Source: a virus
Virus record (IMG/VR): IMGVR_UViG_3300046376_000226
Coordinates: 10,556-74,555 of that record
Direction: 5' to 3' (one strand)
DNA length: 64,000 nucleotides
Shown here: positions 1 to 64,000 of the stretch, one piece after another
Layout of the letters: each line of letters opens with the position of its first letter
Position numbering within the stretch: the first letter of the stretch is position 1
Translations under genes and position numbers: made by a program
Notes under the pieces: generated by a model
Told to the model about the DNA's origin: nothing
Databases searched by the model: none
The model's input: the letters and a program-made list of their open reading frames with translations, nothing else

Positions 1-531
1 GTCAACCAGGGCGAACAGGTCCTTGCGGTACGCTTCAACCTGGAAAATGTCGGAAAGCTTTTTGCCGTCAGAGCGAAACGGGGTTGCCGTAATGCCGCAG
101 CGTTTAGCGCTGGTGAAATGCTCGAAGATGCGCCTCCAGCTGGCTGCCACCGACATATGGCATTCGTCAGCGAAAATGTAAGAGAAGTGATCGCGCGGCC
201 AGCGTTCCAGGCGTTTCTTTCTGGATAGGGTCTGGACACTTCCAACGACTACCTGGGCGTCCAGAGGCGCGAAAGAGTCGGCTTTTTCCAGAGCAGGCAC
301 ATAACCCAGTTGATCGCGGAAAGCCGCCATCGGCTGGGTACAAAGTTCGTTGCGGTTAGCAAGGAACAGGATGCGGCCAGCGCCGTTTTTTTGGACATAG
401 GCGCTGGTCCCGGCTGCGATCAGGGTCTTGCCACCTCCGGTAGCAACTACCGCGATACAATGCTCGCCTTTTTTCCAGGCTGCGAGGATGGCAATTGCCG
501 CCTCGGATTGGTATGGTCGGAATACCTTCAT
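1..531 (-). CDS. Superfamily II (DEAD/DEAH-box) helicase, N-terminal part; runs off the window edge
   Basis: Not in the ORF track; translated by hand from ATG at 531: MKVFRPYQSEA (Q motif)...VATGGGKT (Walker A)...ILFLANRNEL (Ia)...FADECH (DExH)...GITATPFR (III). Confidence 0.92.
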   Translation of the reverse strand, partial: MKVFRPYQSEAAIAILAAWKKGEHCIAVVATGGGKTLIAAGTSAYVQKNGAGRILFLANRNELCTQPMAAFRDQLGYVPALEKADSFAPLDAQVVVGSVQTLSRKKRLERWPRDHFSYIFADECHMSVAASWRRIFEHFTSAKRCGITATPFRSDGKKLSDIFQVEAYRKDLFALVD

Positions 532-584
532 ATACGTGCCTGTAGTATCGCACCTGCTCTTTTGAAAAGCAAGTGCGAAATCAT

Positions 585-657
585 CAGGCCGGGAAGGATT
601 CGAACCTTCAGTCGGCGGTTTTGGGGACCGCTGCTTTCCCTGTTAAGCTACCGGCCT
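585..657 (-). tRNA. tRNA-Trp (CCA)
   Basis: Cloverleaf AGGCCGG/CCGGCCT acceptor, GCTT/AAGC D stem, GCGGT-CCCCAAA-ACCGC anticodon arm, GAAGG-TTCGAAT-CCTTC T arm, discriminator G; 3' CCA not encoded. Confidence 0.85.
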
Positions 658-826
658 TTCCATCTTTTCCATCTTTCTTAGCCCAGCGGGCCCGGGCCGC
701 TTTCCGGGCTTGCGCCGGGGTCCGGCCCTTGGTGCCCTTCTTACCCATTAGCGCTGCGCCCTGGGAAATGACCCAGTTATCTTTGAGTATTTTATTGCAG
801 TGCGGGCACCGGCTCATGGGCTCCAT
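608..826 (-). CDS. Small basic protein with CxxC
   Basis: CPHC motif and basic C-terminus (ARKAARARW); 3' end overlaps the tRNA. Confidence 0.5.
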   Translation of the reverse strand: MEPMSRCPHCNKILKDNWVISQGAALMGKKGTKGRTPAQARKAARARWAKKDGKDGKAGSLTGKAAVPKTAD

Positions 827-1157
827 CTCCCTCTATGGTGGCGACCTGGGCCGCTTCTTCCTGGTCGATCGCGCCTAAATCCACGGTAAGCCCGGGCACC
901 GGTTTAATGCTTTCCTCGAGCCCTTTCACGTCCAAAAAGAACCCGCGCCGCTCGTGGTCTTTGTTCCCGACTTCGATGCCGGTCCGTTTCCAGAACCGCA
1001 CTACCGCGTAGTCTTTTACCCGGACAATCATCTGGCTATTGCGCCAGCCGATCACTTCTGCCTGGTACTCCTTCACAGAAGCCGGTTCGGGTACCCGGTC
1101 AATCCAGCGCACCGTGACCCGTAAAGCGTGGCCGATCGCGAGATCTTGATGGTTCAT
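792..1157 (-). CDS. Hypothetical protein
   Basis: ATGA-type overlap with the upstream ORF; protein-like composition. Confidence 0.6.
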   Translation of the reverse strand: MNHQDLAIGHALRVTVRWIDRVPEPASVKEYQAEVIGWRNSQMIVRVKDYAVVRFWKRTGIEVGNKDHERRGFFLDVKGLEESIKPVPGLTVDLGAIDQEEAAQVATIEGDGAHEPVPALQ

Positions 1158-2047
1158 GCTAGCGCCGCCAGCCCGATTTGCACCACCACTTTCTCGTCCA
1201 GGTAATCGATAGCCAGGTTGCCGCCCCGGGCCTCGGCCCGCTCAATGACCTTACCGAATGGGGTGGCTGGTCCGATGGCTTGGGACTCAAAGCCCAGGGC
1301 TTTAGCAATGCTCCAGCGTTGCTCGATCAGGTAATAGGCCAGGCTCGCCACTAAATCGTCGTCTTGCTCGGCCCACTTAAGCAGGTCGCGTTCGCTGATC
1401 GGTACTCGCAGGTAACGAATGGCGTCAGCCGCCTCGTCTCCGGCCAGCCGCCGGATCCGTTCCAATGCCGCTTCGCCTTCCTCGGTAAAAGTGACCTCAT
1501 CGGGTACCCGTTTCTTGCCACTGCCGGTGGCAGGCGCGGCCGCTTTTTCGCCGTTAGCGTCCCCTGAGTCCAGGTCCAGGTCGGTCTTTACCCCGGTGCG
1601 TTCCTTGGCGGCCGCTTTAGCCTGGGCGTCCTCGATCTGGTCGACAATGGCTCGGACGCCCCGGCTGGTTAGAGGCTGGCTCCGGCGCGCCTGGGCGTCC
1701 AGGATCTGGCCCCAGACCTCAGTCTGGCGTTCGGCATCCAGGCGGCTCAGCTCGGCGGCCATACTCTCGTTATCGGGCAGCGCCAGGCCCGCTTTTTTAA
1801 TGCGGTCGACGGTCAGCGAGATCCCGATGATTCGCTCGGTTGAGCGCGGCTCGAAGGGGAGTGTGGCCGTGATATAGTCAGCCCAGGCTTCGTAGCCCCG
1901 CTCTTCATAGAGCTTCTCGCTTTTGATCTTATAAAGCTCGCGCCCAATAGCGACCGTTGCGTCCTGGGTCCGTTTCAGGTTGGTGGCGATCTTCAGCTCG
2001 CATTGCTCGAGTGCCAGCAAACGTTCTTTGGAGGTAAGTTCTTTCAT
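1154..2047 (-). CDS. Hypothetical helical, probably DNA-binding phage protein
   Basis: 297 aa; IGRELYKIKSEKLYEERGYEAWADY resembles N-termini of phage HTH/ParB-associated proteins. Confidence 0.65.
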   Translation of the reverse strand: MKELTSKERLLALEQCELKIATNLKRTQDATVAIGRELYKIKSEKLYEERGYEAWADYITATLPFEPRSTERIIGISLTVDRIKKAGLALPDNESMAAELSRLDAERQTEVWGQILDAQARRSQPLTSRGVRAIVDQIEDAQAKAAAKERTGVKTDLDLDSGDANGEKAAAPATGSGKKRVPDEVTFTEEGEAALERIRRLAGDEAADAIRYLRVPISERDLLKWAEQDDDLVASLAYYLIEQRWSIAKALGFESQAIGPATPFGKVIERAEARGGNLAIDYLDEKVVVQIGLAALA

Positions 2048-2059
2048 GCCCTTGGGTTC

Positions 2060-3235
2060 CTACCATGGTTTGGCTTGCTTGTGGAATGCGATCGCGGCTT
2101 CGAACATCGCATAATCGGCGCGCTGGAGATCGTTAGCCTCATCCCAGCCTTCCCGCACCTTGGGTAACCACTGGTTCTCGATTACCTGGAGTTCGGCCTG
2201 GTTCAGCTCGGAGATTTTGCGCTTGTGATACTTCACGTGCGTTACCCCCAGGATCACATGGTCGCGCCAGGGCGGCTCCGGCGGCGCGGCAGGCGGGCTC
2301 ATATCCAGCTCGTTGTCATCGGGGCTTGGCCCCATCCGTTTCTCGGCTTTCTGCGGCTCAACTGTTTGCGGCTTAGGCGGCTCTACGGGTTTAGGGGGCA
2401 GCTCATGGACAGTAGCCGGTTGAGCTGCTTCTTCTGGGGTAGGCAACGGTTTCTCGGGTTGTAACGTGGTCATGTTAGGCGGCAGAGGCGCTTTAGCCAG
2501 CTCCGCTTCGCGTTCCCGGTTACGCCGGATCTTTTCCTCGTCCAGCCCTAAGGTCTCGGTGTCCGTCTCAGCGTCGGTGATGTTACTGTCCAGTTCTTCC
2601 CGGATATAGATGTTGGACAACTGGTCAGGGAAGGCACCGCGCAGCGCTGCTGCTTTGGCGCATTTGCCCAGCATATAGTCGTCCATCTTGGACCAGAACT
2701 CTGAGACCTCCCATTGCTTCTTTTCCTGGTTCCAGCTCTGCCCGACGTAAGCGTGCCAGCGGGCGATCCCGATCTCGGGGTGCGCCCGGTGCCGGTGATG
2801 GACGATTGCTCGAGCGGCGGCAGGCGCGTTCTCGAATAGCCATTCGGTCAGCCATTTAACTTCGCCGGTCCCTTCCTCCGGAGGACCCGCCCAGGCGATC
2901 TCGCACCCGTTGTAGTCGCCGGTCCGGGTGGCTACGGCCGTCAGGCCCATGATGCCGGTGACGATCACCAGCGTAGGCACCTTTTTCGTATTACCGTTCT
3001 CGTCGCGCACCTTTTGATAACGTCGGGTGGCATAGATCTGTTTAGTAAACGGATCCAATTTGGTACGCTGACAGACGCGGATAAAACTCTCAGCCTCGTC
3101 CTCGGGGAACTTGGCGAGCATCGTTCTTTTCAGTAACTCGACCTCTTCTTTGGACAGGAAATCGGGCATCGGGGAGAACTGTGGGGTGTAGGTTTGGGCT
3201 ATAGGATAGGATTGCTCCTGTGGGGCGAGATTCAT
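2060..3235 (-). CDS. bet: Bet/RecT-family single-strand annealing recombinase
   Basis: FIRVCQRTKLDPFTKQIY, TGIMGLTAVATRTGDYNG, MLGKCAKAAALRGAFPDQLSNIYIREE are typical Red-beta/RecT motifs; Pro-rich linker and C-terminal domain. Confidence 0.85.
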   Translation of the reverse strand: MNLAPQEQSYPIAQTYTPQFSPMPDFLSKEEVELLKRTMLAKFPEDEAESFIRVCQRTKLDPFTKQIYATRRYQKVRDENGNTKKVPTLVIVTGIMGLTAVATRTGDYNGCEIAWAGPPEEGTGEVKWLTEWLFENAPAAARAIVHHRHRAHPEIGIARWHAYVGQSWNQEKKQWEVSEFWSKMDDYMLGKCAKAAALRGAFPDQLSNIYIREELDSNITDAETDTETLGLDEEKIRRNREREAELAKAPLPPNMTTLQPEKPLPTPEEAAQPATVHELPPKPVEPPKPQTVEPQKAEKRMGPSPDDNELDMSPPAAPPEPPWRDHVILGVTHVKYHKRKISELNQAELQVIENQWLPKVREGWDEANDLQRADYAMFEAAIAFHKQAKPW

Positions 3236-4065
3236 AAGAGACCTTTGGCGTTAGCTTTCACTGATACATTGATAGAGCGTTTGACCTGGATCCCGGGCAG
3301 GGAGGGCGTGCAGTTGGGATCGATCGCTAATTGAGCCCGGACACTATCCTGGCAAGCCTGGATATTCAGTTCCCAGCGCAGGAGCCCCAGGCACCCGGCT
3401 CGGACAGTTTCGCCCAAGTTAAGCAGCTTAAACTCGAAAGGATGATCTACCCGGCCGGACGGCACCAGGCCCCGCCTAGGTTGATCCGCGCCGAGGTTAG
3501 CGACTTCCATGGCCATCTCTTTGGCTAGTTGCTCCTGGGCTGCGACTAACATCTGGGCCTGGGCCTCGGCCTGCGCTTTAATTCGAGCCGCTTCATCTAA
3601 AGCCGCCCGGGCTTTCTCCTCGGCTGCTTCCTGGGCAGCCAGAGCCGCGCGAATTTTAGCGTCATGGGCTTCTCGTTCCCGGGCCAGAGCCTCGGCGTGT
3701 TTGCGATCTTGCTCTTTCTGGCGCGCCTCCAGCTCGGCTACGTAAGCATTCAGGAGCCCCAGGATCCGTTTGTGCTCGGCGCCGACAGAGTCACCGATCA
3801 GTCGCGCCTGTTCGTTGATTTGCTCATTAATGCTTTTAAACGGTTCCTGGGCTCCCTTACGGCCTTTGTCGATTTCGTTCAGGAACGCTTTGAGCTGGCC
3901 CGCCAGCTGTTGGGCCGTGGCGAAACTGGCGCTGTCAAAGACCGACACAAACCCAGAGGTGCGATTTAGGAGTGCGTCAGCCCGCTTCTGATCCTTGGGG
4001 TTTACCCGGACCTGGACACTCTGGACGACAAGGGGTTGATCCCCATAGTACGGAGTCAATTCCAT
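3232..4065 (-). CDS. Coiled-coil phage protein next to the recombinase
   Basis: Ala/Glu/Lys-rich coiled coil ending in PGIQV; coupled to bet. Confidence 0.7.
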   Translation of the reverse strand: MELTPYYGDQPLVVQSVQVRVNPKDQKRADALLNRTSGFVSVFDSASFATAQQLAGQLKAFLNEIDKGRKGAQEPFKSINEQINEQARLIGDSVGAEHKRILGLLNAYVAELEARQKEQDRKHAEALAREREAHDAKIRAALAAQEAAEEKARAALDEAARIKAQAEAQAQMLVAAQEQLAKEMAMEVANLGADQPRRGLVPSGRVDHPFEFKLLNLGETVRAGCLGLLRWELNIQACQDSVRAQLAIDPNCTPSLPGIQVKRSINVSVKANAKGLL

Positions 4066-4074
4066 GCGTGTCCC

Positions 4075-4425
4075 TTAGGTAGTTGGCACCGAGTCGGCTT
4101 GTAAACGTTGGAACGTTTCCCAATAGTCTTCAACGGCTTGTTCCAGGACCTCGGCCTGGGCAATAATGTCCTCACGCATTGCCGGGAAATATTCATCCAG
4201 ATGCGCGCGCGCATGTTTCGCCGCGCGCAAAAGTATCGTGCGCAACCCGGCGGCCTGAGTGAAACGGAAGTAGCGACACTCCATCACCGGAGTGCATGAA
4301 CTTAAGCCTCCTACCCCTTTAATGTGATCTGCCAGGGGGGCGATAGCTCTGCGCAGCGCCGCGATTTCCTCGGGCGCATGCCGGTAAAAAATGTGCGCGT
4401 CGATGATCCTATTTTGCACGTCCAT
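4075..4425 (-). CDS. Hypothetical protein
   Basis: 116-aa ORF with AAGGAG RBS directly upstream. Confidence 0.65.
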   Translation of the reverse strand: MDVQNRIIDAHIFYRHAPEEIAALRRAIAPLADHIKGVGGLSSCTPVMECRYFRFTQAAGLRTILLRAAKHARAHLDEYFPAMREDIIAQAEVLEQAVEDYWETFQRLQADSVPTT

Positions 4426-4500
4426 CTCCTTAGGATCAATCGTAGCATGATGGGCTTAGCATGCGCAACGAAAGCATGCTTTAAGGTTAGCTTTTTTCTA

Positions 4501-4610
4501 AGCGCGCCAAGGCTAGTTGTGCGAAAGACTTACCCAGAGCCAGAGTCAACGAGAAACCCGTATCCTGAGAGCGAGCCATCCTGGTTGAAGAGACCCATGA
4601 ACGCTGAGCG
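4501..4610 (+). repeat. Orphan TIGR-like mini-array (about 2 intact units plus a degenerate one)
   Basis: GAGCCA-gagtcaacg-AGAAACCCG-tatcctgag-AGCGAGCCA-tcctggttg-aAGAGACCCA-tgaacgctg-AGCG; same repeats and 9-nt spacers as the large array, opposite strand. Confidence 0.7.
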
Positions 4611-4642
4611 TTAGCTTTTGGAGTAAAGCATGCTTTTTTGGA

Positions 4643-4906
4643 CTAAGCCAGGTACCCGTTAGCTCGAGCCCAGGCCGGTGAATCATGTATCCGGCGGTGA
4701 CAATCGGTGCAGACCGCGATCCAGTCCCCGGTCCGGTTGAGCTGGGCTCCGATCCGGCCCGCGCGATGATGGATCTGGGTGGAGCGTCGCGCGTCGCATA
4801 GCTCGCACCGGGGATGGCTAGCCAGATGCCCTTGCCGCTCTTTTGCGTACAGGCGAAGCGCCCTGGCGCGCTTGGGACTAACGTGCCGGAGGGGGACGCG
4901 TTTCAC
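4643..4906 (-). CDS. Small HNH endonuclease
   Basis: CELC...STQIHHRAGR...WIAVCTDCHRRIH zinc-binding HNH signature. Confidence 0.85.
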   Translation of the reverse strand: MKRVPLRHVSPKRARALRLYAKERQGHLASHPRCELCDARRSTQIHHRAGRIGAQLNRTGDWIAVCTDCHRRIHDSPAWARANGYLA

Positions 4907-5117
4907 TTCCGGAAGAGGCCGATATCCGGGTCAAACAGGATCCCCCAGATCCCGATCGCGATGGCCAAAAAGCCTATCCCTGCCAGGCACAACTCGGCGG
5001 CATTATTCGGTAATGGAATCATAAGCCTGAGAGTACTTGGCCGCTAGATGCATGGCTAATTCTAAAGTGAGCCGGGCCCCAGTTTCAGCAAGCCCACTAT
5101 ACTGGGTCATTCCTTCG

Positions 5118-5570
5118 TCATCCAGGTCCGGGTTGAGTTGTTGGTGGCGCAGCTGGCTTAGGTGATGGCGGGTCACCTCCGGCGCAACCGCTATCATGAA
5201 GTCCCTGACTAGTTCCAGTTGCTTGGTCGTCTCCATAGACAGGGCGAGGCATGGGCTCGTCGAGAGGTTCCCATAACGTAGCGTAGGGTTCAGGGCTAAC
5301 ATCAATCGGCGGGAAAAATTGGCAAACCCAGGCTTGGTCATCGAAGAAAAGGTCCCGTGCCTGCCGCAGGATATGGTGCCCCGGAGGCGTCGCCGTCAAA
5401 TTAGCTGAAGTGTGCCGGACTAGAAGCCTGCGCCAGCCCTCGGAGTCCGAGAGAGTTATCCACCAGATGTCGCCAGAAATGGGCACTAGGAAGTGTCCAT
5501 TCCAGCCATCCACCTCTGAGCCCCCGCGCCGCCAGCGGTTAGCTCTGATTAGCTTTTCGAGCAGGGTCAC
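5118..5570 (-). CDS. Hypothetical phage protein
   Basis: Coupled to 5567-5995; protein-like N-terminal part; tail overlaps the 5003-5341 ORF. Confidence 0.5.
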   Translation of the reverse strand: MTLLEKLIRANRWRRGGSEVDGWNGHFLVPISGDIWWITLSDSEGWRRLLVRHTSANLTATPPGHHILRQARDLFFDDQAWVCQFFPPIDVSPEPYATLWEPLDEPMPRPVYGDDQATGTSQGLHDSGCAGGDPPSPKPAAPPTTQPGPG

Positions 5571-5995
5571 TTTCTGGGCTTTACCTTTTGAATAACCTCT
5601 TTGACTGCCTTGCGTTCCGCAGGCATTAGCGCGGCCAGGTGCCGCGCCCGCCGCGCCGCCCTGGCCTCGGCCCTGGCTGCTGCCCGAGTCGCCGGATCTC
5701 CGGCTACCCCGAGCGGGTCCACATAGAGGCTGGGATCAGGTCGTTCCTCCAGAGTTTCCAGGGCTAGGAATTCTGCCCGAGTCGGCACCGGATACCGGTC
5801 CAAATGTTTTTGCAGGAACTCCCCTATATAGATACTGTCCGCACCTTCGCGCAGTCGCTTGATAGTGTCTTTTTTGAGACTGCAAGTGACATAGCCCCAG
5901 GCATCTTTATCCGGTTTGCCCTTCCTGCCTGCCCCCAGGCGTGAGCCGCCTCTCCCGTTTTTCCGTTTCTTGATCATTTTTAATTTTTTGGCCAT
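5567..5995 (-). CDS. Basic putative DNA-binding protein
   Basis: RGGSRLGAGRK (AT-hook-like GGxRxGAGRK) followed by an RHH-like segment. Confidence 0.65.
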   Translation of the reverse strand: MAKKLKMIKKRKNGRGGSRLGAGRKGKPDKDAWGYVTCSLKKDTIKRLREGADSIYIGEFLQKHLDRYPVPTRAEFLALETLEERPDPSLYVDPLGVAGDPATRAAARAEARAARRARHLAALMPAERKAVKEVIQKVKPRK

Positions 5996-6155
5996 AAAAG
6001 ATCCGATAATAAAATGTTCGTAATGCCGCTGGGTCAGTAATCGTGCCTTCCTTGCGGTTGGCTAGACGATAGCTGATTCCGCTGGAGCGTGCCTCTCTAA
6101 CCGTCGAAAGCGCGCGCCAGTCTAGCATTTGGATGAAAGCATGCTTTTTTCCCAC

Positions 6156-6362
6156 TTATCTTAGATTATTAAAAAAGGGTATGGTTGTGATCTGGTAGTT
6201 TCCCACTGGATGGGTTTCAATCCAGGTCCGGGCCGCTAGTTCGCTCGAAAAGCCGAGCATGGCGAAATAGACGCCAGGGAAAGTGGGACTTTCCCTTTCC
6301 ACCAGGTAGACGGTCTGGCAGACCGTCGCGATATCGTAGTTGAGCAGTGAATCAGTTTTCAT
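6156..6362 (-). CDS. Hypothetical protein
   Basis: 68-aa ORF downstream of the promoter at 6554-6582. Confidence 0.5.
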   Translation of the reverse strand: MKTDSLLNYDIATVCQTVYLVERESPTFPGVYFAMLGFSSELAARTWIETHPVGNYQITTIPFFNNLR

Positions 6363-6553
6363 TTTAGGAAAGTCCCGAGCAGGGTTCCCACCTGCGTCTC
6401 CCGGCGTCAGCCGGACTATTTTACGCTTTATCCCAGTCTCCGGTCGAAGGCTCCCAAGATTCTCTATTCTGCGTAGCTACTGCATTTCGATACGTCTCAG
6501 TGTTGCAACGTGCCTCGAGTCGGTGACCGGCTCAAAACTATCGGAACGCCACT

Positions 6554-6582
6554 AGCCTAAGGCCGGACATTTGAATTGTCAA
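6554..6582 (-). promoter_or_regulatory. Repeated sigma70-like early promoter, copy 1
   Basis: TTGACA-N17-TAGGCT; context conserved with five other copies. Confidence 0.7.
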
Positions 6583-6589
6583 GGGCTAA

Positions 6590-7405
6590 TCAATTAGGAG
6601 GGGGAATGATGCCGTCATGTCCCAGAACCTGCCCTACGTAAGGTCCTCTCACCGGCAGGCCGCGCGCCTTCCTACCCTCTCCCCAGTAGTGGACCAGGAA
6701 AATTTTGACGGCGCGGCGGCGCGCCTTGTTGTCGATGTGAGCGTCAGAGAGCTTACCCTCCAGTAGCCTGGTTTTCGTAACCGTGTCGTCCCGCCAGTTC
6801 TTGGTTGCGAGCAGCTCGGCCGCCGCTTTTTTGTAGTGGCCGGACTCATTGCGCCGGATCTCCTCGGCCTTGAACTCCCGATACAAGCCGCCGTAAAAAC
6901 ATTCCTCCTGCCCCGAAAATTTGACAAACGAATCGCCAATTTTCCAGCAGAGGGTCTTCAGCCGGGAGTTGTATTGCAGTTTCTCGCCTTTGATCCGGCG
7001 ATCGAAGCCGGGAGCCAAGCCCGCAAACTTCCAGAGCGCCGATGGACTGTTCGCTTTGCTAATGTCGATATGCGCGGCTAAGCCAGCTGCTAGGACCGGG
7101 CCGATACCGTACTGAGAGTAAGCCCAGCGGGATTCTACCGGCGCATCGCTCTCTACCCATTTCTGCAACTTAGCCTGGATAAGCGCCTCGCCAAAATGCA
7201 AGTACTCAAAGAACCAGGCATCGAGATCCCGTGGCTCTTCCGTTCGTTTTTTGGCGGCATGCCGTTTCCGGTGCTCCTGACAGTCGTAATATAGTTCGAC
7301 GATTCGGGCCACACTTGAGGCTTCGATTTCGTAGGCTTTTACAATCTCATTGATTAGGTCATTGCGCGCTAGTTTGACTAGTTCCTTGTGTTGTTCTTTT
7401 TTCAT
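6590..7405 (-). CDS. tasA: TIGR-associated Nop-domain RNA-binding protein without a nuclease domain (TasA type; IS110 C-terminal/Nop-like fold)
   Basis: LYYDCQEHR coiled coil; YGIGPVLAAGL (HhH-like), SALWKFAGLAPG, YNSRLKTLCWKIGDSFVK, HIDNKARRRAVKIFLVHYW, GLPVRGPY...LGH; no N-terminal RuvC/DEDD or HNH; abuts a dual-repeat array. Confidence 0.85.
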   Translation of the reverse strand: MKKEQHKELVKLARNDLINEIVKAYEIEASSVARIVELYYDCQEHRKRHAAKKRTEEPRDLDAWFFEYLHFGEALIQAKLQKWVESDAPVESRWAYSQYGIGPVLAAGLAAHIDISKANSPSALWKFAGLAPGFDRRIKGEKLQYNSRLKTLCWKIGDSFVKFSGQEECFYGGLYREFKAEEIRRNESGHYKKAAAELLATKNWRDDTVTKTRLLEGKLSDAHIDNKARRRAVKIFLVHYWGEGRKARGLPVRGPYVGQVLGHDGIIPPPN

Positions 7406-9615
7406 TCGCTCTTTCGCTATGGGTGTCTCTGTTTCGCTGGCTCGCTCATTCCGTATTGGGTGTCTCTTTCTTTTTGGCTCGCTCCTATGCTATGGGCGTC
7501 TCGGTTTCGCTGGCTCGCTAATTCATGATGGGTGCCTCTATCTTTTTGGCTCGCTAATTTGTTATGGGCGTCTCGTATCTACTGACTCGCTCATTCGCTG
7601 TGGGTGCCTCGTTCTTATTGGCTCGCTTCCGCTCCTGGGGCGTCTCTGGATTCGCGGCTCGCTCGTTTACGGTGGATGTTTTTTGGTATGTGGCTCGCTC
7701 CATTGAAGTGGCTGACGCTCTTCCAACATGACTCGCTCACGGCTTTCGGATGTCTCGCGAACAATGACTCGCTCCATTGAACTGGTTGTCTCTTTCATCA
7801 TGGCTCGCTCGTACGCTCTGGATATCTCTCTTTTAGCGGCTCGCTCATTTTCGATGGGTGGCTCAGCTGCTCTGACTCGCTCGCGTATCGTGGATGGCTC
7901 GTGGGCAGCGGCTCGCTCGCACTCTCTGGTTGTCTTGTGGTTCAGGGCTCGCTCGCTGCTGATGGGTGTCTCATATGGTGTGGCTCGCTCGCGGCCCTTG
8001 GTCGTCTCATTAATTTTGGCTCGCTCTTTTGTGGTGAGTGTTTTTCCTTTTGCATGGCTCGCTCGTTCATCACGGTTATCTCTCGTAGAGTGGCTCGCTC
8101 CTGTCTGTTGGGTGCCTCTTAAACCTTGGCTACTGCATTCCTCCGCTTGCGATGTATGGGGTTCTCTATCCGTTCGACTCGCTCCTCGTCTTTTGGATAT
8201 CTCGTCAGGGCTGGCTCGCTCTCACCTTTTGGGGCTCTTCATCGACAATGGCTCGTTCCCCGGCTTTGGGTGTCTTTTACGGATTGACTCGCTCATCTTT
8301 AAGGTTGTGACTCAATGGTCATGGCTCGCTTCTTATTTCTTGGGTGTCTCTTGCCAGTTGGCTCGCTCCTAGAATATGTGGCTCTGTTCGGTTCCCTTGG
8401 CTCGCTCTCATGCGATGGGGTTCTCTCACCATACGGCTCGCTATTCCGTCTCTGGGCGTCTCCGGTATTGTGGCTCGCTATTGTCCAATGGGCGTCTTAT
8501 GGATTCTGGCTCGCTTCTCATTGCTGGTTGTCTCGTATTGCTCGGCTCGCTCCAACTTAATGGGTGCCTCATCTGCTTGGCTCGCTCTCTTCGCGCGGTT
8601 ATCTACAATCGCATGGCTCGCTCATCCGCGATGGGTTGCTCTTTCTGAATGGCTCGCTCCCATGCCTTGGGTATCTCACTTTGCTTGGCTCGCTCTTGCG
8701 TTATGGGTTGCTCGTCATGGATGGCTCGCTCATTCATTTTGGGACTCTCTTTTGCCATGGCTCGCTCTTTACATCGGTGGGATAGCTCTTCTGATTTGAC
8801 TCGCTCGTTCTGGTTGGATGGCTCATCAGGGTTGGCTCGCTCTTCCGTCTCAGGGTTTCTGTTTTCTCATGACTCGCTCTATTTGAATGGGTGCCTCTAC
8901 AACCGTGACTCGCTCGCCTATTATGGGGTGACGTCCTCTTGATTGACTCGCTCTCTCACTTTGGGTTTCTTGCTTGGCGCGGCTCGCTTAAGCTCTATGG
9001 GTTTCTCCTTGGTGTTGGCTCGCTCATTGTGCTTGGATGGCTACCGAATCAAGGCTCGCTTTCTTTTCTTGGATATCTCTCGATTAATGACTCGCTCCTC
9101 TCAATTGGGTGACTCTTCGAGAATGGCTCGCTAGTTTATCCTGGGGTTGCTCTTCTTGTAGTGGCTCGCTTTGTTTTCGCGTGGATGATTCACCTTCTGT
9201 GGCTCGCTCTTCATTTATGGGGTTCTCACGCAGGCTGGCTCGCTCGCACATGTTGGGTATGGGTAATCTCGCGTAGTCCGGCTCGCTCCAATGATTTGGG
9301 GTTCTCTATCGCTCTGGCTCGCTCCCGCTCTGTGGATGGCTCGTTACCTATTGGCTCGCTTGTGATTCATGGGCGTCTTGCACCATTTGGCTAGCTCCTT
9401 TCGAATGGGCTCCTCAAGTTTCATGGCTCGCTTGTATATTGTGGGATTACTCCGAGGGCTTGGCTCGCTTTACAGACGTGGGTTGCTCCGGGTTCCTGGC
9501 TCGCTCGTGACATATGGGCGTCTCGTACCTATTGGCTCGCTCGTTTATCCTGGGTTGCTCCTAATTGATGGCTCCGCTCGTTCGGCGACGGTTGTCTTTT
9601 GGGGCTCGGCTCGCT
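7404..9615 (-). ncRNA. TIGR (tandem interspaced guide RNA) array, about 60 units of 36 nt
   Basis: Minus-strand unit = AGCGAGCCA - 9-nt spacer - AGACACCCA (variable loop repeat) - 9-nt spacer; about 60 units counted by eye; both repeats start AG and end CCA; last repeat merges with the tasA ATG. Confidence 0.9.
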
Positions 9616-9785
9616 CTCCGAAAACTTCGTAGAGCTTGCCGCCAAAAGACAGGTCATTTTGATTGGTTTGGACCCAATCATATTCTCTGATAATTACCAT
9701 AAAAAATGCCCTTTTCGACCCCCGCTTTAAACGCACCAGGTTGACCGCAGGCGCGTCGCAAGGCCGAGCAGGTGCATTGGACCTG

Positions 9786-9855
9786 TGCGCAACGTTGCGC
9801 ATCCTGGGGCATCCTCGAGCGTTTGTGGGCCATAGCCAAATGATGACATGTGTCA
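9786..9855. repeat. About 70-bp element with TGCGCAACGTTGCGCA palindrome, duplicated at 57584-57653
   Basis: Direct comparison of the two copies. Confidence 0.75.
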
Positions 9856-9962
9856 GGGTTTGCGCCTGGTTAAGTACTCCGAAAGCGCGATCAGCGTGAA
9901 GTACAAGATGATCGCCAAGGCACCACTCAAGAACCCTAGAAGGAAAGTGGTTACATCCATAC

Positions 9963-11266
9963 CTATTGGACTAGCAGGTTCCGGATAATGACTCCAGCGC
10001 AGTCGCGCGCTGAGACGTGGGTGCCAGCCGGTGCGTTATCCTGGAGCGTCTGCCGCCAGTCCTCTGCCATGACGGCCGACAGCAGTGCCTGACCCTCTGA
10101 GCCCTTGGTCCAGGCGCTTGCTATCTGGATGATATAATGCCGGACCCGTTCCCAGTACCGGGCATCGCGGTCGTAAACAGTCGCTTTCATTTTGCCGCCT
10201 CGCACCATTTGTCAATGACCCGTTGGGCGGCTGCTATGGCCTGCCCGAGGCTTTCATAGTAGCCAGTGGTCTGGCCATCGGCGTGAGCCATCCAGGTGAG
10301 CACTCCCTGACTATAATAGGAGTGGATGCCGATCTCGTGCTGCCGGTATTCGATTACGTGATCGTATCGGACCAGCCGGTCGTTAAGTCTAAATGCGTAC
10401 CTCATAGTGGAATCCATTTACCCTGGACTAAGCGAGCGGCGGCTTTGATGTCGCCGTAGCCTTTGCGCGAATCATACGTCCGGACTTCGCCGCCGTTAGC
10501 CAGGCGGACGCCAATGGTGCTCCCTTTGACGAAGATCACCTCGGCGGGAGTATTGTTGCCTCCCTTACCGGTGACTAGAACGTAGTCACCGGCTCGTAGC
10601 GTGCTCACTTTCATCGGGAGAGAGCGTCGTAAGTACTTGGGCTTTCCCACCGGTCATGAAGTGCGATCGGTTGTTCGCTCGGGAACCGGCTATCACTGGA
10701 ATAGATGAAGTTCCCGCCAAACATTGGACCCACTAAACCCTTTGGTTGATAAACTGGTTCAGCGTGCAGATAATTTCCTCGGCGCACCAAGCGCACAGGA
10801 GGTCGTTCTGGGTTGGGTGCGAAGATCTCAGCCTCTTTACCCAACTCGACTAAGGTCACTTCCTCGCACTGGCTGCTGACGCCTCCGTTGCTGCAATCCC
10901 AGCCGCATTTGTAGATCAGGCATACGAGCCCTAGCATAGATTCAGAGTTGCTCATAGCTCACCTCCGTTGCGGCTGCGCCAGTACTCCATCACGTACTCA
11001 CGCAGTGCCTGCTTAGTGGGTAAGCCGCCCAGTCCTTTATTGGCAACGGTATCCCTGCTGACAGACCATTGGTCCTCGGACTTGAGGTCCGCATAGAACA
11101 AGCCTCCCTGCTCGTACCAGTAGCCAAGCGGATGGTAATCACCTCCGTTTGTCAGTTTGGTGCTATCACCGGTCAAGCGAGGTCGACCCGGTCCGTCGCT
11201 ACCGCAGGCCACTACCAGTCCACTTTTCCTCAGTACCACGCGCCGTTTGCCATACATCATGCTCAT
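9963..11266 (-). other. Run of overlapping small early-region hypothetical ORFs (9963-10190, 10187-10417, 10402-10614, 10611-10955, 10952-11266)
   Basis: Head-to-tail start/stop overlaps, some with GGAGG RBS; no recognisable function. Confidence 0.65.
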
Positions 11267-11724
11267 AGCGCACCTCCTTCCATCAGGGCGGCGCAGTCAG
11301 GCCCGATTCCCCGGTCTATCGACTCGGGCACAGTCAGCGTGCGCCCACAGCGCCCACAGCGTCCTTCATGCCTCACCACTAGCTCTGGGTGCAGTTCGGT
11401 GCTCGTGTAAAAGAACCGGAACGCAGCCACTGGGCCAGTCGCGATGCCTAAGCGGCTTTTGGCCGTGAGCGTGAATTGCCCATTGCGAATTAAGCCCAGG
11501 TAAGTGAACCCGTCGTCATCCGCTGAACCGCTAGTCAGCAAATTGACGAAGTAGACGCCAGGCTGGGGCCGCTGGGTTTGCCGGTCAGTGGCCTGTTTTA
11601 CTTTGTACGTGTAATGGGTGCCAGTCCGAGTGGACTGTAGAGTGAGAATGGCGTTGCCAGCGAGTGCGAAGGCTTTCGCGTCCTCGATGCTGGCAAACTT
11701 GTGGTCGGAAACTTCAGCTTGCAT
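11263..11724 (-). CDS. Phage protein with C-terminal zinc ribbon (DUF6011-like)
   Basis: CGRCGRTLTVPESIDRGIGPDC signature; N-terminal AGNAILTLQSTRTGTHYTYKV. Confidence 0.8.
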   Translation of the reverse strand: MQAEVSDHKFASIEDAKAFALAGNAILTLQSTRTGTHYTYKVKQATDRQTQRPQPGVYFVNLLTSGSADDDGFTYLGLIRNGQFTLTAKSRLGIATGPVAAFRFFYTSTELHPELVVRHEGRCGRCGRTLTVPESIDRGIGPDCAALMEGGAL

Positions 11725-11730
11725 ATCTTC

Positions 11731-11759
11731 TTCTTAAGGCCGGAGCCTTTGATTGTCAA
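11731..11759 (-). promoter_or_regulatory. Repeated early promoter, copy 2
   Basis: TTGACA-N17-TAAGAA, 6 nt before ATG 11724. Confidence 0.65.
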
Positions 11760-11766
11760 GGGCTAA

Positions 11767-12087
11767 TCAAGCGTCTTGGATCTTATTCGGAAAGAAGCTT
11801 TCCAGGGCGTCAGTTTCCCCATAGCTCTGAAGCCATTCAAACGCTTCGTCATCAGTGAAGACCTGCCACTGGCTCCCGCCGCACCAGGAATTATTCCCGC
11901 AGGATTGGGCGTATCGGGTCAGTGCCCCACCTACGCCAACCATAAAGAATTGGCCCTTAGGCGTCCGGTAGAGGGTTTCGGTCACAGAATGGAAATCGGA
12001 GGGCGAAAGCCGGTTCCAATATTCCGCGATCTTAGTGGCGGTTTCAGTGTTGTAGCGTTTGCCTTCGATGATCTTAATGGTTTGCAT
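11767..12087 (-). CDS. Conserved hypothetical phage protein
   Basis: IIEGKRYNTETATKIA...ETLYRTPKGQFF, a motif pattern common in phage early genes. Confidence 0.75.
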   Translation of the reverse strand: MQTIKIIEGKRYNTETATKIAEYWNRLSPSDFHSVTETLYRTPKGQFFMVGVGGALTRYAQSCGNNSWCGGSQWQVFTDDEAFEWLQSYGETDALESFFPNKIQDA

Positions 12088-12826
12088 ATACGTTTTTTCT
12101 TTATTGAGTTTGGTTGTTAATTGGAAATCAATCGAGCGTCTCTTGCTCCCAGTGTGTGCCCAGTTCGGCCAGTTTCTCCACTAACCACTGGTAATCATCA
12201 GGTATCATGCCTTCAGTAAGCCGCCCTGATTCAATCATGTCGGAAAGTCCATCGTGGAGTTCGCCGTAACCAAGGAGCGTCTCGTGCTCCTGGTCGTTGG
12301 AATCGTCCTTTAATTGCATGCTCATATGTCTCGTTGTTCGTTTACAGAGTTTTCAGTGTCGCGGTTCGCGGCGGCGCAGTAGCCGCAGATCTGATCCTCG
12401 GCCGGACATTCACCGCCACACTCGATGCAGCGTCCTTCACCGGACTCTTCGTCCGGCTCTGGCTGGGGCGCGTCATCGAGGTCGCTGCGGGTTTTCCAGG
12501 CGTCGTAGCTCATAGTTCCTTTACGGTTTCGCGAGTTATGTACTGGTTGAGATTGTCGGAGTATTCCTCGCTAAATTCCTCGTCTGCTTCCGCTCTGCTT
12601 TCCGCGTCAATAACCACTTCGCAAGTGATGGTATATTTGAAGATCATTGGATCTCCTCCTTTCCGTCGCGCGCGTAGATCCGATAAACCTCATCTTTAAA
12701 CGCTGTCATTTGAGCCATCGCAAAAAGCTCACCCCGTCCAGTATTTTGGAAATGCTTCAATTCCAGCTCTAGTTGAAGGGCGATCTTTTGGAGTTCTTTC
12801 TCTTTTGCTATTTCAATCATACCTCA

Positions 12827-12855
12827 CCTTTAAAGCCGGACGTTTGAATTGTCAA
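12827..12855 (-). promoter_or_regulatory. Repeated early promoter, copy 3
   Basis: TTGACA-N17-TAAAGG, ATG at 12820. Confidence 0.65.
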
Positions 12856-14278
12856 GTGAATATCAAAGCGCCATGCCTTTTCGAATAAATGCTGCAACGC
12901 TTGCGGGACTGTAAGACTTGTGATCGCCGTCGATATTCACCTCGACGTAACACATCGTTTCTCTCGTTCTGTCTTCGTGCTCTCCGAATATCGGAATGAA
13001 ATACCTATGAGTGCTGACGCCTTCCCGCAGCCGGTCCGCGTGATATGATTCGCCTTCGTAGACCTTGATAACTTTCTTCATTGCTCCTCCCGTGCCGGTG
13101 ACCCGAATTGGCTCATTTGCTGGCAGTCCACTACGAATCGAAACATTTCTTCAGCCTCTTCAATTGCTTTCGCCGCCTCATCGACTGCTAGCCTGTATTC
13201 CTTTACATTGATCAGGGCTATAACCTCATCGGATCTCGATTTTAAAGCAGTAACCGAGTTGCGTACTCCGGTTTCGTAATGAGACATCGGACGTTATTCG
13301 AGGCATAATTAGTTCAGGCCGTGACTTTGCGCCTCTGCAATTCGGCCTCTAGCGCCTCGGTTGAGAAATCAGCTAACGGATTGTGATCCTCGGAAACGAT
13401 CTCGTGTTTGCGCTCCCATTGGCGGGCCTCGTTCGCCGCTAACCGGCAGGCTCTGGCCAGACCCTCATTGTCAGCTTCCATGGATTCGCAATAGGCCGTG
13501 GCCTCATCGATTACTGTGTCCAGAGTCTCGCCGTTGATGCGCTCGATCTCGCCTCCGTTCTCCTGAAAATATCCCTGATTGCTCCCCCATCTCGTGTCGA
13601 TCCTGGCACGGTAATCCCCATTCGCCATGAGGAAAAAAGTCACCTCCTTGTACCGGATTGAGCCGCCGGGAGTCTGGTAGTGTCCCTGGTCGTTGGATGC
13701 TATTTCGAGAGCCTTGTCAATTTCACTGAGTTTGATTGTGTTCATCGGATTTTGGTTCGCGCTTTAATTGCGCCTGCTGCCTCCTGTCACGCGAGGCAGA
13801 TGGCGAAACTAGATTCTCATCACGATCTCAGAATTAGGTTGCAGGCTATCCACAGAGCGCTGGCCCTGATCCAACGCTGGCGCATATCAGCGTTCTCCCT
13901 GGAATGAGGTTTCAGCTCGCAGAGGAGTAAGTCTAACGCGCCTCGGATCTCGAGCAGATTCTCCGGCGTCAACTGTCGCAGCGTTGGCAATACCTCGGCT
14001 TGGATAGACTCGTTGAGTTCAACGTCAGTCATGGCTAGCGCACCTCCTCTTCGGTCCCATGAAAGGCAGCCGAGTTCAGCGCCGAGTTAGCGCGCATAAG
14101 GAAGGTATTAGCCGAGCGCAATTGAGTGCGCGCGGTTCTGAGCCAATAGAGCCGGTCGACGTTAGTCTCTGTGGCGATAGCACCATTGAGCCGGTGTTCC
14201 ATGGTGCGGAGGTTCTGGTACACCTCAGAGTTGAGGTCAGTCCATTCGCTGTTGAAGGGGAAGGTTTGCATGGCTTTA

Positions 14279-14307
14279 CTCTTAAACGATTGGGATTTGA
14301 TTGTCAA
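14279..14307 (-). promoter_or_regulatory. Repeated early promoter, copy 4
   Basis: TTGACA-N17-TAAGAG, ATG at 14271. Confidence 0.6.
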
Positions 14308-14794
14308 GTGAATATCAAAGGCTAAATGTCCTTTTGATAATACTTCCAGTGAGACGCCTCCAGCCATTCGGCCATATGCGTCCGGAACGTTGCCGAATTG
14401 ATCTCGGTGACATCGCCCTGGTGCTCTCGGTAAAACCGAGTCGGCACCCCATCGGTCGTAGAGGCCCACATCGTGAGCCGTATCCAGACGCCCAGTTTGA
14501 CGGCGTAATTGATATCCGCCAGTTTGCGGTAGCTCGACTGGAGTCCGAATCGTTTGCGGTAGTCGATGTTCATTGGTTACCTCCAAGCGGCTGGTCCAGG
14601 CGATCGGCGTAATTGATCGCAATCTGCATTGCGTTTTCCTGACCCATCGCGATGGCTTTCCAGTCCTTGTCAATCTGTATGCTGTACCAGCCCTTGCTGA
14701 TTTTGGTCACGTACAGGATGTAGCTGGAGTAAGAGGCCCATCTGGTGAGCGAGCCGCTTTTATGCCAGTAGAGTTTCGGTGCTTGCATGGCGTG

Positions 14795-14822
14795 AGCTTA
14801 AGGCCAGGCGTTTGAATGTCAA
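14795..14822 (-). promoter_or_regulatory. Repeated early promoter, copy 5
   Basis: TTGACA-N16-TAAGCT, ATG at 14788. Confidence 0.65.
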
Positions 14823-14829
14823 GGGCTAA

Positions 14830-15789
14830 TCAAATGGGGCCGCAACTTTCCCCAAAGGCACCAGCTGGCCGGACCCAAGTTGCGAGCCTGATTGAGCCTG
14901 ACCAGTTGACATCGTTGGCCTCGGCTACCAGGGCGGGATCTCGCGTCGCGGCATAAGCAACGCCCAGGGCGGCTTTCTGGCATACCGTTTTACCCTGGCG
15001 ATCAATGGTCTTACCGAATTCGGCTTCATAGGCTGCGATCCGGTTAAACTGGCCCGGAGCTACGGCCCGGGCACTGGCCCATTGGTTAGAGTTCCCGAAA
15101 ATGCAGGTTAAGCAGGACAAACGGCCCCAGCCCAGCCGATAGGCTGGATGCATATTGATGCGGTGCCGCTCGATGATTGCCCAGACCTGGTCCTCAGTCC
15201 ATTTGTGGACTGGGCGCAGCCGGTCAACGTGGCGGCTCTGGCAATTGGTCCGGTCCGGCTCAAACTCAGCGTAGCGGGCCCGAGCGGCAGACTCCTGGGC
15301 GCGTTCGCCGCTGATGACCAGTGTGCGTTTGCCTTTGAAACGCGGCTGGTTAGCCAGGGCGCTGTCGCACACATCAATCTTGAGTTTAGCTGAGCACCAG
15401 CGCTTGGAGAGATCAGGCGTAACCTGGGGAAACAGACGGCGCGTATTTAATGGCCCGGTTGTTCCACCGGCACTCTTGATGCCGTCCGGAGTCTCGAAAA
15501 TGCTCGGTGCGGTGCGCGTGTTCTGGCGCAGCATCTCGCGAGCGAAGCCGCCCTCACGCCAAGAGAAGTAAATCTTGACGCCAAAGGCGCGAGCAAAAGC
15601 TTGGCAATAGGCCCGAGTACTGGGCCAGTCCATCAGGTGCTCAGCGTCCTCTCTGCCATCAATATCATGATGCCAGAGTTCAATCTTGGACAGCTCAACC
15701 CCCGCTTCCACTAGGGCAAGGAAAGAGGCAATGGAATCTTTGCCCCCGCTAAAGGCGACAACGTAGTAATCGTAATCGAGAGGAATCAT
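14830..15789 (-). CDS. Phosphoadenosine-phosphosulfate (PAPS) reductase-family / PP-loop protein
   Basis: VAFSGGKDS PP-loop, RWCSAKLKI, GERAQESAARA, RPVHKWTEDQVW, HPAYRLGWGRLSCLTC. Confidence 0.9.
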   Translation of the reverse strand: MIPLDYDYYVVAFSGGKDSIASFLALVEAGVELSKIELWHHDIDGREDAEHLMDWPSTRAYCQAFARAFGVKIYFSWREGGFAREMLRQNTRTAPSIFETPDGIKSAGGTTGPLNTRRLFPQVTPDLSKRWCSAKLKIDVCDSALANQPRFKGKRTLVISGERAQESAARARYAEFEPDRTNCQSRHVDRLRPVHKWTEDQVWAIIERHRINMHPAYRLGWGRLSCLTCIFGNSNQWASARAVAPGQFNRIAAYEAEFGKTIDRQGKTVCQKAALGVAYAATRDPALVAEANDVNWSGSIRLATWVRPAGAFGESCGPI

Positions 15790-15792
15790 GGC

Positions 15793-16226
15793 TTAGTGTT
15801 CCCCCAGTATCCGGCAGACTCCGGCCCAAGTGAGGTTCTCAATCGTCTCAAGGCCCAAACTGAGACTGTAATAGTAGTCAACGTGGTATTGAGCCCCCTG
15901 GTAGGTGCGGACGTAGGTATCAAGAATCAGAGAACGGCCAGTCTTAGCGTAGACAATGCGGCTAGACTCTTTTCTGGTGGAAACCGTTGCTTGCATTAGC
16001 GCACCTCCTTTCGGAAAAAGTCTGAATGGACTTCGCCATCGACAATCACCTGGGAATAGGTGAGCGGTGAGGACATTTCAGCAGAGCGTTGGTACTCGTC
16101 GGTGAGGTAGTACCTCGCCCTATCCCTGGCTTGGGCGATCGTATCGTTAAAGTCGTCCCAGATATCGCACTGACCGGCTTCGACTTGCTCCTGGGTATGA
16201 GCGGCTGCTACGATGATGCTTTTCAT
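15793..16226 (-). other. Two small hypothetical ORFs (15793-15996, 15996-16226)
   Basis: Coupled ORFs after promoter copy 6; GGAGG RBS. Confidence 0.55.
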
Positions 16227-16235
16227 TGGACCTCA

Positions 16236-16264
16236 CCTTTAAAGCCGCAGCATTTGATTGTCAA
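16236..16264 (-). promoter_or_regulatory. Repeated early promoter, copy 6
   Basis: TTGACA-N17-TAAAGG, ATG at 16226. Confidence 0.65.
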
Positions 16265-16483
16265 GTGAATATTCAAAGCATGAACGCACTTTTCTGGCAT
16301 TCTTACCAGCTAAACGCCTTTAGGCGGTCAACTGCGCTTCATAAGTGCCTCAAAATCAACCAAATTGTCGGCGGCGCGCCGATGCCGGACGTTGCGCATG
16401 TTACCAAAGTTTCCCTTATTTAAGCGTCCAATTTAGGGCAAATTAACAATTTTCCGCCGGCGTAAAAAGTCTTAGCCTCGCCT

Positions 16484-17047
16484 ATGTCACTGCCGCAGAT
16501 CGATCTCGCCGCTATCCTGGACCAAGCCGAGGAACATCCTAAGAAGAAGCGTAAGAGCGCTATCGCCCAGATCCAGGCCCGCACCACAGTCGCCCCAGAC
16601 GCCCCGGCGCCGCACTTAGAGGAAATGATCCAGGAGTTGGGCGCTGAGCCCACCCAGAACGCCGTAGAAGCCTGGAACGCTATTGTGGCTGGCAGGCCCA
16701 TCATTGATGTGGCTCACGCCCTGGGCATCTCTATTGAACTGTGCCGTCACCTGATCAGAGAAGTGCATGCTGCCATCTATGAGGACCTCAAAAGCGCCGT
16801 TGACCTAAACCGTCAGATCGATCTTGCCCGGATCGATCAGATCCTAATGGCATTCTTACCAGGAGCTAAAATGGCAGATCCGGATGCCGCCAACATCGTG
16901 TTGAAAGCCCTAGCCCACCGAGCTAAACTCACGGGGCAAGAGCCAGACCCAGGCCCGAGCCGTACTGAGCCCAAGAACGTGATGGTCTGGATACAGAACC
17001 AACTGCCTTCCATTAACCGTATCGTAGACAGTTTACCAATCGAATGA
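16484..17047 (+). CDS. HTH protein, small-terminase-like
   Basis: HTH (IIDVAHALGISIELCRHLI) followed by RQIDLARIDQI...ADPDAANIVLKALAHRAKLTG, typical of phage TerS-like proteins. Confidence 0.6.
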   Translation: MSLPQIDLAAILDQAEEHPKKKRKSAIAQIQARTTVAPDAPAPHLEEMIQELGAEPTQNAVEAWNAIVAGRPIIDVAHALGISIELCRHLIREVHAAIYEDLKSAVDLNRQIDLARIDQILMAFLPGAKMADPDAANIVLKALAHRAKLTGQEPDPGPSRTEPKNVMVWIQNQLPSINRIVDSLPIE

Positions 17048-17723
17048 CTGAGCTAGAACTTTACCAGATTACTAGCCGCACTTTTTGCGCTGGCGCTTTC
17101 GTTCACCAGGGCCGGATCGTCAAGGCCGCGCCTATCCTGCGCCGTTATGTGCGCTGGACTCTGGCCGAGCTGGCTCGCCAGTATCCGGACTGGAAGATAG
17201 AGCCAGCCGAGCCTGTGCTCCTGCCTGTAGCTCTTTCTGAATCTGAAGACCGCGACTCTGATTAAATGAACATCAAACGGCGCACCTTCTTTGGCACCAT
17301 CGTTTTCGCGTTCGCCAGCCTGTTCGTCCCGCGAGCTAAGCCTGATCTACTAGGCGAGATGCTGGACCAGCGTTACCCAATCCAGCGTCAGTTCACCAAC
17401 CGGCACCTCGGCCGCTACGAAGGGCGCGAGATCCCCAAAGGCGCAGTGTTCAGCCAACCCTGCGGCAGATTCAACCCGGCTGGACCTAAACTGGCACTTG
17501 CTAAACTCCAAAGCGTAACCAGCAACTCATGAGCACCCATCACGGTCGACCTTCTCAGGTTGTCCGGTGCCTCCATTGCAAGCGTCCCTTCAAAGCCTAC
17601 GCTTACCGACTCCGCAAAGGTCAAGCACGCTTCTGCTCTCATGCCTGCGTCTCGCATGCTTGGCGAGCGTGGCTTGCGCTTTGCGCTAAAGAAGCTGAAG
17701 AGCAACTTGGCAAGGCTGCTTAA
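17044..17723 (+). other. Three small coupled ORFs (17044-17265, 17266-17532, 17529-17723); the last is a CxxC...FCSxxC zinc-finger protein
   Basis: Overlapping starts/stops; CLHCKRPF...RFCSHAC. Confidence 0.55.
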
Positions 17724-18175
17724 GGCTCATTCGGAGTGCGGCCTGCGCAAACTCTGGCGCTGCGCCTCGATGCGCTTCTGCGCCAGGCGCACGTCCTGCA
17801 TCCAGTAGGGCTCAGCCCCCAGCTCCAGCTTGTCGATGGCTTGGACCAGCCGTTTGGCGGTCACATCAATGGCGTTCTCCAGTTCATTTGTCGAAATGTC
17901 ATCATGCGGTTCAGGCTCGGAATTGGGTGCTTTCATAAGTGCTTGTCGTTGTGTGTGTTAGCCATAACTACATACAATAAAGGTCATATAAAATAGACTG
18001 TGCCAACGTTGCGCAGTCGGCGCGCCGCCGGACGCGGCCGCCAGGCGGGAGGGCGACCCTCCCGGCATAATGCCGGAACACGCCGGGGGGTATTGCCCGC
18101 TTTTGGGACTCCGGTTTAGGCATTGCCATCCTTACAAGCCATGGCCCGACATTTTTATAAAAAATCATTGCCGAG

Positions 18176-18691
18176 GTGGTATACCCCCTTTTATGTAAGA
18201 AGGCAATGCTGGAAACAATACCTAGGCGGATACGGGAGAGCATTGAGGTGGAGAGTGAGGAGGGATGCTGGCCGTGGACAGGGGCGCGTACTAGTGGAGG
18301 GTACGGGGTGGTATCGGTGGGAGGGAAGCCGGTACGGGTACACCGGTACGTGTATGAGAAAGTTAAAGGGGTGGTATTAGGGCCTGAGGTAGAACTGCAT
18401 CATGAGAGGTGTAAGAACAAGCTATGCTGCAATCCGGCGCACGTTAAAGAGGTGACGCACTCTGAGCACGCGCGGATTCACCGGCGCTGGGAGAGGGATA
18501 GGGACAAGGACCGGCCGAAGACGCACTGCCGGTATGGGCATGAGTTAGCGGTGGCTGGGGTACGGGTTGACGAGAAAGGGCACCGGAAATGTCGGGTATG
18601 CGAGCGAGCGAAATGGCGGCGCAAGAATGCCCGGGTGCGGGCTAAAAAGAAACGGACCCTGGGTGGGGTGGTGGTGGACTTAGTGATCTAG
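18176..18691 (+). CDS. HNH homing-type endonuclease
   Basis: GCWPWTGA..SGGYG, RVHRYVYE, LHHERCKNKLCCNPAH, KTHCRYGHE, RKCRVC; start may be ATG 18206. Confidence 0.9.
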   Translation: MVYPLLCKKAMLETIPRRIRESIEVESEEGCWPWTGARTSGGYGVVSVGGKPVRVHRYVYEKVKGVVLGPEVELHHERCKNKLCCNPAHVKEVTHSEHARIHRRWERDRDKDRPKTHCRYGHELAVAGVRVDEKGHRKCRVCERAKWRRKNARVRAKKKRTLGGVVVDLVI

Positions 18692-18700
18692 GGAGGGTGG

Positions 18701-21660
18701 TCATACCCGGGTAGTTAGGATCCGGCTTAAGCGATGGGCTTCGATGCGGCGTTTACGAATTAAAGCGCGGGCGTGCCATTTGCAGGAGTGAGTTTTCTCC
18801 CAGTATTGCATGAGGAGGCAGTTGGTAGAGGCGCAGGAGAGTTCCTGGGATACTTTGCGTTTTGCTAGCTCGAAGTCGCTGTCGGAAAGCAGGAGGACTT
18901 TCATAGGTCACTTGGGTGAGATCTTCCAGGTTAAGAAGATGATGAAGTTAGAGGCGGCGATAACGGAGTCGCGGAAGAGGTCGGTCCACATACTGGAGGT
19001 GATATCGCCTAGGGCGAAACCCAAGTTGATGGCGAAGAGGAGCGCACTGGCCCAGAGCATCAGGGAACGGATTTTCATTAGCCGTAGAGGCGTACCCGGC
19101 GTTTATGGATGGCGGCGCCCCGTTGGAGGCTGACCCGTTCACTGTCGGCGTTAGCCATGATGAAGGGGCCGACCGCCAGGAGTTCTTTTCCGTCTAGGTG
19201 ATCGACTAAGACCCAGTTATACTCGGCTGAGTCGAAGTCTTCCCGGGCGTGGTAGCAGGCCCAGTAATAGAATTTAGGCTTCAATTGTTTTAGCTGCGAT
19301 GGTGCAACCCGGGTGCAGGGCTTTAACTTCCTGGATAGCGGCCAGGTGGGCGACGCCTTCGTCGGACGCTTCCAGTTCGACGGTGTAGGAAGCGAGCTGG
19401 CGGTCGTCACCGTCGTATACGTAGACTTTGATTCTGAAGCTCATAGCAAGGCTTCTAAAGCGTTACGCAATTGTTCTTTGGCGCGGGCCTGGGCCAGGAA
19501 CGCTATAGCATCGGATACGTTAGGTTCGACTTTGAGGACGCCGCGCAGCTGGTAGATGGCCTGGATCAGGCTTTGGGCGTCGTCATCGCGCAGGTCGTGC
19601 TCGAGCACCACGGTGAGATAATTATACCTGTCGCTCATATTTCCGGATCTGGTGGGCCTTGGTGAGATAGCTCGGCCTGGCGTTTACGGAATTCGGCGAT
19701 GACAGCGGCGGCGGTGTTTTCCCATACGTCGCGGAACTGTTCAGGTATCTGTTGGTAGTCGGTGACGTTCAAGAGGGTCGGATCCAGTCCGCAGAAAGTT
19801 TTATAGGCGACTTCGCCGTAGGTGATGTGACGGGGCATAAGAGTTACTTGGTGAAACGCTCGACCAGGCCATGGACGATCACGAGGTCAACCGGGTCGCG
19901 GGAGTTGAGGCACATGACCCGGTGATAGGCGGCACGCTGGGCGCGCGAAGTGGTTTCCCAGATGGCCATAATCTTGAGCATGGTGGGGTGGTCGGCGGGC
20001 AGGACCTCGCCGGTCTCGAGGTTCATGAAAGCGGGTTTACACCCCGGGCAGTTGTCGTCGTACTCTTGGTGGCTCATAGGCTAATCAGACAAGCGAAGCG
20101 CGGCCCACTCTGCGATCATGGGGTAGAGCAGGGCACGCATCTGGAAGTCAGGAGCCAGGACTTTTTCATCGGCACCGTGAGGGGCGGCCTCGATTTTCGC
20201 GTTGAGATAAGTGACCGGGATACTAGTCGAATCGGTGATACTCTCGACCAGGTCGCGGTATTCGCCCAGGGTAGCGGGGCAGGGATAACCGGCTTCATCG
20301 GTTCTCATAGTAACGTTTGATGGCTTCGACTTGTTTAGGGGTAGGCGGCATGAAGATCATCTCCTCGCCGGTCTGGGCTAGTTCTTGGCCGCAGTCCAGG
20401 CACAGGATCTCCGGACCGGGATCACTGGAGAGAGCGCGCCAGACTTGCGTCCGGCATTTTGAGCAGCATTCTCTTACGCTCTCGACTCTGGGGTTGGGCC
20501 AGCGCGAGACCGGCAGACAGAGCAGGTATTCGTTCATAGGCGGCCTTGAGGCGCGTTTTGATCCGGGGGCAGGGTGATGACAGGGGGTACGGTGTTTGGC
20601 GCGGCCTCGCGCTCAGCAGCGCTTGCCAGGGCGGCACGCCAGGTATCGCCCAGGCCCAGTTTATCGAGCTTAGCCGCCATGGCTTGGAAGATCGGGTCGT
20701 TCGGATTCATTTTGGTTTGGTGACGCGCCGGACCCAGAGATCATGGACTACTCGGCCCGCATCGGAGTCGGTGGTGGCGTGCGGGGGCAGAAATTCGTTG
20801 GAGCAACGGATCCATCCTTGTTTACCCGTAAAGCCACTGGTGAGGACGAAATGGTGCAGGACCGGGTTAATGCACGGGTTGTTACCTTTCTCCAGGTAGG
20901 ACATGAAGAGCTGGCTATTTATTGCCGGGATACTCATTTATTCCATGGATGCTTTTAAGAAAGGCTAAGCCTTCCTGGTGCTGGGCTAAAGCCTCGGCCC
21001 GGGTGGTGCAGCGGGCGCTCCACAGCGCGGGGCGCGGGTAATAATCGGTGGTGCCCGGGAAAGCCTCGCTCTCCTGGGGGCCAAAGACGATGGTCTCAAA
21101 CCAGAGGGGCAGGCCGCCGGAGACATACTGATGGTTTAACCCCAGGAAAACCGTGGAGACCAGATGGTGATCCAGCTCGTCCCGGCCGATCCGGCGCTGG
21201 GCGTCATGGGTTTCAAACCACTCGGCCCACTCGATGAGCTTGGATTGGATCAGCTGGTGTTTATTGTCGTAGACCGCGATCGGGACCACCTCCCCCGCCT
21301 CGTCCAGGATGGCGTGGTTAAACTGGTGGAACCCGTGGATACCCTCCTCAAAAGCCTTCTTTAGTTCTTCGAGGGTAGGCAGGAGGCCGTTGAAGGGATC
21401 TGGGAGTTGGTCGTTCATAGCTGGTTTCGTCTGACGAGCCAGGCGACAATCTCGGCTTTCGCCCGTTCCAGGTCGAAGTAATACCGGGGCCAGCCGTCCG
21501 ATTCATCGATGTCCCGGGCCAGGTCGCCCTTGGCGTCCAGCTGCGCCAGCCAGTTGCCCCGGTCGCAATAATTGGGGCGTTCAGTCAAATAGACGGTGCA
21601 GTATTTACCATCTATTCGTAAAGAGTCATCCTTTTCTATCCAGCGTGTTGCATGTTCCAT
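18701..21660 (-). other. Run of small accessory hypothetical ORFs (e.g. 19441-19638, 19635-19838, 19844-20077, 20081-20308, 20295-20537, 20707-20937, 20915-21418, 21415-21660)
   Basis: Co-oriented coupled ORFs; 20915-21418 has the common phage motif VSTVFLGLNH...PLWFETIVFG. Confidence 0.6.
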
Positions 21661-21702
21661 TGCTTTTGCGTCATTAATACTTTTCTGTTAGATGTTCAAG
21701 CA

Positions 21703-22089
21703 ATGAAAACTGTAACCCTGAAACTCGAAGATAACGAATGGACTGATTTACGCATAGCCGCATTCAAGGAACGTCAACCATTTGGGGCATATCTGATTTC
21801 CAGAATACGGATAGCGGTAGCTAAACCTAAACCAGAATCGAAGGTTCGTGAACTAAACCCTGAAACCACATCCAGGGTTCACCCAATGGACCCGCAAAGC
21901 GTAGAACAGACGTTAGGGAAAGCTACTGAAAAAGCCGAGCCGGTTTCAAGGAAACCCCTTAAAGGCTTAGATGTGCCGATAATGGCAGTCTCCAATTCAG
22001 CAGAAGATGTAAAGGCGCAACTCAAGCGTTTAGAAAGCGCCAATAAAGAGATGAGGGAACGCGGCTACGGACCTAAGAAGGGTTCCTAG
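21703..22089 (+). CDS. Putative RHH-like DNA-binding protein
   Basis: MKTVTLKLEDNEWTDLRIAA pattern; AT-rich upstream promoter-like segment; divergent orientation. Confidence 0.5.
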   Translation: MKTVTLKLEDNEWTDLRIAAFKERQPFGAYLISRIRIAVAKPKPESKVRELNPETTSRVHPMDPQSVEQTLGKATEKAEPVSRKPLKGLDVPIMAVSNSAEDVKAQLKRLESANKEMRERGYGPKKGS

Positions 22090-22309
22090 GCGCAGGCTTG
22101 GCTTTCTTCAGGACCTTAGTTTTAAACTTCCCCTGGATGCGGGCCTTGAAAAACTTGCCCTTTGAGGGGGCGGCCAGGAACGACTGATAAGTGGGGGCCG
22201 GGACTCCGGCGTAAGCGTAGACGCTTGAATCCCTGAAGCTGACGGTCAGGGTGCGATCCGGCACCGAGTAATCGACGGCGCTTATGTGGGAACTTCTAAC
22301 GTTAGGCAT
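22073..22309 (-). CDS. KTSC-domain protein
   Basis: VRSSHISAVDY...LTVSFRDSSVYAYAGVP...FLAAPSKGKFF. Confidence 0.9.
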   Translation of the reverse strand: MPNVRSSHISAVDYSVPDRTLTVSFRDSSVYAYAGVPAPTYQSFLAAPSKGKFFKARIQGKFKTKVLKKAKPAPRNPS

Positions 22310-22599
22310 ATCATCTTAGCTGCCCATTCAGGAGAAGTATCCCTACCACCACAAAGAGAAATGTCGCCGCTAACAGGAATATTATTATCGCGATTTCCAC
22401 TGGCTCCGGCGGCTCCGGCTTGAAGTTTCTCACCGGCAAAGCTCTTCATTGAGCCGCTCAATTTTGCGGCATACCCGGTTTAACCGGAAGGTTGTTAACC
22501 AACCTAAGTGGCCTTGCTCGATCAACAAATTGAGATGGGCCAGGGTACGTTCGGCCTGGGCTAGTTTGCGCAGTAGCCGTTCCTTCGATATGGCAGTAG

Positions 22600-22824
22600 T
22601 CATAGTTTTTTCGGTATTGCCCAGGCCATAATTGCTAAGGCGACCTCGTTTATAGGCGGCTCTAAACTCGGGTCCAGATGGGCATTAGCTCGCTCGAGAA
22701 TCTCGGAGACTTCGGGCTGGCTGAAGCGGCCAGCCTCGAAGATGGAGGTCGTGTAACCGTGCCGGTTTGAAAGCCACCAGGCTTGGTGTTCTTCACTCCA
22801 GATTAGGTAATGGGCATCCCTCAT
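22600..22824 (-). CDS. Conserved hypothetical protein
   Basis: YLIWSEEHQAWW...GYTTSIFEAGRF motif; coupled to the upstream gene. Confidence 0.65.
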   Translation of the reverse strand: MRDAHYLIWSEEHQAWWLSNRHGYTTSIFEAGRFSQPEVSEILERANAHLDPSLEPPINEVALAIMAWAIPKKL

Positions 22825-24332
22825 TGGTTAGGTGGATCCCCTGGCGTCACCGTCACATCCATCGGCGCGTCGCTTTCGATTCGGATGTTTTGCACATGCC
22901 GGTGCGCTGGGCTCGGTGTCGGTTGAGGCGTAGGATTAGGCGTGGGCGTTGGGTTCGGGTTTGGTGGAGTCGGCTGCGGCGTAGGCGTCGGAGTCGGGTT
23001 CGGACCACTGCCACCGCCGCTGCGCATCGGATGCGGATAAGGGTACGGCGTCCAACCCGGCTTAGGACCTGCATCAACGAAGTAGTCACGGCCTTTTCGT
23101 AGGTAGGTATCGATGACCTGATTATTGCCGCAGTTGTCCGGCATATAAGTCTGGGTCGAGACGTAGCCTGGCGCTTTGGTGCCGGGGCCGGTGTTATCCC
23201 AGACATAGACAGGGTCGCAGACCGCGCCCTTGCCATTCGGTAAGAAATAGCCAGGGCTACGGCCGCCCTCGAGCAGCTGCGGATTCTGCTCGTCTTCTAC
23301 CTTACCCCAGTTAGCACCGTTATTGGCCCATGACCAGCCGGTCTGGCGCGGAGAGGGATATTCGATCGGACAGAAGCTGCCGTTCGCGCCGTCATTTGCG
23401 CCTCGGGTAATCGCATACACATTCAGCTCGAACTGGGCCTTCCCCCACGGGACTTCGCCTACGACATTGTCGGTAATGACTCCGGTGCCGCCCCGGCAGC
23501 TGAACCAGTTATTGAGGTTCTTCGGATTATCCTGGGTGATCTCGAAAGTACAACCGTAGATCTCCCACGAAGTCACGCCGATGGGGCTAGTCTCCTGGCC
23601 GTGGCTCCCCATGGTCGCGTCATGCATGTGGTTATGGCGCCACACTGTCCGGGAGTTTGCATCGAAATTGGCGTCCCCGGTGTTGGCGTTAGAGAAGTTG
23701 CAATCCTCCACGTAGGAATTGTGCAACCCATCCGGATCTTTGGTCCCGAGCGTTGAAGGCTGGTTGTAGCTATTGTAGTCGCCCATGCCGATCACGAACG
23801 AGATCCCGCCCATGCCGCCGGACCCTACAAAGTCGCAGTTCCAGACGAGGATCCCGTTGCTAGAAACCAGCATCGAGTAGGCATAGATCGAGCCCTGGTT
23901 GAAACTGCAATCGTGGATCATGACCGTGTAGCGAGTCGATTCATCTCTCCCGGCATTAATGCTGAACCCTCTGCCGCCGCCGTTGTCGGCAACCTGCTCG
24001 AATTTGATGCCGTAGATAACGGTGTTGCCGTTCTTGCCCGATTTGGCGTTGATCAAGGTAGAGCTACCGTTCTGGTTGCGGATAATCGTGTCGCTGCCCG
24101 CCAACGTGACCGCTTTATTGATGTTGAGCTGGCCGCTCCAGCTAAAGGTGCCAGCCGGAATGATCACAGTACTGCCGTCATTCGCACTATCGATGGCGCG
24201 TTGGACATCGGCCTGGGAACCATCAGTCTGGATCGATTTACCGCTGCTGCCTTTACGGGTGTAGGCGTCCAGAGAGGGCGGCTGGCCAAGGACGAATATG
24301 GCTAAAGTCAGGAGGAGCATGGGGAGTTTCAT
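22821..24332 (-). CDS. Secreted right-handed beta-helix (pectate-lyase-like) protein with Pro/Thr linker
   Basis: Signal peptide (MKLPMLLLTLAIFVLG...LDA), DVQRAIDSANDGSTVIIPAGTFSW, Asn-rich parallel-beta repeats, WTPYPYPHP, PTPTP linker. Confidence 0.8.
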   Translation of the reverse strand: MKLPMLLLTLAIFVLGQPPSLDAYTRKGSSGKSIQTDGSQADVQRAIDSANDGSTVIIPAGTFSWSGQLNINKAVTLAGSDTIIRNQNGSSTLINAKSGKNGNTVIYGIKFEQVADNGGGRGFSINAGRDESTRYTVMIHDCSFNQGSIYAYSMLVSSNGILVWNCDFVGSGGMGGISFVIGMGDYNSYNQPSTLGTKDPDGLHNSYVEDCNFSNANTGDANFDANSRTVWRHNHMHDATMGSHGQETSPIGVTSWEIYGCTFEITQDNPKNLNNWFSCRGGTGVITDNVVGEVPWGKAQFELNVYAITRGANDGANGSFCPIEYPSPRQTGWSWANNGANWGKVEDEQNPQLLEGGRSPGYFLPNGKGAVCDPVYVWDNTGPGTKAPGYVSTQTYMPDNCGNNQVIDTYLRKGRDYFVDAGPKPGWTPYPYPHPMRSGGGSGPNPTPTPTPQPTPPNPNPTPTPNPTPQPTPSPAHRHVQNIRIESDAPMDVTVTPGDPPNQ

Positions 24333-24369
24333 GAGACCTCTGTAAGCCTCCCATTGAACTAATCAAATC

Positions 24370-26184
24370 TTATTCAGTCATGGTCCATTCGGGCATTTCC
24401 TTAAGGATCGGATGATCCGGCTCGTCGCTGGTAAGAATCGCTACCACCCACCACTCCCGGTTGTTATCAATCTCGGCCATCAAGTTGTAGGCGCCTATGT
24501 AAGGATGAGAGCTGATCGAGAGCCGGGTAAGGTTGGGATTAGCTTCCCGGTCGACCCAGCGTTTGATGAAGGGGATGGCTAAGAGTTCAGCCACCGTTTC
24601 TACATCCGCTTCGTCAGTTTCAAACCCGCTGAAAAATGCGGGCCGGTATTGCCGGACGTGAATTGTGCTCATCGTTTCGGGGGCCTTACAAGCCGGATCA
24701 TGGGGGCTTTAATGATGCAGCGGCGGTCATCTTCACAGTAACGGACGTTCTGGCTGAGCGTCCCAGGCTCCAACCCAAACTCGGCACTCAAATCGACAGT
24801 GTAGACCTTAATCCGGTCATCGGGCCGTTCGCGCCCGCAGACGTGACAGGTCCAGAAAATGGCATTCATCATGGCTTCTTAGCCTGGTAATAACTGTCTA
24901 GCGCGGCGTCCAGGCTCCGGTAGAGGTTTTCATAAGGGGAGCCGTAGAACTTGGTGGAGTCCTCCCGGCGCATCTCCCGCAGGTGATCACACAAATGCTC
25001 GATGATATAAGCCATACGCAGGCGCTGGGGGTCGGTGCCCATCTGGCCCAAGAGGCCCGAGCCTTGCATGCTCTGACCCTGGCCTGACATCATCTGCTGC
25101 TGCAAGCCTGGGTAACCCGGTTGCGGCTGCTGGGTCTTAATCGGGCACCAATCCAGATGCCCGTCTGGCCAGGGGCCGTGACAGATCTGGCAGAAAGTGC
25201 CTTGCGTGGGCTCACTCATGGCTGGCGGATAATCTCTCGGGCGGCCTCGAGCGTTTCGGGGGTTAGCTGGCCGCCTTCGGATATGAGCGAGCCTAGCATC
25301 ATGCCTGCTTTCAAGGCTTTTTCCGGAGTCACCTCTTCCCCGTAGTTACCAAAGATAGGGTGCTCAGTCTGATAGAGGTCCAGTATCCGGCGTTGTTCTT
25401 CGCGGTTGCTAAGGTAGCCGGTGAAATAGCCGATATTCTTGAGCTGGATTGCTTTGGCCTCGCCGTAGTTCAGGGTGGGATCTTCAGCTCGCGCCATCTC
25501 GATTAGCTTAATCACTACCACCTCGGCTTCGAGCCGGGTTTTTGCGTGCATAGCGACCTGTAAAGCCTGCCAGTATTCAGTCATGTTTTGGTTCTTTAGT
25601 TAGTAACGCTAGTTCGATCTCGATCGTGATTTTCTGTTGGAGACTCCTAAACTTGACTGCTCCATGGGCCGGTCGCACTTCCAGATCGCAGCCGCCTTCA
25701 GCCAGAGTAAAGCCTTTGTGTTTCGCCGCCTCTAGCAGAGCTGTGTCCGGGCCGCCATCCGGGTTAATGGTGATTTCGACGGTGAGAGTTCTGGGTAAAA
25801 ACAGGATCATTCCGGACTCCATACCATCCCGGCAATGAACGCGTCACTGCACATTTGCCGGATCGTCGACATAGCGCCTCGCTCGATTTCCTCCCGCTTC
25901 ACTCGGCGTATCTCAGTCTCCCACCATTTTGCGAAGCCCTGGTCGGCATTGGTGCGCTCGTCCTGGTCGGTAAAAGTCTCGGGGTTGTTAGTATTCTTAG
26001 CGATGAACTCGCGCATGGCTTGGATGATGTCATCGCGGTTACCGTTAGCGAGGTAAAGAACGGCGCCTCCGGTGCCGAAGGGAAAGGCGAGCAAGACGAA
26101 GCCCCAGTGTTTACCGGGAAGCTGGCTCTGGATCGAGCGCCCGATGGCTTGTAGATTTGCTTTGACGGTTTCTTCTTCGGACAT
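24370..26184 (-). other. Run of small hypothetical ORFs (24370-24672, 24669-24872, 24869-25219, 25216-25584, 25577-25822, 25807-26184)
   Basis: Coupled start/stop overlaps. Confidence 0.6.
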
Positions 26185-26212
26185 AAGTATAACGCTTTAA
26201 GATATAACGGTA

Positions 26213-26434
26213 ATGCCACGTCCTCGTAAATACGCAACCGAAGAAGAAAGACAAACAGCAATTCGGGAACAGACCCGAGTTCGGGTTGCGCGCTGGGCCA
26301 AAGCGCATCCGCGTAAATGGCGCAAGATCCAGAGACGCTGGCGAGCCGCAAACCCACAGACTCAGAGACGCTGGCGGCACGGGCGCACCCGGCGCACTAT
26401 CGTGATTCCCTTAACCATTCTCTTAAAAAGATGA
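26213..26434 (+). CDS. Small Arg-rich protein
   Basis: MPRPRKYATEEER basic motif; first gene of a plus-strand island. Confidence 0.55.
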   Translation: MPRPRKYATEEERQTAIREQTRVRVARWAKAHPRKWRKIQRRWRAANPQTQRRWRHGRTRRTIVIPLTILLKR

Positions 26435-27069
26435 ACCATCCCCCCGATGTCCCTATGCCGAAGCGCATCGAGGCGCTCGAGCGCGACCCGGAGCGCGGCT
26501 ACCCGGTCCCTTACTTTGTTGCCTGGGTCGACGGCAAACCTGATTTCCGGATTGCTGACGCCCGGGCTCATTTGAATTGTATCCAGGAAAAGCTGTGCTG
26601 GATCTGTGGCCAAAAGTTAGGCAAACACTTAGCCTTTGTGATCGGCTCGATGTGCGTGGTTAACCGGGTTAGCGCCGAGCCGCCCATGCATAGGGACTGC
26701 GCCCTTTATTCGGTCCAGGTTTGTCCTTTTCTGCTTAACCCCAACCAAAAACGCAATCCAAAGGGGGGAATAGAGAAGTATAGCTCTAGCCCGGGCGGGA
26801 TCCTGATTGAGCGTAACCCCGGGGTAATGGCCCTGTGGCTGACCGAGTCCTACCAGATTGTGCGTGACGGGAACGGGCGCTGGGTCTTGCGTGTGGGTGA
26901 ACCACAGAGTGTCCAGTGGTATGCCCAGGGCCGGATCGCCACGCGCGACGAAGTCTTACACTCTATCGAGACCGGGCTGCCATTCTTACGTGACCTGGCT
27001 GCGCAAGATGGAGCCAGCGCGCATCTAGAAAAGGCCGTGCTCAGCGCCATGAAACTGGTCCCACTATGA
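26431..27069 (+). CDS. Conserved Cys/His-containing phage protein
   Basis: RGYPVPYFV..GKPDFR, LCWICGQKL, EPPMHRDCA..VCPFL; start taken at the ATG overlapping the previous stop. Confidence 0.75.
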   Translation: MNHPPDVPMPKRIEALERDPERGYPVPYFVAWVDGKPDFRIADARAHLNCIQEKLCWICGQKLGKHLAFVIGSMCVVNRVSAEPPMHRDCALYSVQVCPFLLNPNQKRNPKGGIEKYSSSPGGILIERNPGVMALWLTESYQIVRDGNGRWVLRVGEPQSVQWYAQGRIATRDEVLHSIETGLPFLRDLAAQDGASAHLEKAVLSAMKLVPL

Positions 27070-28005
27070 GAACCCTAGGTGATATCCCTCAACGCGGTAA
27101 GGTCGTCTTTGAAGGTCATCTCGCCACCCAGTTCTGGATCCGGGCCCTGGGCTTACAGGACGAGATCGGGCAGGCCCAGGTGTTACTGAGTCAGGAGAAG
27201 CGTCGCAAAGAAGCAGCGGTCCCAATCGTTGCTGAGTACGAAGTTGATAGCCGCTTAACCTTTGTTTACCTGATTGTCGCCAAGGTTGACATGCTCGGGA
27301 TTCAGAATGGGACCGGCGTCATTTATTTCGCCTCCCCTCATTATCTAAAGGAAGCGAAACGGATCCGCGACGGGTTCGCGGACGACATCATGAAGGACTT
27401 AGAAAAACGCGGTTTCGACGAAATAGTCGAGATCGAAGACAAGACAGAAAGGAAGCGTAAAGACTAGGGAAGCGTCAGAAAGCAAGCTAATGAAACGAAG
27501 ACGAATTAAGAAATCCGACAGAATGTACAAGAACATCCCGGTCAGAGAGGCATTGGCCTCTCTTCATGTTCAACCCAGTAAACAGGACATCCAGGGGGCA
27601 ACTAAAGAGGACCCGGAGAACTGTGCTTATGCGCGTTGTCTCCGGCGCACGATGGAGTGTGCCAACGTTTACGTCTTTAAAACGATCGCCTACGTGCAGA
27701 CTCTTGACCAGGAAGGAAAGCCTCAATTTACTCGGTACACGGTCAAGAAATATGCGCGCGAGTACATCCTGAAATTTGACAGTGGGCAAAAGGTCCAACC
27801 CGGCGGGTTCGTATTTCATAAGCCAGCCAGGAGCATCACCTTGGACTACAAGATGAAAAACTACAGGAAATACAGTCACCCGCGCACAGGCAAGAAAGCG
27901 ACCCCGCCTCTGCGAATGGGGCTGCGCTCCGGCAAGGGCCGGGTACACTTTTTACATAACCAGGAGATCGTCCCCAGAAAACTGGAAGATCAGGTAAGCC
28001 CGTGA
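27066..28005 (+). other. Two hypothetical ORFs (27066-27467, 27490-28005)
   Basis: Coupled plus-strand ORFs with protein-like composition. Confidence 0.6.
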
Positions 28006-28354
28006 TTATGTCCCCCGGCGCCCATCCCGCCGCTTTCAAATTCGTCGGTGCCTTTTTCATCCCAGCCAGCGTAGCGGGTCCAGGGACCGGCTGTGCTCGG
28101 ACCTCGGATCGTGAACCGGCCGTTTTGAGTGGGGGTGGCACAGGTCACAGTGGCCCGGGGCGGCCCGTACTTAGGCGGCAGAGGCTTTTGCATCGGCCTT
28201 AGCGTTTTCTTGTACCGGTCGACGCAGAGGATTGCTCCCGGGGCGTTACGCTGCGGCGGCCAGGCGTTCCCGGGTGCTTGCTGGCAGGGGGCAGCGGGCC
28301 AGCCGCTGAAAGAGCGGCACCCGGAATAAGGGCTAGTGAATAGGACCGACTCAA

Positions 28355-30271
28355 TCATAAAGGCCAAGTCTGTTGGGCAGTGAAGATATCGGTTTGTTTG
28401 ACCGGCGGCGGCAGCCAGACCTCGCACGGTACCTGGTTAGATGGTAAGGGCGGCATCACTCGAGGGCCGTCTTCCCAAGGTGGCGGGGGACCCTGAACAT
28501 TGATCAGGGTTTGCTGATCCTGGCCTGCGTAGGGCGCAAACGGATTATCCGGTATCGGCACCGGAACATAGGGAATAGGCGGATTAAACGGGCTGAAATT
28601 ACGGGTAGTCCTGGCGGCGGCCAGTAACAACATGCATTGATATTGCCAGTTGACCCCGCCCGGGGCGGCCGTCACGTCGCCTTGAGCTTGCCCCAGATAC
28701 GCCTCGATAAATTGCAGTCCCCAGGAGATGCCATTCTGAAGTACTGCGGGCCATTGATCGACCCCCGCGTGCTGGGGCTGGCCACCGGCCGGGTTAGTCA
28801 GGGTAATAGCGTGAGCGATTTTAGCCGGGGTGATATCCTGACCGGCTGGGCCCAGGCTTATGTTCCAGTTGTTGTACTTGGTGCCGATTTGGCCAACGGG
28901 CGCGATCGAGAGCAGCCAGTTCATCCAGGGCACACCGATCTGGGTATCATTAGCCAGGTTGTTCGGGAAAATCGGACTGTAAAAGTCGACCAGGAGCCGC
29001 GTTTTCTTGAATGCCAGCATCCACATCTGGGTGATCTGCTGAAACGCATTGTAGAGCAGGTCTAAGCCGGTCCGTCCGTTATAGGTTGTGGCGTAGAGTT
29101 CAGCGTTGTCGGCGTCCGAGCGGCAAAAGGCCATCCCGGTCTGCCAGCCAAACCCCGAGATCACGATATAGGTAAGGCAGGGATGATTATCGTAACGGTG
29201 AGCGAAAGCCTTGATGAAAGCTTGCAGTATCAGTTGGTAGTCTAGATCCCACGGGGCAGGGACGAGCCCTGTGCCCTGATCGACATCAAAAGTGTTGATC
29301 CCGGAATTCATCACCCAGTCCGGGGCCATAGCGCCTGAACCGAAAATGATCCCGATCATTTTACCGGTGGCTTGCGCTTGGGCTAGCGCCTGATCGATAT
29401 AGTTCCAGTTGTAGTCGGTGTCCGGATTATTGCCGCTGGGCGGCTGATGAGATAGATCGCTCCATTGCATCCGAATGGTTAACCCCGAGCAAAAGGGGTA
29501 ACCCCATACCGGAGAAGCTTGCATCGGGGGCACGGTATCGCCAAAGGGTCGGATTGGCGTGAGCCCACCAGGCAGCGTCTTACCGTTTTGATCGACGCTG
29601 AACCCGATATTAGGTGTTGGCGCCATGGCGAAGACGATCATCACGTTACCGGGTTTAGCTGTAGCGTTATAGGAACAGGGTTGCGCCGTGAATGCCCCGC
29701 TAGTGGAGGGCACGATCGAAAAGACGGCATGGCCGCTGCTAGTGCTTTGCTGGACCACAGTCCAGCCGGGAGTTACGGTCTGGCCGGTCCCGTTCCCGTA
29801 ACAAATCGCGATAACGGTATCGTAAATGTCCGGCAAGTTCATCGCGATAGAAGGATGAGGCTGGGTGCCTATGGGATAGGCCACGCCCGTAAGGCTGCCA
29901 GGAATGATGAGCGGAGTCGCGGGGATGCACAGAGTAAAGGGGCACAGGAACAAGTTGTTCACCCCGATGCTCATGTTCACCTGGACCGTAATAGTGGTAC
30001 CGTCAAAGGCTTGGGTCGGGTTAGCGCATAGAAACAGAGCAGCTGAATTAGAGGTAGTCTCCCCGGTATTTTGACTGAGCTGGAGCACATAGGTATTACC
30101 GGCGCTATCGGTCACGGTGGGTACGGCCGTGCCGGTTATGCGCCAGGCCACCGCAACGAAAATTGGCCCAGTAACCGGGAAATTTAACTGGGCACTCTGC
30201 GTAGAAGTTAGAAGCGTGGTGAGCGCTTGCGCCGAATCGAATACCCCGGCTGCTCCGGTAAGGGGAGTCAT
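28355..30271 (-). CDS. Tail-associated protein with glycoside-hydrolase (clan GH-A / GH42-like TIM barrel) domain
   Basis: Beta-rich N-terminus (VTDSAGNTY) then GLTIRMQWSDL, YNWNYIDQALAQA..GKMIGI, APDWV, PWD..Y..FIKAFAHRYDNHP. Confidence 0.65.
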   Translation of the reverse strand: MTPLTGAAGVFDSAQALTTLLTSTQSAQLNFPVTGPIFVAVAWRITGTAVPTVTDSAGNTYVLQLSQNTGETTSNSAALFLCANPTQAFDGTTITVQVNMSIGVNNLFLCPFTLCIPATPLIIPGSLTGVAYPIGTQPHPSIAMNLPDIYDTVIAICYGNGTGQTVTPGWTVVQQSTSSGHAVFSIVPSTSGAFTAQPCSYNATAKPGNVMIVFAMAPTPNIGFSVDQNGKTLPGGLTPIRPFGDTVPPMQASPVWGYPFCSGLTIRMQWSDLSHQPPSGNNPDTDYNWNYIDQALAQAQATGKMIGIIFGSGAMAPDWVMNSGINTFDVDQGTGLVPAPWDLDYQLILQAFIKAFAHRYDNHPCLTYIVISGFGWQTGMAFCRSDADNAELYATTYNGRTGLDLLYNAFQQITQMWMLAFKKTRLLVDFYSPIFPNNLANDTQIGVPWMNWLLSIAPVGQIGTKYNNWNISLGPAGQDITPAKIAHAITLTNPAGGQPQHAGVDQWPAVLQNGISWGLQFIEAYLGQAQGDVTAAPGGVNWQYQCMLLLAAARTTRNFSPFNPPIPYVPVPIPDNPFAPYAGQDQQTLINVQGPPPPWEDGPRVMPPLPSNQVPCEVWLPPPVKQTDIFTAQQTWPL

Positions 30272-30971
30272 TTAAGGGATTTTGCTCAATGAGGGCGGCG
30301 CCGCGCCCGGGGCAGTGTGCCGGGGCGGCTTAGGGGCCACATTAACGATCGCCGTGGTCTGGGTCAGTCCGTAATAGACCGGGGGCCCGGTCTCAACCGG
30401 ATTAACAAACGCTCCGGGCCCGTCTTCACGGACGTGCGGTTTTACGGGTGGCCCAGCAGCAAACTTGACCGGTATGAAAGGAGGATTGTGTGCCATTGCT
30501 TCCTTATGGGGTTGAGGTGCCGGAGCCGACCACTTTAACCAGGGTCGGAGTAATGAGGACCCCTAAGCCGTCGATATAGCTACCGGCCGGGAAAGTCTTG
30601 GTTGTGCCTCCCATACGTCCGATTTGGCTGGCAAGAAGATGTGGCGCGCTGGAGCCTGGGCCCATGATGGGCGGGGGCTGGATCTGGGAAATTAATGGTG
30701 AGGCTTTATCGGGCAGCACATTAACCCGGCTATGCGGCCAAGTCGGCCAGCCTGCTGGCGGCGCTTGGTTCTGGCCGTTGGCGCCGGTCGGCATTTTCTT
30801 GGGGAAAAATGTGCTCGGGTAAGGGTGAGTCGGAATCGGCGGCGCAACGGCGATAGTTCCTGTCTGCGGTGAGCCGTAGGGAACGGGGTTAAGGATCGGC
30901 CCCAGCTCGAAACCAGGGAAAGGCGCGCCACCCGATGGCGGCGGCCAGGTTGGGAATGGAGGTAAAGCCAT
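30272..30971 (-). other. Two Pro-rich small ORFs (30272-30496, 30504-30971)
   Basis: AAGGAA RBS before each; within the tail operon. Confidence 0.6.
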
Positions 30972-30981
30972 AGTTTTCCTT

Positions 30982-32379
30982 TCAAGTTTTAATGATGAAT
31001 TGCACTGCCAGATAAGGCGGCATGTTGTTATGCGGGGTGCCGCTCCCGGTGTTAGCCATAGTGATATTAGCCTGGCTCGAGCTGGTTGTAACTAGGCCAG
31101 CCCCAGCCACCGCTGCGGCAACGCCGCCGCTTCCGAGCGCTCCGGTCGGGACGGTGTGAGTATGGCCGGGATCAGTCAGTTGGTGGGCATGGGCCGCTAG
31201 CTCAGCGACAATCAGGGCATGAGTGGCCTCGCCTCCGGTTACGGCTATCGGGAAAGAGTTGCTTTGTCCCAAGGGGAACCTGCCTCTGAAATCGGGCACG
31301 TTAAAAGTGGTGCTCCCGTCACCAGCGCCCCAGGTAGTCGAGATAGCCGCGAACAGGGCAGGAAAACTCGTGCGGCTTAAAGCTGCGCCGTTACAGGCCA
31401 CCCAGCCTGCTGGAGGCGAGGCAGCCCCGTACATCTTGATCGTGCCCGGGAGATCCGAGCCGGGTACTCCTTGCGGTCCGGCCGGTCCGGCAGGCCCGAC
31501 TGCTCCTTGGGCTCCTCTAGGGCCGGTGCCGCTCACGATCGCTCCGGTCGGGATCACGGTCCCTGGCGGTTCAGCTCCGGCATAATTGAGGTTTAAGAGG
31601 TTGAGCGAGTTGGCTGTGAGGTCAACGGACTGGATACTGAAATAATTGCCGCCAACCGGCCCAGCCATAAACACAACGAGCCCCGCCGCAAACGCATCCG
31701 CTGCGACCACAAAGGCGGTCCCGTTCGTAGTAGGCACCGTGAAAGCCTGCGCTAAGGTCGTGTAAGCACTGGATCCGGATACCCCTTGCGGCCCGGGCGG
31801 CCCTTGCGGTCCCTGCGGTCCTTGGCCGCCGGTTGGCCCGCGCAAATTCGCCGGAGAAACCATAGCTCCGGCGCCAATCAAGGTGCCGACTGGCGCATTA
31901 GCCGGATCACCAGAATTAACCAGATTAACGTGTAAGGAGTTTGGCGCGCCGCCTACGCAGGTAAAGGTGCCAGCATTCGGGATATAGACTAAGAGCCCCG
32001 CCTTCATCCAGGATGAGTCGGTGACCTGCGTGGTCACCGTTAAGCCGAGGGCAGGGACACTGAATTGATTCGAAAGAAAGCTAAACGGGGTTTGACCCGG
32101 CGGCCCTTGCGGCCCTTGACCGCCTGCTTGACCTGGGGGGCCAATCTGACCGGCTGGCCCTGGCAACCCCATTCCAGGCGGCCCTTGTGGCCCTGGGCCA
32201 CCTCGCAATTGATCAATCCACATCCAAGCTGGAAGCGCACCGGGAGGGGCGTCGGGTTGAGTCGCACGCCAGAAACCGCCGTCATCGCGCGTGTAAGCGA
32301 AGTCGCCGGTAAAGACCACGATCTGATCGATCGCAGGAAGCTGAGTGTAGGTTGGGAATCCGCCTAAGAAGTTACTCAA
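30982..32379 (-). CDS. Tail fibre with collagen Gly-X-Y repeats and tail-collar domain
   Basis: GPQGPPG triplets in three blocks; PGTIKMYGAASPPAGWVACNG...LFAAI...GAGDGSTTFNVPDFRGRF; HNNMPPYLAVQFIIK. Confidence 0.92.
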   Translation of the reverse strand: MSNFLGGFPTYTQLPAIDQIVVFTGDFAYTRDDGGFWRATQPDAPPGALPAWMWIDQLRGGPGPQGPPGMGLPGPAGQIGPPGQAGGQGPQGPPGQTPFSFLSNQFSVPALGLTVTTQVTDSSWMKAGLLVYIPNAGTFTCVGGAPNSLHVNLVNSGDPANAPVGTLIGAGAMVSPANLRGPTGGQGPQGPQGPPGPQGVSGSSAYTTLAQAFTVPTTNGTAFVVAADAFAAGLVVFMAGPVGGNYFSIQSVDLTANSLNLLNLNYAGAEPPGTVIPTGAIVSGTGPRGAQGAVGPAGPAGPQGVPGSDLPGTIKMYGAASPPAGWVACNGAALSRTSFPALFAAISTTWGAGDGSTTFNVPDFRGRFPLGQSNSFPIAVTGGEATHALIVAELAAHAHQLTDPGHTHTVPTGALGSGGVAAAVAGAGLVTTSSSQANITMANTGSGTPHNNMPPYLAVQFIIKT

Positions 32380-32494
32380 ATCCGTGTTCCCACGGAGAGG
32401 CGAGCTTGCTAGTAGTGGCCGAAACTTAGCTAGCTTTTTACTCGGTGACGAGTTAAAACTTGCTTGACTTTAAAGCTGCCGCTACAAGCCCCGT

Positions 32495-33625
32495 GTGAAT
32501 ACGCTGCAAGAAGTATTGACCACTTTAGGTAGCCAGAAACTGAGCCCGGGTTATCTGACCCCTGCTGGCACCGGCACGGCGCACGATACGCTCCGAGCGC
32601 TTAAACAGGGTTTCGATCCTTATACCCTGATCAGTAACCCGATTGCTCGGCCCGCGCTGCTCTTTACTCCGGCCTGGGTCAGAAGCATTGCCGTTGGCCA
32701 GGATGCGATTTTCTTGGATGGTGTTGATGGGAACCTGGACTTAAGCCACGCTCAGGGACCGGCGTATCTATTTACGGAGCCGGTCTGATGCCCAATAAGC
32801 CTAAAGGGACAATCAAAGGTAAAAAGATCACCTCTGCCCAACAGCGCCTCTTTGGTACGGCTCGCGGCATGCAGGAGAGCGGCAAATCGAGCAAGACCGC
32901 AGCGGGCAAGATCGCGGCTTCGATTGCCCCAAGCGACCTTCACAACATTGCAAAAAAGCCCAAGGGCGGTTACCGCTCAAGGAAAGGTAAATAAATATGG
33001 CAGCCAAGAAAAAAGCACCGCCCAAACGGAAGACCGCCAGCGCTAAAGCCGCCCCACCCAAACGAGTCGGCTCATTTAAACCTCCTAAAAAGCCAAAGAT
33101 GCCAACGCTGGGCGGCGGCATGATGGGTCTGGGCGGCACTGGTGCAGGCGGGATGCTCCCGTAGAGCCCGTGAGCGTAGAGCAATACTACGCTAGCTTGA
33201 TGAACCAGCAGGCCCAGGCGGCTCAGCAGCCTCCCTGGCTTAGTGGTTACGCTAACCAGTACGGTAACCTGCTCCAGCAAGCTCAGCCGTTCCAGCAGGA
33301 AGGACTACAAAATGCGGCTGTTATCCCGGATGGGGTCGAACTGGATTTCGAGGGTGACCGGTGCGGTAAATCCTACCGGATCAAGCAGAACTGTATTAAG
33401 AGCTGGGACATCTATTTCTACGACTGGCACGAGGGGGGCTGGTACCAGTTGCGCGACTACGGGGTGACCCAGAAGCGAACTGAAGCGATTGCGGCCTGCA
33501 ATCAGCATGCGCGCGACTATAAGCTGATCGATTTCCTTCCTACCCGGCCGAAGTTTAAGTCTAATTGGTATGGCGCCATCGCTGGAGCTGTTGCGTCTGC
33601 TGCGTCTGCTGCGGCTTGGATATGA
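32495..33625 (+). other. Plus-strand island of four small genes (32495-32788, 32788-32994, 32997-33164, 33170-33625); two are very Lys-rich
   Basis: Coupled ORFs; SAQQRLFGTARG and MAAKKKAPPKRK basic proteins; TTGACT -35-like hexamer upstream at about 32465. Confidence 0.6.
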
Positions 33626-33720
33626 TGGGGTGGGCGAGTGGTTATAAGCCAACGGTGATACGTGACCGGTAGCATATCACCTCTGCTAGCGGTCCGCTGG
33701 TTCGAATCCAGCCCCCATCA
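33624..33720 (+). tRNA. tRNA-like RNA with long variable arm and non-canonical anticodon arm (identity undetermined)
   Basis: GATGGGG/CCCCATC acceptor, GGC-GAGTGGTTATAA-GCC D arm, GCTGG-TTCGAAT-CCAGC T arm; no canonical 7-nt anticodon loop with U33. Confidence 0.6.
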
Positions 33721-33762
33721 TGCGCAACGTTGCGCTATCGGCGCGCCGCCGAAAAACGAGAA

Positions 33763-33796
33763 GCCCCTTGAAAGGTTCCGACTCCTTCCAAGGGGC
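33763..33796. terminator. Hairpin at a convergent junction, possible terminator
   Basis: GCCCCTTG...CAAGGGGC inverted repeat between the plus island and the end of the minus-strand virion operon. Confidence 0.4.
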
Positions 33797-33868
33797 GCGT
33801 CGTATATGCAAGCACGGCGAGAAACGCCAAGCTAGTTTGCAGAACAGTGCTTTAGTCTTACGGGAAAA

Positions 33869-34342
33869 TCAAGGTCCTTCTGGTTCCGGCGCCTGCCCAG
33901 CTTGTGCTGGATAAGGTTGACTTACTCCTTGGGGCCCACTGGGTGCGGGCGGCGGTGTCGGACTGGTCTGCTGAGCCTGCGCTTGCTGAGCCGCTACTTC
34001 GGATTGCTGAGCCGCTTTCTGCTGCAAAACGGCTCGCTGCTTCGCTAAGTTGGCTTGAGCCTCAGTCGGCCCTAAACCCGGTGAGCCGCCGGTCTGGGCA
34101 GCATGCATCTTTTCAGCGCTGGCTTCGCCACTCGGGGGCTCCTCGTCCGGGTCCCGCCTCTTGCGGGGCGGCCCCTGGTAGGTCCCCGGATGCGGACCAA
34201 AACCCGCAGCATGCCGGAAGGCTGCTAGCCCGTATTCCTTCATCTCCGAAGGCATCTCGTCCTCATCAGGATTCTGAAATCCTATGTTCTGGTCCTGGTC
34301 TTGACCTCGACCCTGATCCTGATCTTGATCTTGCATGCGCAA
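33869..34342 (-). CDS. Gln/Pro-rich hypothetical protein
   Basis: QDQDQD repeats; directly after the 1875-aa gene. Confidence 0.55.
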   Translation of the reverse strand: MRMQDQDQDQGRGQDQDQNIGFQNPDEDEMPSEMKEYGLAAFRHAAGFGPHPGTYQGPPRKRRDPDEEPPSGEASAEKMHAAQTGGSPGLGPTEAQANLAKQRAVLQQKAAQQSEVAAQQAQAQQTSPTPPPAPSGPQGVSQPYPAQAGQAPEPEGP

Positions 34343-34344
34343 CG

Positions 34345-37300
34345 TTATGCTGCTTCCTGCATTTCTTCAACCGGTAAAGAGGGCAGCTTACCCTGCTTAA
34401 CCTTGTAAACTAAGGCATGCATGGCATCCAGATAATCAGCCTTGGGCCGCTGCGGTGAGCCTGCCATCTTGAATAAATCCTTAATGTCAAACCAGAGTAG
34501 CGCCTGCTTATCGGCATTGGTCAGGTGGACCCCGGCAGCTTTTAGCTTTTCACCTGCGCGTCGCATAATGTCGCGCCACCATTCCCGTTCAGTGCCGTTG
34601 CGTGGCGCGTCAGCTAGCTTAGTCGTACCCTCATCCAGCTTCTTAGCCGTCAGGTTCTCCGGAGTCTTGAACGATTCGTCGTAGCTTCCCTCCACTCCTG
34701 GGCTCTGTTGATAAAGCCTGTGCCGCTGCCGAGCCCACTTGTAAATCTCTGGCGCCAGGGCTCGCGCCGTTGGCCGGTCCAGCTTGCCCTCTGGTACTGC
34801 CATCAGCGCATCTAGTTCCTTGGATATCGTCTTGGCCTGATCCTCATCGATAGAAACCAACCCCGAATTGAGCACATCCCGAAGCTGGCTCAGATGGGAT
34901 TTAACGACCTCGCCTTTCTCGATCCGGTCTTTGCGGGTAGCCTCATCGCTGAACTTAAACATGTTCCCCGCCATCAGGTTCATGTTCCGGCTGAACCACA
35001 GGTCCATAGTGGTGGGATCGTAGTCACCGTTGAGGTTAGAAAAGAATGCCCCGATCTTGGCACCCAGCATCATAGCGCCGTTAACCGTGTGGTGCGCTAG
35101 TTCACCCCCTACGTCTAAACCAGGATACTGCTTAGCCAGCTCGCCCACGGTCATGCGCTTCATGAGCATCTTGCGCAGTTTGTCGCTGCCTAGCCCTGGA
35201 TTATTCTCATCCCCGTGCCAGAGCTTATTGATCTTGGCGAAGTTCTCTTCCATCTGCTCGGCTTTAAGCCCACCCCCGAAGATCTCGCGCGACTCTGGCA
35301 GGCGGCCCGTCTTAACGAAGTGATGGTACGCTGCCCAGGTGCTCTCGGTATTAGGGAATACATCCTGACCTTGGCTAGTGATAGCCCACGCTAGTTTGAA
35401 GGCTAGGTCATGATCCTTATCCGTTGCGATCTTGGGTGCAATCTCGCCAGCTTTCTTGAGAGCCTTCCGAATGGTGCGACTGTACCAGCCAAAAGCATGG
35501 CTGGGCTTGCCGCCAGTCGTAGTGCCAGCCAGCGAGTGCATAACATCGTGAACGACCGCATCCGATGCGTGCTCGCGATGCTCCTCATTTTCGTAATCGA
35601 GCTTCGGGTTATTGGCATCGTAGTACTCACCAATCTGCTCGTTCTTAAGCTTGCCTGGGAAGCTCCTAGCTCCAGTCAAGTGAGCATGCATGCTTTGTGG
35701 GTGAATGTCCGGATTCTGCTTAACCCAGGCTTTGCTAATTTTGTTTAGCCGGACAGAGGCAGCCTGCTCTTTTTTGTCTTCCGGAGTCTCGATTTTATCC
35801 CGATCAATGGCTGCTGTACGCATTGCTTCAGCCTTGATCGCCTTTTCTTCGTCCGCTTCGGCCTTAGTCTTCTTGACTTTGCCCGGAGCGGGCTGCTCCT
35901 CGGCCTCGGGCTCCTCGGCTTCTTCTTCCGCTCCAGGTTTTGCTCCAGGTTTAGTACCGGCCGTCTCGGGCAGCGGCTCGCCAGGGGCAGGTGGTGCGGC
36001 TTTCTGAGGCTTGGGCTTGGCAGCCTCAGTTTCGGTTGAAGTCGGTTTTTCAGGGACTAATCGGTTACGCCCCAGATCTTCGGCTGCTAAGCTTTCGTCT
36101 TCTGTCTTACCGACCTGTTTAGCCGATTTGGCGATTTGATGCGCTTCGTCACGATCAACAAATCGCCCTTTATTAGTGGTGAAACCGACTTCGTAGTTAT
36201 TAGGATCTTTTCTGCGCTCAGCGGCTACAGCTGCGTCATAATGAGTAAAACCCTCGGTGATTTTCCCGGTCGGGACATGATGGACGGCAGCCGCCCGGAT
36301 TGCCTCAGGTTGTTCCGGTGAGGGTTGCGGCTTCGCGGAAGGCGCTGCTGGCGGGGTTTTTGTCGGCGCGGCAGCAGGAGGTTCGTCATCCTGGTCTGGG
36401 GGCGGCGTTGCCGGGGGTGCCGCAGTAGTCGATACTGTCTGTCCAGCTAAATCATCGGGATCGCCCTGGGGTTTAACTAAACCGCCTTTAGCAAAGCCAG
36501 CAGGCTTAGTGGGTAACGGCACCTCGGCAGCCTTTTGCCGGTACTTTTCGACATCGATCTTTCCGTTAATCCATTGCTCACGCAGATTGTGCTTCATCTG
36601 CGTATGCTCTTCCGGTGTGATCGCTTCCGGGTCGTCCTCGTACGGTGTCACTAACCCACCACTACCTCCAACAAAGCGGTACTCATCCGGATCCTCACCC
36701 ATGGCTTCTAAGCGCCTGTGCGCTTCGGCTTCATCGATCTTATGATCAGAGAAATCGCGCTCGATCTTATTGATCTGGGCGTTGTCCTGATAGGTGTGAT
36801 GCAACGAGGTAGCAATCGGTACATCCGGACGCCCTTGTTCAGAGGTGTTTTGGATTGCCCTGGTCAGGTTCTGGAATTCTTTTCCGGGCCGGATGGTCTC
36901 CGGGAAATAACGTTCATCCTGGTGGTGCGCCACGATTAAGCCGGTCTTAAAACTGCGGACACTGGGTTCCAGTACCCGATTGCGCCAGCCTGGGTCGTGC
37001 TGTTCGATATGATGGCGCATCCGGTTGGTTTCGCCCTCCGGAGTAATCAAAGTGCCGTTGGCTTTAGCTAGCTCCCGCAGTTTCTGCGCGTCCTCGTGGC
37101 CCGCAAAAGCCATCGTGTTATTAATTACCGTGTTAATGAAGTCGGCTTCCCGTCGCTTCAATTTGTACGGAACATGGCTCGGGTCAGGTATATTAGGCAG
37201 ATCCTCGGTACCCAGCGCATGCCCGCGCCCGGTCGCGGTATGACCGGCATTGAGATTAGAATAGTAGCCTTCCAGGTCGTTATAGAACTTGTTTCCCAGG

Positions 37301-39972
37301 CTCTTGTACGGCGTTTTCAAGCCCAGGGCGGCCAGCTTCTCGTTTAAATGCCCGAAATTATTAGCCAGGATATTAGTCGAGATGCCCTGGATATAGGATT
37401 GATGCGGTTCACCGGCTTTTCTGGGCAGGCTGACGCCTACGGAGGTAGGAATAAAACTGTGTCCCACTAGCTGTCCTACCGTAGTTCCCATCAGACGCGC
37501 CTCCGGGGTGTGTTCTTCGTACTGGACAGTGCGACTTTCGCGGGTGGGATAACGCTGAGCTTCTTTAGGTGCCGACAGATAACTGATATGCATCGGGCGC
37601 TTCTCAGCGATCGCTTGCTCGGCTTGGGCTAACATCTGGCGCTGCGGACCATGCTTGCCTTCCGGTAAGCCTCCTAGGAGCTGGTCATGGATCGGGTCGC
37701 CTTCAACGAAGTGCTCGCCTTTTATCGCGCCGTCTTTTTGTTTCTTAACACGCGGATCATCCTCGGAAACTAAGCGGGCGTGTTCTTTAACGGCTTCGGG
37801 TAATTTCGTTCCGGGGCTAAGCGCTTTAAATGCTGGCGGGTTAGCTTGGCCGTGGGTGCTACCTGGTGGCGCTCCTCCGGTGTAGATTCCACCCTTGGCT
37901 GGCGCAGTTGGCTGTGCGGTCGTAGCCGGTGGTACCGGTGCTTTAGCCGGTGGTACCGGCGCTTTAGCTGCCGCAATCGGCTTCTTTGGCGCTGGTGCTG
38001 AAGGAGCAGGGAGGAGCGTCTTCGGTTTAGCTGGCGCAACCGGCTGGACTTTCCCGAGTTCCGGTTTTTGCAGGAGCGAAAGCTCAACTGTCTTGGCGCT
38101 AGGCTGAGCAGGAAGAGAAGAAGGTGCCGCTGGCGGGGGCAGTAAGGACTGCGGCCTGGCGGCCGGGGCAGCCGGAGCTGGTAGCTGGGCTGACTGGGAA
38201 GCACCCGGAAGGATATTCTGGGTATCGGTAATGGCTCGCGGCTGACTAGATCCCCGCGTGATTAGTTTAGTTGTTAACGGGGTTTGTTCTTCCTCTTCCT
38301 CTTCCTCGGTTTGCGCGGCTTGAGCTTGCGGTGTTCTGCCGCGAAAAGGCCAGGGAATCCCGCCAAACCAACCACCTTGGCTTGGAGCGGCTTCCGGTGC
38401 CGCGCTAATATGGGCTGTTCCTCCGCTAGCGCCCAGTGGGACCTCTGTCTGTGCAGGCGCAGGCGCATTGGTTTCACTAGGAACCATGGGCACTAACGTG
38501 TCTCCACCTTTGCCTTTACCTTTACCTTCACCACCGCCTTTGCCGGTGAGTTCAATGTCAGGGATTGGGTAGGGCTTACCATCACCGCCGACTATCTGGT
38601 AGCTGACAGCATGGTTATCGCTAAATCCCATGTCTTTGGCCGCACCGTAGGTTAGGTCTAATACTTTACCTGGGTGCCTCCCTAGAGAGCCCTGGATATC
38701 GACAATCGGGAACTTGTGGATCTTGCCGTTGGGATCCGGTAGTTCGACATGAGCAGATTGAATCTGCCGGATGATCGCTTTGGCTTCAGGCGTATCCAAT
38801 GCGTCATAACCGCCCTTCGAATTTAGCTGAGCAAAATGGCCGAAGGTCTTTTCCAGGACATCTACTGGCACGGCAACCGCCTTTAAATTTGGGTTCCGCG
38901 TGTTGACTCCACCAAAGAAGCCCCGCCCGTTATCATCAGCATCGATACTACCGTCGTAATTGAGTCCAAAACTGGTGGCGGTACCGTAGATCCTCTTCCC
39001 GTCAATTGTGGTTGGCGCCTGATCTCCGGTGCCGGGTGATGGCAGTTGAATCTTGGGGGACTTTGCGCCTGTTTCACTACCGCTTGTTTGCGGCTCGCCA
39101 CCGCCTTTCCGTCGATTGAATTCGGCAATAACTCTCGGGTCATCAAGCCGGTCGGTATCTAAGCTGCGCGCAATTTCGGATTTAAGCAGCGTGTCATTCA
39201 GGTTATCCTGCTCGCTGGGCTTGGCTGGCTCTGCCTTGGGCTTGGGTGCTGCCCCTGAAAGCGTCTTGGGCTCCTGACCTGAAACAATTGCTTGAGCGGC
39301 CCCTGGACTGTGTCCCTGATTAATCAGACCTCTCAGCTGCTCCTCGGTATCGGGCTGATCCTCGGCTATTTTCGGATAGACGGTCGGTTGCTGCTGGGGA
39401 GACTGTTGCTGCGGAGACTGCTGCTGGGGCGGCTGGGGCGGCGGCAACTCCCGACTCGCCATAGAGACCGGGGGCGCTGGCTGCTGTTGCTGGGGCTGCT
39501 GGTTGACCTTAGCTTCTGGTGCGTTAGGGGCAAAAACCTTTGGTTGATCTCCTTTCGCCTTCTCGACTGGAACTTCTGGCGCGTCTGGAGCAAAAGTTTT
39601 GGTTTCTGACTTCTCGACTGGGACCGCTGATGCGTCTGGAGCAAAAACTTTTCCACTGGGAGGAGGTTCTTGTGTTTTTGGCGGAAGCTCCTCGCGAGAG
39701 TGTAACTGGAAGGGATTCCCAGAGCGCGAAGGGTCTGGCGGCAACGTCCATGGAATTTTTGATATGGCCGCCACGGGATCGGGATCACCCAATGCCAGCT
39801 GTTTGACGCTACCTCCCTCTTCGTATCCACGAGCGCCCTGGTTCAATTGGTCCAGTTTCTTTACACCTATGCGCCTGACAGCATCCCGTTTTATTACGTA
39901 CTCACCGGGCGTCAGCATCGCCGGAACGGTGTCAGTAGGACCAGGAGCGGGAGGTGGGGGGCGTGTCGGCAT
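34345..39972 (-). CDS. Very large multidomain internal virion/ejection protein with putative RlpA/DPBB-like lytic transglycosylase domain
   Basis: 1875 aa; TDTVPAMLTPGEYVIKRDAV; GTATSFG..DDNG..AVAVP..IVDI..KVLDLTYGAAKDMG; C-terminal GWY..AITSQG..GAKIGAFFSNL..TMDLWF domain; Pro-rich linkers. Confidence 0.8.
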   Translation of the reverse strand: MPTRPPPPAPGPTDTVPAMLTPGEYVIKRDAVRRIGVKKLDQLNQGARGYEEGGSVKQLALGDPDPVAAISKIPWTLPPDPSRSGNPFQLHSREELPPKTQEPPPSGKVFAPDASAVPVEKSETKTFAPDAPEVPVEKAKGDQPKVFAPNAPEAKVNQQPQQQQPAPPVSMASRELPPPQPPQQQSPQQQSPQQQPTVYPKIAEDQPDTEEQLRGLINQGHSPGAAQAIVSGQEPKTLSGAAPKPKAEPAKPSEQDNLNDTLLKSEIARSLDTDRLDDPRVIAEFNRRKGGGEPQTSGSETGAKSPKIQLPSPGTGDQAPTTIDGKRIYGTATSFGLNYDGSIDADDNGRGFFGGVNTRNPNLKAVAVPVDVLEKTFGHFAQLNSKGGYDALDTPEAKAIIRQIQSAHVELPDPNGKIHKFPIVDIQGSLGRHPGKVLDLTYGAAKDMGFSDNHAVSYQIVGGDGKPYPIPDIELTGKGGGEGKGKGKGGDTLVPMVPSETNAPAPAQTEVPLGASGGTAHISAAPEAAPSQGGWFGGIPWPFRGRTPQAQAAQTEEEEEEEQTPLTTKLITRGSSQPRAITDTQNILPGASQSAQLPAPAAPAARPQSLLPPPAAPSSLPAQPSAKTVELSLLQKPELGKVQPVAPAKPKTLLPAPSAPAPKKPIAAAKAPVPPAKAPVPPATTAQPTAPAKGGIYTGGAPPGSTHGQANPPAFKALSPGTKLPEAVKEHARLVSEDDPRVKKQKDGAIKGEHFVEGDPIHDQLLGGLPEGKHGPQRQMLAQAEQAIAEKRPMHISYLSAPKEAQRYPTRESRTVQYEEHTPEARLMGTTVGQLVGHSFIPTSVGVSLPRKAGEPHQSYIQGISTNILANNFGHLNEKLAALGLKTPYKSLGNKFYNDLEGYYSNLNAGHTATGRGHALGTEDLPNIPDPSHVPYKLKRREADFINTVINNTMAFAGHEDAQKLRELAKANGTLITPEGETNRMRHHIEQHDPGWRNRVLEPSVRSFKTGLIVAHHQDERYFPETIRPGKEFQNLTRAIQNTSEQGRPDVPIATSLHHTYQDNAQINKIERDFSDHKIDEAEAHRRLEAMGEDPDEYRFVGGSGGLVTPYEDDPEAITPEEHTQMKHNLREQWINGKIDVEKYRQKAAEVPLPTKPAGFAKGGLVKPQGDPDDLAGQTVSTTAAPPATPPPDQDDEPPAAAPTKTPPAAPSAKPQPSPEQPEAIRAAAVHHVPTGKITEGFTHYDAAVAAERRKDPNNYEVGFTTNKGRFVDRDEAHQIAKSAKQVGKTEDESLAAEDLGRNRLVPEKPTSTETEAAKPKPQKAAPPAPGEPLPETAGTKPGAKPGAEEEAEEPEAEEQPAPGKVKKTKAEADEEKAIKAEAMRTAAIDRDKIETPEDKKEQAASVRLNKISKAWVKQNPDIHPQSMHAHLTGARSFPGKLKNEQIGEYYDANNPKLDYENEEHREHASDAVVHDVMHSLAGTTTGGKPSHAFGWYSRTIRKALKKAGEIAPKIATDKDHDLAFKLAWAITSQGQDVFPNTESTWAAYHHFVKTGRLPESREIFGGGLKAEQMEENFAKINKLWHGDENNPGLGSDKLRKMLMKRMTVGELAKQYPGLDVGGELAHHTVNGAMMLGAKIGAFFSNLNGDYDPTTMDLWFSRNMNLMAGNMFKFSDEATRKDRIEKGEVVKSHLSQLRDVLNSGLVSIDEDQAKTISKELDALMAVPEGKLDRPTARALAPEIYKWARQRHRLYQQSPGVEGSYDESFKTPENLTAKKLDEGTTKLADAPRNGTEREWWRDIMRRAGEKLKAAGVHLTNADKQALLWFDIKDLFKMAGSPQRPKADYLDAMHALVYKVKQGKLPSLPVEEMQEAA

Positions 39973-40021
39973 CGTTGATTTCCTACTTGAGTTTCAATCC
40001 TCGGTACTGTATAGTGGACAC

Positions 40022-40249
40022 ATGCTGCGGCGGCTTTTACTCTTATTCCTGTTCCCTTATTTGCTTGCGGGGTTGCTTGCGGGAATCTATTTCCTGTGCT
40101 GGGCTGTGGCGTGGGCTTTCTTTGTTCTGGCGATTCCTATCTGTGAAATAACGCATCTGAATTACAATTTTGTGATGCTAGCAGAAGGAGTAGCACTGGT
40201 AATATGGTTGCTCTATTTATGTACTAAAGAAGCACTCAAGAAGTCTTAG
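40022..40249 (+). CDS. Small membrane protein on the opposite strand
   Basis: MLRRLLLLFLFPYLLAGLLAGIYFLCW... two hydrophobic helices; fills the gap between two ejection genes. Confidence 0.55.
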   Translation: MLRRLLLLFLFPYLLAGLLAGIYFLCWAVAWAFFVLAIPICEITHLNYNFVMLAEGVALVIWLLYLCTKEALKKS

Positions 40250-42855
40250 GGTTTAGTTTTCAACTTCCCGTCTCCATCCCAGAACAACGTGCCGCTCTTG
40301 ATGGCCTTGTAATCGGCATCGGTCTTGGGACGAGGTGCAGCATCTGAAATTTCCTTACTTACAGGCGTTGGTGAAAGTGAAACCTTTGCTGACGTAGATC
40401 CATCGCTCGAAGCATCCCAGCCGTGAGTAGGTGACCAAGGGGCATCCCACTTCCTTTGCGGCGGTATCCCGATGTTATTTACTAGATTGCGATTCTTGTC
40501 CCTCATCCTATTGTTTTCATCCTCTATGTAGCCCTTTGTTGAATCCGTTAAGTTGCTCAGATTTTTCAGATCCGTTTCTGGGATGCGAGAACCGCCCTTG
40601 GTTAACTCGTCATTGTAGCGTTTGTAATCAGCTATAGCGTTGTTTTTAACCTCTCTGATGCCAGCCAGAGCCGTATCATAATCATTACCCCCTTGGGTAA
40701 TTTTATTTAGAGGATTGATAGTGCTCACATTCGTTCCTCTCGGTACCGAGAGGTCTATATTAGTAAACGGAATAGTACCACCCAACTCTTCCTGCTTCGG
40801 CGTCGCTGCGATGCCCTCGTATGTGCCTCCTGGTGTTTTCCCCAAGTGAGTGTTTAGATTTACCATGTCCTGCGCCAGCGAATCCGCGAACTTATTTACC
40901 GGCCCTTTTTTGGCCAGGAAGTCCCAGAAATCGTGTCCCCAGGACTGCGCCCAGCTTGGCATCCCAGGCTGATATGCTGCCTGCGCCCAGGCAGCTTCCT
41001 TGCTCCGGACCATTTCATCTTGGGAAATAGTACTCAGAGGTATCTTATTCTCCTTTAGCCATAAGATCTTATCTTCAATTTGCTGCGCGTCCTTGATAGA
41101 ATTTGCTGCGTTCTGAAGTCCAATTGCTTGAGGGCCTGTCGGGTCAGGAGCATTGGGATGGAGCTTGTAAAACCTGGCGTGCCGGAGCCACAAGTCCTGC
41201 CACTCTGGGCTAGAGTTCTTGATTGTGTCATAATTCATGGTTATACCGTCTGGGATCGGTGGGCCACCGGGCCCAGCGTATTCCTCAAGCAGTTGTTGCT
41301 TACGCAAGTCCTCTGGACTCCCTTGTCCCGGTACAAATCCACTAGAGCCTTTGTAGAAGCGCCGTTCTAAAAATGGGTGTGCTGCATCCTCAGGAAGCGA
41401 CGTATAAACCTTGCCCTTCTCATCTGTTTGCCAATTGAAAATAGGGTGAGCGGAATTCGCATCAGCATTCAATGTTTCCGCTGAGGCGTTCTCCTTTTGA
41501 GCATCAGCTGCTGCTTTCGCGCCCTCTACCGCCTGCTGATTACTACCGCCAGCCATTAATGCAGGGTTTACCGCGCCTGTCTGACTAACAGTGGGTCCCT
41601 GCGGCATTTGATATGGAGCAGGATTATAGGCCCCAGGAGCCGCTGGCGGCCCTGTTTGGTCTTGGGCGATTGTCGGGTAACGCTGAGCCGGGTTCGGTTG
41701 CTGGGGGACCGGAGGAGCAGGGGCACTCGCCGGAAAGGGGACCTGATTGCCAAAAGGCGACCAAACCGGACCCTGCTGGCTGCTAGGTGGTTGTTGTCCG
41801 TTGCCCTGTGGTTGTTGTGCGTTGCTCTGCTGCTCTAATACCTCGCTGGCATTGTGGTTAGTCATTAATGCCCGACCCCACGGTGTTGCTGCTAACTGCG
41901 AGGCGGATATCGTGGTCGAGCCGCCGCCCTTCAGGTTGATAACCCAGGCGGGTTCGCCCTTAATGCCGCCACCGGACAAATAGGTAGCGTCCTGGGCAGC
42001 GGTACTGACATTAGTCCTGAAAGCATCCAGTACCGCTTTTGGCGCAATAACCGGATGAACGTTCTGATCTTGCCAATGAGCCAGCGCACTTGCTTCAGGC
42101 GGGGGCGGGGCTGCTTGAGCTTGTTGCGGCGCTTGGTTATCCGGTGCCGGGGGCGCTAAGGGCGTTGGTCGCCGTGCCGGACTCCAGATGGAGCCGCCTT
42201 GTTGCGGCGGGTTGACTTGGGGCGGTGGTTCCTGCGCCTGCGTCGGTTCATAGTTACCCGTGGAAGGGTTCAAGAACATGCGTGTGCCCAGACCCGCTGC
42301 CTGGCGCTCTAGCGCCATTTGATTTAGAGGAGCAGCGTCCGATTTAGACTCAGAGCTTACAGTTCCTCCGGCATCATAACCTCGCACTAGACCTCCCTGC
42401 GCCATCCCTGCGCTAGGATCCTTCGGGGGAGGTTGCGGGGGTGTTCCCGATGTCCACTGATTGCTCCCAGGTTTTGCCTCGTAGTATGGCTGACCGTTTT
42501 CGTCTACCCCCGTATTCTTACCAGTACGAGTTATAGTCGGGTTCGGCTTCGTTACTGTTTTATTGTCACTGCCGTCGCCAGTGGTGTCTATATTTTGCGC
42601 GGCCTGTTGCGTGACTGGCTGCGTTATAGGAGCAACCATGGTCGCACCTTGAGGAGTCTCTGCGACGGTACCATAGAGCCAGTTTTTATTCGCGGCCGCA
42701 TGCTTCATTGCCGCCTCACCGAGTTGCGCCCTCTGTACCCCCTCTTTCATCTGCTCCCGCACCAGCGGGTTTATAGGCGAACTCATGAGTTGGTTAGCCG
42801 CTTCCATTGCGGTCTTACCAACCCCCGCCCACAGCGCACCTGCTTCTGTTGGCAC
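40246..42855 (-). CDS. Large internal virion/ejection protein
   Basis: 869 aa, Gln/Pro-rich, MAQGGLVRGYDAGGTV motif; C-terminal IKSGTLFWDGDGKLKTKP typical of podophage ejection proteins. Confidence 0.75.
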   Translation of the reverse strand: MPTEAGALWAGVGKTAMEAANQLMSSPINPLVREQMKEGVQRAQLGEAAMKHAAANKNWLYGTVAETPQGATMVAPITQPVTQQAAQNIDTTGDGSDNKTVTKPNPTITRTGKNTGVDENGQPYYEAKPGSNQWTSGTPPQPPPKDPSAGMAQGGLVRGYDAGGTVSSESKSDAAPLNQMALERQAAGLGTRMFLNPSTGNYEPTQAQEPPPQVNPPQQGGSIWSPARRPTPLAPPAPDNQAPQQAQAAPPPPEASALAHWQDQNVHPVIAPKAVLDAFRTNVSTAAQDATYLSGGGIKGEPAWVINLKGGGSTTISASQLAATPWGRALMTNHNASEVLEQQSNAQQPQGNGQQPPSSQQGPVWSPFGNQVPFPASAPAPPVPQQPNPAQRYPTIAQDQTGPPAAPGAYNPAPYQMPQGPTVSQTGAVNPALMAGGSNQQAVEGAKAAADAQKENASAETLNADANSAHPIFNWQTDEKGKVYTSLPEDAAHPFLERRFYKGSSGFVPGQGSPEDLRKQQLLEEYAGPGGPPIPDGITMNYDTIKNSSPEWQDLWLRHARFYKLHPNAPDPTGPQAIGLQNAANSIKDAQQIEDKILWLKENKIPLSTISQDEMVRSKEAAWAQAAYQPGMPSWAQSWGHDFWDFLAKKGPVNKFADSLAQDMVNLNTHLGKTPGGTYEGIAATPKQEELGGTIPFTNIDLSVPRGTNVSTINPLNKITQGGNDYDTALAGIREVKNNAIADYKRYNDELTKGGSRIPETDLKNLSNLTDSTKGYIEDENNRMRDKNRNLVNNIGIPPQRKWDAPWSPTHGWDASSDGSTSAKVSLSPTPVSKEISDAAPRPKTDADYKAIKSGTLFWDGDGKLKTKP

Positions 42856-42981
42856 TTGGACGTATTGAGGGTGATATTGACTGGGGGTGAAGGTATACGG
42901 AACGTTTACCGCCTGCCTTTGGGTTTCGGGGGCTGCGATGGTACTAACCCTCTTCTTTCTGTGTTATGACATGTTGCGGTT

Positions 42982-44328
42982 CTAGACCAAGCCTTCCATG
43001 CGCAATCTGTAATAGAGGTCGTTTGGATTTTCCTGTTGCCCTTCTCCACGCTGTGATTGGGACTGGTTTAACGTCACTTCTTTCGCGGGAGGTGGAGCCG
43101 GGATCGCTGATGTCTGCATCTGCCACGGTTTAACTGACTGGGCGTATTGCTGGGCGGCAGCCGTTAAGCCTGAGGCTAGCCCGCCAATTACGCCAGCCGC
43201 TTGGACTCTAGGATTTTGCCCTCCGCTCCACGAGGTATTAGCGGCATTCGCTGCGTCAATTGATGGTGAAGCAGTGGCCACTCCTCCGGTCGTTTGCGGT
43301 GCCTGCGGAGTGGTTGGGGTTGGAGGCCCAACTTGTAAAGACTGGGTTCGGTCGGCGTAACTCTGGCCAGCCGGTCCTGGGTTTGTGGCATTAATGCCTG
43401 CCAGAGAGAGAGCCCTTCTGCGAGCCTCTTCAGGCTGGTCATCGCCCACATAACCTCCGGAGTCCATTCCAACTGGGGGTACTAACCCACCAGAGCGCAT
43501 CTTTATTGGCGGCCCTCCTGCAATCGCGCTTTGTAGTTGGCTGTGAAAGTCTGCGATATCCGCAGGCGTAGCGGAACTGGGGTCACCGCCAAAATGAGCA
43601 AATATGGCCTTACCAGCATCGGCTAATGCGTTGGTGTGAGCCGACAAAAAATCTGGTGCGGCGGGAGGCTGGCCTGGCTGGGTAATGGGTACAGCAGGTG
43701 GCGCTCCTGGCGCGGCGGGTGCGTGTACCCTGGCAAAAGCTTGTCCAGGCTGATAAGGCACATAATCCACCCCGCCAGAAGCGAGGGGTTGAGGAGTCCC
43801 GCCCCCGCTCGGGGGTAGCGGTGTGGCAGCCTGGAAGACTCCCGGCATCTGGGGTCCCTCGGAACCGGGACCGGCCTTCAGGAAACCGGGCTGGAATGGG
43901 CCGAAGGTGGGTGAACCCACGTTTTGAACCCCGCCAATGCTGGCCTGGCCGCTCGGGATTGGGTTGTAGACCGGGTAACCGCCATAGCGACCCAGTCCTA
44001 CCGCGCTAAGACCAGCTGCACCCAGATTGGTTAGTCCAGCATCGGGACCGCCCACACCGTAGGGCGAATTTGTGCTGCCGCCTTGGCTATTACCACCGCT
44101 GCCCTGCGCATTGAGCCCCGCTAGATTCGTTCCGCCCCGCGCATTAATCAGCCCCGCTAGATTACTCGGATCATTTTGGTTGTTGGCGCCCTGGGCAATG
44201 GTGGGAGCAATACTACTGATGAAGGTGCCGACCTGGTCCAAGGGAACATTCTGGGCTTGTAACGCCTGCGCTACACCCGGCCCGAAGGTGCTCGCAACGC
44301 TGTTCCAATCGCTAAAACTAGCTGCCAT
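42982..44328 (-). CDS. Gly/Pro/Ala-rich internal virion protein
   Basis: 448 aa, GGAG RBS, overlaps the tfuA end; MRSGGLV and MDSGGYV motifs. Confidence 0.75.
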   Translation of the reverse strand: MAASFSDWNSVASTFGPGVAQALQAQNVPLDQVGTFISSIAPTIAQGANNQNDPSNLAGLINARGGTNLAGLNAQGSGGNSQGGSTNSPYGVGGPDAGLTNLGAAGLSAVGLGRYGGYPVYNPIPSGQASIGGVQNVGSPTFGPFQPGFLKAGPGSEGPQMPGVFQAATPLPPSGGGTPQPLASGGVDYVPYQPGQAFARVHAPAAPGAPPAVPITQPGQPPAAPDFLSAHTNALADAGKAIFAHFGGDPSSATPADIADFHSQLQSAIAGGPPIKMRSGGLVPPVGMDSGGYVGDDQPEEARRRALSLAGINATNPGPAGQSYADRTQSLQVGPPTPTTPQAPQTTGGVATASPSIDAANAANTSWSGGQNPRVQAAGVIGGLASGLTAAAQQYAQSVKPWQMQTSAIPAPPPAKEVTLNQSQSQRGEGQQENPNDLYYRLRMEGLV

Positions 44329-45625
44329 GGGTTGACTCCTTTGCCGCGTTAAGTCTTTCTAAGGCTACCCCTAGCTCGATGCAGTTGCTGAAACCGGTAT
44401 CCAGGAGGTATTCTTCCGGATTGCAGTGCAGTTCTAGCCCCTCACGTTCAAAATGCTCAGTTAGTATTTCAAAAGCGCCTCGCTCGAGGTTAACGCTGAG
44501 CCAATCGTCAACGCCGCTCTCTTTGATCTTCTTTTCAGTTGTAACCGCTTGGGTCGCCCAGTAATCAAAGGCTTGATGGGTGCGCAAATAATCAATGATT
44601 TGCTGGCTATTGCGCCGGTACATCTTAGCCACGGTATTACTATGTTGTAATTTGCGGATGCGAGCATTCTGGATAATCAGCCGGTTGTACTCGCCCTGGG
44701 TCCAGCCATTAGCTGAAAGGTAAGAGGAAAACTCGCCCGGGGTTTCGATACCGCTGCGCTGTTGGAACCGGATATTCTCGCGCTCGACTTCCTCAATCGA
44801 GACGGTCACTAGCAGCAGATCGCAAAGCATCAGCGCCAGTTCCTGGTTAGAGCTGTCCCAGCAGATCCGCTCATACTCGGGGTGGTGAAGCAGCACGTAA
44901 GCGTCGATGTGCTGTTGGGGAATCGGTTCGTCGTTGACCTCAATCCTGCGATCCCGTTCATAGAGCGCCTGGAAAAAACGGGAGAGGTGGTCTGGAGTGG
45001 GCTTAAGCTTGGGCTCTGGTTTCAGTTCGCGGAAATTTTCCAGGAGCGCAGTAGCGTCAATGGCCTTCTGAGGTATGAGCGGGAAATCGGGACCACCCCA
45101 AAGCTGTTCACAGACCTCCTTAGTCCGCTCTGTGTAATTGATCTTCTGCGCTGCGGCAAGGAACGCTTCGGCCTTGTTATCTTTGACTGCGTTGACCCCG
45201 GCCCTGATATCGACCAATGGAACAGTGAAACATTTATAGTCTCCACTGGGTAATTCAGCATACGAAACAGCCACCTCCCCGTCATCTTCGGTTACACCGT
45301 CTCGATACCATTCGTAGATCTGGCCCACACCGATCATTCCCAGCCAATCCAACTCCGATGCGCGTAAAGCGCCCATCGATGCCGCGCCATAGATGGCCTT
45401 GACGCCCGGATACTGGAGCGCATAGACGATCTCCTTATGCCAGGGGGATAAATTTTCCCTGAACGAACCATCCACCAGAAGGATATGCGTAGGATTCAGG
45501 TTAACTACGTCGGTGACGATGTCCCCTTGTCGGGCAGGTCGACGGTAGATTGCCTCAGGAAGGATCTCGCGTGCCCGTGTTATAGGCAGCGAAGGGCCCA
45601 GATAGACTAGGACTTTCTCACTCAT
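44318..45625 (-). CDS. tfuA: TfuA-like protein
   Basis: VYLGPSL, PARQGDI, VDGSF..SPWHKEI..AL, GAASMGALRASEL..GMIGVG.IYEWY, DDGEVAV, VPLVDIR. Confidence 0.92.
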   Translation of the reverse strand: MSEKVLVYLGPSLPITRAREILPEAIYRRPARQGDIVTDVVNLNPTHILLVDGSFRENLSPWHKEIVYALQYPGVKAIYGAASMGALRASELDWLGMIGVGQIYEWYRDGVTEDDGEVAVSYAELPSGDYKCFTVPLVDIRAGVNAVKDNKAEAFLAAAQKINYTERTKEVCEQLWGGPDFPLIPQKAIDATALLENFRELKPEPKLKPTPDHLSRFFQALYERDRRIEVNDEPIPQQHIDAYVLLHHPEYERICWDSSNQELALMLCDLLLVTVSIEEVERENIRFQQRSGIETPGEFSSYLSANGWTQGEYNRLIIQNARIRKLQHSNTVAKMYRRNSQQIIDYLRTHQAFDYWATQAVTTEKKIKESGVDDWLSVNLERGAFEILTEHFEREGLELHCNPEEYLLDTGFSNCIELGVALERLNAAKESTHGS

Positions 45626-46835
45626 TTAAAACCGCCTTTTCGGACAGTGCTTTGATTTTGCGTTCCGCGTAAGAAAGGCATCGCAGGCCAGGTCGCCAAT
45701 GGTCGAACCGGAACGGCTCGCACTGGGGCGAGAACACGCGCACCACGTGAACCGCGCCGTCTAGGTACGAACCCATCTCTTTAACGAAGACCTCCGAGAT
45801 GCCGTAGCCCCTGATTAGCTTAAGCAGGTAACGCAATTCGTTTTTAACATCCGGGAAAGAAACGGTGCGGTAATCAGACAGGGGTGATCCAACGGGCAGC
45901 TCCTGAAACAGCTCATGCAACTTGGCTTGATTCATGCGCTTCATTAACAAGAACTGCCGCCGGAACAAATCATCGCGCGCGCCTGATATGTAACAGCACC
46001 TCGCCTGGGCTGCCTCGGTGATAGCGCGGATAGCCGCTACCTCGGCGTTCAGGTGGGCGCCGTAGCCGCCGAATGTACCGGCACAGCGGCCGCTTAAGTC
46101 CAGGATAATGGCCGAAAATACCGGGATATTGTAATCGGTAGTGATATCGAAAAGGTGCAGGCGCAGATCGGCGGACTCGATCTTGCGAATACAGCTCTCT
46201 ATCTTCTCTGATACGGTCCCTAGCGGGGTTCGGGTAAGGAGCATTCCGCTGTCCAGGAGGAACTGGTTCAGCGTCCAGGCATCCCGCTCGATTACTTCGT
46301 ACAGACCGGCCAGGATTGCGTCTTGGACTGAGCCCCCGCTGGCTAACCCATTAGAACCCATCTGAACATACATCAGGGCTTGACCTTTAATTCTGGTGAC
46401 TAACCAGAGCAGGTCGCTCGGAACTAACTTAACTACGCCGTTCTGAATGTTAGTTGCTTCTTCCCAGGCGATCGGGGTCAGCTCACTTAAGACACTAGAC
46501 CGGGTGGGGAAACAGTCCTCCAGTGCTAAGCGCTCTGCTTGGGGTAGTTCAGCGGCTCGAGCGATCCGGAAGGCGCCATAGGGATGTTCCCCTGCATGGA
46601 ACTCGATTGCTTCCATGATCGCGCCGCACCGGGAATAAGCTGGGGCGAGTCCCTTGCCAGAGTGAATGGAGACGGTCTCCGAAAGCGCCCGCACGCAGCT
46701 ATGGACCGGCAGACCCACCGCATCTAACCCGGTCAGATCCGCTACCCTGGAAATGCCGAAGTCCTTAAGCAAGTCTGTGCGCGTTACCGCATTGACTGCC
46801 TGGGCGGTTGCTTCACGTAGTTCTTTGCGGGTCAT
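45618..46835 (-). CDS. ycaO: YcaO-family ATP-dependent backbone-modifying enzyme (TfuA-associated type)
   Basis: GISRVADLTGLD..GLPV, SGKG..AIMEAIE, SNGLASG..AGLYEVIERDA, GYGAHL..AIRAITEAAQAR..ISGARDD. Confidence 0.93.
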   Translation of the reverse strand: MTRKELREATAQAVNAVTRTDLLKDFGISRVADLTGLDAVGLPVHSCVRALSETVSIHSGKGLAPAYSRCGAIMEAIEFHAGEHPYGAFRIARAAELPQAERLALEDCFPTRSSVLSELTPIAWEEATNIQNGVVKLVPSDLLWLVTRIKGQALMYVQMGSNGLASGGSVQDAILAGLYEVIERDAWTLNQFLLDSGMLLTRTPLGTVSEKIESCIRKIESADLRLHLFDITTDYNIPVFSAIILDLSGRCAGTFGGYGAHLNAEVAAIRAITEAAQARCCYISGARDDLFRRQFLLMKRMNQAKLHELFQELPVGSPLSDYRTVSFPDVKNELRYLLKLIRGYGISEVFVKEMGSYLDGAVHVVRVFSPQCEPFRFDHWRPGLRCLSYAERKIKALSEKAVLNE

Positions 46836-48319
46836 ATGGTTGAGGCTCTGAAGAATTCAGCAATAAGGACTCGGTCATAGATGGCTCTGTCCATGGCCAG
46901 CCTGATAAGGCCGCACAAGCGTTCCGCTCGTGAGGAGCGCAATATATTGTCCGCTACCCAGCGTCCGAATTTCAGGTAGAGCGCCCTTAGTAGCCACGGG
47001 CAGCGCTTCGAGTAGAGCCAGCTTCGGAACATCACCCAGCGAGGGTTATCTGCTCCGTAGCACCTCCTAGCCACCCAGCAGCTTATGGCCGCCGCCGCTG
47101 CTGCTGCCGATGCGACGGCTCCTGCTGCTCCCACTCCCGCTGAGACCATGCCCGCTTGCTGCTGGGCTGCTAACTGCTGTTGTTGCGCATTTATTTGGGC
47201 CTGATTAAATGCAATCCCATTCATGGTGGCGTAATTGGCTTGTTGAAAACTGTTATAGGCTCCGGCCTGCCCCAGTTCTGTTTGGGCCAGGTTGGTGCCC
47301 CCTAATCCGAATGGGCGCTTTTGAAATAGTTGACCGGCAGTCTGCATGTTCAGCATGAGATTTTGGGCCTGCTGATTTTGCAGGTTGCCATAGATATTAG
47401 CCATCTGGGCGGTATCCATGGCCATCTGTTCGGTAGCTCCTTGGGCTTGCCCGTAGAGCTGGCCGCCTAAGCTTCCTACGTTTGCGCCTCCCTGGTAGAG
47501 CTGACCGGCTCCCTGGAGTTGCTGGCCGCCTAGACCGATGGTCTGGCCACCGGCCCCGATCGTTTGAGCGCCCAGACCCTGGAGCTGGCCTGCCTGGCCG
47601 AGCATAGAAGCGTACTGGTTAATGTCGCCCATCGCTTCACCCCGGCGCTGCATCCCGTACTGGATGGTGTTAAGGCCCAGCTGACGGGCAGCAGCAGCTT
47701 GCCCAGCCATGCCCTGGCCTAAGGATGCTGCTCCCAGTGCTCCGGCGCTCGAGCCCAGGCCCGCGAGCATCATCTGTTGCTGGACCTGGGGGTCCATGGG
47801 TTGCTGCAAGAGTTGTTGCCCTAATTGATAGGGGATCTGGGCGCTTCCGGCTAATTGCCCTCCTAGACCTGCGATTTGGCCGCCAAGCCCTGCCTGTTGC
47901 TGGCCCATACCGATCAGAGGCTGAGCGAGTCCGGCCTGGGTTGATCCCAGGTTATACATAGGCTGAACGGCTTGATTCACTGTCTGGGCCGCGTTACGGA
48001 TCCCCTGGATATCGGCGGTATTGGTGACTCCTTGGCGACCAGCGATCGTGTTAGCCAGGCCCGACATGATAGCCTGCTGGCCAGCGGTGCCCGCACCAAC
48101 CGCCCCAGTCTGCTGACCGAGATTGGACTGCCATTGGTTGTAGGCGTTCTGTAGTGCCGGATACCGGTTAGCAAAGTCTGCGTCACTTAACGCGTAAGAG
48201 GATATGTCACCCCCGATAGCCAGCTGGTTGAGCCCCATTCCCGATTGATAATCAAAGCCCGGGGGCGCGCCTTGCGCTTTAAACTGAGTTGAACCGCCGC
48301 CGCCACCACCACCGCCCAT
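46832..48319 (-). CDS. Gly/Gln/Ala-rich internal virion (pilot/ejection) protein
   Basis: MGGGGGGGG start, GQQ heptad-like repeats, C-terminal CWVARRCYGADNPRW..FRSWL domain. Confidence 0.75.
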   Translation of the reverse strand: MGGGGGGGGSTQFKAQGAPPGFDYQSGMGLNQLAIGGDISSYALSDADFANRYPALQNAYNQWQSNLGQQTGAVGAGTAGQQAIMSGLANTIAGRQGVTNTADIQGIRNAAQTVNQAVQPMYNLGSTQAGLAQPLIGMGQQQAGLGGQIAGLGGQLAGSAQIPYQLGQQLLQQPMDPQVQQQMMLAGLGSSAGALGAASLGQGMAGQAAAARQLGLNTIQYGMQRRGEAMGDINQYASMLGQAGQLQGLGAQTIGAGGQTIGLGGQQLQGAGQLYQGGANVGSLGGQLYGQAQGATEQMAMDTAQMANIYGNLQNQQAQNLMLNMQTAGQLFQKRPFGLGGTNLAQTELGQAGAYNSFQQANYATMNGIAFNQAQINAQQQQLAAQQQAGMVSAGVGAAGAVASAAAAAAAISCWVARRCYGADNPRWVMFRSWLYSKRCPWLLRALYLKFGRWVADNILRSSRAERLCGLIRLAMDRAIYDRVLIAEFFRASTI

Positions 48320-48723
48320 TAGTTTACCTCCTCGTCGTAGATGTAGGCGGTTTCAGGTGCTCGTTTGAGCCGGATCCGCCTCAGGTTTTTCGGGCCGAGC
48401 GCCTCGGCTTTTTCGCATAACAGGAACAAGGGGTTCCCCGTCATGCGCTTAAACTCGGTAATCAGACTCCGGGTTAATTTCAGGAAGACGCGCGGGCTCA
48501 TCTTATCGGGATGAAGCGCCGGGTAGACTACCAGTTGCGGGATCGTATGAGCGTAGCCGCGCAGCTGGCCGTGATAAAACACGAGGTAGATCGGGAACAT
48601 GCGCAACAGCTCTTTCCCGGTCAGCTCGCGCGCCATCTGGTCCAGGTTCCAGTGCTGCAAATCTTTCTCGTTTTCACAGCGAATCAGTGAAATACCGGCT
48701 TTATCAGAGTCTGGGGAGTTCAT
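48319..48723 (-). CDS. Small tail-operon protein
   Basis: Coupled on both sides; sits where podophages often have an acetyltransferase-like gene. Confidence 0.6.
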   Translation of the reverse strand: MNSPDSDKAGISLIRCENEKDLQHWNLDQMARELTGKELLRMFPIYLVFYHGQLRGYAHTIPQLVVYPALHPDKMSPRVFLKLTRSLITEFKRMTGNPLFLLCEKAEALGPKNLRRIRLKRAPETAYIYDEEVN

Positions 48724-50852
48724 GTTAGTCTTCCGTCTGCTGTGATGATGGCCCATAACAAATCCCCTCTGGAGATGCCTGCCCCGAAGACAAGCACCAC
48801 AGCGGTCCCGGCCGCGTTCACAAATCCTGAAAGAGTCACCTGGGTTTTTGAGTCAACGGTCGCGACGGTCGCCCCGGGCAGGATCCCTAGCCCGCTAACC
48901 GGCATCCCGGGCTTGATCTGGGTAGTGTCCGGAATGGCCGTAATCTTCTTGGTGCCGAAAGTGAGGCCGACCGCCAGAGCTGTCCCGGTAGCCGCGACTG
49001 AAATCGTGATGGTCTTATCCATCGAGAAAGTGAGCGCTACCCCGATCGCTAGGCCGTGCGTAAAGCCGCTTAGAATCACAGAGTTTGCCCCTGTGTTAAC
49101 CTGGACCACGGTGGTTCCCGCCCCGATCCCGTTGCCGACCGCCTCCATGCCGACCGTGATATTGGCAATATCCGCGCTCGGGATGTTACTGATCTTGGTA
49201 CTCCCATCGATGGTGCCAGTGGTGTTAACGGTCACGCCGCCAGTCGGAGCGCTCGCGACCGTGGCTCCGACCGGGATCCCGGCCCCGGTGACCGGTGCTC
49301 CTACTACGATGCCGGAGCTAACGCCCTCAAGAGTGATCGTGACCGAGCCATTATTAATATCGCCCGTAGTGGTAATCAGGGAGGTGGTGCCACTGGTAGT
49401 CAGGACGGGCGGAAAATTAGTGAAGGTCAGCCCGACATTCGCCTGGCTGATGGTGGCAGCCGCCGAAATAGTCAGCGAAGTCGACGAGAGAATTTTAACG
49501 ACCGTGGCCCCGGTCGGAATACCGTTCCCGCTTACCCCAGCACCGACGTCGATCCCGGGGGTAGCCACCAGGGTAATAGTCGTAGTGCTATTTAAGGTGC
49601 CGCTGGTATTAATGACCGCGCCGCCGGAGTCGGTGATACCCCGTCTGCTCGCCGCTAAGTTCGGGATCAGGATATCAAAGTTGGTGAACATATCAGTCAC
49701 CAACCCGGCCGCCTGGGTCTGGTAACTGTACGGAGTGACCACCGGATGCAGGAGCGCCATCCGGCGAGGGAAAATAAAGGTGGCAGCCCAATTATTATCC
49801 TGGGAAGCGAAAAACTGGACCGGTGCGCCGAAAGTTGACGATTGATAAGCGAAGGTCGTGAAATAGTAGCGAGTCAGGATCTCCAGATCGTCTGCGAACG
49901 CTGGGACCGAGAGATAGGTTGGGCTAAGGCTGGCTTCTAGCTTGATCCCGGTGATCGCTAAAGCGTTCCCGGCGGTTGCCAGCAAGTTCAGGTTCTGGCT
50001 AGTGCCAGCGTTTAGGCCCCCTAGCCATTTATTAAGGTTGCCGCTGGTGATCCGGAAGTTGGCGCCGACCCCAAAAGGGAATCCTACGTAGAGCCCGGTT
50101 ACTCCTTCGCCAAAGTGCCAGGTACCGCCGCTAGGGAAGGCGGGAATAGCAGGGACCGTGATCCAGGTCCACTGATTGGCCGTTGTCAGGGTAAAAGCGG
50201 CGGTGTAACTCTCGTCGCGTCCGCTGCTAGCCAGGTAGACCGAATAAGTGCCCGGGGTAGTGCCATAGGCCCAAAAAGATAAGGACATCTTCTGCCCCCG
50301 GAGAGCCACGATGTCTGAGCCTTCGAAGAGATGCTCGTGCGAGTAAAGATCGGTGGCTAGCAGAGTAGTTACCACCCCGGGTCCGACCGTATAATTGATG
50401 GCGGTAGGGATGTTATCATTGTTGGGGCCTGCCGCCGGACCGTTAATCGAGGAGATAGCCAAAATGTTAACGAGATTGGCTTGAGCAAAGCTCATGTCGT
50501 AAGCGGGTCCCCCGCCGGCCGGCACAGCAATGGCGGCACCGGTCTGTTGCACCTGGTAAACGCAATTCTTGACGTAATTCTTGATGGTCTTAACCGGGAA
50601 CATCTGCGGCTCGTATTCGCCGGTTGCGGTATTCCAGAAATACCAGACGCCATCCATGGCGATCGGGCCCTGGTCACTGGTGGGCAGGTCTGAACCCGGT
50701 GGCAAAATTAAGCCCAGCAAAAAGTTGCCCTCGATATAGCCGGTCATGAGCTGGACGGCTTGCTGGAAAGTTTCGTCCATGTCGCCCTTGAACCCTTCCG
50801 GGAAAGGCGCAATCGCGATCGTAAGCGGGATCTGAATAGCGGGGGTAGGCAT
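48720..50852 (-). CDS. Tail fibre/spike-like protein
   Basis: Thr/Gly-rich; four repeats of VG..V.G.GIP.GATV; ITGIKLE..PT carbohydrate-binding-like segment. Confidence 0.75.
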   Translation of the reverse strand: MPTPAIQIPLTIAIAPFPEGFKGDMDETFQQAVQLMTGYIEGNFLLGLILPPGSDLPTSDQGPIAMDGVWYFWNTATGEYEPQMFPVKTIKNYVKNCVYQVQQTGAAIAVPAGGGPAYDMSFAQANLVNILAISSINGPAAGPNNDNIPTAINYTVGPGVVTTLLATDLYSHEHLFEGSDIVALRGQKMSLSFWAYGTTPGTYSVYLASSGRDESYTAAFTLTTANQWTWITVPAIPAFPSGGTWHFGEGVTGLYVGFPFGVGANFRITSGNLNKWLGGLNAGTSQNLNLLATAGNALAITGIKLEASLSPTYLSVPAFADDLEILTRYYFTTFAYQSSTFGAPVQFFASQDNNWAATFIFPRRMALLHPVVTPYSYQTQAAGLVTDMFTNFDILIPNLAASRRGITDSGGAVINTSGTLNSTTTITLVATPGIDVGAGVSGNGIPTGATVVKILSSTSLTISAAATISQANVGLTFTNFPPVLTTSGTTSLITTTGDINNGSVTITLEGVSSGIVVGAPVTGAGIPVGATVASAPTGGVTVNTTGTIDGSTKISNIPSADIANITVGMEAVGNGIGAGTTVVQVNTGANSVILSGFTHGLAIGVALTFSMDKTITISVAATGTALAVGLTFGTKKITAIPDTTQIKPGMPVSGLGILPGATVATVDSKTQVTLSGFVNAAGTAVVLVFGAGISRGDLLWAIITADGRLT

Positions 50853-50854
50853 TT

Positions 50855-51687
50855 TTACCAGTGGTGCTCGGGCCGGGAGATAAGGAGGAGCTGCGGACCG
50901 AATGGGTTGGACTGGAAATTGGGCTGGGTGATTAGGACGTCATAGTTAAGCTCGCGCGAGCGGGTGTGATAAATCGGCGGCATCCCGGTCTGGAGGGTCA
51001 AATTGACCTGAGGGAATGGCGGGGTGGTTGTTGTGCTGGTGCTCATAATTAGCCACCTGAAATCAGTTCCACTGGGGCCGTGCCTGGGGCCCGGGTTTTA
51101 GTGAGCGCGAAAATCATCTGGTTCGAATTGGAGCCGCACACGAACCTCGCCTGGAAATTGCCGAAATAGCCGGGGTTTAAGAGGTAAGCCTGGGCCTGAT
51201 TAGCGTTGGTTAGCCAGTTCCAGGGCGACGGCGGCCCAGTGCTGACGCCGCCAGCCGTTCGAATCGCTGAGATTATCAAGTCATCGCTGTAACCGGTTGG
51301 TAATACCGCAGTCAGCGACTGGGCCGCACCTGCCGGGGTAGTATTGGTTAAGGCTGACCCATCAAGGGTAAAATCGTAGCCTGTGATATCCAAGAGGCCG
51401 ATCTGATAACCGCGCGCTAAATCGGTCGCGAAAGTGACCGTGCAAGCTCCGGCGGCTTTAGAGGTTGTGCCCCAGGCGGCCAGGCTCTTGCCCCCTGTAG
51501 CAATAGCGGCAATCGGCTGGTAAGTGTTGCCTAAAGTGTCAGTGCAACCCGTGGCTACCGTTGCGGTGGTAGCTGAAGTCAGAAATGCGATTAAAACATC
51601 GCCTTTACCCACCGGGCTCGTAAAAGCGTAAGGGGGAAATTGATTGCTGCTAAGGAGCGCACTGATCTGGCTTTGTGGGACTGGCAT
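50855..51687 (-). other. Two small tail genes (50855-51046, 51049-51687)
   Basis: Coupled; 51049-51687 shares the TD..GNTY beta-domain motif with the N-terminus of 28355-30271. Confidence 0.65.
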
Positions 51688-53513
51688 TACGCGGTTGCCT
51701 CCACAACGATGTGCGGGGTGTTAGTCTCATCAGGCGTGCAGAAGCCTTGGGGGCTCTGGAGCTGGCGATCGTAAAAGAACTTTAGCGAGCGTATCCCCAG
51801 CCGACCCTGCCATTGGATCATGATCTGAAAGCCTTTATCGATCCCGTCCAGCCGCCCGATCTCGGTGCAAGCCGCTTCGTCCGGGCTTTCGTGGACTACG
51901 AATTCCTGGGTGCGCAAATGCCGGACTTGGCGCCGGTAATTCTCAAACTCGGTGGTCCTGCCCTGGGCAACGTAGTAAAGCTTAGTTAGAGCGTCCGGGT
52001 TGCCCCAGGGGCCGATATCGGCTCGTAACGTAGTGGAAAACAGGGGCTGATAATTCCCGCCTAGCCCGGTGACAAAGACCTGGATCGGGACGATTCCCTT
52101 CAGGTTCACCAGCATGATCTCAGCGAAAACGAACCGGTAATAATCGTCAGTGGCTAAGACAAATGCCCGGGTCTCAAAGGAGCAGGCAATCGAGGTCTCA
52201 ACCTCTGAGATCTGGTTGGGCATGTAATTTTCGTACAGGTGGATATAAGCCTGAGGCGGTAGATCAGTCTCTGGCTGGGGTGAGGGGCTTTCCCCATCCT
52301 GCAAAAGGAGATATCCGCTGCTGTAAGCCAGCTCGTAGTTATGCTGGGTGCCCTTGACGATAGGGGAGGTAAACTGGACCGGGTAAGAACCGACCCAGAC
52401 GCCACTCCAACACATTCCGGCGGTGTTATTGAGTTTCTCAGCGATCCCGGCATCCATGATCCAGGTATGCCGGTTAAGAGGATAGCTAGCGGGCCAGCCG
52501 ACCATGAGCACATTTTCAAAGACCCCTAAACAGGCTCCGGTGATATCGGCCGCCGCCAGATATTTAGAGCGCTGCATCTCTCCATCGGCAGTGAGAATCA
52601 CTGTCGTCAGGTTCTGGGTCAGGGCCCGGTCAAAGGAGATCAGGCCCCGGGCCGTCAAAAACCAGATCATCCCGTGCAGATAGGCGATGCCCCAGGGCGC
52701 GATTAGTCCGATCTCCAGGTTCACATCGGTCTGGAAACCCTGGGTTGTCTGCCACTGGGTCCGGTCCTGGATATAGCTCTGGAGCGTGTGCATCGAGGAC
52801 TCGGTAAAGACGATTACGCCCTGGAACGGAGCGCACCAGAGGTTTACGACCGCTCGAGGGAACCGAAACCCGGTTTGTTCTGCGAGATAGGTTTCTTCCT
52901 GGAAAGATTGGGGATAGAGCAGGTCACTGGCAAAGACCAGGTTACCGACTGCGACCCAGACACGGTTATCCTGCCAGACCATGGCGGTGCCGATCGGTAT
53001 TGGTTTAACCGGGCTGCCGGTCACATAATTTTTATCGACAACCCCGCTGGAGAAATCGCTCGTATCCCAGTAGCAAGGGCTCGATACGCCGTCCTGCATG
53101 AGCACGATATTCTTTGGCTGGGGCAGGACCTTGATGAAATTATTGCTGTCGTATTCGATGGCCTGCTCGCCGTTGACGAACCAGATCCGGCGCGCATCGG
53201 AACGGAAAGTCACCCCATCTAGTTGGGTCCAATCGGTGAAAGGGTACGGGGCCCAATAGATTTTGCCGTCGATAGCCACCATCTCGTAGTTGCGGTCATC
53301 GATAGTCCTGACCCAGAAATGTCCCTGGGCGTGACGGCCGCAGAAGCTTTTTACCCGGCGTTTAGCTGGCCGGGTCTGAGCCACGCCGCCCCGGTTAATG
53401 GTGTTGACGCCCCAGGCGTAAGTATTGGGCGCCAGATCGGTCGGGTAAAGCAGAGAGTCCACGCCGCCGGTCCATTGACCGTCTGCAATGAACTGTAGAT
53501 TTTGGCCACCCAT
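51687..53513 (-). CDS. Putative tail tubular protein B / nozzle
   Basis: 608 aa beta-propeller-like (WQDNRVWVA..VFASD); position after the adaptor. Confidence 0.65.
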   Translation of the reverse strand: MGGQNLQFIADGQWTGGVDSLLYPTDLAPNTYAWGVNTINRGGVAQTRPAKRRVKSFCGRHAQGHFWVRTIDDRNYEMVAIDGKIYWAPYPFTDWTQLDGVTFRSDARRIWFVNGEQAIEYDSNNFIKVLPQPKNIVLMQDGVSSPCYWDTSDFSSGVVDKNYVTGSPVKPIPIGTAMVWQDNRVWVAVGNLVFASDLLYPQSFQEETYLAEQTGFRFPRAVVNLWCAPFQGVIVFTESSMHTLQSYIQDRTQWQTTQGFQTDVNLEIGLIAPWGIAYLHGMIWFLTARGLISFDRALTQNLTTVILTADGEMQRSKYLAAADITGACLGVFENVLMVGWPASYPLNRHTWIMDAGIAEKLNNTAGMCWSGVWVGSYPVQFTSPIVKGTQHNYELAYSSGYLLLQDGESPSPQPETDLPPQAYIHLYENYMPNQISEVETSIACSFETRAFVLATDDYYRFVFAEIMLVNLKGIVPIQVFVTGLGGNYQPLFSTTLRADIGPWGNPDALTKLYYVAQGRTTEFENYRRQVRHLRTQEFVVHESPDEAACTEIGRLDGIDKGFQIMIQWQGRLGIRSLKFFYDRQLQSPQGFCTPDETNTPHIVVEATA

Positions 53514-53519
53514 AGCGCT

Positions 53520-55400
53520 TCACGGCATTTGGATAAAACTTGCCCCCCAGATAGTGGCATCGACTTGCAAGCCCAGGCTGTCGTTGGGGTGGTTAGTGCG
53601 CCATTCCTTGTTCAGGAGGTCTTTAGCGCTTTGGAGTAAGAGCGCTGCTCCTTGCGCATCCTGGATCCCGGTCTGGATTGAGCGCATGGCGTTCATCAGA
53701 GCGGAGCGCGAGCGCATATGGAGCGGATCAGTGAGCGAGCTGATCTTGACCCAGCGTTTCCGGTAGCGCATACGCACCGTAACGGCTTTCTGACCGATCT
53801 TGATTACGCGGAATTTAGGCTCAGCGATATTGGGCCAGAACGTGCCTAGATTCTGTAGGTATTGGGTGCCATCGGTCGCGAAAAGCTGGATAAAAGATTG
53901 CGGGCTACCCTCGATCGCGATCCGGTCTACCCGTTTAAAGGGGAGTGCCTGGCCACTAATATCAAAACTGTTTTGCTCACAAGTTATTGGCACTCCCAGG
54001 TTTCCGTCCGGGCCGTAAATCGGTAAATCGTTGATATCAATGCCCCAGACCCGGATAACCGTGCCGTTATCGACGCCGCTAAGCGGGGCGGCTACCAGGT
54101 ACGAAGCAGCTGCCAGAGGGAACGCGCAGGGCATTTCCCCGACTTCTTCCCACCCGCCACAAGGGCGGTTAGAACCTACGGCGTCCGCGTTATCGTTGTC
54201 CTGGCCCAGGCCGTTCATGTGAAATTCGAACCACTGGTTTCTGAAGAATCCGGTCGAGTGATTCACATTGATTGCCAGGATCTGGTCAACGTACTGGGGC
54301 AGAGTCACATAGAAGGAATCGAAGGTGGCGATATCGACGTAGCCAATCAGCGGATCCCAGTTGGAAAGGTTCGCTAGCAACTCGACCGCCTCGGTCATGC
54401 GATCAAAGATTTTGGTCTGGCCGATGGGGCCAAAGACGTCACAAGCAAAATCGTATAGATCAGCCGCGATAATCGAGTCGCGGGTGTTGATCGTCAGGTT
54501 CAGCGTCGGAGTCGTTTCAGCAATGTTGCTAACGCGTTGGAATAGGTTCCGAGCACCTTGATCCTCGTCCAGAAATCGGAGTGCGTTTTGCTCGGCGGTC
54601 GCGCCGTCGTCCCAGTTGAGGGTGTCGTAAGCCTTGATGGCGACGCAGGCTGTGATGACGGCTTGGCGGTTGGAAAGCGGGATGACATCGGTGGGAAGAG
54701 TGAGTTTGTAGGTGCGTCTGCGAGCCAGGATTTTGCAGCTGACGCCCGATTGACTGAGCTTGATCCATTCAAACCAGGGATAAAGCGTGCTTGGGGCCCA
54801 GAAAGCCATCAGGCTGGACTCCAGGATGAAGGTATTAGAGTAAACGTGCAGAGTGCCCTGGGTGACCGGCTTAGAGGCTTCGTAGATGCCCCAGATCATG
54901 GGGCCCGGAACCCCGACAAACACACTGATCCAATGGGTGGATTGGTTCTCTCTATAGACGTTAAGCTGGATCTCGACGTTGTTGTCGGCCGGATTAGTGG
55001 AGGTGATTAGGACAGGCGCGCCGCCGGTCGGCCAGGGCGATTGTAGCGCTTTCCAGCCCCGATCCTGCCAGCTCCAGCCTGCTTCCGGGTCAGCGGTGCC
55101 TGGGCCGTTCATGGAGAACTCGAAGAACTGGTTTCTGGTGAAGGCGGGTTGCCGGTTGATATTGATCTTGATCGGCTTTTGAACGTGGGGCGGCAGACAC
55201 ACGTAATAGCCGTTCACGATCGGCAGATCGACGTAGATGATGAGCGGATCCCAGACCACGTTGGTCTGGGTGGGCTTATTGGCCAATAGTTCGACCGCTC
55301 GGGTTAGGACGTCATAGGTATAGGAGGGATCACAGGTACCCAGTACCCGGCCCACTTGATCGATTACATCGCTAACGACAATCACTTCAGTGGCTCCCAA
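53520..55400 (-). CDS. Putative head-tail adaptor / tail tubular protein A, internally duplicated
   Basis: Two homologous halves (AVELLAN...Y.xLP..V..I.IN.N...RNQxFEF.MNG); follows the capsid gene. Confidence 0.65.
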   Translation of the reverse strand: MGATEVIVVSDVIDQVGRVLGTCDPSYTYDVLTRAVELLANKPTQTNVVWDPLIIYVDLPIVNGYYVCLPPHVQKPIKININRQPAFTRNQFFEFSMNGPGTADPEAGWSWQDRGWKALQSPWPTGGAPVLITSTNPADNNVEIQLNVYRENQSTHWISVFVGVPGPMIWGIYEASKPVTQGTLHVYSNTFILESSLMAFWAPSTLYPWFEWIKLSQSGVSCKILARRRTYKLTLPTDVIPLSNRQAVITACVAIKAYDTLNWDDGATAEQNALRFLDEDQGARNLFQRVSNIAETTPTLNLTINTRDSIIAADLYDFACDVFGPIGQTKIFDRMTEAVELLANLSNWDPLIGYVDIATFDSFYVTLPQYVDQILAINVNHSTGFFRNQWFEFHMNGLGQDNDNADAVGSNRPCGGWEEVGEMPCAFPLAAASYLVAAPLSGVDNGTVIRVWGIDINDLPIYGPDGNLGVPITCEQNSFDISGQALPFKRVDRIAIEGSPQSFIQLFATDGTQYLQNLGTFWPNIAEPKFRVIKIGQKAVTVRMRYRKRWVKISSLTDPLHMRSRSALMNAMRSIQTGIQDAQGAALLLQSAKDLLNKEWRTNHPNDSLGLQVDATIWGASFIQMP

Positions 55401-55557
55401 AAGAACCGACCATGGGGATTAAGACCAGGATGACGGCAACGATCAGCGCGATAAAAAGGAAGACCCAGAACCCTCGGCCTATGGCTACCCCGAAGCTCGG
55501 CCCAATAGTCAGGCATAGAAGGCTAACCAGTATGATGAGCAGGATGATGACATTCAT
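55387..55557 (-). CDS. Small two-TM membrane protein (holin-like)
   Basis: Translated by hand: MNVIILLIILVSLLCLTIGPSFGVAIGRGFWVFLFIALIVAVILVLIPMVGSFGSH; coupled to the upstream gene. Confidence 0.55.
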   Translation of the reverse strand: MNVIILLIILVSLLCLTIGPSFGVAIGRGFWVFLFIALIVAVILVLIPMVGSFGSH

Positions 55558-55895
55558 TTGTCCTTGAAGTAGTCCTTGAAACTCTGGCGGGCGCCGTCGC
55601 CGTAGCCGTTTCCGTTTTTCTTCTTAGGTTTGTCCTCGAAATCGATCTTGCAGACCTCAATCGTGAGCGAGCAGCGCCGCTCCTTTTTTCCGTTCCGGTT
55701 ACTCTCAGAGTGATGGCGGCTGACCACCTTGAACTTGATGGTGGCCTCGCCTTCATCAGGCATCTCCAAGAGCCGGGTATCCTCGGTCTCGGGGATGTGG
55801 AAATCCGGGTAATGGACCCTGTCCTTGTCGGCCAAGGACGAAGCCTGGGAGATCAGGTCGTCGTACTTCTGGCCCAGATCGATCGGTTTATGCAT
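55554..55895 (-). CDS. Hypothetical protein
   Basis: 113-aa ORF downstream of the capsid gene. Confidence 0.6.
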   Translation of the reverse strand: MHKPIDLGQKYDDLISQASSLADKDRVHYPDFHIPETEDTRLLEMPDEGEATIKFKVVSRHHSESNRNGKKERRCSLTIEVCKIDFEDKPKKKNGNGYGDGARQSFKDYFKDK

Positions 55896-56020
55896 GAGGG
55901 AGGTTTGAGGGACCGATCTCTAGCGCGCATTCATTAGCTGCTACTAGAAGCTATCCTCTCTGGTTAAATTTAGAGTGCAGCGCTACAGAATCGGCCCCTC
56001 CCGGTGGAAGGCTTACAGGC

Positions 56021-57262
56021 TTACATCGAGTAACCGCTGGCAGTGCCGGGGTAGCTCGGGCAAGTCAGGAAGTTGAACGTTGGGTTGCAACGCTTATAAA
56101 GGATCGGAATCACCGCATGCGGCCGTTCCGGGCGGTATGCACGGATCATCTGGTAAATATGGTATCCGTAGTCGCCATAGGTGTTACAGTCGTTATCGCG
56201 AATAACGGTAAATTCAAGCTCTCCTTGGGCGAATTGGGCTGGAAATTTCCAATCTCCGACTCCCAAATATTGCTCCGGAACCAGGCGCCGGAAGGAATTC
56301 GCGAACATGAGGAACCCCACCTCGTACTGGGCATAGAGCCAGGCCGGGTTAGTCCGGGCCCCGAAACCAGTCGTAACGGGAACTGCGATCTCGGGCTCAA
56401 TAAATTGAGGAATTAGTTGACCATTCAACACGGTGAACGTGTTAAAACGCAGTGGTTGCTGGTCGATACCGAAAGCGATCCCCCGGTAAGGTCCCTCCCA
56501 CGAGTACCCTGTTAAACTTTCATTACCAATCTCGTAACGGCCGGTCGTCAGGTATTGCAAATCCTGGTGAACATTCAGCTCGTCACGAAACACGTTGAGC
56601 TGGTTCTGGCTGCCGATGAATTTAGCGACGGTGCCCTTCTCGCTCTCGAAGCTCTCGCACAAGAGTGTCTCGTGAGCGAACACGAGCAAGTACTGGAGAA
56701 AGCTAAAGGTCAGGTTGGCGTCCGGCGGGGTCGAATCATTGACAGGCACATCGATCATCTGGACATCGCCATTGACCATCGCTTCGAACGTCCTCCCCTG
56801 ATTGATTTTGACTTTGAAGCCAGAGTGCAGGAACAGCTGGCTACGAACGTCGCAATTTGCCAGATAGAGGAGTTGCTTACTTAGGCTGTCTTGGACCGCG
56901 ACGTACGAATTCTGGAATGCCGATCGCATCTGTTTTACACAGACTTTTGGACCGCGACCGCGCAGAGTTCCTAGCCGGGTGATGTACTCAGTCGTCCCGA
57001 CTTGGGCAATTTGCCCGAAGGTGCCGCAGGAATCTGTGTCGTTGATGTACTCTGGGAGTACCAAGGACTGGCCCAGAATTGGGCGTTCAACGACCACATT
57101 GCGTTGTTGATCACTAATCGCATTTTCGAATACACCGCCATCCAAACAGTCATTATAAACGGCTCGACGCATGATGAGCGTCGTAATTTGACCGACTAGT
57201 CTGTTATTGTCCCGGTTGGCGAAATCTGTTGCCTGAACGGGAGTTACGATACAGTCACCGAT
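56021..57262 (-). CDS. Putative major capsid protein (probable start at ATC 57262; first ATG at 57172)
   Basis: About 410 aa; strong GAAAGGA RBS; follows portal and scaffold and precedes adaptor/nozzle; LRGRGPKVCVK, NPAWLYA.YE, RDNDCNTYGDYG. Confidence 0.7.
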   Translation of the reverse strand: MGDCIVTPVQATDFANRDNNRLVGQITTLIMRRAVYNDCLDGGVFENAISDQQRNVVVERPILGQSLVLPEYINDTDSCGTFGQIAQVGTTEYITRLGTLRGRGPKVCVKQMRSAFQNSYVAVQDSLSKQLLYLANCDVRSQLFLHSGFKVKINQGRTFEAMVNGDVQMIDVPVNDSTPPDANLTFSFLQYLLVFAHETLLCESFESEKGTVAKFIGSQNQLNVFRDELNVHQDLQYLTTGRYEIGNESLTGYSWEGPYRGIAFGIDQQPLRFNTFTVLNGQLIPQFIEPEIAVPVTTGFGARTNPAWLYAQYEVGFLMFANSFRRLVPEQYLGVGDWKFPAQFAQGELEFTVIRDNDCNTYGDYGYHIYQMIRAYRPERPHAVIPILYKRCNPTFNFLTCPSYPGTASGYSM

Positions 57263-57711
57263 ATTGCTTGTTTCCTTTCACCTGCGAAGAGCCCGCAGGC
57301 AGGGCATGAGTGTTCCGTTGGAGAGAGAGGGTTAGAACGAACACACCCGAAACAAGCCCCGGTGGCGGGCCTTGGTTTCCCATTCGGCAGGGGGAACCGG
57401 ATCTGCGATCCAAATCAAACTACAGGTGCGCCAAAAAGGCAAGAGCCTTTCGGCTTTGATGACATTTCACAACCCCATGTTGACGGCTAATCAATTGTTG
57501 AAGTGTCATCCAAAAACATGGCCTTTAAACGCGCTAGGATTGGATTTGGCGCGTCGGCAAAGCGAGCAGATGCTTTATATTAATGCGCAACGTAGCGCAT
57601 CCTGGGGCATTCTCGCGCGTTCTACGGGCATGCCGATTTGTTGACATGTATCACTATGCGCAACGTTGCGGTATCGGCGCGCCGCCGAAAATTCGGCTGA
57701 TTTCCAACGAC

Positions 57712-58470
57712 TTAGGTGGCCATTTTTGCCGGTATGCCGAAAATGAGGTTTCGGGCGTGGTTTCTGGCGTCCGGCGTTTTAATACCGTGAAAGAAGACAG
57801 GACGCTCCCCGTTCTTGGTCAGACTGGCTAGTTCCTCTTGGCTGATCCCGTGCCGGTTCCACTGCTGGCTGATCAGGTTCGAATCGACTGAGATCGGCAG
57901 GAATTTATCCCGGAACCAGTAATCCCAACCCACGGTACCCGGGCCGACAATCCAGGTCGAATGCTCATCGAAGAAACTGGTCCGGAAGACCGCGTTCCCG
58001 TTTAGATGGAGTCCGGTATCAGGCGGGGGATGACCTAAGTCATGCCAATGGCCAAAGGCTTCTTTACCCAGGGCGCATACCCGGTCCCATTCGGCGCTTA
58101 GCCGGTCCAGCCAATTGCGGGCCAATGGCACACAATCGGGCTCAAAAAGCAGGAAACCCGAGTTCTGGCACCAGCCTTCCCGTAAGAGGATAGTCATCTC
58201 GATAAAAGCGCTCGCCGCCAGCATATTGCAGCCACCCAGTTACGGCCAGCCGGTGTCATAGTTGCGCGCCTGCCTAGCGGCAACTCGGCCAAAATGACGA
58301 CCGGCTAGCTTTTCGAACTCCTTCTCAAGCCACGATGGGCAATCTTTTCGATAAATGAGGAAAAATTCAGTGTTCTCTCGACGCTTATGCTCGATCTCGC
58401 AGATCAACTGGACCAGCTCAATGGCTGCATCCATGTCAAGCGGACTGCACTGCAAGCACAAACTAATCAT
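57712..58470 (-). pseudogene. Glycosyltransferase-like gene split by an in-frame TAA (58240-58242)
   Basis: 58240-58470 and 57712-58224 are in the same frame: ...DTGWP*LGGCNMLAA...FEPDCVPL..WLDRL..HLNGNAVF..GWD..FHGIK. Confidence 0.55.
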
Positions 58471-58907
58471 TACCAGATTCTTTCCTTGATGATTGAGCGA
58501 ATGTGCAACCAGCTAAGCCCATATTCCTTTGCTAGCTTTTTATAGCCACGTTGGAATGGAATGTACCGTGCCCGGATTTCGTTGGCTCGTTCTGGCGTCA
58601 GTCGTGTATTGCCATTTTTGGCACGGCCCTTTAGTCCCATATCCTGATTATTGATAAGGACATCGCCCAGGAAGAGATGCCTTGGGTTGCAGCAAGCCGG
58701 ATTATCGCAGCTATGCAAGACCCACTGACCCTCTGGGATGGGTCCGAAAGTGAGGATCCAAGCCATCCTGTGGGCTCCTTCTAGTTTCTTGGCGCGCCAA
58801 GTACCGACCTGAAAAGCTCCGTAGCCCTTTGAGTCTTTCGCTGCCTGCCATTCCCAACAGTCATCGAGTCCCTCGATCGTCACCTTAGACCAGAATCTTT
58901 CCATCAT
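58470..58907 (-). CDS. HNH homing endonuclease
   Basis: ERFWSKV..DDCWEW..GYG, AHRMAW..GPIP..VLHSCDNPACCNPRHLFLG, C-terminal HTH. Confidence 0.93.
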   Translation of the reverse strand: MMERFWSKVTIEGLDDCWEWQAAKDSKGYGAFQVGTWRAKKLEGAHRMAWILTFGPIPEGQWVLHSCDNPACCNPRHLFLGDVLINNQDMGLKGRAKNGNTRLTPERANEIRARYIPFQRGYKKLAKEYGLSWLHIRSIIKERIW

Positions 58908-59674
58908 CTGCCTAGCAGTTTATCGAGCTGGGCTTGTGTCTCCAGGCTCCACTGAGTCCAGGAATGATATTGATGCACCGGCCATTCCTGTTTACTGACC
59001 GGTTGAAAGTGGTAGCGCTCCGGCTCATGAAGCTGAGCGTAAAAGCCGAGCACATTGTGTTCGCACATCTTGAAGGGATGTTGCACAAAGGTCTCGGGCT
59101 TAAAAGGGGCATCGGAGTAAAGGGCTTCCAGGAACCCGATCCTTGTCTTGTTGGTGACTAGGCGGCGCACGGCCCGGATGGTATCGGTCCAGTAAATAAA
59201 AGGAAACCGGCTCATATAATCGGCCTGGGGGCGTTCGCCCAACCAATGCTCCATGATCGGAAACCAGAGGTTGGCGGCCAGGGTCCGGCCAGGGTTTTTA
59301 ACCATGTCCTCCAGGGGCTCGTAACAAAGGATCGGTTTACCCTCTACCATCTTGTCGCTGGCGCGCATGGGCTCGAGCAGCATGCAATCCGAATCCATAA
59401 CACAGATTAGATCCGCATCTGAGAAATGGTCGGCCAGGAACGTCAAGTAGACCTGGAACTGGTTCCCGTCCGGCCAGGGAGCAACGTAATAGTATTTTAC
59501 CCGTTCGCTGAAACCCCAGTCTTTAATGACCGGGTAACAATTGTTGTCGGCTAAGACAATGATGTTTGAGTTCGGCTCAACCCAATTCTTCTCCAGGAAA
59601 TGCAAGGCGTAAGAACAAAACGCCAGATCGTTCCACCAAGTCTTTAAGAGTATGTCGGTGCGCGGTGATGTCAT
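58904..59674 (-). CDS. GT-A-fold glycosyltransferase-like protein
   Basis: ADHFSDADLICVMDSDC (DxD motif); EHNVLG; HQYHSW. Confidence 0.7.
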   Translation of the reverse strand: MTSPRTDILLKTWWNDLAFCSYALHFLEKNWVEPNSNIIVLADNNCYPVIKDWGFSERVKYYYVAPWPDGNQFQVYLTFLADHFSDADLICVMDSDCMLLEPMRASDKMVEGKPILCYEPLEDMVKNPGRTLAANLWFPIMEHWLGERPQADYMSRFPFIYWTDTIRAVRRLVTNKTRIGFLEALYSDAPFKPETFVQHPFKMCEHNVLGFYAQLHEPERYHFQPVSKQEWPVHQYHSWTQWSLETQAQLDKLLGR

Positions 59675-60423
59675 TTTGATATCAGGAGTGCATCACATTG
59701 GGCTATGTCGCCATTAGCTTGGACCCCGTTCCCGTCCCAGCCACTTCCGGGCGGATAAAATTCCTGGACCTGGTAATGGAGTTCATCCTCTAAGACATGG
59801 CGCAGTTCTCGAGTAGAAGAATTCTGACGCTCCAGGGCGGTCGGGTTAATCTCGATCCAGATTGTCGGCCGGTCACGAAGGATGGTCTCAGTCGCCCCGC
59901 GTAGCGCCCTCACTTCGCTTCCCTCGATATCGATCTTCATGAGTGAGACCGGTCCGGCCAGGGAGGTGTTATCAATGACGACCTGGCGATGTCGGCTCAT
60001 TGGCCATTGGCGAGCCGGATCGATCAGCCGCGAGCCCGCCACCACATCTGGCTCATGGAAAAGCCAGACCTCGTCTTCAATCTCGCCCACGGCATAAGGC
60101 AGACACAATGCTCTGTGACAGTTGCGCCGGAGGCATTCATACTGGGTCGGGTGCGGTTCATAAGCGACTACGGTCCCGCGTGGCCCGACTGCGTTTAGAT
60201 AAAAGATGGTGTGATCCCCGATCGCTGCCCCTAGATCGTACACGAGCGAGCCTTCCTTGATATAAGGCAGGAGCTTTTGCAAGACCGGCTGATCATGGTC
60301 CAGGCGTTTAGCCTGTTCAACCCAGCGGGACAGATGGCTGTCATGCTTTAAGACCCACCAGCCTTCCGGGGTCCGCATGACGTCTTCTTCGCGGAAAAGC
60401 ATGCTTTCTGGATTCACAATCAT
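59671..60423 (-). CDS. FkbM-family SAM-dependent methyltransferase
   Basis: VYDLGAAIGDHT, VVAYEPHP, LMKIDIEGSEVRALRGA, RPTIWIE; start taken at the ATG overlapping the upstream stop. Confidence 0.9.
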   Translation of the reverse strand: MIVNPESMLFREEDVMRTPEGWWVLKHDSHLSRWVEQAKRLDHDQPVLQKLLPYIKEGSLVYDLGAAIGDHTIFYLNAVGPRGTVVAYEPHPTQYECLRRNCHRALCLPYAVGEIEDEVWLFHEPDVVAGSRLIDPARQWPMSRHRQVVIDNTSLAGPVSLMKIDIEGSEVRALRGATETILRDRPTIWIEINPTALERQNSSTRELRHVLEDELHYQVQEFYPPGSGWDGNGVQANGDIAQCDALLISK

Positions 60424-61859
60424 ATAGCTGCGATCTGCTGGGTATGGTCGGGCATAAAGGCCATATTGCCGACATGCCCGCACACTAGCTCCGTATCAAG
60501 GTTTATGGGGATGTTGCACGCTTTGACCCGTTTACAGAAGGCTTCGTCCTCGCCCTCGTCGCCCTCGGGCTGGAAAAAGCGCCAGGGCAAATGTTCAGCC
60601 TGGGGAGCGAGATCAGGGAACCGGCGCTGAAGTTCCAGGAACACTTCCCGGTGGACCAGGGCGCAACCAAACCCGATCCAGTCCACGTCATAAAGCCCGT
60701 GCGCTGTCCCGCGCCGGATCTCGTTACACAGGAGTTTATCCTGGTGGCTCCGGGGGCGGATCTCGGGCTGGATTACCAGTTGCCCCTTGTACCTACGGCT
60801 GGCGTATACCCCGCCCACTACGGCTTTACCGTGGCCGGTCAGGCGTGAGAGCACATCATAGCGGCATTGTTCCTCAGTCAGTACCGAGCCGCCGGTCACC
60901 CATTTAAACCATTCGCCGTTAGCGATCGGCACCACCATATCCGCGTCTATCCACAGGCTCCAGGTCGCGCTAGAAGCTAGAAAACGTTTTGCTAAGGAGT
61001 TGCGACTGCGGTGGATCACCGTGTCGCAGTGGACGTCAAAGCCCAGCTCGTACTTTTTGGCCAGGTACACCATTGCCCACATGAACGGCAGGGTTGGCTG
61101 GCCCAGGATCGGGGAACAGACTACGACACTGGTTTTACCTCGGTTAGGTAAGCTTTGGGTGCCGTTACCCCCGTCATGGAGCGCGAAATGGGGCTCCAGT
61201 TCTTCAGCGATGGTTTCTGCTACCCCAGGGCGTTTAGCCAGGAATTTTAGTACTGCCTGGAGCGGGATCGCGGCCGGGTTTCTCATCCAGTTTTTAAGCG
61301 TAGCCGGACTACGATCATAAAACTTCTGGCAGGCTTCGCTATCCTCCCCACCCAGCTCCCACATGTGATCTAAGAGCGCCTGGGCTAGATCCAGCTTTTT
61401 GGGCTTAGGCTTAGGGGGCGGCGCGGTTTCAGTCGGTGGAGTTGTCACACCGGAGGGGGGACTTAACGGACTCGAGGTTAAGGGGTTAGAGACCGTGGTA
61501 CTGATTTTTGGCGGCGCGCCTGTCACTGGTTGTGTCAGCGGCGTCTGCTCAATAAAGGTGCCGATCGAAGTCCGGTTAGTGGCCTGAGGCGGCATCACGG
61601 CCATAGATGGCTCTGGCGGCCCGCCGGTGACCTTAGGCGGCACGATCGCTATTGAGGGCGCCGGTTGACCCCGGCCGACAATTTGCTGGATTATGACGCC
61701 CTCAGGCACTTCCTGGCCTTTGGGTATCTGGCCCTGGCCACCGGTTGGAGGCGCGATCCCCATCCCAGGGGCATATAATTCGGCTTCTTTGGGCGGGGGC
61801 GGTACCGGGCCTTTGCCGCCGTACCGGGCCTCTAAAGCTGCGGCATCTGTTGTAATCAT
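60420..61859 (-). CDS. GT2-like glycosyltransferase domain with Pro-rich N-terminus
   Basis: IHRSRNSLAKRFL..WSLWIDADM, VVGGVY, WIGFGCALVHREVF, GEDEAFCKR, DTELVCGHVG. Confidence 0.85.
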   Translation of the reverse strand: MITTDAAALEARYGGKGPVPPPPKEAELYAPGMGIAPPTGGQGQIPKGQEVPEGVIIQQIVGRGQPAPSIAIVPPKVTGGPPEPSMAVMPPQATNRTSIGTFIEQTPLTQPVTGAPPKISTTVSNPLTSSPLSPPSGVTTPPTETAPPPKPKPKKLDLAQALLDHMWELGGEDSEACQKFYDRSPATLKNWMRNPAAIPLQAVLKFLAKRPGVAETIAEELEPHFALHDGGNGTQSLPNRGKTSVVVCSPILGQPTLPFMWAMVYLAKKYELGFDVHCDTVIHRSRNSLAKRFLASSATWSLWIDADMVVPIANGEWFKWVTGGSVLTEEQCRYDVLSRLTGHGKAVVGGVYASRRYKGQLVIQPEIRPRSHQDKLLCNEIRRGTAHGLYDVDWIGFGCALVHREVFLELQRRFPDLAPQAEHLPWRFFQPEGDEGEDEAFCKRVKACNIPINLDTELVCGHVGNMAFMPDHTQQIAAI

Positions 61860-63190
61860 GTGTCTCCCCAGTCGTAGTCATTCATTGCTTTGCGGACATC
61901 CAGATCGTGAATCGAAAGGCCGGTGCCATTTTTCTTGCTTCCGGCAGCTGGCGCAGGCGGGGTGCCGCTGGTCTGGCTGATCTTACGCCGAGCTCCGGCG
62001 ATCTTATCCAGTTCTGCTTTAAATTGGTCGCGCTCGGCTTTGACGCTCTTTAGTTCATTTTGCATCTCTTTATACTGGCCATCTAAGAGCGCTGCCCGGG
62101 TGGCTTCCACGCTCGCGCGTACCCAGGCGCGGGGACCGTTCTTACTCAGGTCTTGCATGGTCTGGACGAAAAAGCCGTTCAAGGTTTTAAAGCGCTCGTT
62201 ATGAGCCTCGATCGCTGCGCGCTCGTCAGCGGTCTTAGCTTTCTCGACATCGAGAGGCAACACTTCCTGGATCCGTTTTTCCTGCTCCCCGATTTCAGCC
62301 ATTATCTCTTCCTGGACACGTTGCGCCGTGTGCGTGGTCTTTTCCTGGATCCAATTGTCAAACGCGCTCTTGTCGCCGGTTGCCCGGGTGATCTCGTTAT
62401 CCCGATCTTTCTGAAGCTTTAGCAGTTCGGTCACGCTGCCCAGAAGCGCTTGCCGGTCCAGGGGATCAGGCACCTTCTCGATGACCGAGTGGAGCCACCA
62501 TTGCCGGTCTAGCTGTTCAGGCTGGTAGTTCTGGGCGATATGCTGGGCCCAGGCTTGAGCTGCGCCCCGGTCAGGCAAGGCATTAACCGCTTCGGCTAAG
62601 ACTTGTTCGTACCGGCTCCGGATGGGCGCATGATATTTCTGGATAAATTCCGGGTCACTGACGTAATCGAATTTGCGTCGGATCGCGGCGGCATGTTCGT
62701 AATCGGCTTTAAGCTCCGGGGTTAACGAGTTGCGCTTTGCCTCCTCGAGGTCAGCCGCTAATTTGTTAGCCCGCTCAGCCTCGGTTTTAGCCCTGGCCCG
62801 GTCGACTTTCCACAGCTCCTTAAAATTCTTGAAGTTGTCGAGCACCTCCTGCTTTTGCCCCGGCGGCAACTGCATCCGCTCGATCTCGTCGTCGGTGACC
62901 TCGCGTGCAGGCGGTTTACTTGGCGGTTCAAGCGGTTTACTTAGCGGTTCGACCGGTTTAATTGGCGGTTCAACCGGCTTAGGCGCAGGCTCGGTCTTGG
63001 TCTCCTGGGCCGCGCCCTTTGGCTCTGCTTCAGTTGGGGCCTCTGGCGCGTCGCTACTGGGTTTAGCGTCTTCTTTTTCCCAGAAGTCAGCGAACTGGGC
63101 GTTTAGATCGCTGATCGATTCCTTGCTCGCGCCCGTGTCGACCGTGACGGTTTCAGGGGACTCGGTTGAGATCGGGGGGTTATCGGCCAT
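61856..63190 (-). CDS. Putative capsid scaffolding protein
   Basis: Acidic Pro/Glu-rich N-terminus, long coiled coil; between portal and capsid. Confidence 0.6.
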   Translation of the reverse strand: MADNPPISTESPETVTVDTGASKESISDLNAQFADFWEKEDAKPSSDAPEAPTEAEPKGAAQETKTEPAPKPVEPPIKPVEPLSKPLEPPSKPPAREVTDDEIERMQLPPGQKQEVLDNFKNFKELWKVDRARAKTEAERANKLAADLEEAKRNSLTPELKADYEHAAAIRRKFDYVSDPEFIQKYHAPIRSRYEQVLAEAVNALPDRGAAQAWAQHIAQNYQPEQLDRQWWLHSVIEKVPDPLDRQALLGSVTELLKLQKDRDNEITRATGDKSAFDNWIQEKTTHTAQRVQEEIMAEIGEQEKRIQEVLPLDVEKAKTADERAAIEAHNERFKTLNGFFVQTMQDLSKNGPRAWVRASVEATRAALLDGQYKEMQNELKSVKAERDQFKAELDKIAGARRKISQTSGTPPAPAAGSKKNGTGLSIHDLDVRKAMNDYDWGDT

Positions 63191-63196
63191 AAGACT

Positions 63197-63457
63197 CTAG
63201 TCTTTCGTTGGATCGATAGGCTTCATACTAGCGCTCTCCGGGGTTGCAGCTACCCGAGTCTGGGCGATCTCGGCAAAGAAGGATTCGTATCCGGCAGCGT
63301 ACACGCCAGTGAGCGCCGCTCGCTCGGTATTAAGCATATCGATGCGCGGTTTACGGGTTAAAAGCACCCCCAGCCATTTACGGCCCAGAGGCGAATTTAG
63401 AAACTCGTTTACGCCTGCTGCCTCCCCGGCGCTCCATGAAAGTCCTGGAGGCGTCAT
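63197..63457 (-). CDS. Small head-module protein
   Basis: FLNSPLGRKWL motif, typical of the small gene after podophage portals. Confidence 0.6.
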   Translation of the reverse strand: MTPPGLSWSAGEAAGVNEFLNSPLGRKWLGVLLTRKPRIDMLNTERAALTGVYAAGYESFFAEIAQTRVAATPESASMKPIDPTKD

Positions 63458-64000
63458 GGGCCTGCTCCCGCTCCTACCGGCATTTGGCTACCATTGGCGC
63501 CACCACCGCCGAGTCCCGGCATCCCGTGGCCCAGGGGGATACCCATTGGGCCTGAGACGCCCGGAGGCGGCGGACCCCCACCCCCTGGACCACCCCCGGC
63601 CGCCATCCCGGCTAGCCCCGCGTTTTGTTGTCCCATCATCTGGGCTTGCGCGGCCTGCATCTCGGCCTGGGTAATCTTTTGCACCAGTTCGTTTAGCATT
63701 TTTTCTAGATCTTTTATCTGCAAGATCTGGGGCTTGAGCTGTCTTTGGTTTGCGCCTTGTTGCAGTAGCGCTTGTAAGTGGGCTTCGCAATGGGTTGCTC
63801 CCAGTTTACATGCCTGGAGTAAATCTTTGGGCACCTGGATAGGCGGCATCTGGCTCGCGATTTTGAGGTGATCGGCTACTGCCGGAACCAGGGTCTGAAA
63901 ATGCTGCATATGCGGATCGCGCTGAGAAACTTGTACACCAATCCCGCCTAACATCGTGGTCCACTCGAGTTGTTGGCTGCGTTGGGCCTCAATATCACTG
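63454..64000 (-). CDS. C-terminus of a putative portal protein (start outside the window)
   Basis: Open to the window edge; RDPHMQH motif and Gln/Pro/Gly-rich tail; position upstream of the scaffold. Confidence 0.55.
   Translation of the reverse strand, partial: SDIEAQRSQQLEWTTMLGGIGVQVSQRDPHMQHFQTLVPAVADHLKIASQMPPIQVPKDLLQACKLGATHCEAHLQALLQQGANQRQLKPQILQIKDLEKMLNELVQKITQAEMQAAQAQMMGQQNAGLAGMAAGGGPGGGGPPPPGVSGPMGIPLGHGMPGLGGGGANGSQMPVGAGAGP

Follow-up and report, generated by a model that had tools for sequence, protein, structure and literature searches.

The intergenic gap between an HNH endonuclease gene and a gene encoding a 116-aa protein in a soil phage contained two whole units of the phage's own dual-repeat TIGR system (4538-4610, plus strand). 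That this segment is genuinely TIGR-derived is established with hardly any doubt. The units were inverted relative to both the main TIGR array and tasA, which lie on the minus strand. We consider the two units to be a by-product of array turnover that would have been inserted at a site of microhomology and then carried passively, and we assign this reading a probability of about 0.5.

The analysed stretch of 64,000 nucleotides (the window) corresponded to bases 10556-74555 of a 74,555-bp IMG/VR phage record, rated complete by CheckV. The public runs containing the phage sequence were soil metagenomes, and none of those listed was an RNA run. The nearest TasA relatives among bacterial assemblies (L026-L036) came from Acidobacteriota genomes (Acidobacteria gp1, Solibacteraceae, Bryobacteraceae and Acidobacteriaceae KBS 96), and therefore Acidobacteriota is the likely host phylum. 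No match was obtained in a blastn search of the phage collection with window positions 3000-8000 as the query, or in an Rfam search of positions 4000-10000 at a permissive threshold. Every called gene between 7405 and 1154 was located on the minus strand, and the order along this strand was the main array, tasA, small genes of unknown function, the HNH gene, the gap, the 116-aa gene, an exonuclease-like gene and RecT. The HNH endonuclease gene (4643-4906, minus strand, 87 aa) was matched by PF01844 at 18.8 bits, which is below the 21.4 cut-off, and by phrog_740 at 1.3e-9. The 116-aa gene of unknown function (4075-4425, minus strand) followed downstream of the gap, which measured 217 bp in the window. 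Between the two-unit fragment and tasA, whose stop codon was 1,980 bp away, lay the HNH gene and five overlapping ORF calls with no known function. The distance of about 2 kb from tasA and the convergence on a small HNH gene, both proposed in the initial annotation of this locus, were thereby confirmed.

The tasA gene (6590-7405, minus strand) encoded a 271-aa nuclease-free Nop/IS110-type protein that matched phrog_4285 at 1.8e-34 and PF02371 (IS110-type) at 18.8 bits, below the cut-off of that family. Its relatives all adjoined dual-repeat arrays. The ATG of tasA directly followed the final AGCGA of the main dual-repeat array (7410-9615, minus strand), which comprised ~60 units with the edge repeat AGCGAGCCA and the loop consensus AGACACCCA. 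One edge repeat of this array was cut by a 12-nt insertion (8132-8143) between AGCG and AGCCA. The main array varied among soil runs, with skips of 36, 73, 110 and 1270 nt; its unit content turns over quickly within the phage population. These gains and losses of units between soil populations demonstrate that the array DNA is mobile in this lineage. Internal 72-nt duplications were seen at the tasA-proximal end of the main array. In the closest TasA relative from the viral collection (L009, 1-14675, 63% identity), the array was located downstream of tasA and the module pointed away from the RecT and HNH genes, in contrast to the window, where the array was upstream and on the same strand. The module orientation relative to RecT was thus opposite, indicating that the location of the TIGR-tasA module varies among related phages.

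The first unit (4538-4573, plus strand, 36 nt) consisted of AGCCA, spacer A (gagtcaacg), the loop repeat AGAAACCCG (4552-4560), spacer B (tatcctgag) and AGCG. The second unit (4574-4610, plus strand) comprised AGCCA, spacer A (tcctggttg, followed by an extra a), the loop repeat AGAGACCCA (4589-4597), spacer B (tgaacgctg) and a 3'-truncated edge, AGCG. The edge repeat AGCGAGCCA joining them at 4570-4578 was identical to that of the main array at 9/9 positions. The initial annotation had reported this edge repeat, both loop repeats, the inversion and four 9-nt spacers; all were found where it had placed them, with one additional base at 4588 that extended the second unit to 37 nt. All repeats of the fragment began with AG after G or A, as in the main array. 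The box C sequence CCA terminated AGCCA, AGCGAGCCA and AGAGACCCA, whereas the loop of the first unit read CCG, a change also present in several main-array loops, and at most this one repeat position was off consensus. The fragment thus displayed the alternating edge and loop repeats, ~9-nt spacers and ~36-nt unit of a dual-repeat array, with box D opening and box C closing its edge and loop repeats, and with a tas gene nearby on the other strand.

The unit boundary was set at AGCG/AGCCA because the main array ends in AGCGA, the 12-nt insertion splits an edge repeat at the same point, and mature tigRNAs extend from mid-edge to mid-edge (Faure et al. 2025, PMC12045711). In whole arrays, the first edge is truncated on its 5' side and the last one on its 3' side, after which a rho-independent terminator follows (Faure et al. 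2025, PMC12045711). The fragment was in tigRNA register, with AGCCA at its 5' end (4538) and AGCG at its 3' end (4607), and held exactly two units. It was followed on the plus strand by a hairpin (4606-4635, -9.1 kcal/mol) and UUUU (to 4639). This terminator-like hairpin was weak and did not exceed shuffles (z = -0.25), was not called by the consensus scan, and recruited the GAGCG at the array end together with a portion of a pre-existing palindrome element. The spacers of the fragment were poorer in A than the main-array spacers (0.19 versus 0.37), and none of them was a copy of a spacer now present in the main array. Shared spacers were discounted: TGAACGCTG was also a spacer in the array of another locus (L079), and spacer B of the first unit matched a spacer of a further one (L059) at 8/9 positions, matches that are expected by chance, according to our estimate, given ~1,600 spacers with a biased composition.

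The similarity to the TIGR system was evaluated with a gapped model, built from 51 main-array units, in which the edge and loop repeats had separate weights and the spacer length was variable; 200 simulated genomes served as the null. The unit at 4569 (plus strand) scored 30.3 bits, within the range of the main array, while the null maxima had a mean of 15.3 and a highest value of 22.3 (200 simulated genomes). The loop-edge-loop chain at 4551-4597 reached 41.9 bits, compared with null maxima with a mean of 12.8, a standard deviation of 3.5 and a highest value of 24.2 (100 simulated genomes). The first unit scored 12.9 bits in the rigid model, 11.5 bits for its loop and 29.9 bits for the loop-edge combination; neither loop of the fragment fell below 11.5 bits. 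When rigid 36-column weights were applied, the two best matches in the gap, at 4570 and 4534 (plus strand), ranked second and fourth outside the main array and were spaced exactly 36 nt apart. The genome scan with a weight model of the unit, which the initial annotation had suggested as a check, therefore gave scores above background. Because the chain and the unit exceeded all null maxima, they represent TIGR sequence and not a chance likeness. An accidental occurrence of repeat-like 9-mers in the gap would draw on the abundance of edge 9-mers with one mismatch (~21 expected per window) and on the null-level score of a solo match elsewhere in the window. However, three repeats in the correct order and phase, at a score that no simulated genome approached, refute this reading, and its probability is practically nil. 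The solo TIGR-like unit in question (2044-2079, minus strand), with the edge AGCAAGCCA and the loop AGGAACCCA, was located, on the gene strand, where RecT stops and the next gene starts; its 19.5 bits do not quite reach the 95th percentile of the null maxima (19.8), so it may be fortuitous.

The two units were carried on an inserted segment of ~95 nt (4517-4611, plus strand), consisting of a 21-nt leader (4517-4537) and the units themselves. The segment was absent from an uninterrupted paralogous element of 43 nt (6108-6150, plus strand) located 1.6 kb away, which corresponds to an empty site and aligned to the gap region in two pieces. The left part of the interrupted element (4500-4516, plus strand) matched 6108-6125 at 15/18 positions, a score reached by 4/500 shuffles, and the right part (4612-4639) matched 6123-6150 at 25/28 positions, a score reached by 0/500 shuffles. 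The two pieces of the paralog overlapped on TAG, which flanked the insert at 4514-4516 and 4612-4614, so the ends of the insert may shift by up to 3 nt. The leader ended in the loop-like sequence ACTTACCCA (4528-4536). Alternative insertion boundaries were offered by an exact 10-nt direct repeat, GTTAGCTTTT (4486-4495 and 4610-4619, plus strand), which were rated lower than TAG because GTTAGCTTTT itself belongs to the repeated element. The initial annotation had described a degenerate edge at 4501. The edge-like 9-mer AGCGCGCCA was indeed present at 4501-4509, but it aligned with the paralog at 6108-6125 and had no in-phase loop repeat. The 9-mer was accordingly rejected as the edge of a third, decayed unit at 4501-4536, and assigning AGCGCGCCA to the interrupted element is preferable to seeing in it a decayed TIGR edge. 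An inversion between the fragment and the main array was also rejected as the origin, because the orientation of the HNH gene relative to the 116-aa gene was constant in all relatives.

The perfect 12-bp palindrome AAAGCATGCTTT occurred on both sides of the units. The left copy (4471-4482) was operator-like and immediately preceded the promoter-like motif of the 116-aa gene, while the right copy (4625-4636) was 7 nt from the HNH stop codon. A total of six exact copies were present in the 74.5-kb genome, as compared with a naive expectation of ~0.004 for a given 12-mer; they began at window positions -1710, -1612, 4471, 4625, 6136 and 60396, the first two corresponding to genome positions 8846 and 8944. 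Most copies were intergenic or at gene junctions, with a plus-strand T run in 5/6. Two distant relatives (L021 and L024) had the palindrome right after the HNH stop codon, in two copies in the case of L021, and no TIGR units there. Since these relatives carry it at the same junction without TIGR units, AAAGCATGCTTT represents older, conserved sites and is not part of the mini-array. The palindromes that the initial annotation had seen bracketing the units were located as described and do not serve as brackets of the mini-array. They are probably binding sites of a conserved phage regulator, operator- or stoperator-like in arrangement. A long-range pairing that would join the palindrome regions on either side of the array was rejected, as the overall folds were no better than shuffles (z = 0.68 and 0.34). 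A ~98-bp tandem duplication at genome positions 8829-9000 (window -1727 to -1556) carried the palindrome and GGGATTTTTCAAATC in each copy; an edge-like AGCGAGTCG was located between its two palindromes, with no in-phase loop repeat.

On the other side of the left palindrome, a promoter-like motif of the operon comprising the 116-aa gene, the exonuclease and RecT was located at 4439-4468 (minus strand), with TTGCGC (4468-4463) separated by 18 nt from TACGAT (4444-4439). GCGTTGCGCA or a one-base variant was present upstream of the 116-aa gene in 9/9 junctions inspected (the window, L009, L014-L016, L020-L022 and L024), and in most of the nine, by visual reading, a TAnnnT hexamer followed 17-18 nt after the TTGCGC core. 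The region has the appearance of a conserved promoter serving the recombination operon.

The adjacency of the HNH and 116-aa genes was kept in 12 related loci, the proteins of which were 40-58% identical to those of the window over the aligned parts. None of the 12 junctions contained TIGR units, and their gaps measured 42-140 bp versus 217 bp in the window. The protein most similar to the 116-aa product (P0002, 73% identity) is encoded on a contig outside this junction comparison. Inverted satellites were additionally searched for with a detector that learned the repeats of each locus, in 51 related TasA loci with recognisable arrays. In these loci the array units adjoined tasA and were on its strand. 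A convincing inverted satellite was found in 0/51; three loci had a single opposite-strand match just above the threshold, and none had two in-phase units. The conservation in related phages for which the initial annotation had called was therefore not observed, either at the junctions or as an in-phase inverted pair.

The two-unit fragment was found only in near-identical to 93%-identical soil variants and did not represent a conserved accessory element. A soil contig from another study was identical over 4561-4767. A soil variant covering 4439-4639 showed 93% identity with 14 differences, and its only indel was the deletion of one base at 4579, which gives the second unit the canonical 36 nt. 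Because the insert is present in this variant, the insertion is older than the split of these populations. The insert had diverged (7%) about as much as the flanking genes had in this run (2-9%), and hence there was no sign of special constraint or decay.

No plus-strand sigma-70-type promoter was detected in positions 3900-5100 by the consensus scan, whose E. coli-type consensus may not suit Acidobacteriota or phage promoters. Inspection by eye revealed only hexamers matching at 3-4/6 positions with wrong spacing. Only ~40 nt separated a left terminator-like hairpin from the first unit. On the minus strand, the gap lay inside the run of genes and contained no terminator-like site. TasA proteins are reported to be RNA-guided transcriptional repressors, and dual-repeat Tas proteins to process their own pre-tigRNA (Xu et al. 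2026, bioRxiv 10.64898/2026.09.09.750476); therefore, any plus-strand transcript of 4538-4610 could plausibly yield two guides. The search for targets of the paired 18-mers, another suggestion of the initial annotation, gave nothing above chance. In the 74.5-kb phage genome, the best matches in both tandem-spacer geometries had 3-5/18 mismatches, the same as in the control geometries. In the 87 related loci, the two tandem geometries likewise gave nothing beyond chance when compared with two control geometries. Seven 2-mismatch matches obtained in one geometry were scattered, and some came from 16-17-nt queries. A regulatory role resembling that of CRISPR mini-arrays, which the initial annotation had raised, found no support, as no self-target was better than the control geometries.

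The relic of array movement that had been offered as an alternative in the initial annotation fitted these results best, given an insertion of ~95 nt flanked by TAG, missing from the junctions of the 12 relatives and antisense to all neighbours. According to this reading, a segment would have been copied from the fast-changing main array to a nearby site by an illegitimate event, e.g., a switch of strand or template mediated by microhomology at TAG. The segment now lies in one copy of the operator-like repeated element, with the HNH gene on one side and the promoter-like motif of the recombination operon on the other, and would since have been carried passively, as a footprint of array turnover and not as a working second array. 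The case for it, which we regard as about evenly balanced, combines the TIGR scores, the TAG insertion, the absence from 12 junctions, the uncopied and less A-rich spacers, and the mobility of the main array. As no plus-strand promoter was seen, the units are antisense to all neighbours and no target was detectable, they probably supply few or no guides to TasA. The complete-array register, the 3' hairpin with its U run, the near-consensus repeats, the retention in two further soil studies and the possibility that host or phage promoters are not E. coli-like speak against a passive fate.

A working satellite array is a tentative and less favoured possibility. The plus strand would be transcribed from an unrecognised promoter, possibly controlled by the flanking palindromes, with the transcript ending at 4606-4639; TasA would cut it at the edge repeats and load two tigRNAs in trans, and the two guides would direct TasA to two 18-bp sites, located in the host or in competing elements, blocking transcription. 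The canonical anatomy in tigRNA register, a terminator-like hairpin and U run present on the plus strand only, and the persistence in 93%-identical soil variants are in line with such a function, as are the reported self-processing of pre-tigRNA by dual-repeat Tas proteins, the reported RNA-guided repression by TasA, and the arrays on record upstream, downstream or on both sides of tas (bioRxiv 10.64898/2026.09.09.750476). However, a plus-strand sigma-70-type promoter was not found and only ~40 nt separate the first unit from the left terminator-like hairpin; the units originated as an insertion at microhomology and were absent from all relatives examined; box C of the first unit reads CCG; the hairpin does not outperform shuffles and consists largely of a pre-existing palindrome element; and neither the phage genome nor the 87 related loci held a target. 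A role of the minus-strand copy or of the DNA itself appears improbable. Operon mRNA running through the gap would base-pair with the repeats of pre-tigRNA or would sequester TasA as a decoy, tuning guide maturation or the expression of the downstream recombination genes. The gap lies among minus-strand genes and has no terminator-like site on that strand, which would allow this, and the minus-strand copy carries the complements of one edge and two loop repeats. Nevertheless, the pairing would be limited to stretches of 9-10 nt with unrelated spacers between them, the complement of a unit has neither box C nor box D in the right polarity, nothing comparable occurred in the 51 related loci, and dual-repeat tigRNA processing is ascribed to the Tas protein itself, with no accessory RNA needed (bioRxiv 10.64898/2026.09.09.750476). 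It is also conceivable, albeit doubtful, that the segment is a footprint of TIGR array spread, in which whole units cut at or next to AGCG/AGCCA would be copied in reverse into a new intergenic site, seeding a young satellite array that TasA could already process and use in trans.

The origin and expansion of TIGR arrays and their uptake of spacers are not known, and no adaptation genes are known (PMC12045711; bioRxiv 10.64898/2026.09.09.750476). The locus described here records a datable event, in which two units in guide register arrived on an insertion whose empty site survives as a paralog nearby, adjoining a main array whose 36-nt units are seen to come and go from one soil population to another. 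Had the spread of the array indeed left this footprint, the birth of a dispersed array would have been caught, a layout not described in PMC12045711 or bioRxiv 10.64898/2026.09.09.750476. Should the units be expressed, a separate antisense transcription unit could serve TasA as a source of guides, and these would escape any survey centred on tas or limited to one strand. Should they be silent, array DNA would still have been shown to move within a genome via ordinary illegitimate recombination. The main value of the locus is that of a dated, anatomically clean example of TIGR units moving inside a genome.

Among known systems, the stoperators of cluster A mycobacteriophages are short exact DNA motifs repeated at intergenic spots of the phage genome. 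They resemble only the flanking palindromes, which share the short exact motif and the intergenic repetition, accompanied by a T run on the plus strand in 5/6 copies; AAAGCATGCTTT differs as a perfect 12-bp palindrome of only six copies and is a putative site. CRISPR mini-arrays, orphan arrays and solitary repeat units occur in phages, and degenerate mini-CRISPRs of the CreA type guide repression. The two-unit fragment is similar to these in its very small number of guides, its distance from the main array and its location on a mobile element, and it could act with an effector encoded elsewhere, but it belongs to a different guide system and has no partially matching target nearby. The closest likeness is to dual-repeat arrays of the type of FpTIGR from Flavonifractor plautii (PMC12045711), with which it shares the alternating 9-nt edge and loop repeats, the 9-nt spacers A and B and the 36-nt unit. 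The CCA-ending repeats, the truncated edges at both ends and a tas gene within 2 kb are also common to both (PMC12045711), and a hairpin with a U run follows in each case, although that of the fragment is weak. In contrast to those arrays (PMC12045711), the fragment has two units only, lies on the strand opposite to tasA and all neighbours, lacks a recognisable promoter and is part of a lineage-specific ~95-nt insertion. Orphan TIGR arrays are not named in PMC12045711 or bioRxiv 10.64898/2026.09.09.750476, nor does the latter name mini-arrays, opposite-strand or antisense arrays, or array orientation. Arrays have been reported upstream, downstream or on both sides of tas, or within it (Xu et al. 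2026, bioRxiv 10.64898/2026.09.09.750476), and a TasA locus from the Peromyscus gut carries three stem-loop arrays (PMC12045711). These multi-array loci and the locus studied here have in common a single Tas protein with more than one array and a flexible array position; their arrays lie beside or inside tas, whereas the second array of the window is inverted and predicted from sequence.

Follow-up and report, generated by a model that had tools for sequence, protein, structure and literature searches.

The window, that is, the whole 64,000-nt stretch of DNA analyzed here, carries on its minus strand a long array of short alternating repeats that runs into tasA, the gene for a Tas protein, and on its plus strand a second, two-unit array (Table 1). 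It corresponds to bases 10556-74555 of a 74,555-bp IMG/VR virus record. CheckV rated this genome as 100% complete, and tail-fibre, RecT-like and HNH genes were found in the window, in line with the phage origin proposed by an earlier sequence-only reading. The host of the TIGR-TasA system is a tailed soil phage with a complete genome of about 75 kb. The locus sits amid early and DNA-metabolism genes, and its neighbours are RecT-like, exonuclease and HNH genes and ORFs without known function. An IMG/VR search found no relatives of the RecT-like protein, and an Rfam 15 scan of positions 4000-10500 gave zero matches. The small HNH protein encoded nearby was considered as a trans-acting nuclease partner of TasA, and this candidate was dropped because a direct comparison showed no similarity to the HNH domain of TasH. 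The TIGR-tasA module is accessory, since only 3 of 11 related phage genomes, the source phage counted, have one: among the ten others, two carried divergent tasA modules and eight showed none, two of these eight being complete. Chains resembling the edge repeat in two of the tasA-less relatives (G001 and G002) were at chance level and were discarded.

Table 1. Features of the TIGR-tasA locus, in window positions.
Feature	Position	Strand	Basis or remark
Palindrome AAAGCATGCTTT	4471..4482		Upstream of mini-array; more copies at 4625-4636, 6136-6147 and 60396-60407
Inverted two-unit mini-array, 73 nt	4538..4610	+	Truncated edge at each end
Small stand-alone HNH gene, 87 aa	4643-4906		Near tasA
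tasA, 271-aa nuclease-free Tas protein, coiled coil + Nop domain	6590..7405	-	NCBIfam, PDB search, AlphaFold
Last array unit joined to tasA translation start, ...AGACACCCA-TAGCGAAAG-AGCGA-ATG	7406..7446	-	
Main dual-repeat TIGR array, ~60 units	7406..9615	-	Parse and pattern scan
Non-coding gap, 347 nt, upstream of array	9616..9962	-	Presumed leader/promoter region

Organization of the main array

Each unit of the main array consists of an edge repeat, AGCGAGCCA, a spacer A of about 9 nt, a loop repeat, AG-NNNN-CCA, and a spacer B of about 9 nt. A dynamic-programming parse of the minus strand identified 117 repeats, edge and loop in alternation, between 9559 and 7428, equal to 58 full edge-A-loop-B units; two further degenerate units occupy 9615-9560, so that the total is about 60 units over 2,210 nt. 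The 5' end is marked by a full-length but degenerate edge, AGCGAGCCG, and a 3'-truncated edge, AGCGA, closes the array at 7410-7406. When the window was scanned for AGCGAGCCA-N9-AG-N4-CCA with at most one mismatch, 43 matches were detected, against 0.03 expected from shuffled sequences, and 42 of the 43 lay inside the array. Single guide units elsewhere in the genome were absent under the strict pattern, and the relaxed pattern gave 19 matches against 12.5 ± 3.5. The 36-nt periodicity described in the sequence-only reading was recovered, but not its strictness: 37 of the 58 units are exactly 9+9+9+9, and the remaining 21 differ by 1-7 nt, with unit lengths of 35-43 nt. An eroded stretch was observed near 8165-8100.

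Per-position conservation showed that the edge repeat is almost invariant over the 60 units and that the loop repeat is constant only at AG....CCA. Both repeats open with AG and close with CCA, sharing a frame of box D, (G)AG, and box C, CCA. The G preceding AG, which is spacer position 9, was found in approximately 78% of units, and each spacer thus has eight freely variable bases and one that is mostly G. The spacers are mostly unique, as eight pairs were identical at 8 or more of 9 positions, compared with 3.3 ± 1.7 under the null; near-duplicates spaced 72 nt apart were found at the tasA-proximal end. The earlier description of some 60 dual-spacer units on the minus strand, with two alternating repeats both ending in CCA and largely unique spacers, was therefore borne out. 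The spacers have a purine content of 0.59-0.64, where random phage 8-mers have 0.50 ± 0.016, and they are A-rich, with a GC content of about 43% compared with 56% in the phage. This composition shows that the spacers were not randomly sampled from DNA resembling that of their own phage.

The main array is 2.5 to 7 times the length of the arrays in 25 relatives with an identical edge repeat, a comparison from which the closest TasA relatives (P0002-P0008, 77-85% identity) were left out. Moreover, the stretches 7539-7689, 7941-8173 and 8352-8502 were identical in a second soil study in which the tasA pieces differ by 3-5%, and we count array stretches that stay unchanged while tasA diverges as evidence of maintenance. 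Natural variants gaining or losing whole array units were also seen.

TasA, its translation start and the mini-array

The predicted protein scored 152 bits against the NCBIfam TIGR-Tas model NF052498 (cut-off 100). A phmmer search of the PDB retrieved SpTasH (4.4e-20) and TaTasR (5.9e-20), with alignments that cover the shared coiled-coil and Nop core only and begin at residue 118 of TasR and residue 140 of TasH. In the AlphaFold model (pLDDT 90.2, pTM 0.86), 12 helices and zero strands were found, and the ten best Foldseek matches were all TasH or TasR chains with a probability of 1.00, followed by IS110-family recombinases. Pfam and NCBIfam scans gave Tas and IS110-type models only, the latter below threshold (PF02371, 18.8 vs. 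21.3; NF033542, 18.3 bits vs. a cut-off of 140). No RuvC or HNH domain was detected in TasA, since the N-terminus is too short and the model all-helical, and a fold of this kind with no room for either nuclease assigns the protein to the TasA type. Membership in TIGR-Tas, the TasA type and the lack of RuvC and HNH had all been suggested by the sequence-only reading and were confirmed by sequence and fold; of the IS110-C-terminal/Nop-like motifs it had listed, the Nop core stood, and the IS110 signal proved weak.

BLASTP against SpTasH (2e-26) gave 34% identity across the Nop core and aligned Y256 and H263 with Y289 and H296, the guide-processing pair of that enzyme (PMC13421893). H263 was invariant in alignments of 16 and 68 homologs; Y256 was invariant in the former and at least 90% conserved in the latter. 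We used as a criterion that this C-terminal Tyr/His pair is present in dual-repeat clades and absent from stem-loop clades, and Y256/H263 is, on the alignments, a candidate guide-maturation pair kept from dual-repeat systems. Collectively, we consider it very probable that the tailed soil phage carries a functional TIGR-TasA system of the dual-repeat kind.

The array lies solely upstream of tasA. It abuts the tasA ORF, as the sequence-only reading had noted, with a gap of 0 nt at 7406/7405 and the ATG placed directly after the truncated edge. The sole purine-rich tract resembling a ribosome-binding site (GAAAGAG) spans the last spacer B and this truncated edge, and the distant relative L023 has an identical array-tasA layout, with TAGGAGGAG as its last spacer. 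The last array unit is thus predicted to provide the ribosome-binding region of tasA, and TasA binding or cutting at this unit probably feeds back on its own translation, a regulatory role that we infer from the layout. The non-coding gap upstream of the array contains an AT-rich stretch, a 7-bp hairpin (9680-9660) and a 14-nt palindrome, GCGCAACGTTGCGC (9800-9787). Transcription presumably starts within this gap; a scan for the sigma-70 consensus found no promoter there on the minus strand. Promoter and terminator scans gave nothing convincing upstream of the main array or the mini-array, or after tasA, and the hairpins near the arrays folded no better than shuffled sequence. A search for RNA sequencing runs containing the locus listed none.

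The mini-array has the layout AGCCA-GAGTCAACG-AGAAACCCG-TATCCTGAG-AGCGAGCCA-TCCTGGTTGA-AGAGACCCA-TGAACGCTG-AGCG, in which AGCCA is a 5'-truncated edge and AGCG a 3'-truncated one. Apart from those in the main array, the 74.5-kb genome has a single exact edge repeat, the one within this mini-array, and the relatives scanned yielded no inverted arrays. A weak hairpin and a U-run lie immediately downstream. The palindrome AAAGCATGCTTT occurs in four copies, against 0.17 expected, and the copies at 4625 and 6136 lie within direct repeats of about 28 nt that flank a deletion of 1.5 kb seen as a variant in the source sample.

By homology with other TIGR-Tas systems, the array and tasA would form a single leftward transcript, started in the gap 9616-9962 or by read-through from upstream. 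TasA dimers would bind each unit and cut inside the edge repeats, and the ends of the mini-array suggest AGCG/AGCCA as the cut position. The expected products would be about 60 distinct 36-nt tigRNAs, together with two more from the mini-array, which would be transcribed separately. [quoted passage not shown] As there is no nuclease, the bound complex would stay and block transcription or replication.

Guide targets and possible roles

When the 74.5-kb genome was searched with the guides of both arrays, in either geometry, with gaps of 0-2 bp and up to two mismatches, no self-targets beyond chance were detected, the count being equal to that of the mis-paired control. The guides do not target their own phage. 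The targets most likely lie in competing phages or other mobile elements, or in the bacterial host. Outside the source genome, the search for joined 18-mers (A plus the reverse complement of B) advised by the sequence-only reading gave one perfect match and no family-wide excess. Guide 8658 matched 18/18, in the published geometry and with a 2-bp gap, positions 492-511 of L009, another TasA-bearing phage; this site, TTCAGAAAG-AT-CATCCGCGA, lies within an ORF of 180 aa, which overlaps a DnaB-type helicase gene at the latter's start. The chance expectation of this match was 0.0022 over about 427 kb and about 0.005 over the approximately 1 Mb scanned in all. For the target ORF, no relatives were found in IMG/VR and it has no Pfam or PHROG family, and the target pattern gave 0 matches in IMG/VR. 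Guide 8766 matched 17/18 in the related phage G004, the one mismatch falling at position 1, where it is tolerated, and the homolog of this target in the source phage is only 36% identical. Similarly, one guide of the relative G009 had 17/18 matches in three related phages whose contigs show no tasA, and the corresponding site of G009 itself differs at six positions. A further 17/18 match, of the unit at 9248, was dropped because its spacer register was off by 4 nt. The two mini-array guides had 2 and 1 matches in IMG/VR, on unrelated contigs that drew no other guide.

A possible reading, which we hold tentatively, is that replication or late genes are blocked by the guides in co-infecting relatives or other mobile elements. 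The perfect match of guide 8658 a short way upstream of dnaB in a different TasA phage, the two 17/18 matches in related phages and the patchy occurrence of the module, as is often the case with competition genes, argue for it. Against it, the family-wide test (256 guides vs. 957 kb, at most one mismatch) gave three independent events in the right geometry compared with a mis-paired mean of 1.7 (range 0-5), which is not significant, so that the inter-phage reading hangs on one perfect match; no additional guide matched these targets, and in the roughly 1 Mb of DNA scanned from related phages, 58 of the 60 guides matched nothing. In its most specific form, the 60-guide array would be an inter-phage weapon in which guide 8658 takes TasA to a site 55-75 nt upstream of dnaB in the competing TasA phage (contig Ga0318562_10031567) and blocks its replication module, with the other guides covering further soil competitors; we regard this version as unlikely. 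The same machinery may instead be directed at the bacterial host, silencing host genes or promoters during infection for takeover or counter-defence, and this too is a plausible role to which we give limited credence. It is listed among the possible roles by the authors of the TasA repression study; the low GC content and A-richness of the spacers fit AT-rich promoter or intergenic DNA or a genome of lower GC; and the lack of self-targets and the position amid early and DNA-metabolism genes agree with it. A scan of bacterial and archaeal genomes with the L009 target pattern gave 34 matches against about 17 expected. However, a common F-R-K-x-I-R-D/E coding motif explains this excess, and it was dropped as a host signal; the matches fell in no coherent taxon apart from three orthologous Pyrinomonadaceae genes.

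The other explanations are far less probable. It is improbable that the array is a decaying relic, grown by duplication and drift and with most guides now targetless. The near-duplicate spacers at 72-nt offsets, the eroded units and the unit-level deletions in natural populations point in that direction, but tasA is intact with its processing pair kept, the edge repeats are almost invariant, and the array stretches shared by the two soil studies are identical despite the difference in tasA. Regulation of the viral lifecycle is among the roles suggested in the literature, yet with no site beyond chance in the source genome, a switch acting on the phage's own genes seems very improbable. Finally, we give practically no credence to a translated repetitive protein, an ordinary tandem repeat or a CRISPR array. 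A period of 36 nt equals 12 codons, and the array is traversed on the plus strand by ORFs as long as 214 aa; nevertheless, the length changes in 21 of 58 units disrupt any frame, and these ORFs are broken up among all the frames and matched nothing in Pfam, in agreement with the sequence-only reading, which had named translation of the repeat as evidence against a guide array. Conservation falls on two 9-nt blocks with free spacers between them, and the neighbour gene encodes a Tas protein. CRISPR-Cas was dropped because the array has two alternating 9-nt repeats and 9-nt spacers, not a 25-36-nt repeat, and there are no cas genes.

Natural guide targets and the way in which arrays gain spacers are questions of the TIGR-Tas literature, and this locus is a test case for both: it offers a complete phage genome, 60 guides, ten related genomes, variants with gain or loss of units and one concrete target candidate. 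The putative ribosome-binding region of tasA in the last unit, echoed in a distant relative, allows a direct test of whether guide maturation and the translation of Tas are coupled. If the use of guide 8658 against the competing phage were true, it would rank among the earliest assignments of a natural target to a dual-repeat TIGR-TasA system and, together with the patchy, divergent tasA modules, would indicate an RNA-guided arms race between phages.

Comparison with known systems

More than 20,000 tas loci have been catalogued. Faure et al. [quoted passage not shown] IS110-family recombinases (IS621; PDB 8wt9), the next-best structural matches after TasH and TasR, as in the HMM and structure search that the sequence-only reading had called for, share an RNA-binding Nop-like domain. 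In contrast, TasA has no DEDD/RuvC-like domain, and its guides lie in a long array and not in a single bridge RNA; an RNA-guided IS110 transposase was dropped as an explanation because the family scores were under the cut-offs and no beta-containing domain was present. The closest solved structure is SpTIGR-TasH of the Salicola phage CGphi29 (PDB 9w03, 21kl; PMC13421893), which is likewise phage-borne, with a dual-repeat array and the conserved Tyr/His pair, but has an N-terminal HNH domain and cuts DNA, whereas the TasA described here has no nuclease.

Among nuclease-free proteins, RNA-guided DNA binding and reversible repression have been shown for MbTasA (bioRxiv 10.64898/2026.09.09.750476), and PlTasA likewise binds DNA and represses transcription; the programmable binding or repression suggested by the sequence-only reading thus has experimental precedent in other TasA proteins. 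The expected output of the present system is, as with MbTasA and PlTasA (bioRxiv 10.64898/2026.09.09.750476; 10.64898/2026.08.11.744272), guide-dependent binding with reversible repression; those two proteins use stem-loop tigRNAs and have no Tyr/His loop, whereas the dual-repeat system keeps this loop. FpTIGR of Flavonifractor plautii has the same 36-nt unit of edge, 9-nt spacer A, loop and 9-nt spacer B, a Tas protein that consists of only the Nop domain, matched box C/box D frames, a 3'-truncated terminal edge and a phage setting. Compared with FpTIGR-type dual-repeat systems, our locus has about 60 units where most often 5 to 15 were published, (G)AG and not UG as box D, an array confined to the upstream side, joined to the tasA start codon and not followed by a terminator, and a second, inverted two-unit array 2 kb off. 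The locus is a further example of a catalogued family and not a new type of system.

Architecture of the array and its protein

The array was parsed on the minus strand by dynamic programming, where the 9-mer AGCGAGCCA (the edge repeat) alternated with a second 9-mer, AG-NNNN-CCA (the loop repeat), with short variable stretches between them. The parse contained 58 full units, i.e., 117 alternating repeats from 9559 to 7428, two further degenerate units at 9615-9560, and a truncated AGCGA at 7410-7406, adding up to about 60 units over 2,210 nt, the size proposed in the sequence-only reading. When the window was scanned for AGCGAGCCA-N9-AG-N4-CCA with no more than one mismatch, 43 matches were found, against 0.03 in dinucleotide-preserving shuffles. 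Per-position counts indicated that the edge repeat is almost invariant and the loop repeat is fixed at AG....CCA only, and together with the parse they confirmed the unit formula of that reading (repeat-N9-repeat-N9). Its strict 36-nt period was borne out in length but not in strictness: Tandem Repeats Finder gave periods of 36 and 72, but the exact 9+9+9+9 layout was present in 37 of the 58 units, with small length changes in the remainder, and a unit near 8165-8100 was eroded.

Apart from position 9, where G was present in about 78% of units, the spacers carried little information. Their purine fractions were 0.59 and 0.64, compared with 0.50 ± 0.016 for random 8-mers of the phage genome; A content was 37-40% versus 20-24% in the genome, GC content was about 43% versus 56% for the phage, and C was never present at positions B7 and 9. 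This trend was similar in the closest relatives and missing in distant ones, and could reflect either the composition of the targets or a constraint on the RNA.

The product of tasA scored 152 bits against the NCBIfam model NF052498, 'TIGR-Tas system RNA-guided endonuclease' (curated cut-off of 100), and far under the cut-offs of the IS110 models. Among PDB sequences, its sole matches were SpTasH at 4.4e-20, where residues 140-302 align with positions 92-269 of the query, and TaTasR at 5.9e-20, where the alignment begins at residue 118 and query position 36. Both alignments span the shared core, and the N-terminal HNH and RuvC domains lie outside them. With 68 homologs, AlphaFold gave a confident model (pLDDT 90.2, pTM 0.86) of 12 helices and no strands, and the first ten Foldseek matches to it were TasH and TasR chains (probability 1.00, TM about 0.6), followed by IS621-type recombinases. 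These HMM and structure searches upheld the earlier description of a nuclease-less Nop-domain Tas protein. In SpTasH, guide maturation depends on Y289 and H296 (PMC13421893), which align with Y256 and H263 of the tasA product. H263 was invariant in both homolog alignments (16 and 68 sequences), while Y256 was invariant in the smaller one and at least 90% conserved in the larger. In the literature, this Tyr/His pair is a mark of dual-repeat systems and is missing in stem-loop systems; thus, with the pair on a nuclease-free Nop core, the protein is a TasA of the dual-repeat type.

Features of the TIGR-TasA locus, in window coordinates
Feature	Coordinates	Strand	Description
Main TIGR array	9615-7406	-	dynamic-programming parse and pattern matches
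tasA ORF, 271 aa	7405-6590	-	start directly after the truncated edge
Inverted mini-array, 73 nt	4538-4610	+	AGCCA 5'-truncated edge, two complete units, AGCG 3'-truncated edge

The virus record behind the window (74,555 bp in IMG/VR, of which the window is bases 10556-74555) came from soil and was rated complete by CheckV, in agreement with the phage origin assigned earlier; no RNA run was listed as containing the locus. The locus sits among small early genes that form a leftward block, near those for a RecT-like annealing protein, an exonuclease, a small HNH endonuclease and a PAPS-reductase-like product, and the virion genes, including the tail fibre, lie further right. The small HNH protein was unrelated to the HNH domain of TasH. 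ARAGORN also detected an ordinary tRNA-Trp (cca) at 585-657 (-) and a tRNA-like gene of 99 nt, whose anticodon has four bases (tacg), at 33623-33721 (+). A perfect 14-nt palindrome, GCGCAACGTTGCGC, occupies 9787-9800 in the non-coding stretch that precedes the main array, and could be an operator.

Junction with tasA, array turnover and the mini-array

The last unit of the main array reads ...AGACACCCA|TAGCGAAAG|AGCGA|ATG, where ATG is the tasA start; since the unit abuts the start codon, the sole RBS-like purine tract lies within the last spacer and the truncated edge. This fusion of array and start codon recurs in a distant relative: at L023 (contig Ga0307472_100127176, 380-470), whose TasA is about 41% identical to that of the phage and has arrays on both sides, the upstream array ends in ...AGAGCACCA|TAGGAGGAG|AGCG|ATG, the same junction layout, and the last 'spacer', TAGGAGGAG, contains a perfect Shine-Dalgarno sequence for tasA. 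From this arrangement we infer that binding or cutting by TasA at the last unit would feed back on tasA translation.

Near-duplicate spacers were modestly enriched: 8 pairs agreed at 8 or more of 9 positions, compared with 3.3 ± 1.7 under the null. They clustered at 72-nt offsets beside tasA, where the 72-nt period was also detected, which suggests that pairs of units in the tasA-proximal array were recently duplicated and then diverged by point changes. In the source sample, a minor low-depth variant lacked 110 nt (7621 to 7732, about three units), and in a second soil study a variant lacked exactly 36 nt (8946 to 8983, one unit). In that second study, several array stretches showed no differences, and tasA pieces were 3-5% different. 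Natural arrays therefore gain and lose whole units, and spacer content is constant over at least the evolutionary distance that separates the phages of the two studies.

Across the whole genome, exact edge repeats were confined to the main array and a single copy in the mini-array, and no dispersed guide units were found beyond these two arrays. No inverted array was found in the relatives examined. The ends of the mini-array suggest that the cut site in processing would be AGCG|AGCCA. The palindrome AAAGCATGCTTT occurs on either side of the mini-array, with four copies in the window against 0.17 expected. In a contig from the source soil sample, the mini-array end (…GAACGCTGAGCGT) was joined directly to 6123, so that 1.5 kb (4613-6122) is deleted, and with it the HNH gene and four small ORFs. 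Two direct repeats of about 28 nt, at 4613-4640 and 6123-6150 and each with AAAGCATGCTTTTTT, border the break.

Related phages and candidate targets

The capsid-like protein (56021-57172) retrieved 20 loci with 93-96% protein identity, and ten of these genomes were fetched in full (G001-G010; the IMG/VR records behind L094-L110). They form a family of soil phages of about 75 kb that have 20-27% of the phage genome in common at about 70% nucleotide identity; the TIGR neighbourhood is not part of it. Of the ten, only G004 (52% identity) and G009 (59%) carry tasA; the gene is missing from G001 and G002, both rated 100% complete, and from the six partial genomes. With this phage included, TIGR-TasA was found in 3 of 11, with arrays of 22, 35 and 60 units; this distribution indicates that the module is accessory and is exchanged between related phages in divergent versions.

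Targets were sought as sites where one strand carries spacer A and then the reverse complement of spacer B, an order set by the published 8-nt 3' overhangs, with gaps of 0-2 bp allowed; for controls, the opposite geometry and sets of mis-paired A and B spacers were used. Within the phage genome, neither the main array nor the mini-array had targets beyond chance. A scan of loci surrounding related tasA genes, 276 kb in all, gave a single perfect match: guide 8658 (A = TTCAGAAAG, B = TCGCGGATG) matched 18/18, with a 2-bp gap, at 492-511 of L009, a contig whose TasA is 57% identical to the phage protein. The matched sequence falls within the 3' portion of a 180-aa ORF overlapping the start of a DnaB-type helicase gene, and no homolog of this ORF was found in this phage. 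The base-composition-adjusted chance expectation was 0.0022 over about 427 kb (own genome and related loci), and about 0.005 over all of about 1 Mb when 615 kb of related phage genomes was added.

Among the ten related genomes, guide 8766 matched 17/18 in a 162-aa ORF two genes past the array of G004. The mismatch is at spacer position 1, where SpTasH tolerates one (PMC13421893), and the homolog in this phage (20966-21322, minus strand) has 36% identity. This ORF family is common to several related phages (G002, G003 and G010). For a guide of G009 (TCATACATG / AGCCGGAGG), three related phages (G005 16122, G007 37629 and G008 20657) showed a 17/18 match at a single conserved site in the gene for a Gly/Gln-rich virion protein; here too, the mismatch falls at position 1. 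The contigs of these three carry no tasA, and the homologous site of G009 itself has six mismatches.

The three guide matches would fit targeting between phages that spares the own genome. In a combined test of 256 unique guides against 957 kb, with duplicate sites collapsed and at most one mismatch, there were 3 independent events in the right geometry versus a mean of 1.7 (range 0-5) for mis-paired sets and 1 for the wrong geometry; as 3 falls within the mis-paired range, this test gives no support to a general inter-phage claim. The joined-spacer 18-mer search proposed earlier thus yielded the 18/18 match to L009 but no combined excess over controls. The guide 8658 match is the only individually unlikely one. 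Looking for its site more widely gave no hit in IMG/VR, and 34 in bacterial and archaeal genomes against roughly 17 expected, an excess accounted for by a common F-R-K-x-I-R-D/E coding motif. The L009 match is a lead, and that it marks a true natural target seems improbable, if a real prospect.

Comparison with published TIGR-Tas systems

Collectively, the data indicate that the locus is a genuine dual-repeat TIGR-TasA system, probably an active one, carried by a soil phage. Its value lies in an array of unusual length within a complete genome, the fusion of array and start codon that is also seen in L023, the inverted mini-array, related phages with and without the module, and one concrete target candidate.

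Published TIGR arrays have two alternating 8-12-nt repeats and 9-nt spacers, are bounded by truncated edge repeats, and are processed to 36-nt tigRNAs (Faure et al., PMC12045711); the phage array shows all the sequence-level defining features. Its box D is (G)AG in both edge and loop repeats, whereas it is UG in the arrays of Faure et al. (PMC12045711); the identity between both repeats is what the matching rule expects. For nuclease-free TasA proteins, guide-controlled DNA binding and reversible transcription repression have been shown (bioRxiv 10.64898/2026.09.09.750476), so the binding and repression role suggested from the sequence agrees with current knowledge of other TasA proteins. The same edge repeat was found in 25 related loci. 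Where a contig end does not interrupt them, the arrays there contain about 8 to 24 units, and nearly all are placed downstream of tasA; G004 and G009, the two whole or near-whole related genomes that carry the system, likewise have downstream arrays, of 22 and 35 units. In this phage, all of the approximately 60 units are upstream of tasA and none downstream. Dual-repeat arrays in the published catalogue average about 16 tigRNAs and may lie on either side of tas, so the upstream position is not new, and the array size is at the high end. The kind of system is already known, and the phage locus is a further example of it.

Follow-up and report, generated by a model that had tools for sequence, protein, structure and literature searches.

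In cells, YcaO and TfuA proteins act as a pair that replaces a backbone oxygen with sulfur, a rare modification. The YcaO enzymes as a whole are chemically versatile. Thioamitide (thioviridamide-type) and thiovarsolin clusters encode dedicated short precursors alongside many tailoring enzymes; their products are secreted natural products. In these clusters, which occur in Actinobacteria, thioamidation depends on a YcaO with TfuA, and the cores are rich in small residues (PMC8120280); ‘Nif-11 like’ TfuA BGCs have been noted as predictions (PMC8120280). Full-length proteins are also established substrates of YcaO thioamidation, namely McrA and the ribosomal protein uL16 (PMC13063428). The latter is modified by the E. 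coli-type YcaO and is the second folded cellular protein known to carry a backbone thioamide, which means that a YcaO can recognize a whole protein (PMC13063428). In the literature that we searched, we found no description of a viral YcaO–TfuA pair, in line with the original prediction for the locus described here, which knew of no characterized case in a virion module; likewise, GenBank phage records contained no YcaO relative. We know of no virus that makes backbone thioamides.

The locus lies in the complete 74.5-kb genome of an uncultured soil phage (IMG/VR record IMGVR_UViG_3300046376_000226). The window analysed here is the 64,000-nucleotide stretch from position 10,556 to 74,555 of that record, and its relevant features, in window coordinates, are:

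34345..42855, minus strand: g869 and the giant g1875, low-complexity genes downstream of the pair, putative internal or ejection proteins, listed as context only
42982..44328, minus strand: g448, Gly/Pro/Ala-rich, directly downstream with a start that overlaps the tfuA stop; alternative substrate candidate
44318-45625, minus strand: tfuA, whole ORF, 435 aa, assigned by Pfam PF07812 and a fold match
44321..45019, minus strand: TfuA C-terminal extension, residues 203-435, conserved and mostly helical, function not assigned
45020..45625, minus strand: TfuA catalytic domain, residues 1-202, with PF07812, the 6xp8 fold and an invariant GxSxGALRA motif
45618..46835, minus strand: ycaO, 405 aa, of the TfuA-associated (thioamide-forming) type, an enzyme for ATP-dependent backbone activation; assigned by Pfam, PDB and motifs
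46832..48319, minus strand: g495, 495 aa, Gly/Gln/Ala-rich, directly upstream of ycaO; candidate substrate and putative internal virion protein
46835..47080, minus strand: g495 residues 414-495, CWVAR...YG..P.W..FR.WL domain, a widespread portable C-terminal module
47081..47155, minus strand: g495 residues 389-413, AGMVSAGVGAAGAVASAAAAAAAIS, uncharged small-residue stretch, proposed core-peptide equivalent
48319..48756, minus strand: g145, small and conserved, located before the g495-family gene in all lineages (tblastn synteny)

Coordinates, Pfam matches and invariant residues agree with the original prediction that the two central genes encode full-length YcaO and TfuA proteins with intact catalytic motifs. 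PF02624 matches YcaO over profile positions 1-324 of 325 (E 2.7e-56) and PF07812 matches TfuA residues 52-168 (E 4.2e-31), while TfuA residues 3-202 form a complete TfuA fold that superimposes on 6xp8 with a Z-score of 24.1 and an rmsd of 2.2 Å (193 residues aligned, 38% identity). The YcaO motifs ExxE, SNG and ExxERD (E75/E78, N162-G163, E180/E183/R184/D185) and the TfuA motif GxSxGALRA (G80/S83/G85-A89) are invariant in 15 phage sequences as well as in archaeal and bacterial relatives; between phages with as little as about 35% identity, 49 residues of YcaO and 45 of TfuA do not vary. The top matches of YcaO are MJ1094 (6pe3, E 3.1e-30) in the PDB and TIGR03266 (178.6 bits, under the cut-off of 365) in NCBIfam; TfuA reaches 137.5 bits against NF033432, under the cut-off of 235.2. 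Since both enzymes have their McrA-thioglycine counterparts as top matches in the PDB and NCBIfam, the predicted assignment of the pair to the thioamidation type is supported, and its chemistry would be that of this type. We rejected a classification as archaeal McrA equivalog, given the scores under the cut-offs and the separate clade of the archaeal YcaO sequences described below.

The pair lies deep within a co-directional late operon that also holds a tail-collar fibre gene, and the predicted embedding among virion genes is supported. The predicted overlaps of the ORFs with each other and with both flanking genes are real: g495 and ycaO share ATGA, the adjacent and co-oriented ycaO and tfuA share ATGagTGA (8 nt), and tfuA and g448 share ATGgcagcTAG (11 nt), so that the four genes are translationally coupled. 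The original prediction had further regarded the flanking genes as internal-virion genes of an ejection-protein operon. The ORFs do exist and are Gly/Gln/Ala-rich, but the ejection label derives from position, and family searches were empty: g495 and g448 retrieved nothing from Pfam, PHROGs, NCBIfam or PDB sequence searches, nor did Pfam at E ≤ 10, PHROGs or the PDB relate them to P22 gp7-type ejection proteins. The nearest ESM-atlas clusters of g495 are viral hypothetical proteins, with a weak lead to P22_gp7 (13% of one cluster, score 0.85). The gene order around the pair resembles an internal-protein block, and from its position we infer that g495 is probably an internal virion protein. In the YcaO-less phage L160, a similar order is seen, where a module protein is followed by one of 362 aa and then by a giant one of ≥1969 aa. 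For g869 and g1875, we found weak PHROG matches only, among them a tape-measure-like N-terminal motif, and g145 has no family match in Pfam, NCBIfam or PHROGs. g448 carries two MxxGGxV motifs and has weak homologs downstream of tfuA in relatives; its family, equally adjacent to the pair, likewise keeps a Gly/Ala/Ser-rich stretch. The structural operon also holds auxiliary genes, namely a glycosyltransferase/FkbM methyltransferase cluster and an HNH endonuclease. In line with the original prediction, which saw none, we found neither a separate precursor nor a protease or transporter in the phage. An HMM of six Nif11 leaders retrieved nothing at E ≤ 10 from the six-frame ORFs of the whole phage and eight relatives, Pfam detected no Nif11 domain in g495, and the 74.5-kb genome has neither ThiS nor ThiF (PF02597, PF00899; E ≤ 0.1).

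Across related phages, this arrangement is strictly conserved. The order g145, g495-family gene, YcaO and long TfuA is kept in every one of about 24 assessable viral or metagenome contigs, the pair following directly after the g495-family gene in each and neither partner occurring without the other, at YcaO identities of 35-83%. The divergence of the pair tracks that of structural genes (g608 identity 31-76%). YcaO and long TfuA each form more than 120 clusters at ≥60% identity, on many contigs of about 75 kb. Rather than being absent from relatives and nearly identical to a host copy, two outcomes that the original prediction had set against itself, the pair is present in every relative checked, and its closest cellular homologs are only about 30-35% identical. 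The best explanation is that it belongs to the core gene set of a clade of ~75-kb uncultured soil phages and is inherited vertically. The co-occurrence of g495 and the pair stems from a single phage lineage and is phylogenetically non-independent.

In a YcaO tree (FastTree, SH-like support, a single method), the phage sequences form a clade (support 100), which joins 14 bacterial loci with long TfuA proteins (support 94); the bacterial clade itself has a support of 98, and the archaeal McrA type is placed elsewhere, in a separate clade. A tree of the TfuA domain leaves the position of the phage clade without resolution. The C-terminal domain of TfuA provides independent evidence of the bacterial affinity seen in the YcaO tree, since that tree was built from the other enzyme. 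Residues 203-435 are conserved in alignments and, modelled alone, give a confident structure (pLDDT 83.5, pTM 0.72) with no significant match among PDB folds, the weak top matches being SurA/PEB4/trigger-factor chaperone modules (Z 5-6.6), and no Pfam or NCBIfam match at E ≤ 10. In tblastn searches, the phage extension matched about 15 bacterial loci at 21-31% identity and none elsewhere among 80 cellular loci; it is common only to one clade of bacterial TfuA proteins and the phages.

These bacterial clusters, seen in Nostoc, Symploca, Ca. Magnetominusculus, Parachlamydiales, Gemmatimonadales, Azospirillum, Streptomyces and Actinomycetes MAGs, encode precursors with Nif11 leaders (Pfam E 1e-10 to 1e-13) upstream of ycaO, and some also hold ThiS and ThiF. 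Their cores are hydrophobic and rich in Ala, Gly, Thr and Val, including GVTTWVSAATAVAALGVC, RLVEWAGVVATAIGAIAAAF, SSASWTAVGVGAAALGA and TTTTTTVFAAASAAVAAAI, and one Nostoc precursor has a sub-threshold Bacteriocin_IIc match (E 1.4e-4, 22.2 bits vs a cut-off of 27.1). The likeness to thioviridamide and McrA systems noted originally holds for the type of enzyme, while the nearest cellular relatives are, by these comparisons, uncharacterized bacterial RiPP-type clusters and not archaeal McrA enzymes.

The cores of these precursors have a compositional parallel in g495, where residues 389-413 include the most extreme uncharged small-residue window of 22 aa among the 112 ORFs of the window; both look like glycine-zipper or transmembrane-like segments. 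A g495-family gene precedes ycaO in all related contigs that could be assessed, and an equivalent stretch is present in all members of the family, which range from 210 to 575 aa. In three divergent lineages (L049/L053, L051 and L052), the upstream protein lacks the CWVAR domain and ends with the stretch (...GSAALGAATAAAV*, ...GGIAAAAVVALA* and ...LSTAAATAN*), as a RiPP core would. The N-terminal 380 residues of g495 are strongly conserved; the poly-Gly run (G7-8) at its N-terminus is missing in L030 and all short forms. The CWVAR domain, whose invariant Cys414 directly follows the stretch, has no Pfam or NCBIfam match, and the C-terminal 100 residues of g495, which we took to resemble CFI-box-CTERM-type domains, retrieved nothing from NCBIfam or Pfam at E ≤ 10, the CFI-box-CTERM model included. 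Scans with the g495-family profile yielded YcaO-bearing contigs only. A profile from the family alignment A5 matched 1527 representative clusters, most of them across the stretch/CWVAR module only. The stretch and CWVAR module also occur in five viral genomes of at least 91% completeness without YcaO. Being this widespread, the module did not evolve as a core peptide, and its place beside ycaO needs no thioamidation as an explanation; stretch and CWVAR domain could simply be a membrane anchor.

Given these observations, our main reading, to which we assign a probability of roughly 45%, is that the pair is a working thioamidation system of the phage clade and that its most likely substrate is the small-residue stretch of g495. 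We favour g495 because a similar stretch is always present in this position and the protein ends there in three divergent lineages. The likely target is narrower than the structural or ejected proteins at large that were originally proposed, and most likely comprises residues 389-413, a stretch that looks membrane-active. By analogy with characterized systems, YcaO would O-phosphorylate a substrate backbone amide at the expense of ATP, and TfuA would then supply a sulfide equivalent, probably via hydrolysis of a host ThiS-type thiocarboxylate, a donor that we propose in view of the lack of ThiS and ThiF genes in the phage. The phosphate would depart and leave a thioamide (+15.977 Da). Here, the full-length g495 would replace the leader-core peptide, and since the phage has no Nif11-like leader, substrate recognition must differ from that in the bacterial relatives if g495 is modified. 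The fuller scenario, in which a RiPP-type pair acquired from bacteria and fed by a host ThiS-type carrier thioamidates a membrane-active, Ala-rich segment of one of the DNA-ejection proteins of this large clade, with whatever biological benefit this might bring (the protease resistance suggested originally would be one conjecture), is more tentative, and we hold it to be somewhat doubtful. If true, it would be the first viral backbone thioamidation; the known thioamidated proteins, McrA and uL16, would be joined by a third class, and RiPP maturation enzymes would have been re-targeted onto a full-length structural protein.

Other readings differ mainly in the target. The pair might thioamidate another phage protein, either g448 or g869/g1875 at (F/Y/M)xxGGxV, yielding thioglycine as in McrA, which is the product of the best-studied TfuA-type YcaO. 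GGxV occurs twice each in g448, g869 and g1875, but only once in 15 downstream proteins checked in divergent YcaO-bearing phages, and the poly-Gly N-terminus of g495 is, as described above, not constant. The coupling of tfuA and g448 is as tight as that of ycaO and g495, and every lineage has a weak g448 homolog or a Gly-rich protein after tfuA; yet conservation is far lower in the g448 family (34-37% identity, in partial matches) than in g495, and the precursors of the sister clusters lie upstream of ycaO and have cores rich in Ala/Val/Thr, not Gly-Gly. We therefore consider this reading rather unlikely. That a host protein or peptide is the target, in the course of takeover, defence evasion or a change to a host RiPP or ribosomal protein, seems quite unlikely to us. 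The phage has no precursor-like small ORF or leader, auxiliary genes such as those mentioned above do occur inside its structural operon, and YcaO enzymes can recognize folded cellular proteins such as uL16 (PMC13063428). However, the place of the pair right after the same structural gene, with overlapping codons, is strictly kept across a very deep divergence. Host-directed morons tend to move or get lost, and such strict placement is unusual for them. Enzymes made late or packaged might also act on the host, in which case the location within the virion operon would reflect expression timing only.

The stretch itself could also be the active product, RiPP-like and not a virion modification: the thioamidated C-terminal part of g495-family proteins might work as a membrane-active peptide, either in place or after release. 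It could then serve in pore formation at DNA ejection, in lysis, in superinfection exclusion or as a bacteriocin-like agent, in analogy to the bacteriocin-like peptides with double-glycine leaders in the bacterial relatives. The shared transmembrane-like character of cores and stretch, the Bacteriocin_IIc match of the Nostoc precursor and the proteins that end on the stretch are consistent with this; by contrast, protease, double-glycine cleavage site and exporter were not found in the phage, and the conservation of the N-terminal 380 residues is expected for a structural protein, not for a disposable leader, which makes it improbable. Highly improbable, in our view, is that the pair carries out another YcaO chemistry (formation of azolines or amidines, or ATP-dependent cleavage of peptides, for instance at the CWVAR Cys) or that it is a decaying, functionless passenger. 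While the versatility of YcaO enzymes, the position of Cys414 and the scores under the McrA-type equivalog cut-offs would allow for another chemistry, the intact, co-conserved TfuA is a hallmark of thioamide-forming YcaOs (PMC8120280, PMC13063428), both enzymes are retained in lineages whose upstream protein has neither the Cys nor any of the CWVAR domain, and the ORFs scanned showed no E1-like or dehydrogenase partner. The invariant residues of both enzymes argue against decay.

With g495 as the most likely substrate, the locus can be compared with the closest known systems. The thioamitide and thiovarsolin clusters were not recovered among the nearest relatives of the phage YcaO in the tree, and the E. 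coli-type YcaO is TfuA-independent and belongs to another subfamily (NF040716 scores 32.9 bits against the phage YcaO, with a cut-off of 700). The archaeal McrA pair (TIGR03266/NF033432; 6pe3/6peu, 6xp8) provides the best sequence and structure matches, has the same catalytic motifs and acts on a full-length protein instead of a leader-core peptide. Its TfuA, at about 215-235 aa, is without the C-terminal domain, however, and the phage in turn has no McrA-like target, its poly-Gly run in g495 not being conserved. The bacterial clusters with Nif11 precursors, whose products are uncharacterized, share with the phage the grouping of their YcaO proteins, the C-terminal TfuA domain of about 230 aa, the order of ycaO followed by tfuA with the candidate substrate gene upstream, and a hydrophobic core or candidate stretch rich in Ala, Gly, Thr and Val, at an identity of about 27-35%. 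Unlike these clusters, the phage pair comes without Nif11 leader, double-glycine cleavage site, ThiS and ThiF and without an adjoining GT1-TPR gene or exporter, and its candidate substrate is not a peptide of about 90 aa, but a conserved protein of 210-575 aa encoded in a virion-gene operon.

The IMG/VR record is 74,555 bp long, with a CheckV completeness of 100%, and its bases 10556-74555 make up the window. Among sequencing runs, the window DNA is carried only by soil metagenomes, with no RNA run among them. The YcaO-TfuA pair of the original prediction is indeed encoded here, in two open reading frames with strong Pfam matches:

45618-46835, (-) strand: ycaO, 405 aa (Pfam PF02624, E 2.7e-56, whole profile covered)
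44318-45625, (-) strand: tfuA, 435 aa (Pfam PF07812, E 4.2e-31)

Together with the genes for g495 and g448, the 495- and 448-residue proteins encoded directly upstream of ycaO and directly downstream of tfuA, they form a run of four overlapping genes, with the overlaps ATGA (g495/ycaO), ATGagTGA (ycaO/tfuA) and ATGgcagcTAG (tfuA/g448). For both enzymes, the top NCBIfam models are the McrA-thioglycine equivalogs, but the scores fall far below the curated cut-offs (178.6 vs 365 bits for YcaO, 137.5 vs 235.2 bits for TfuA). The closest solved relatives are M. jannaschii MJ1094 for YcaO (6pe3, E 3.1e-30) and M. acetivorans TfuA (6xp8, E 5.8e-24). Across 15 phage sequences, 49 YcaO and 45 TfuA residues are invariant, including the ExxE, SNG and ExxERD motifs of YcaO and the GxSxGALRA motif of TfuA; the same motifs are invariant in archaeal and bacterial relatives. 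We predict that the pair is almost certainly functional.

The flanking genes had been described as coding for internal-virion or ejection proteins. Their reading frames are present, but the labels are not confirmed, since g495 and g448 have no match in Pfam, PHROGs, NCBIfam or PDB sequence searches; for g495, P22_gp7 and CFI-box-CTERM assignments were also considered and gave no match at E<=10. Other neighbors, including g608, g626, the putative capsid protein and g1875 (likewise named by length), yielded nothing useful in Pfam, PHROGs or PDB sequence searches. The virion labels thus derive from the position of these genes in a long co-directional operon shared with a tail-collar fiber gene, from the giant low-complexity 1875-aa protein encoded downstream, and from a similar gene order in other phages. 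The fiber protein (30982-32379 (-)) combines a Collar domain (E 2.3e-23) with a collagen repeat and carries, at residue 412, the segment TGALGSGGVAAAVAGAGLVTTS; only one uncharged small-residue stretch of the window is more extreme. Within the late operon, upstream of the putative capsid gene, lie genes for an FkbM methyltransferase (Pfam E 5.9e-16) and for glycosyltransferase-like proteins (PHROG E 1.3e-7; 57712-61859 (-)), which may constitute a second virion-modification system; an HNH endonuclease gene (58470-58907 (-), PHROG E 1.7e-27) lies within this head/glycosyltransferase operon. Elsewhere in the window, ARAGORN reports a normal tRNA-Trp(cca) (585-657 (-)) and, just past the giant protein gene, a 99-nt 'tRNA-???' with a four-base anticodon (tacg; 33623-33721 (+)) that may be spurious, and a 271-aa ORF (6590-7405) has only a weak match to the IS110-family Transposase_20 (E 0.0021).

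To place the pair among viruses, IMG/VR was scanned with YcaO, g495 and g608 as well as with TfuA and g495-family alignments, and a scan of JGI metagenomes was added. Together, the scans recovered about 24 distinct contigs, and the order g626 / g608 / ... / g145 / g495-family / YcaO / TfuA is kept in every one that is long enough, so that the synteny of ycaO-tfuA with its neighboring genes holds in all assessable phage genomes. Five loci found in the metagenome scan with a narrower g495-family alignment (A6) all agree with the other contigs. Within a group of close relatives, YcaO is 61-83% identical; in the deep lineages, identities drop to 33-38% for YcaO, 37-43% for TfuA and 31-43% for g608. 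Given the constant gene order and the parallel fall in identity, the pair and the structural genes must have diverged together. Rather than a recent moron, ycaO-tfuA is a long-standing core component of the phage lineage, and it is conserved as a hallmark across a large clade of uncultured soil phages. In a collection of 5.8 billion proteins, YcaO and long TfuA each account for more than 120 clusters at >=60% identity, many of them on contigs of 72-80 kb. Searches of 50,697 GenBank phage records by blastn or tblastn returned no relative, and full-text literature searches found no description of a viral YcaO-TfuA pair. Single relatives show insertions: an HNH homing-endonuclease-like ORF sits exactly between the g495 gene and ycaO in one (L009, 11580-12119), and a divergent phage (L046) has a Cys-rich 101-aa ORF (9553-9858) between ycaO and tfuA that was seen in no other.

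The phage TfuA comprises two parts. Residues 3-202 represent a complete TfuA fold (AlphaFold2 model vs 6xp8: Z 24.1, rmsd 2.2 Å over 193 aligned residues). Residues 203-435 are a distinct domain, conserved and largely helical, that is modeled confidently on its own (pLDDT 83.5, pTM 0.72); Pfam and NCBIfam searches of it were blank at E<=10, and neither VIA-align nor Foldseek gave a significant structural match in the PDB. In both programs, the top weak fold matches of this model are chaperone modules of SurA, PEB4, PrsA and trigger factor, with scores under reliable thresholds (VIA Z 5-6.6; Foldseek E>1, probability 0.4-0.7), a weak lead towards a possible peptide-holding domain.

Among cellular organisms, the TfuA alignment, scanned against 185,579 species genomes, matched 588 loci, of which 80 were kept. 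While ycaO precedes tfuA in nearly all of these, the phage-type C-terminal part of TfuA is matched in only about 15 bacterial loci, from Nostoc, Symploca, Ca. Magnetominusculus, Parachlamydiales, Streptomyces, Azospirillum, Gemmatimonadales and Actinomycetes MAGs. In a FastTree phylogeny of YcaO, the phage sequences form one clade (support 100), nearest to the bacterial long-TfuA loci: it groups with 14 of these (support 98) and two Actinomycetes, a sister relationship that rests on a support of 94, and the methanogen enzymes branch elsewhere. In a tree of the TfuA catalytic domain alone, phage and bacterial groups are each monophyletic, and the relation between them is not resolved. As to the host, neither a prophage relative of g608 nor a close YcaO was found in the 185,579 species genomes; the best cellular match in a single-protein scan is a Legionella locus with 33% identity.

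In these bacterial loci, Nif11-leader peptides (PF07862, E 1e-10 to 1e-13) are encoded just upstream of ycaO. The peptides combine a double-glycine site with a short, hydrophobic core in which small residues abound. ThiS and ThiF are also encoded in some of the loci, and a GT1-TPR gene is present in several. 'Nif-11 like' precursors have been listed among predicted TfuA clusters, none of them characterized and with phages unmentioned (PMC8120280). In Azospirillum cavernae (L061, 2762-5768), genes for YcaO, long TfuA, ThiS and a ThiF-like protein adjoin Nif11-like leaders that precede two sets of repeats, some 30 tandem copies of GQPASSAAAF/W and a series of GQIAGGTIAA; this arrangement may specify a multi-core thioamide precursor.

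The phage genome has no Nif11-like leader, ThiS or ThiF. Substrate recognition must therefore differ from that in the bacterial systems, and a sulfur carrier would have to be host-derived; outside high-sulfide habitats, thioamide-forming YcaOs tend to use a ThiS-type thiocarboxylate together with a TfuA hydrolase (PMC13063428). A possible link to sulfur or adenylation was seen for a single gene, an ORF with a PAPS-reductase domain in the early region (14830-15789 (-), Pfam E 1.4e-11), which lies 30 kb from the pair and may serve DNA modification instead.

What, then, is the substrate? It is likely, with a probability of roughly two in three, that the pair modifies a phage protein. In all lineages, the gene immediately preceding phage ycaO codes for a member of a single protein family (alignments A1 and A5), 210-576 aa long. 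The one constant feature of this family is a stretch of uncharged Ala/Gly/Ser/Thr/Val residues close to the C-terminus; in g495, this stretch (residues 389-413) is the most extreme uncharged small-residue segment among the 112 ORFs of the window. A CWVAR...FRxWL domain follows it in g495 and is missing in L049/L053, L051 and L052; in these three lineages, the protein ends with the stretch, and ycaO starts immediately after. The composition of the stretch parallels the cores of the bacterial sister precursors, and this core-like composition, together with adjacency and translational coupling, makes it the best substrate candidate. As a single hypothesis we rate it highest, with odds slightly short of even.

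Other sites within g495 fit less well. Its N-terminal run of seven to eight glycines, present in the clade of the window, is absent in L030 and all short forms and hence is no universal thioglycine site, and azoline formation at Cys414 is unlikely, as both enzymes are kept in lineages without the cysteine or the CWVAR domain. The main alternative target is the g448 family, in which a Gly/Ala/Ser-rich stretch is kept, as judged by eye. The GGxV motifs that g448 shares with g869 and g1875, however, are not conserved across the clade: (F/Y/M)xxGGxV occurs twice in each of the three, whereas 15 downstream proteins from divergent YcaO-bearing phages together contain it a single time, which makes it an unlikely target.

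The g495 stretch has a history of its own. An exhaustive profile search with the broad alignment A5 matched 1527 representative clusters, most of them only in a C-terminal module consisting of the small-residue stretch and the motif CWVAREVYG..P.W..FR.WL..AP.W...Y..G..A (46835-47155 (-) in the window). No Pfam or NCBIfam model matches this module, which apparently is an undescribed portable domain. Its carriers (e.g. P0295, P0301, P0351, P0352, P0360, P0386 and P0282) span 84-1255 aa, from mini-proteins of 84-104 aa to Q/A/G-rich phage-like proteins of 300-1255 aa that end with it, and one 702-aa protein contains it twice. Relatives of one typical member occur in viral contigs, including five genomes of 32-45 kb that are >=91% complete and lack YcaO. 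In one YcaO-less phage, the module protein is followed by a 362-aa protein and a giant protein of at least 1969 aa, which mirrors the order in the window minus ycaO-tfuA. Because the module is present in such phages, the stretch is an ancestral feature of a widespread phage-protein class; it did not arise as a core peptide and is probably a membrane-interacting segment. Plausibly, a RiPP-type pair with similar natural cores would have been captured beside a gene that already offered a suitable segment. In the full-profile family, the stretch contains somewhat more Ala and Ser/Thr and less Gly than in other module carriers (p ~0.001-0.006), a difference of little weight given the crude grouping and the phylogenetic non-independence of the sequences.

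A conserved phage YcaO-TfuA pair in a virion-gene operon would extend backbone thioamidation to viruses, and the g495 stretch offers a concrete, cheaply testable candidate substrate. The pair also connects a phage system with the uncharacterized Nif11-type thioamide RiPP clusters of bacteria, so that the function of the extra TfuA domain can be approached from two sides. Should an ejection or membrane-inserting segment be the target, thioamidation would give phages a novel means of tuning the stability or membrane activity of virion proteins, and enzymes that thioamidate long proteins would be of interest for protein engineering. In proteins, thioamides are otherwise known only in MCR/McrA and ribosomal uL16 (PMC13063428); what is new in the phage pair is the biological setting and the type of candidate substrate, not the chemistry.
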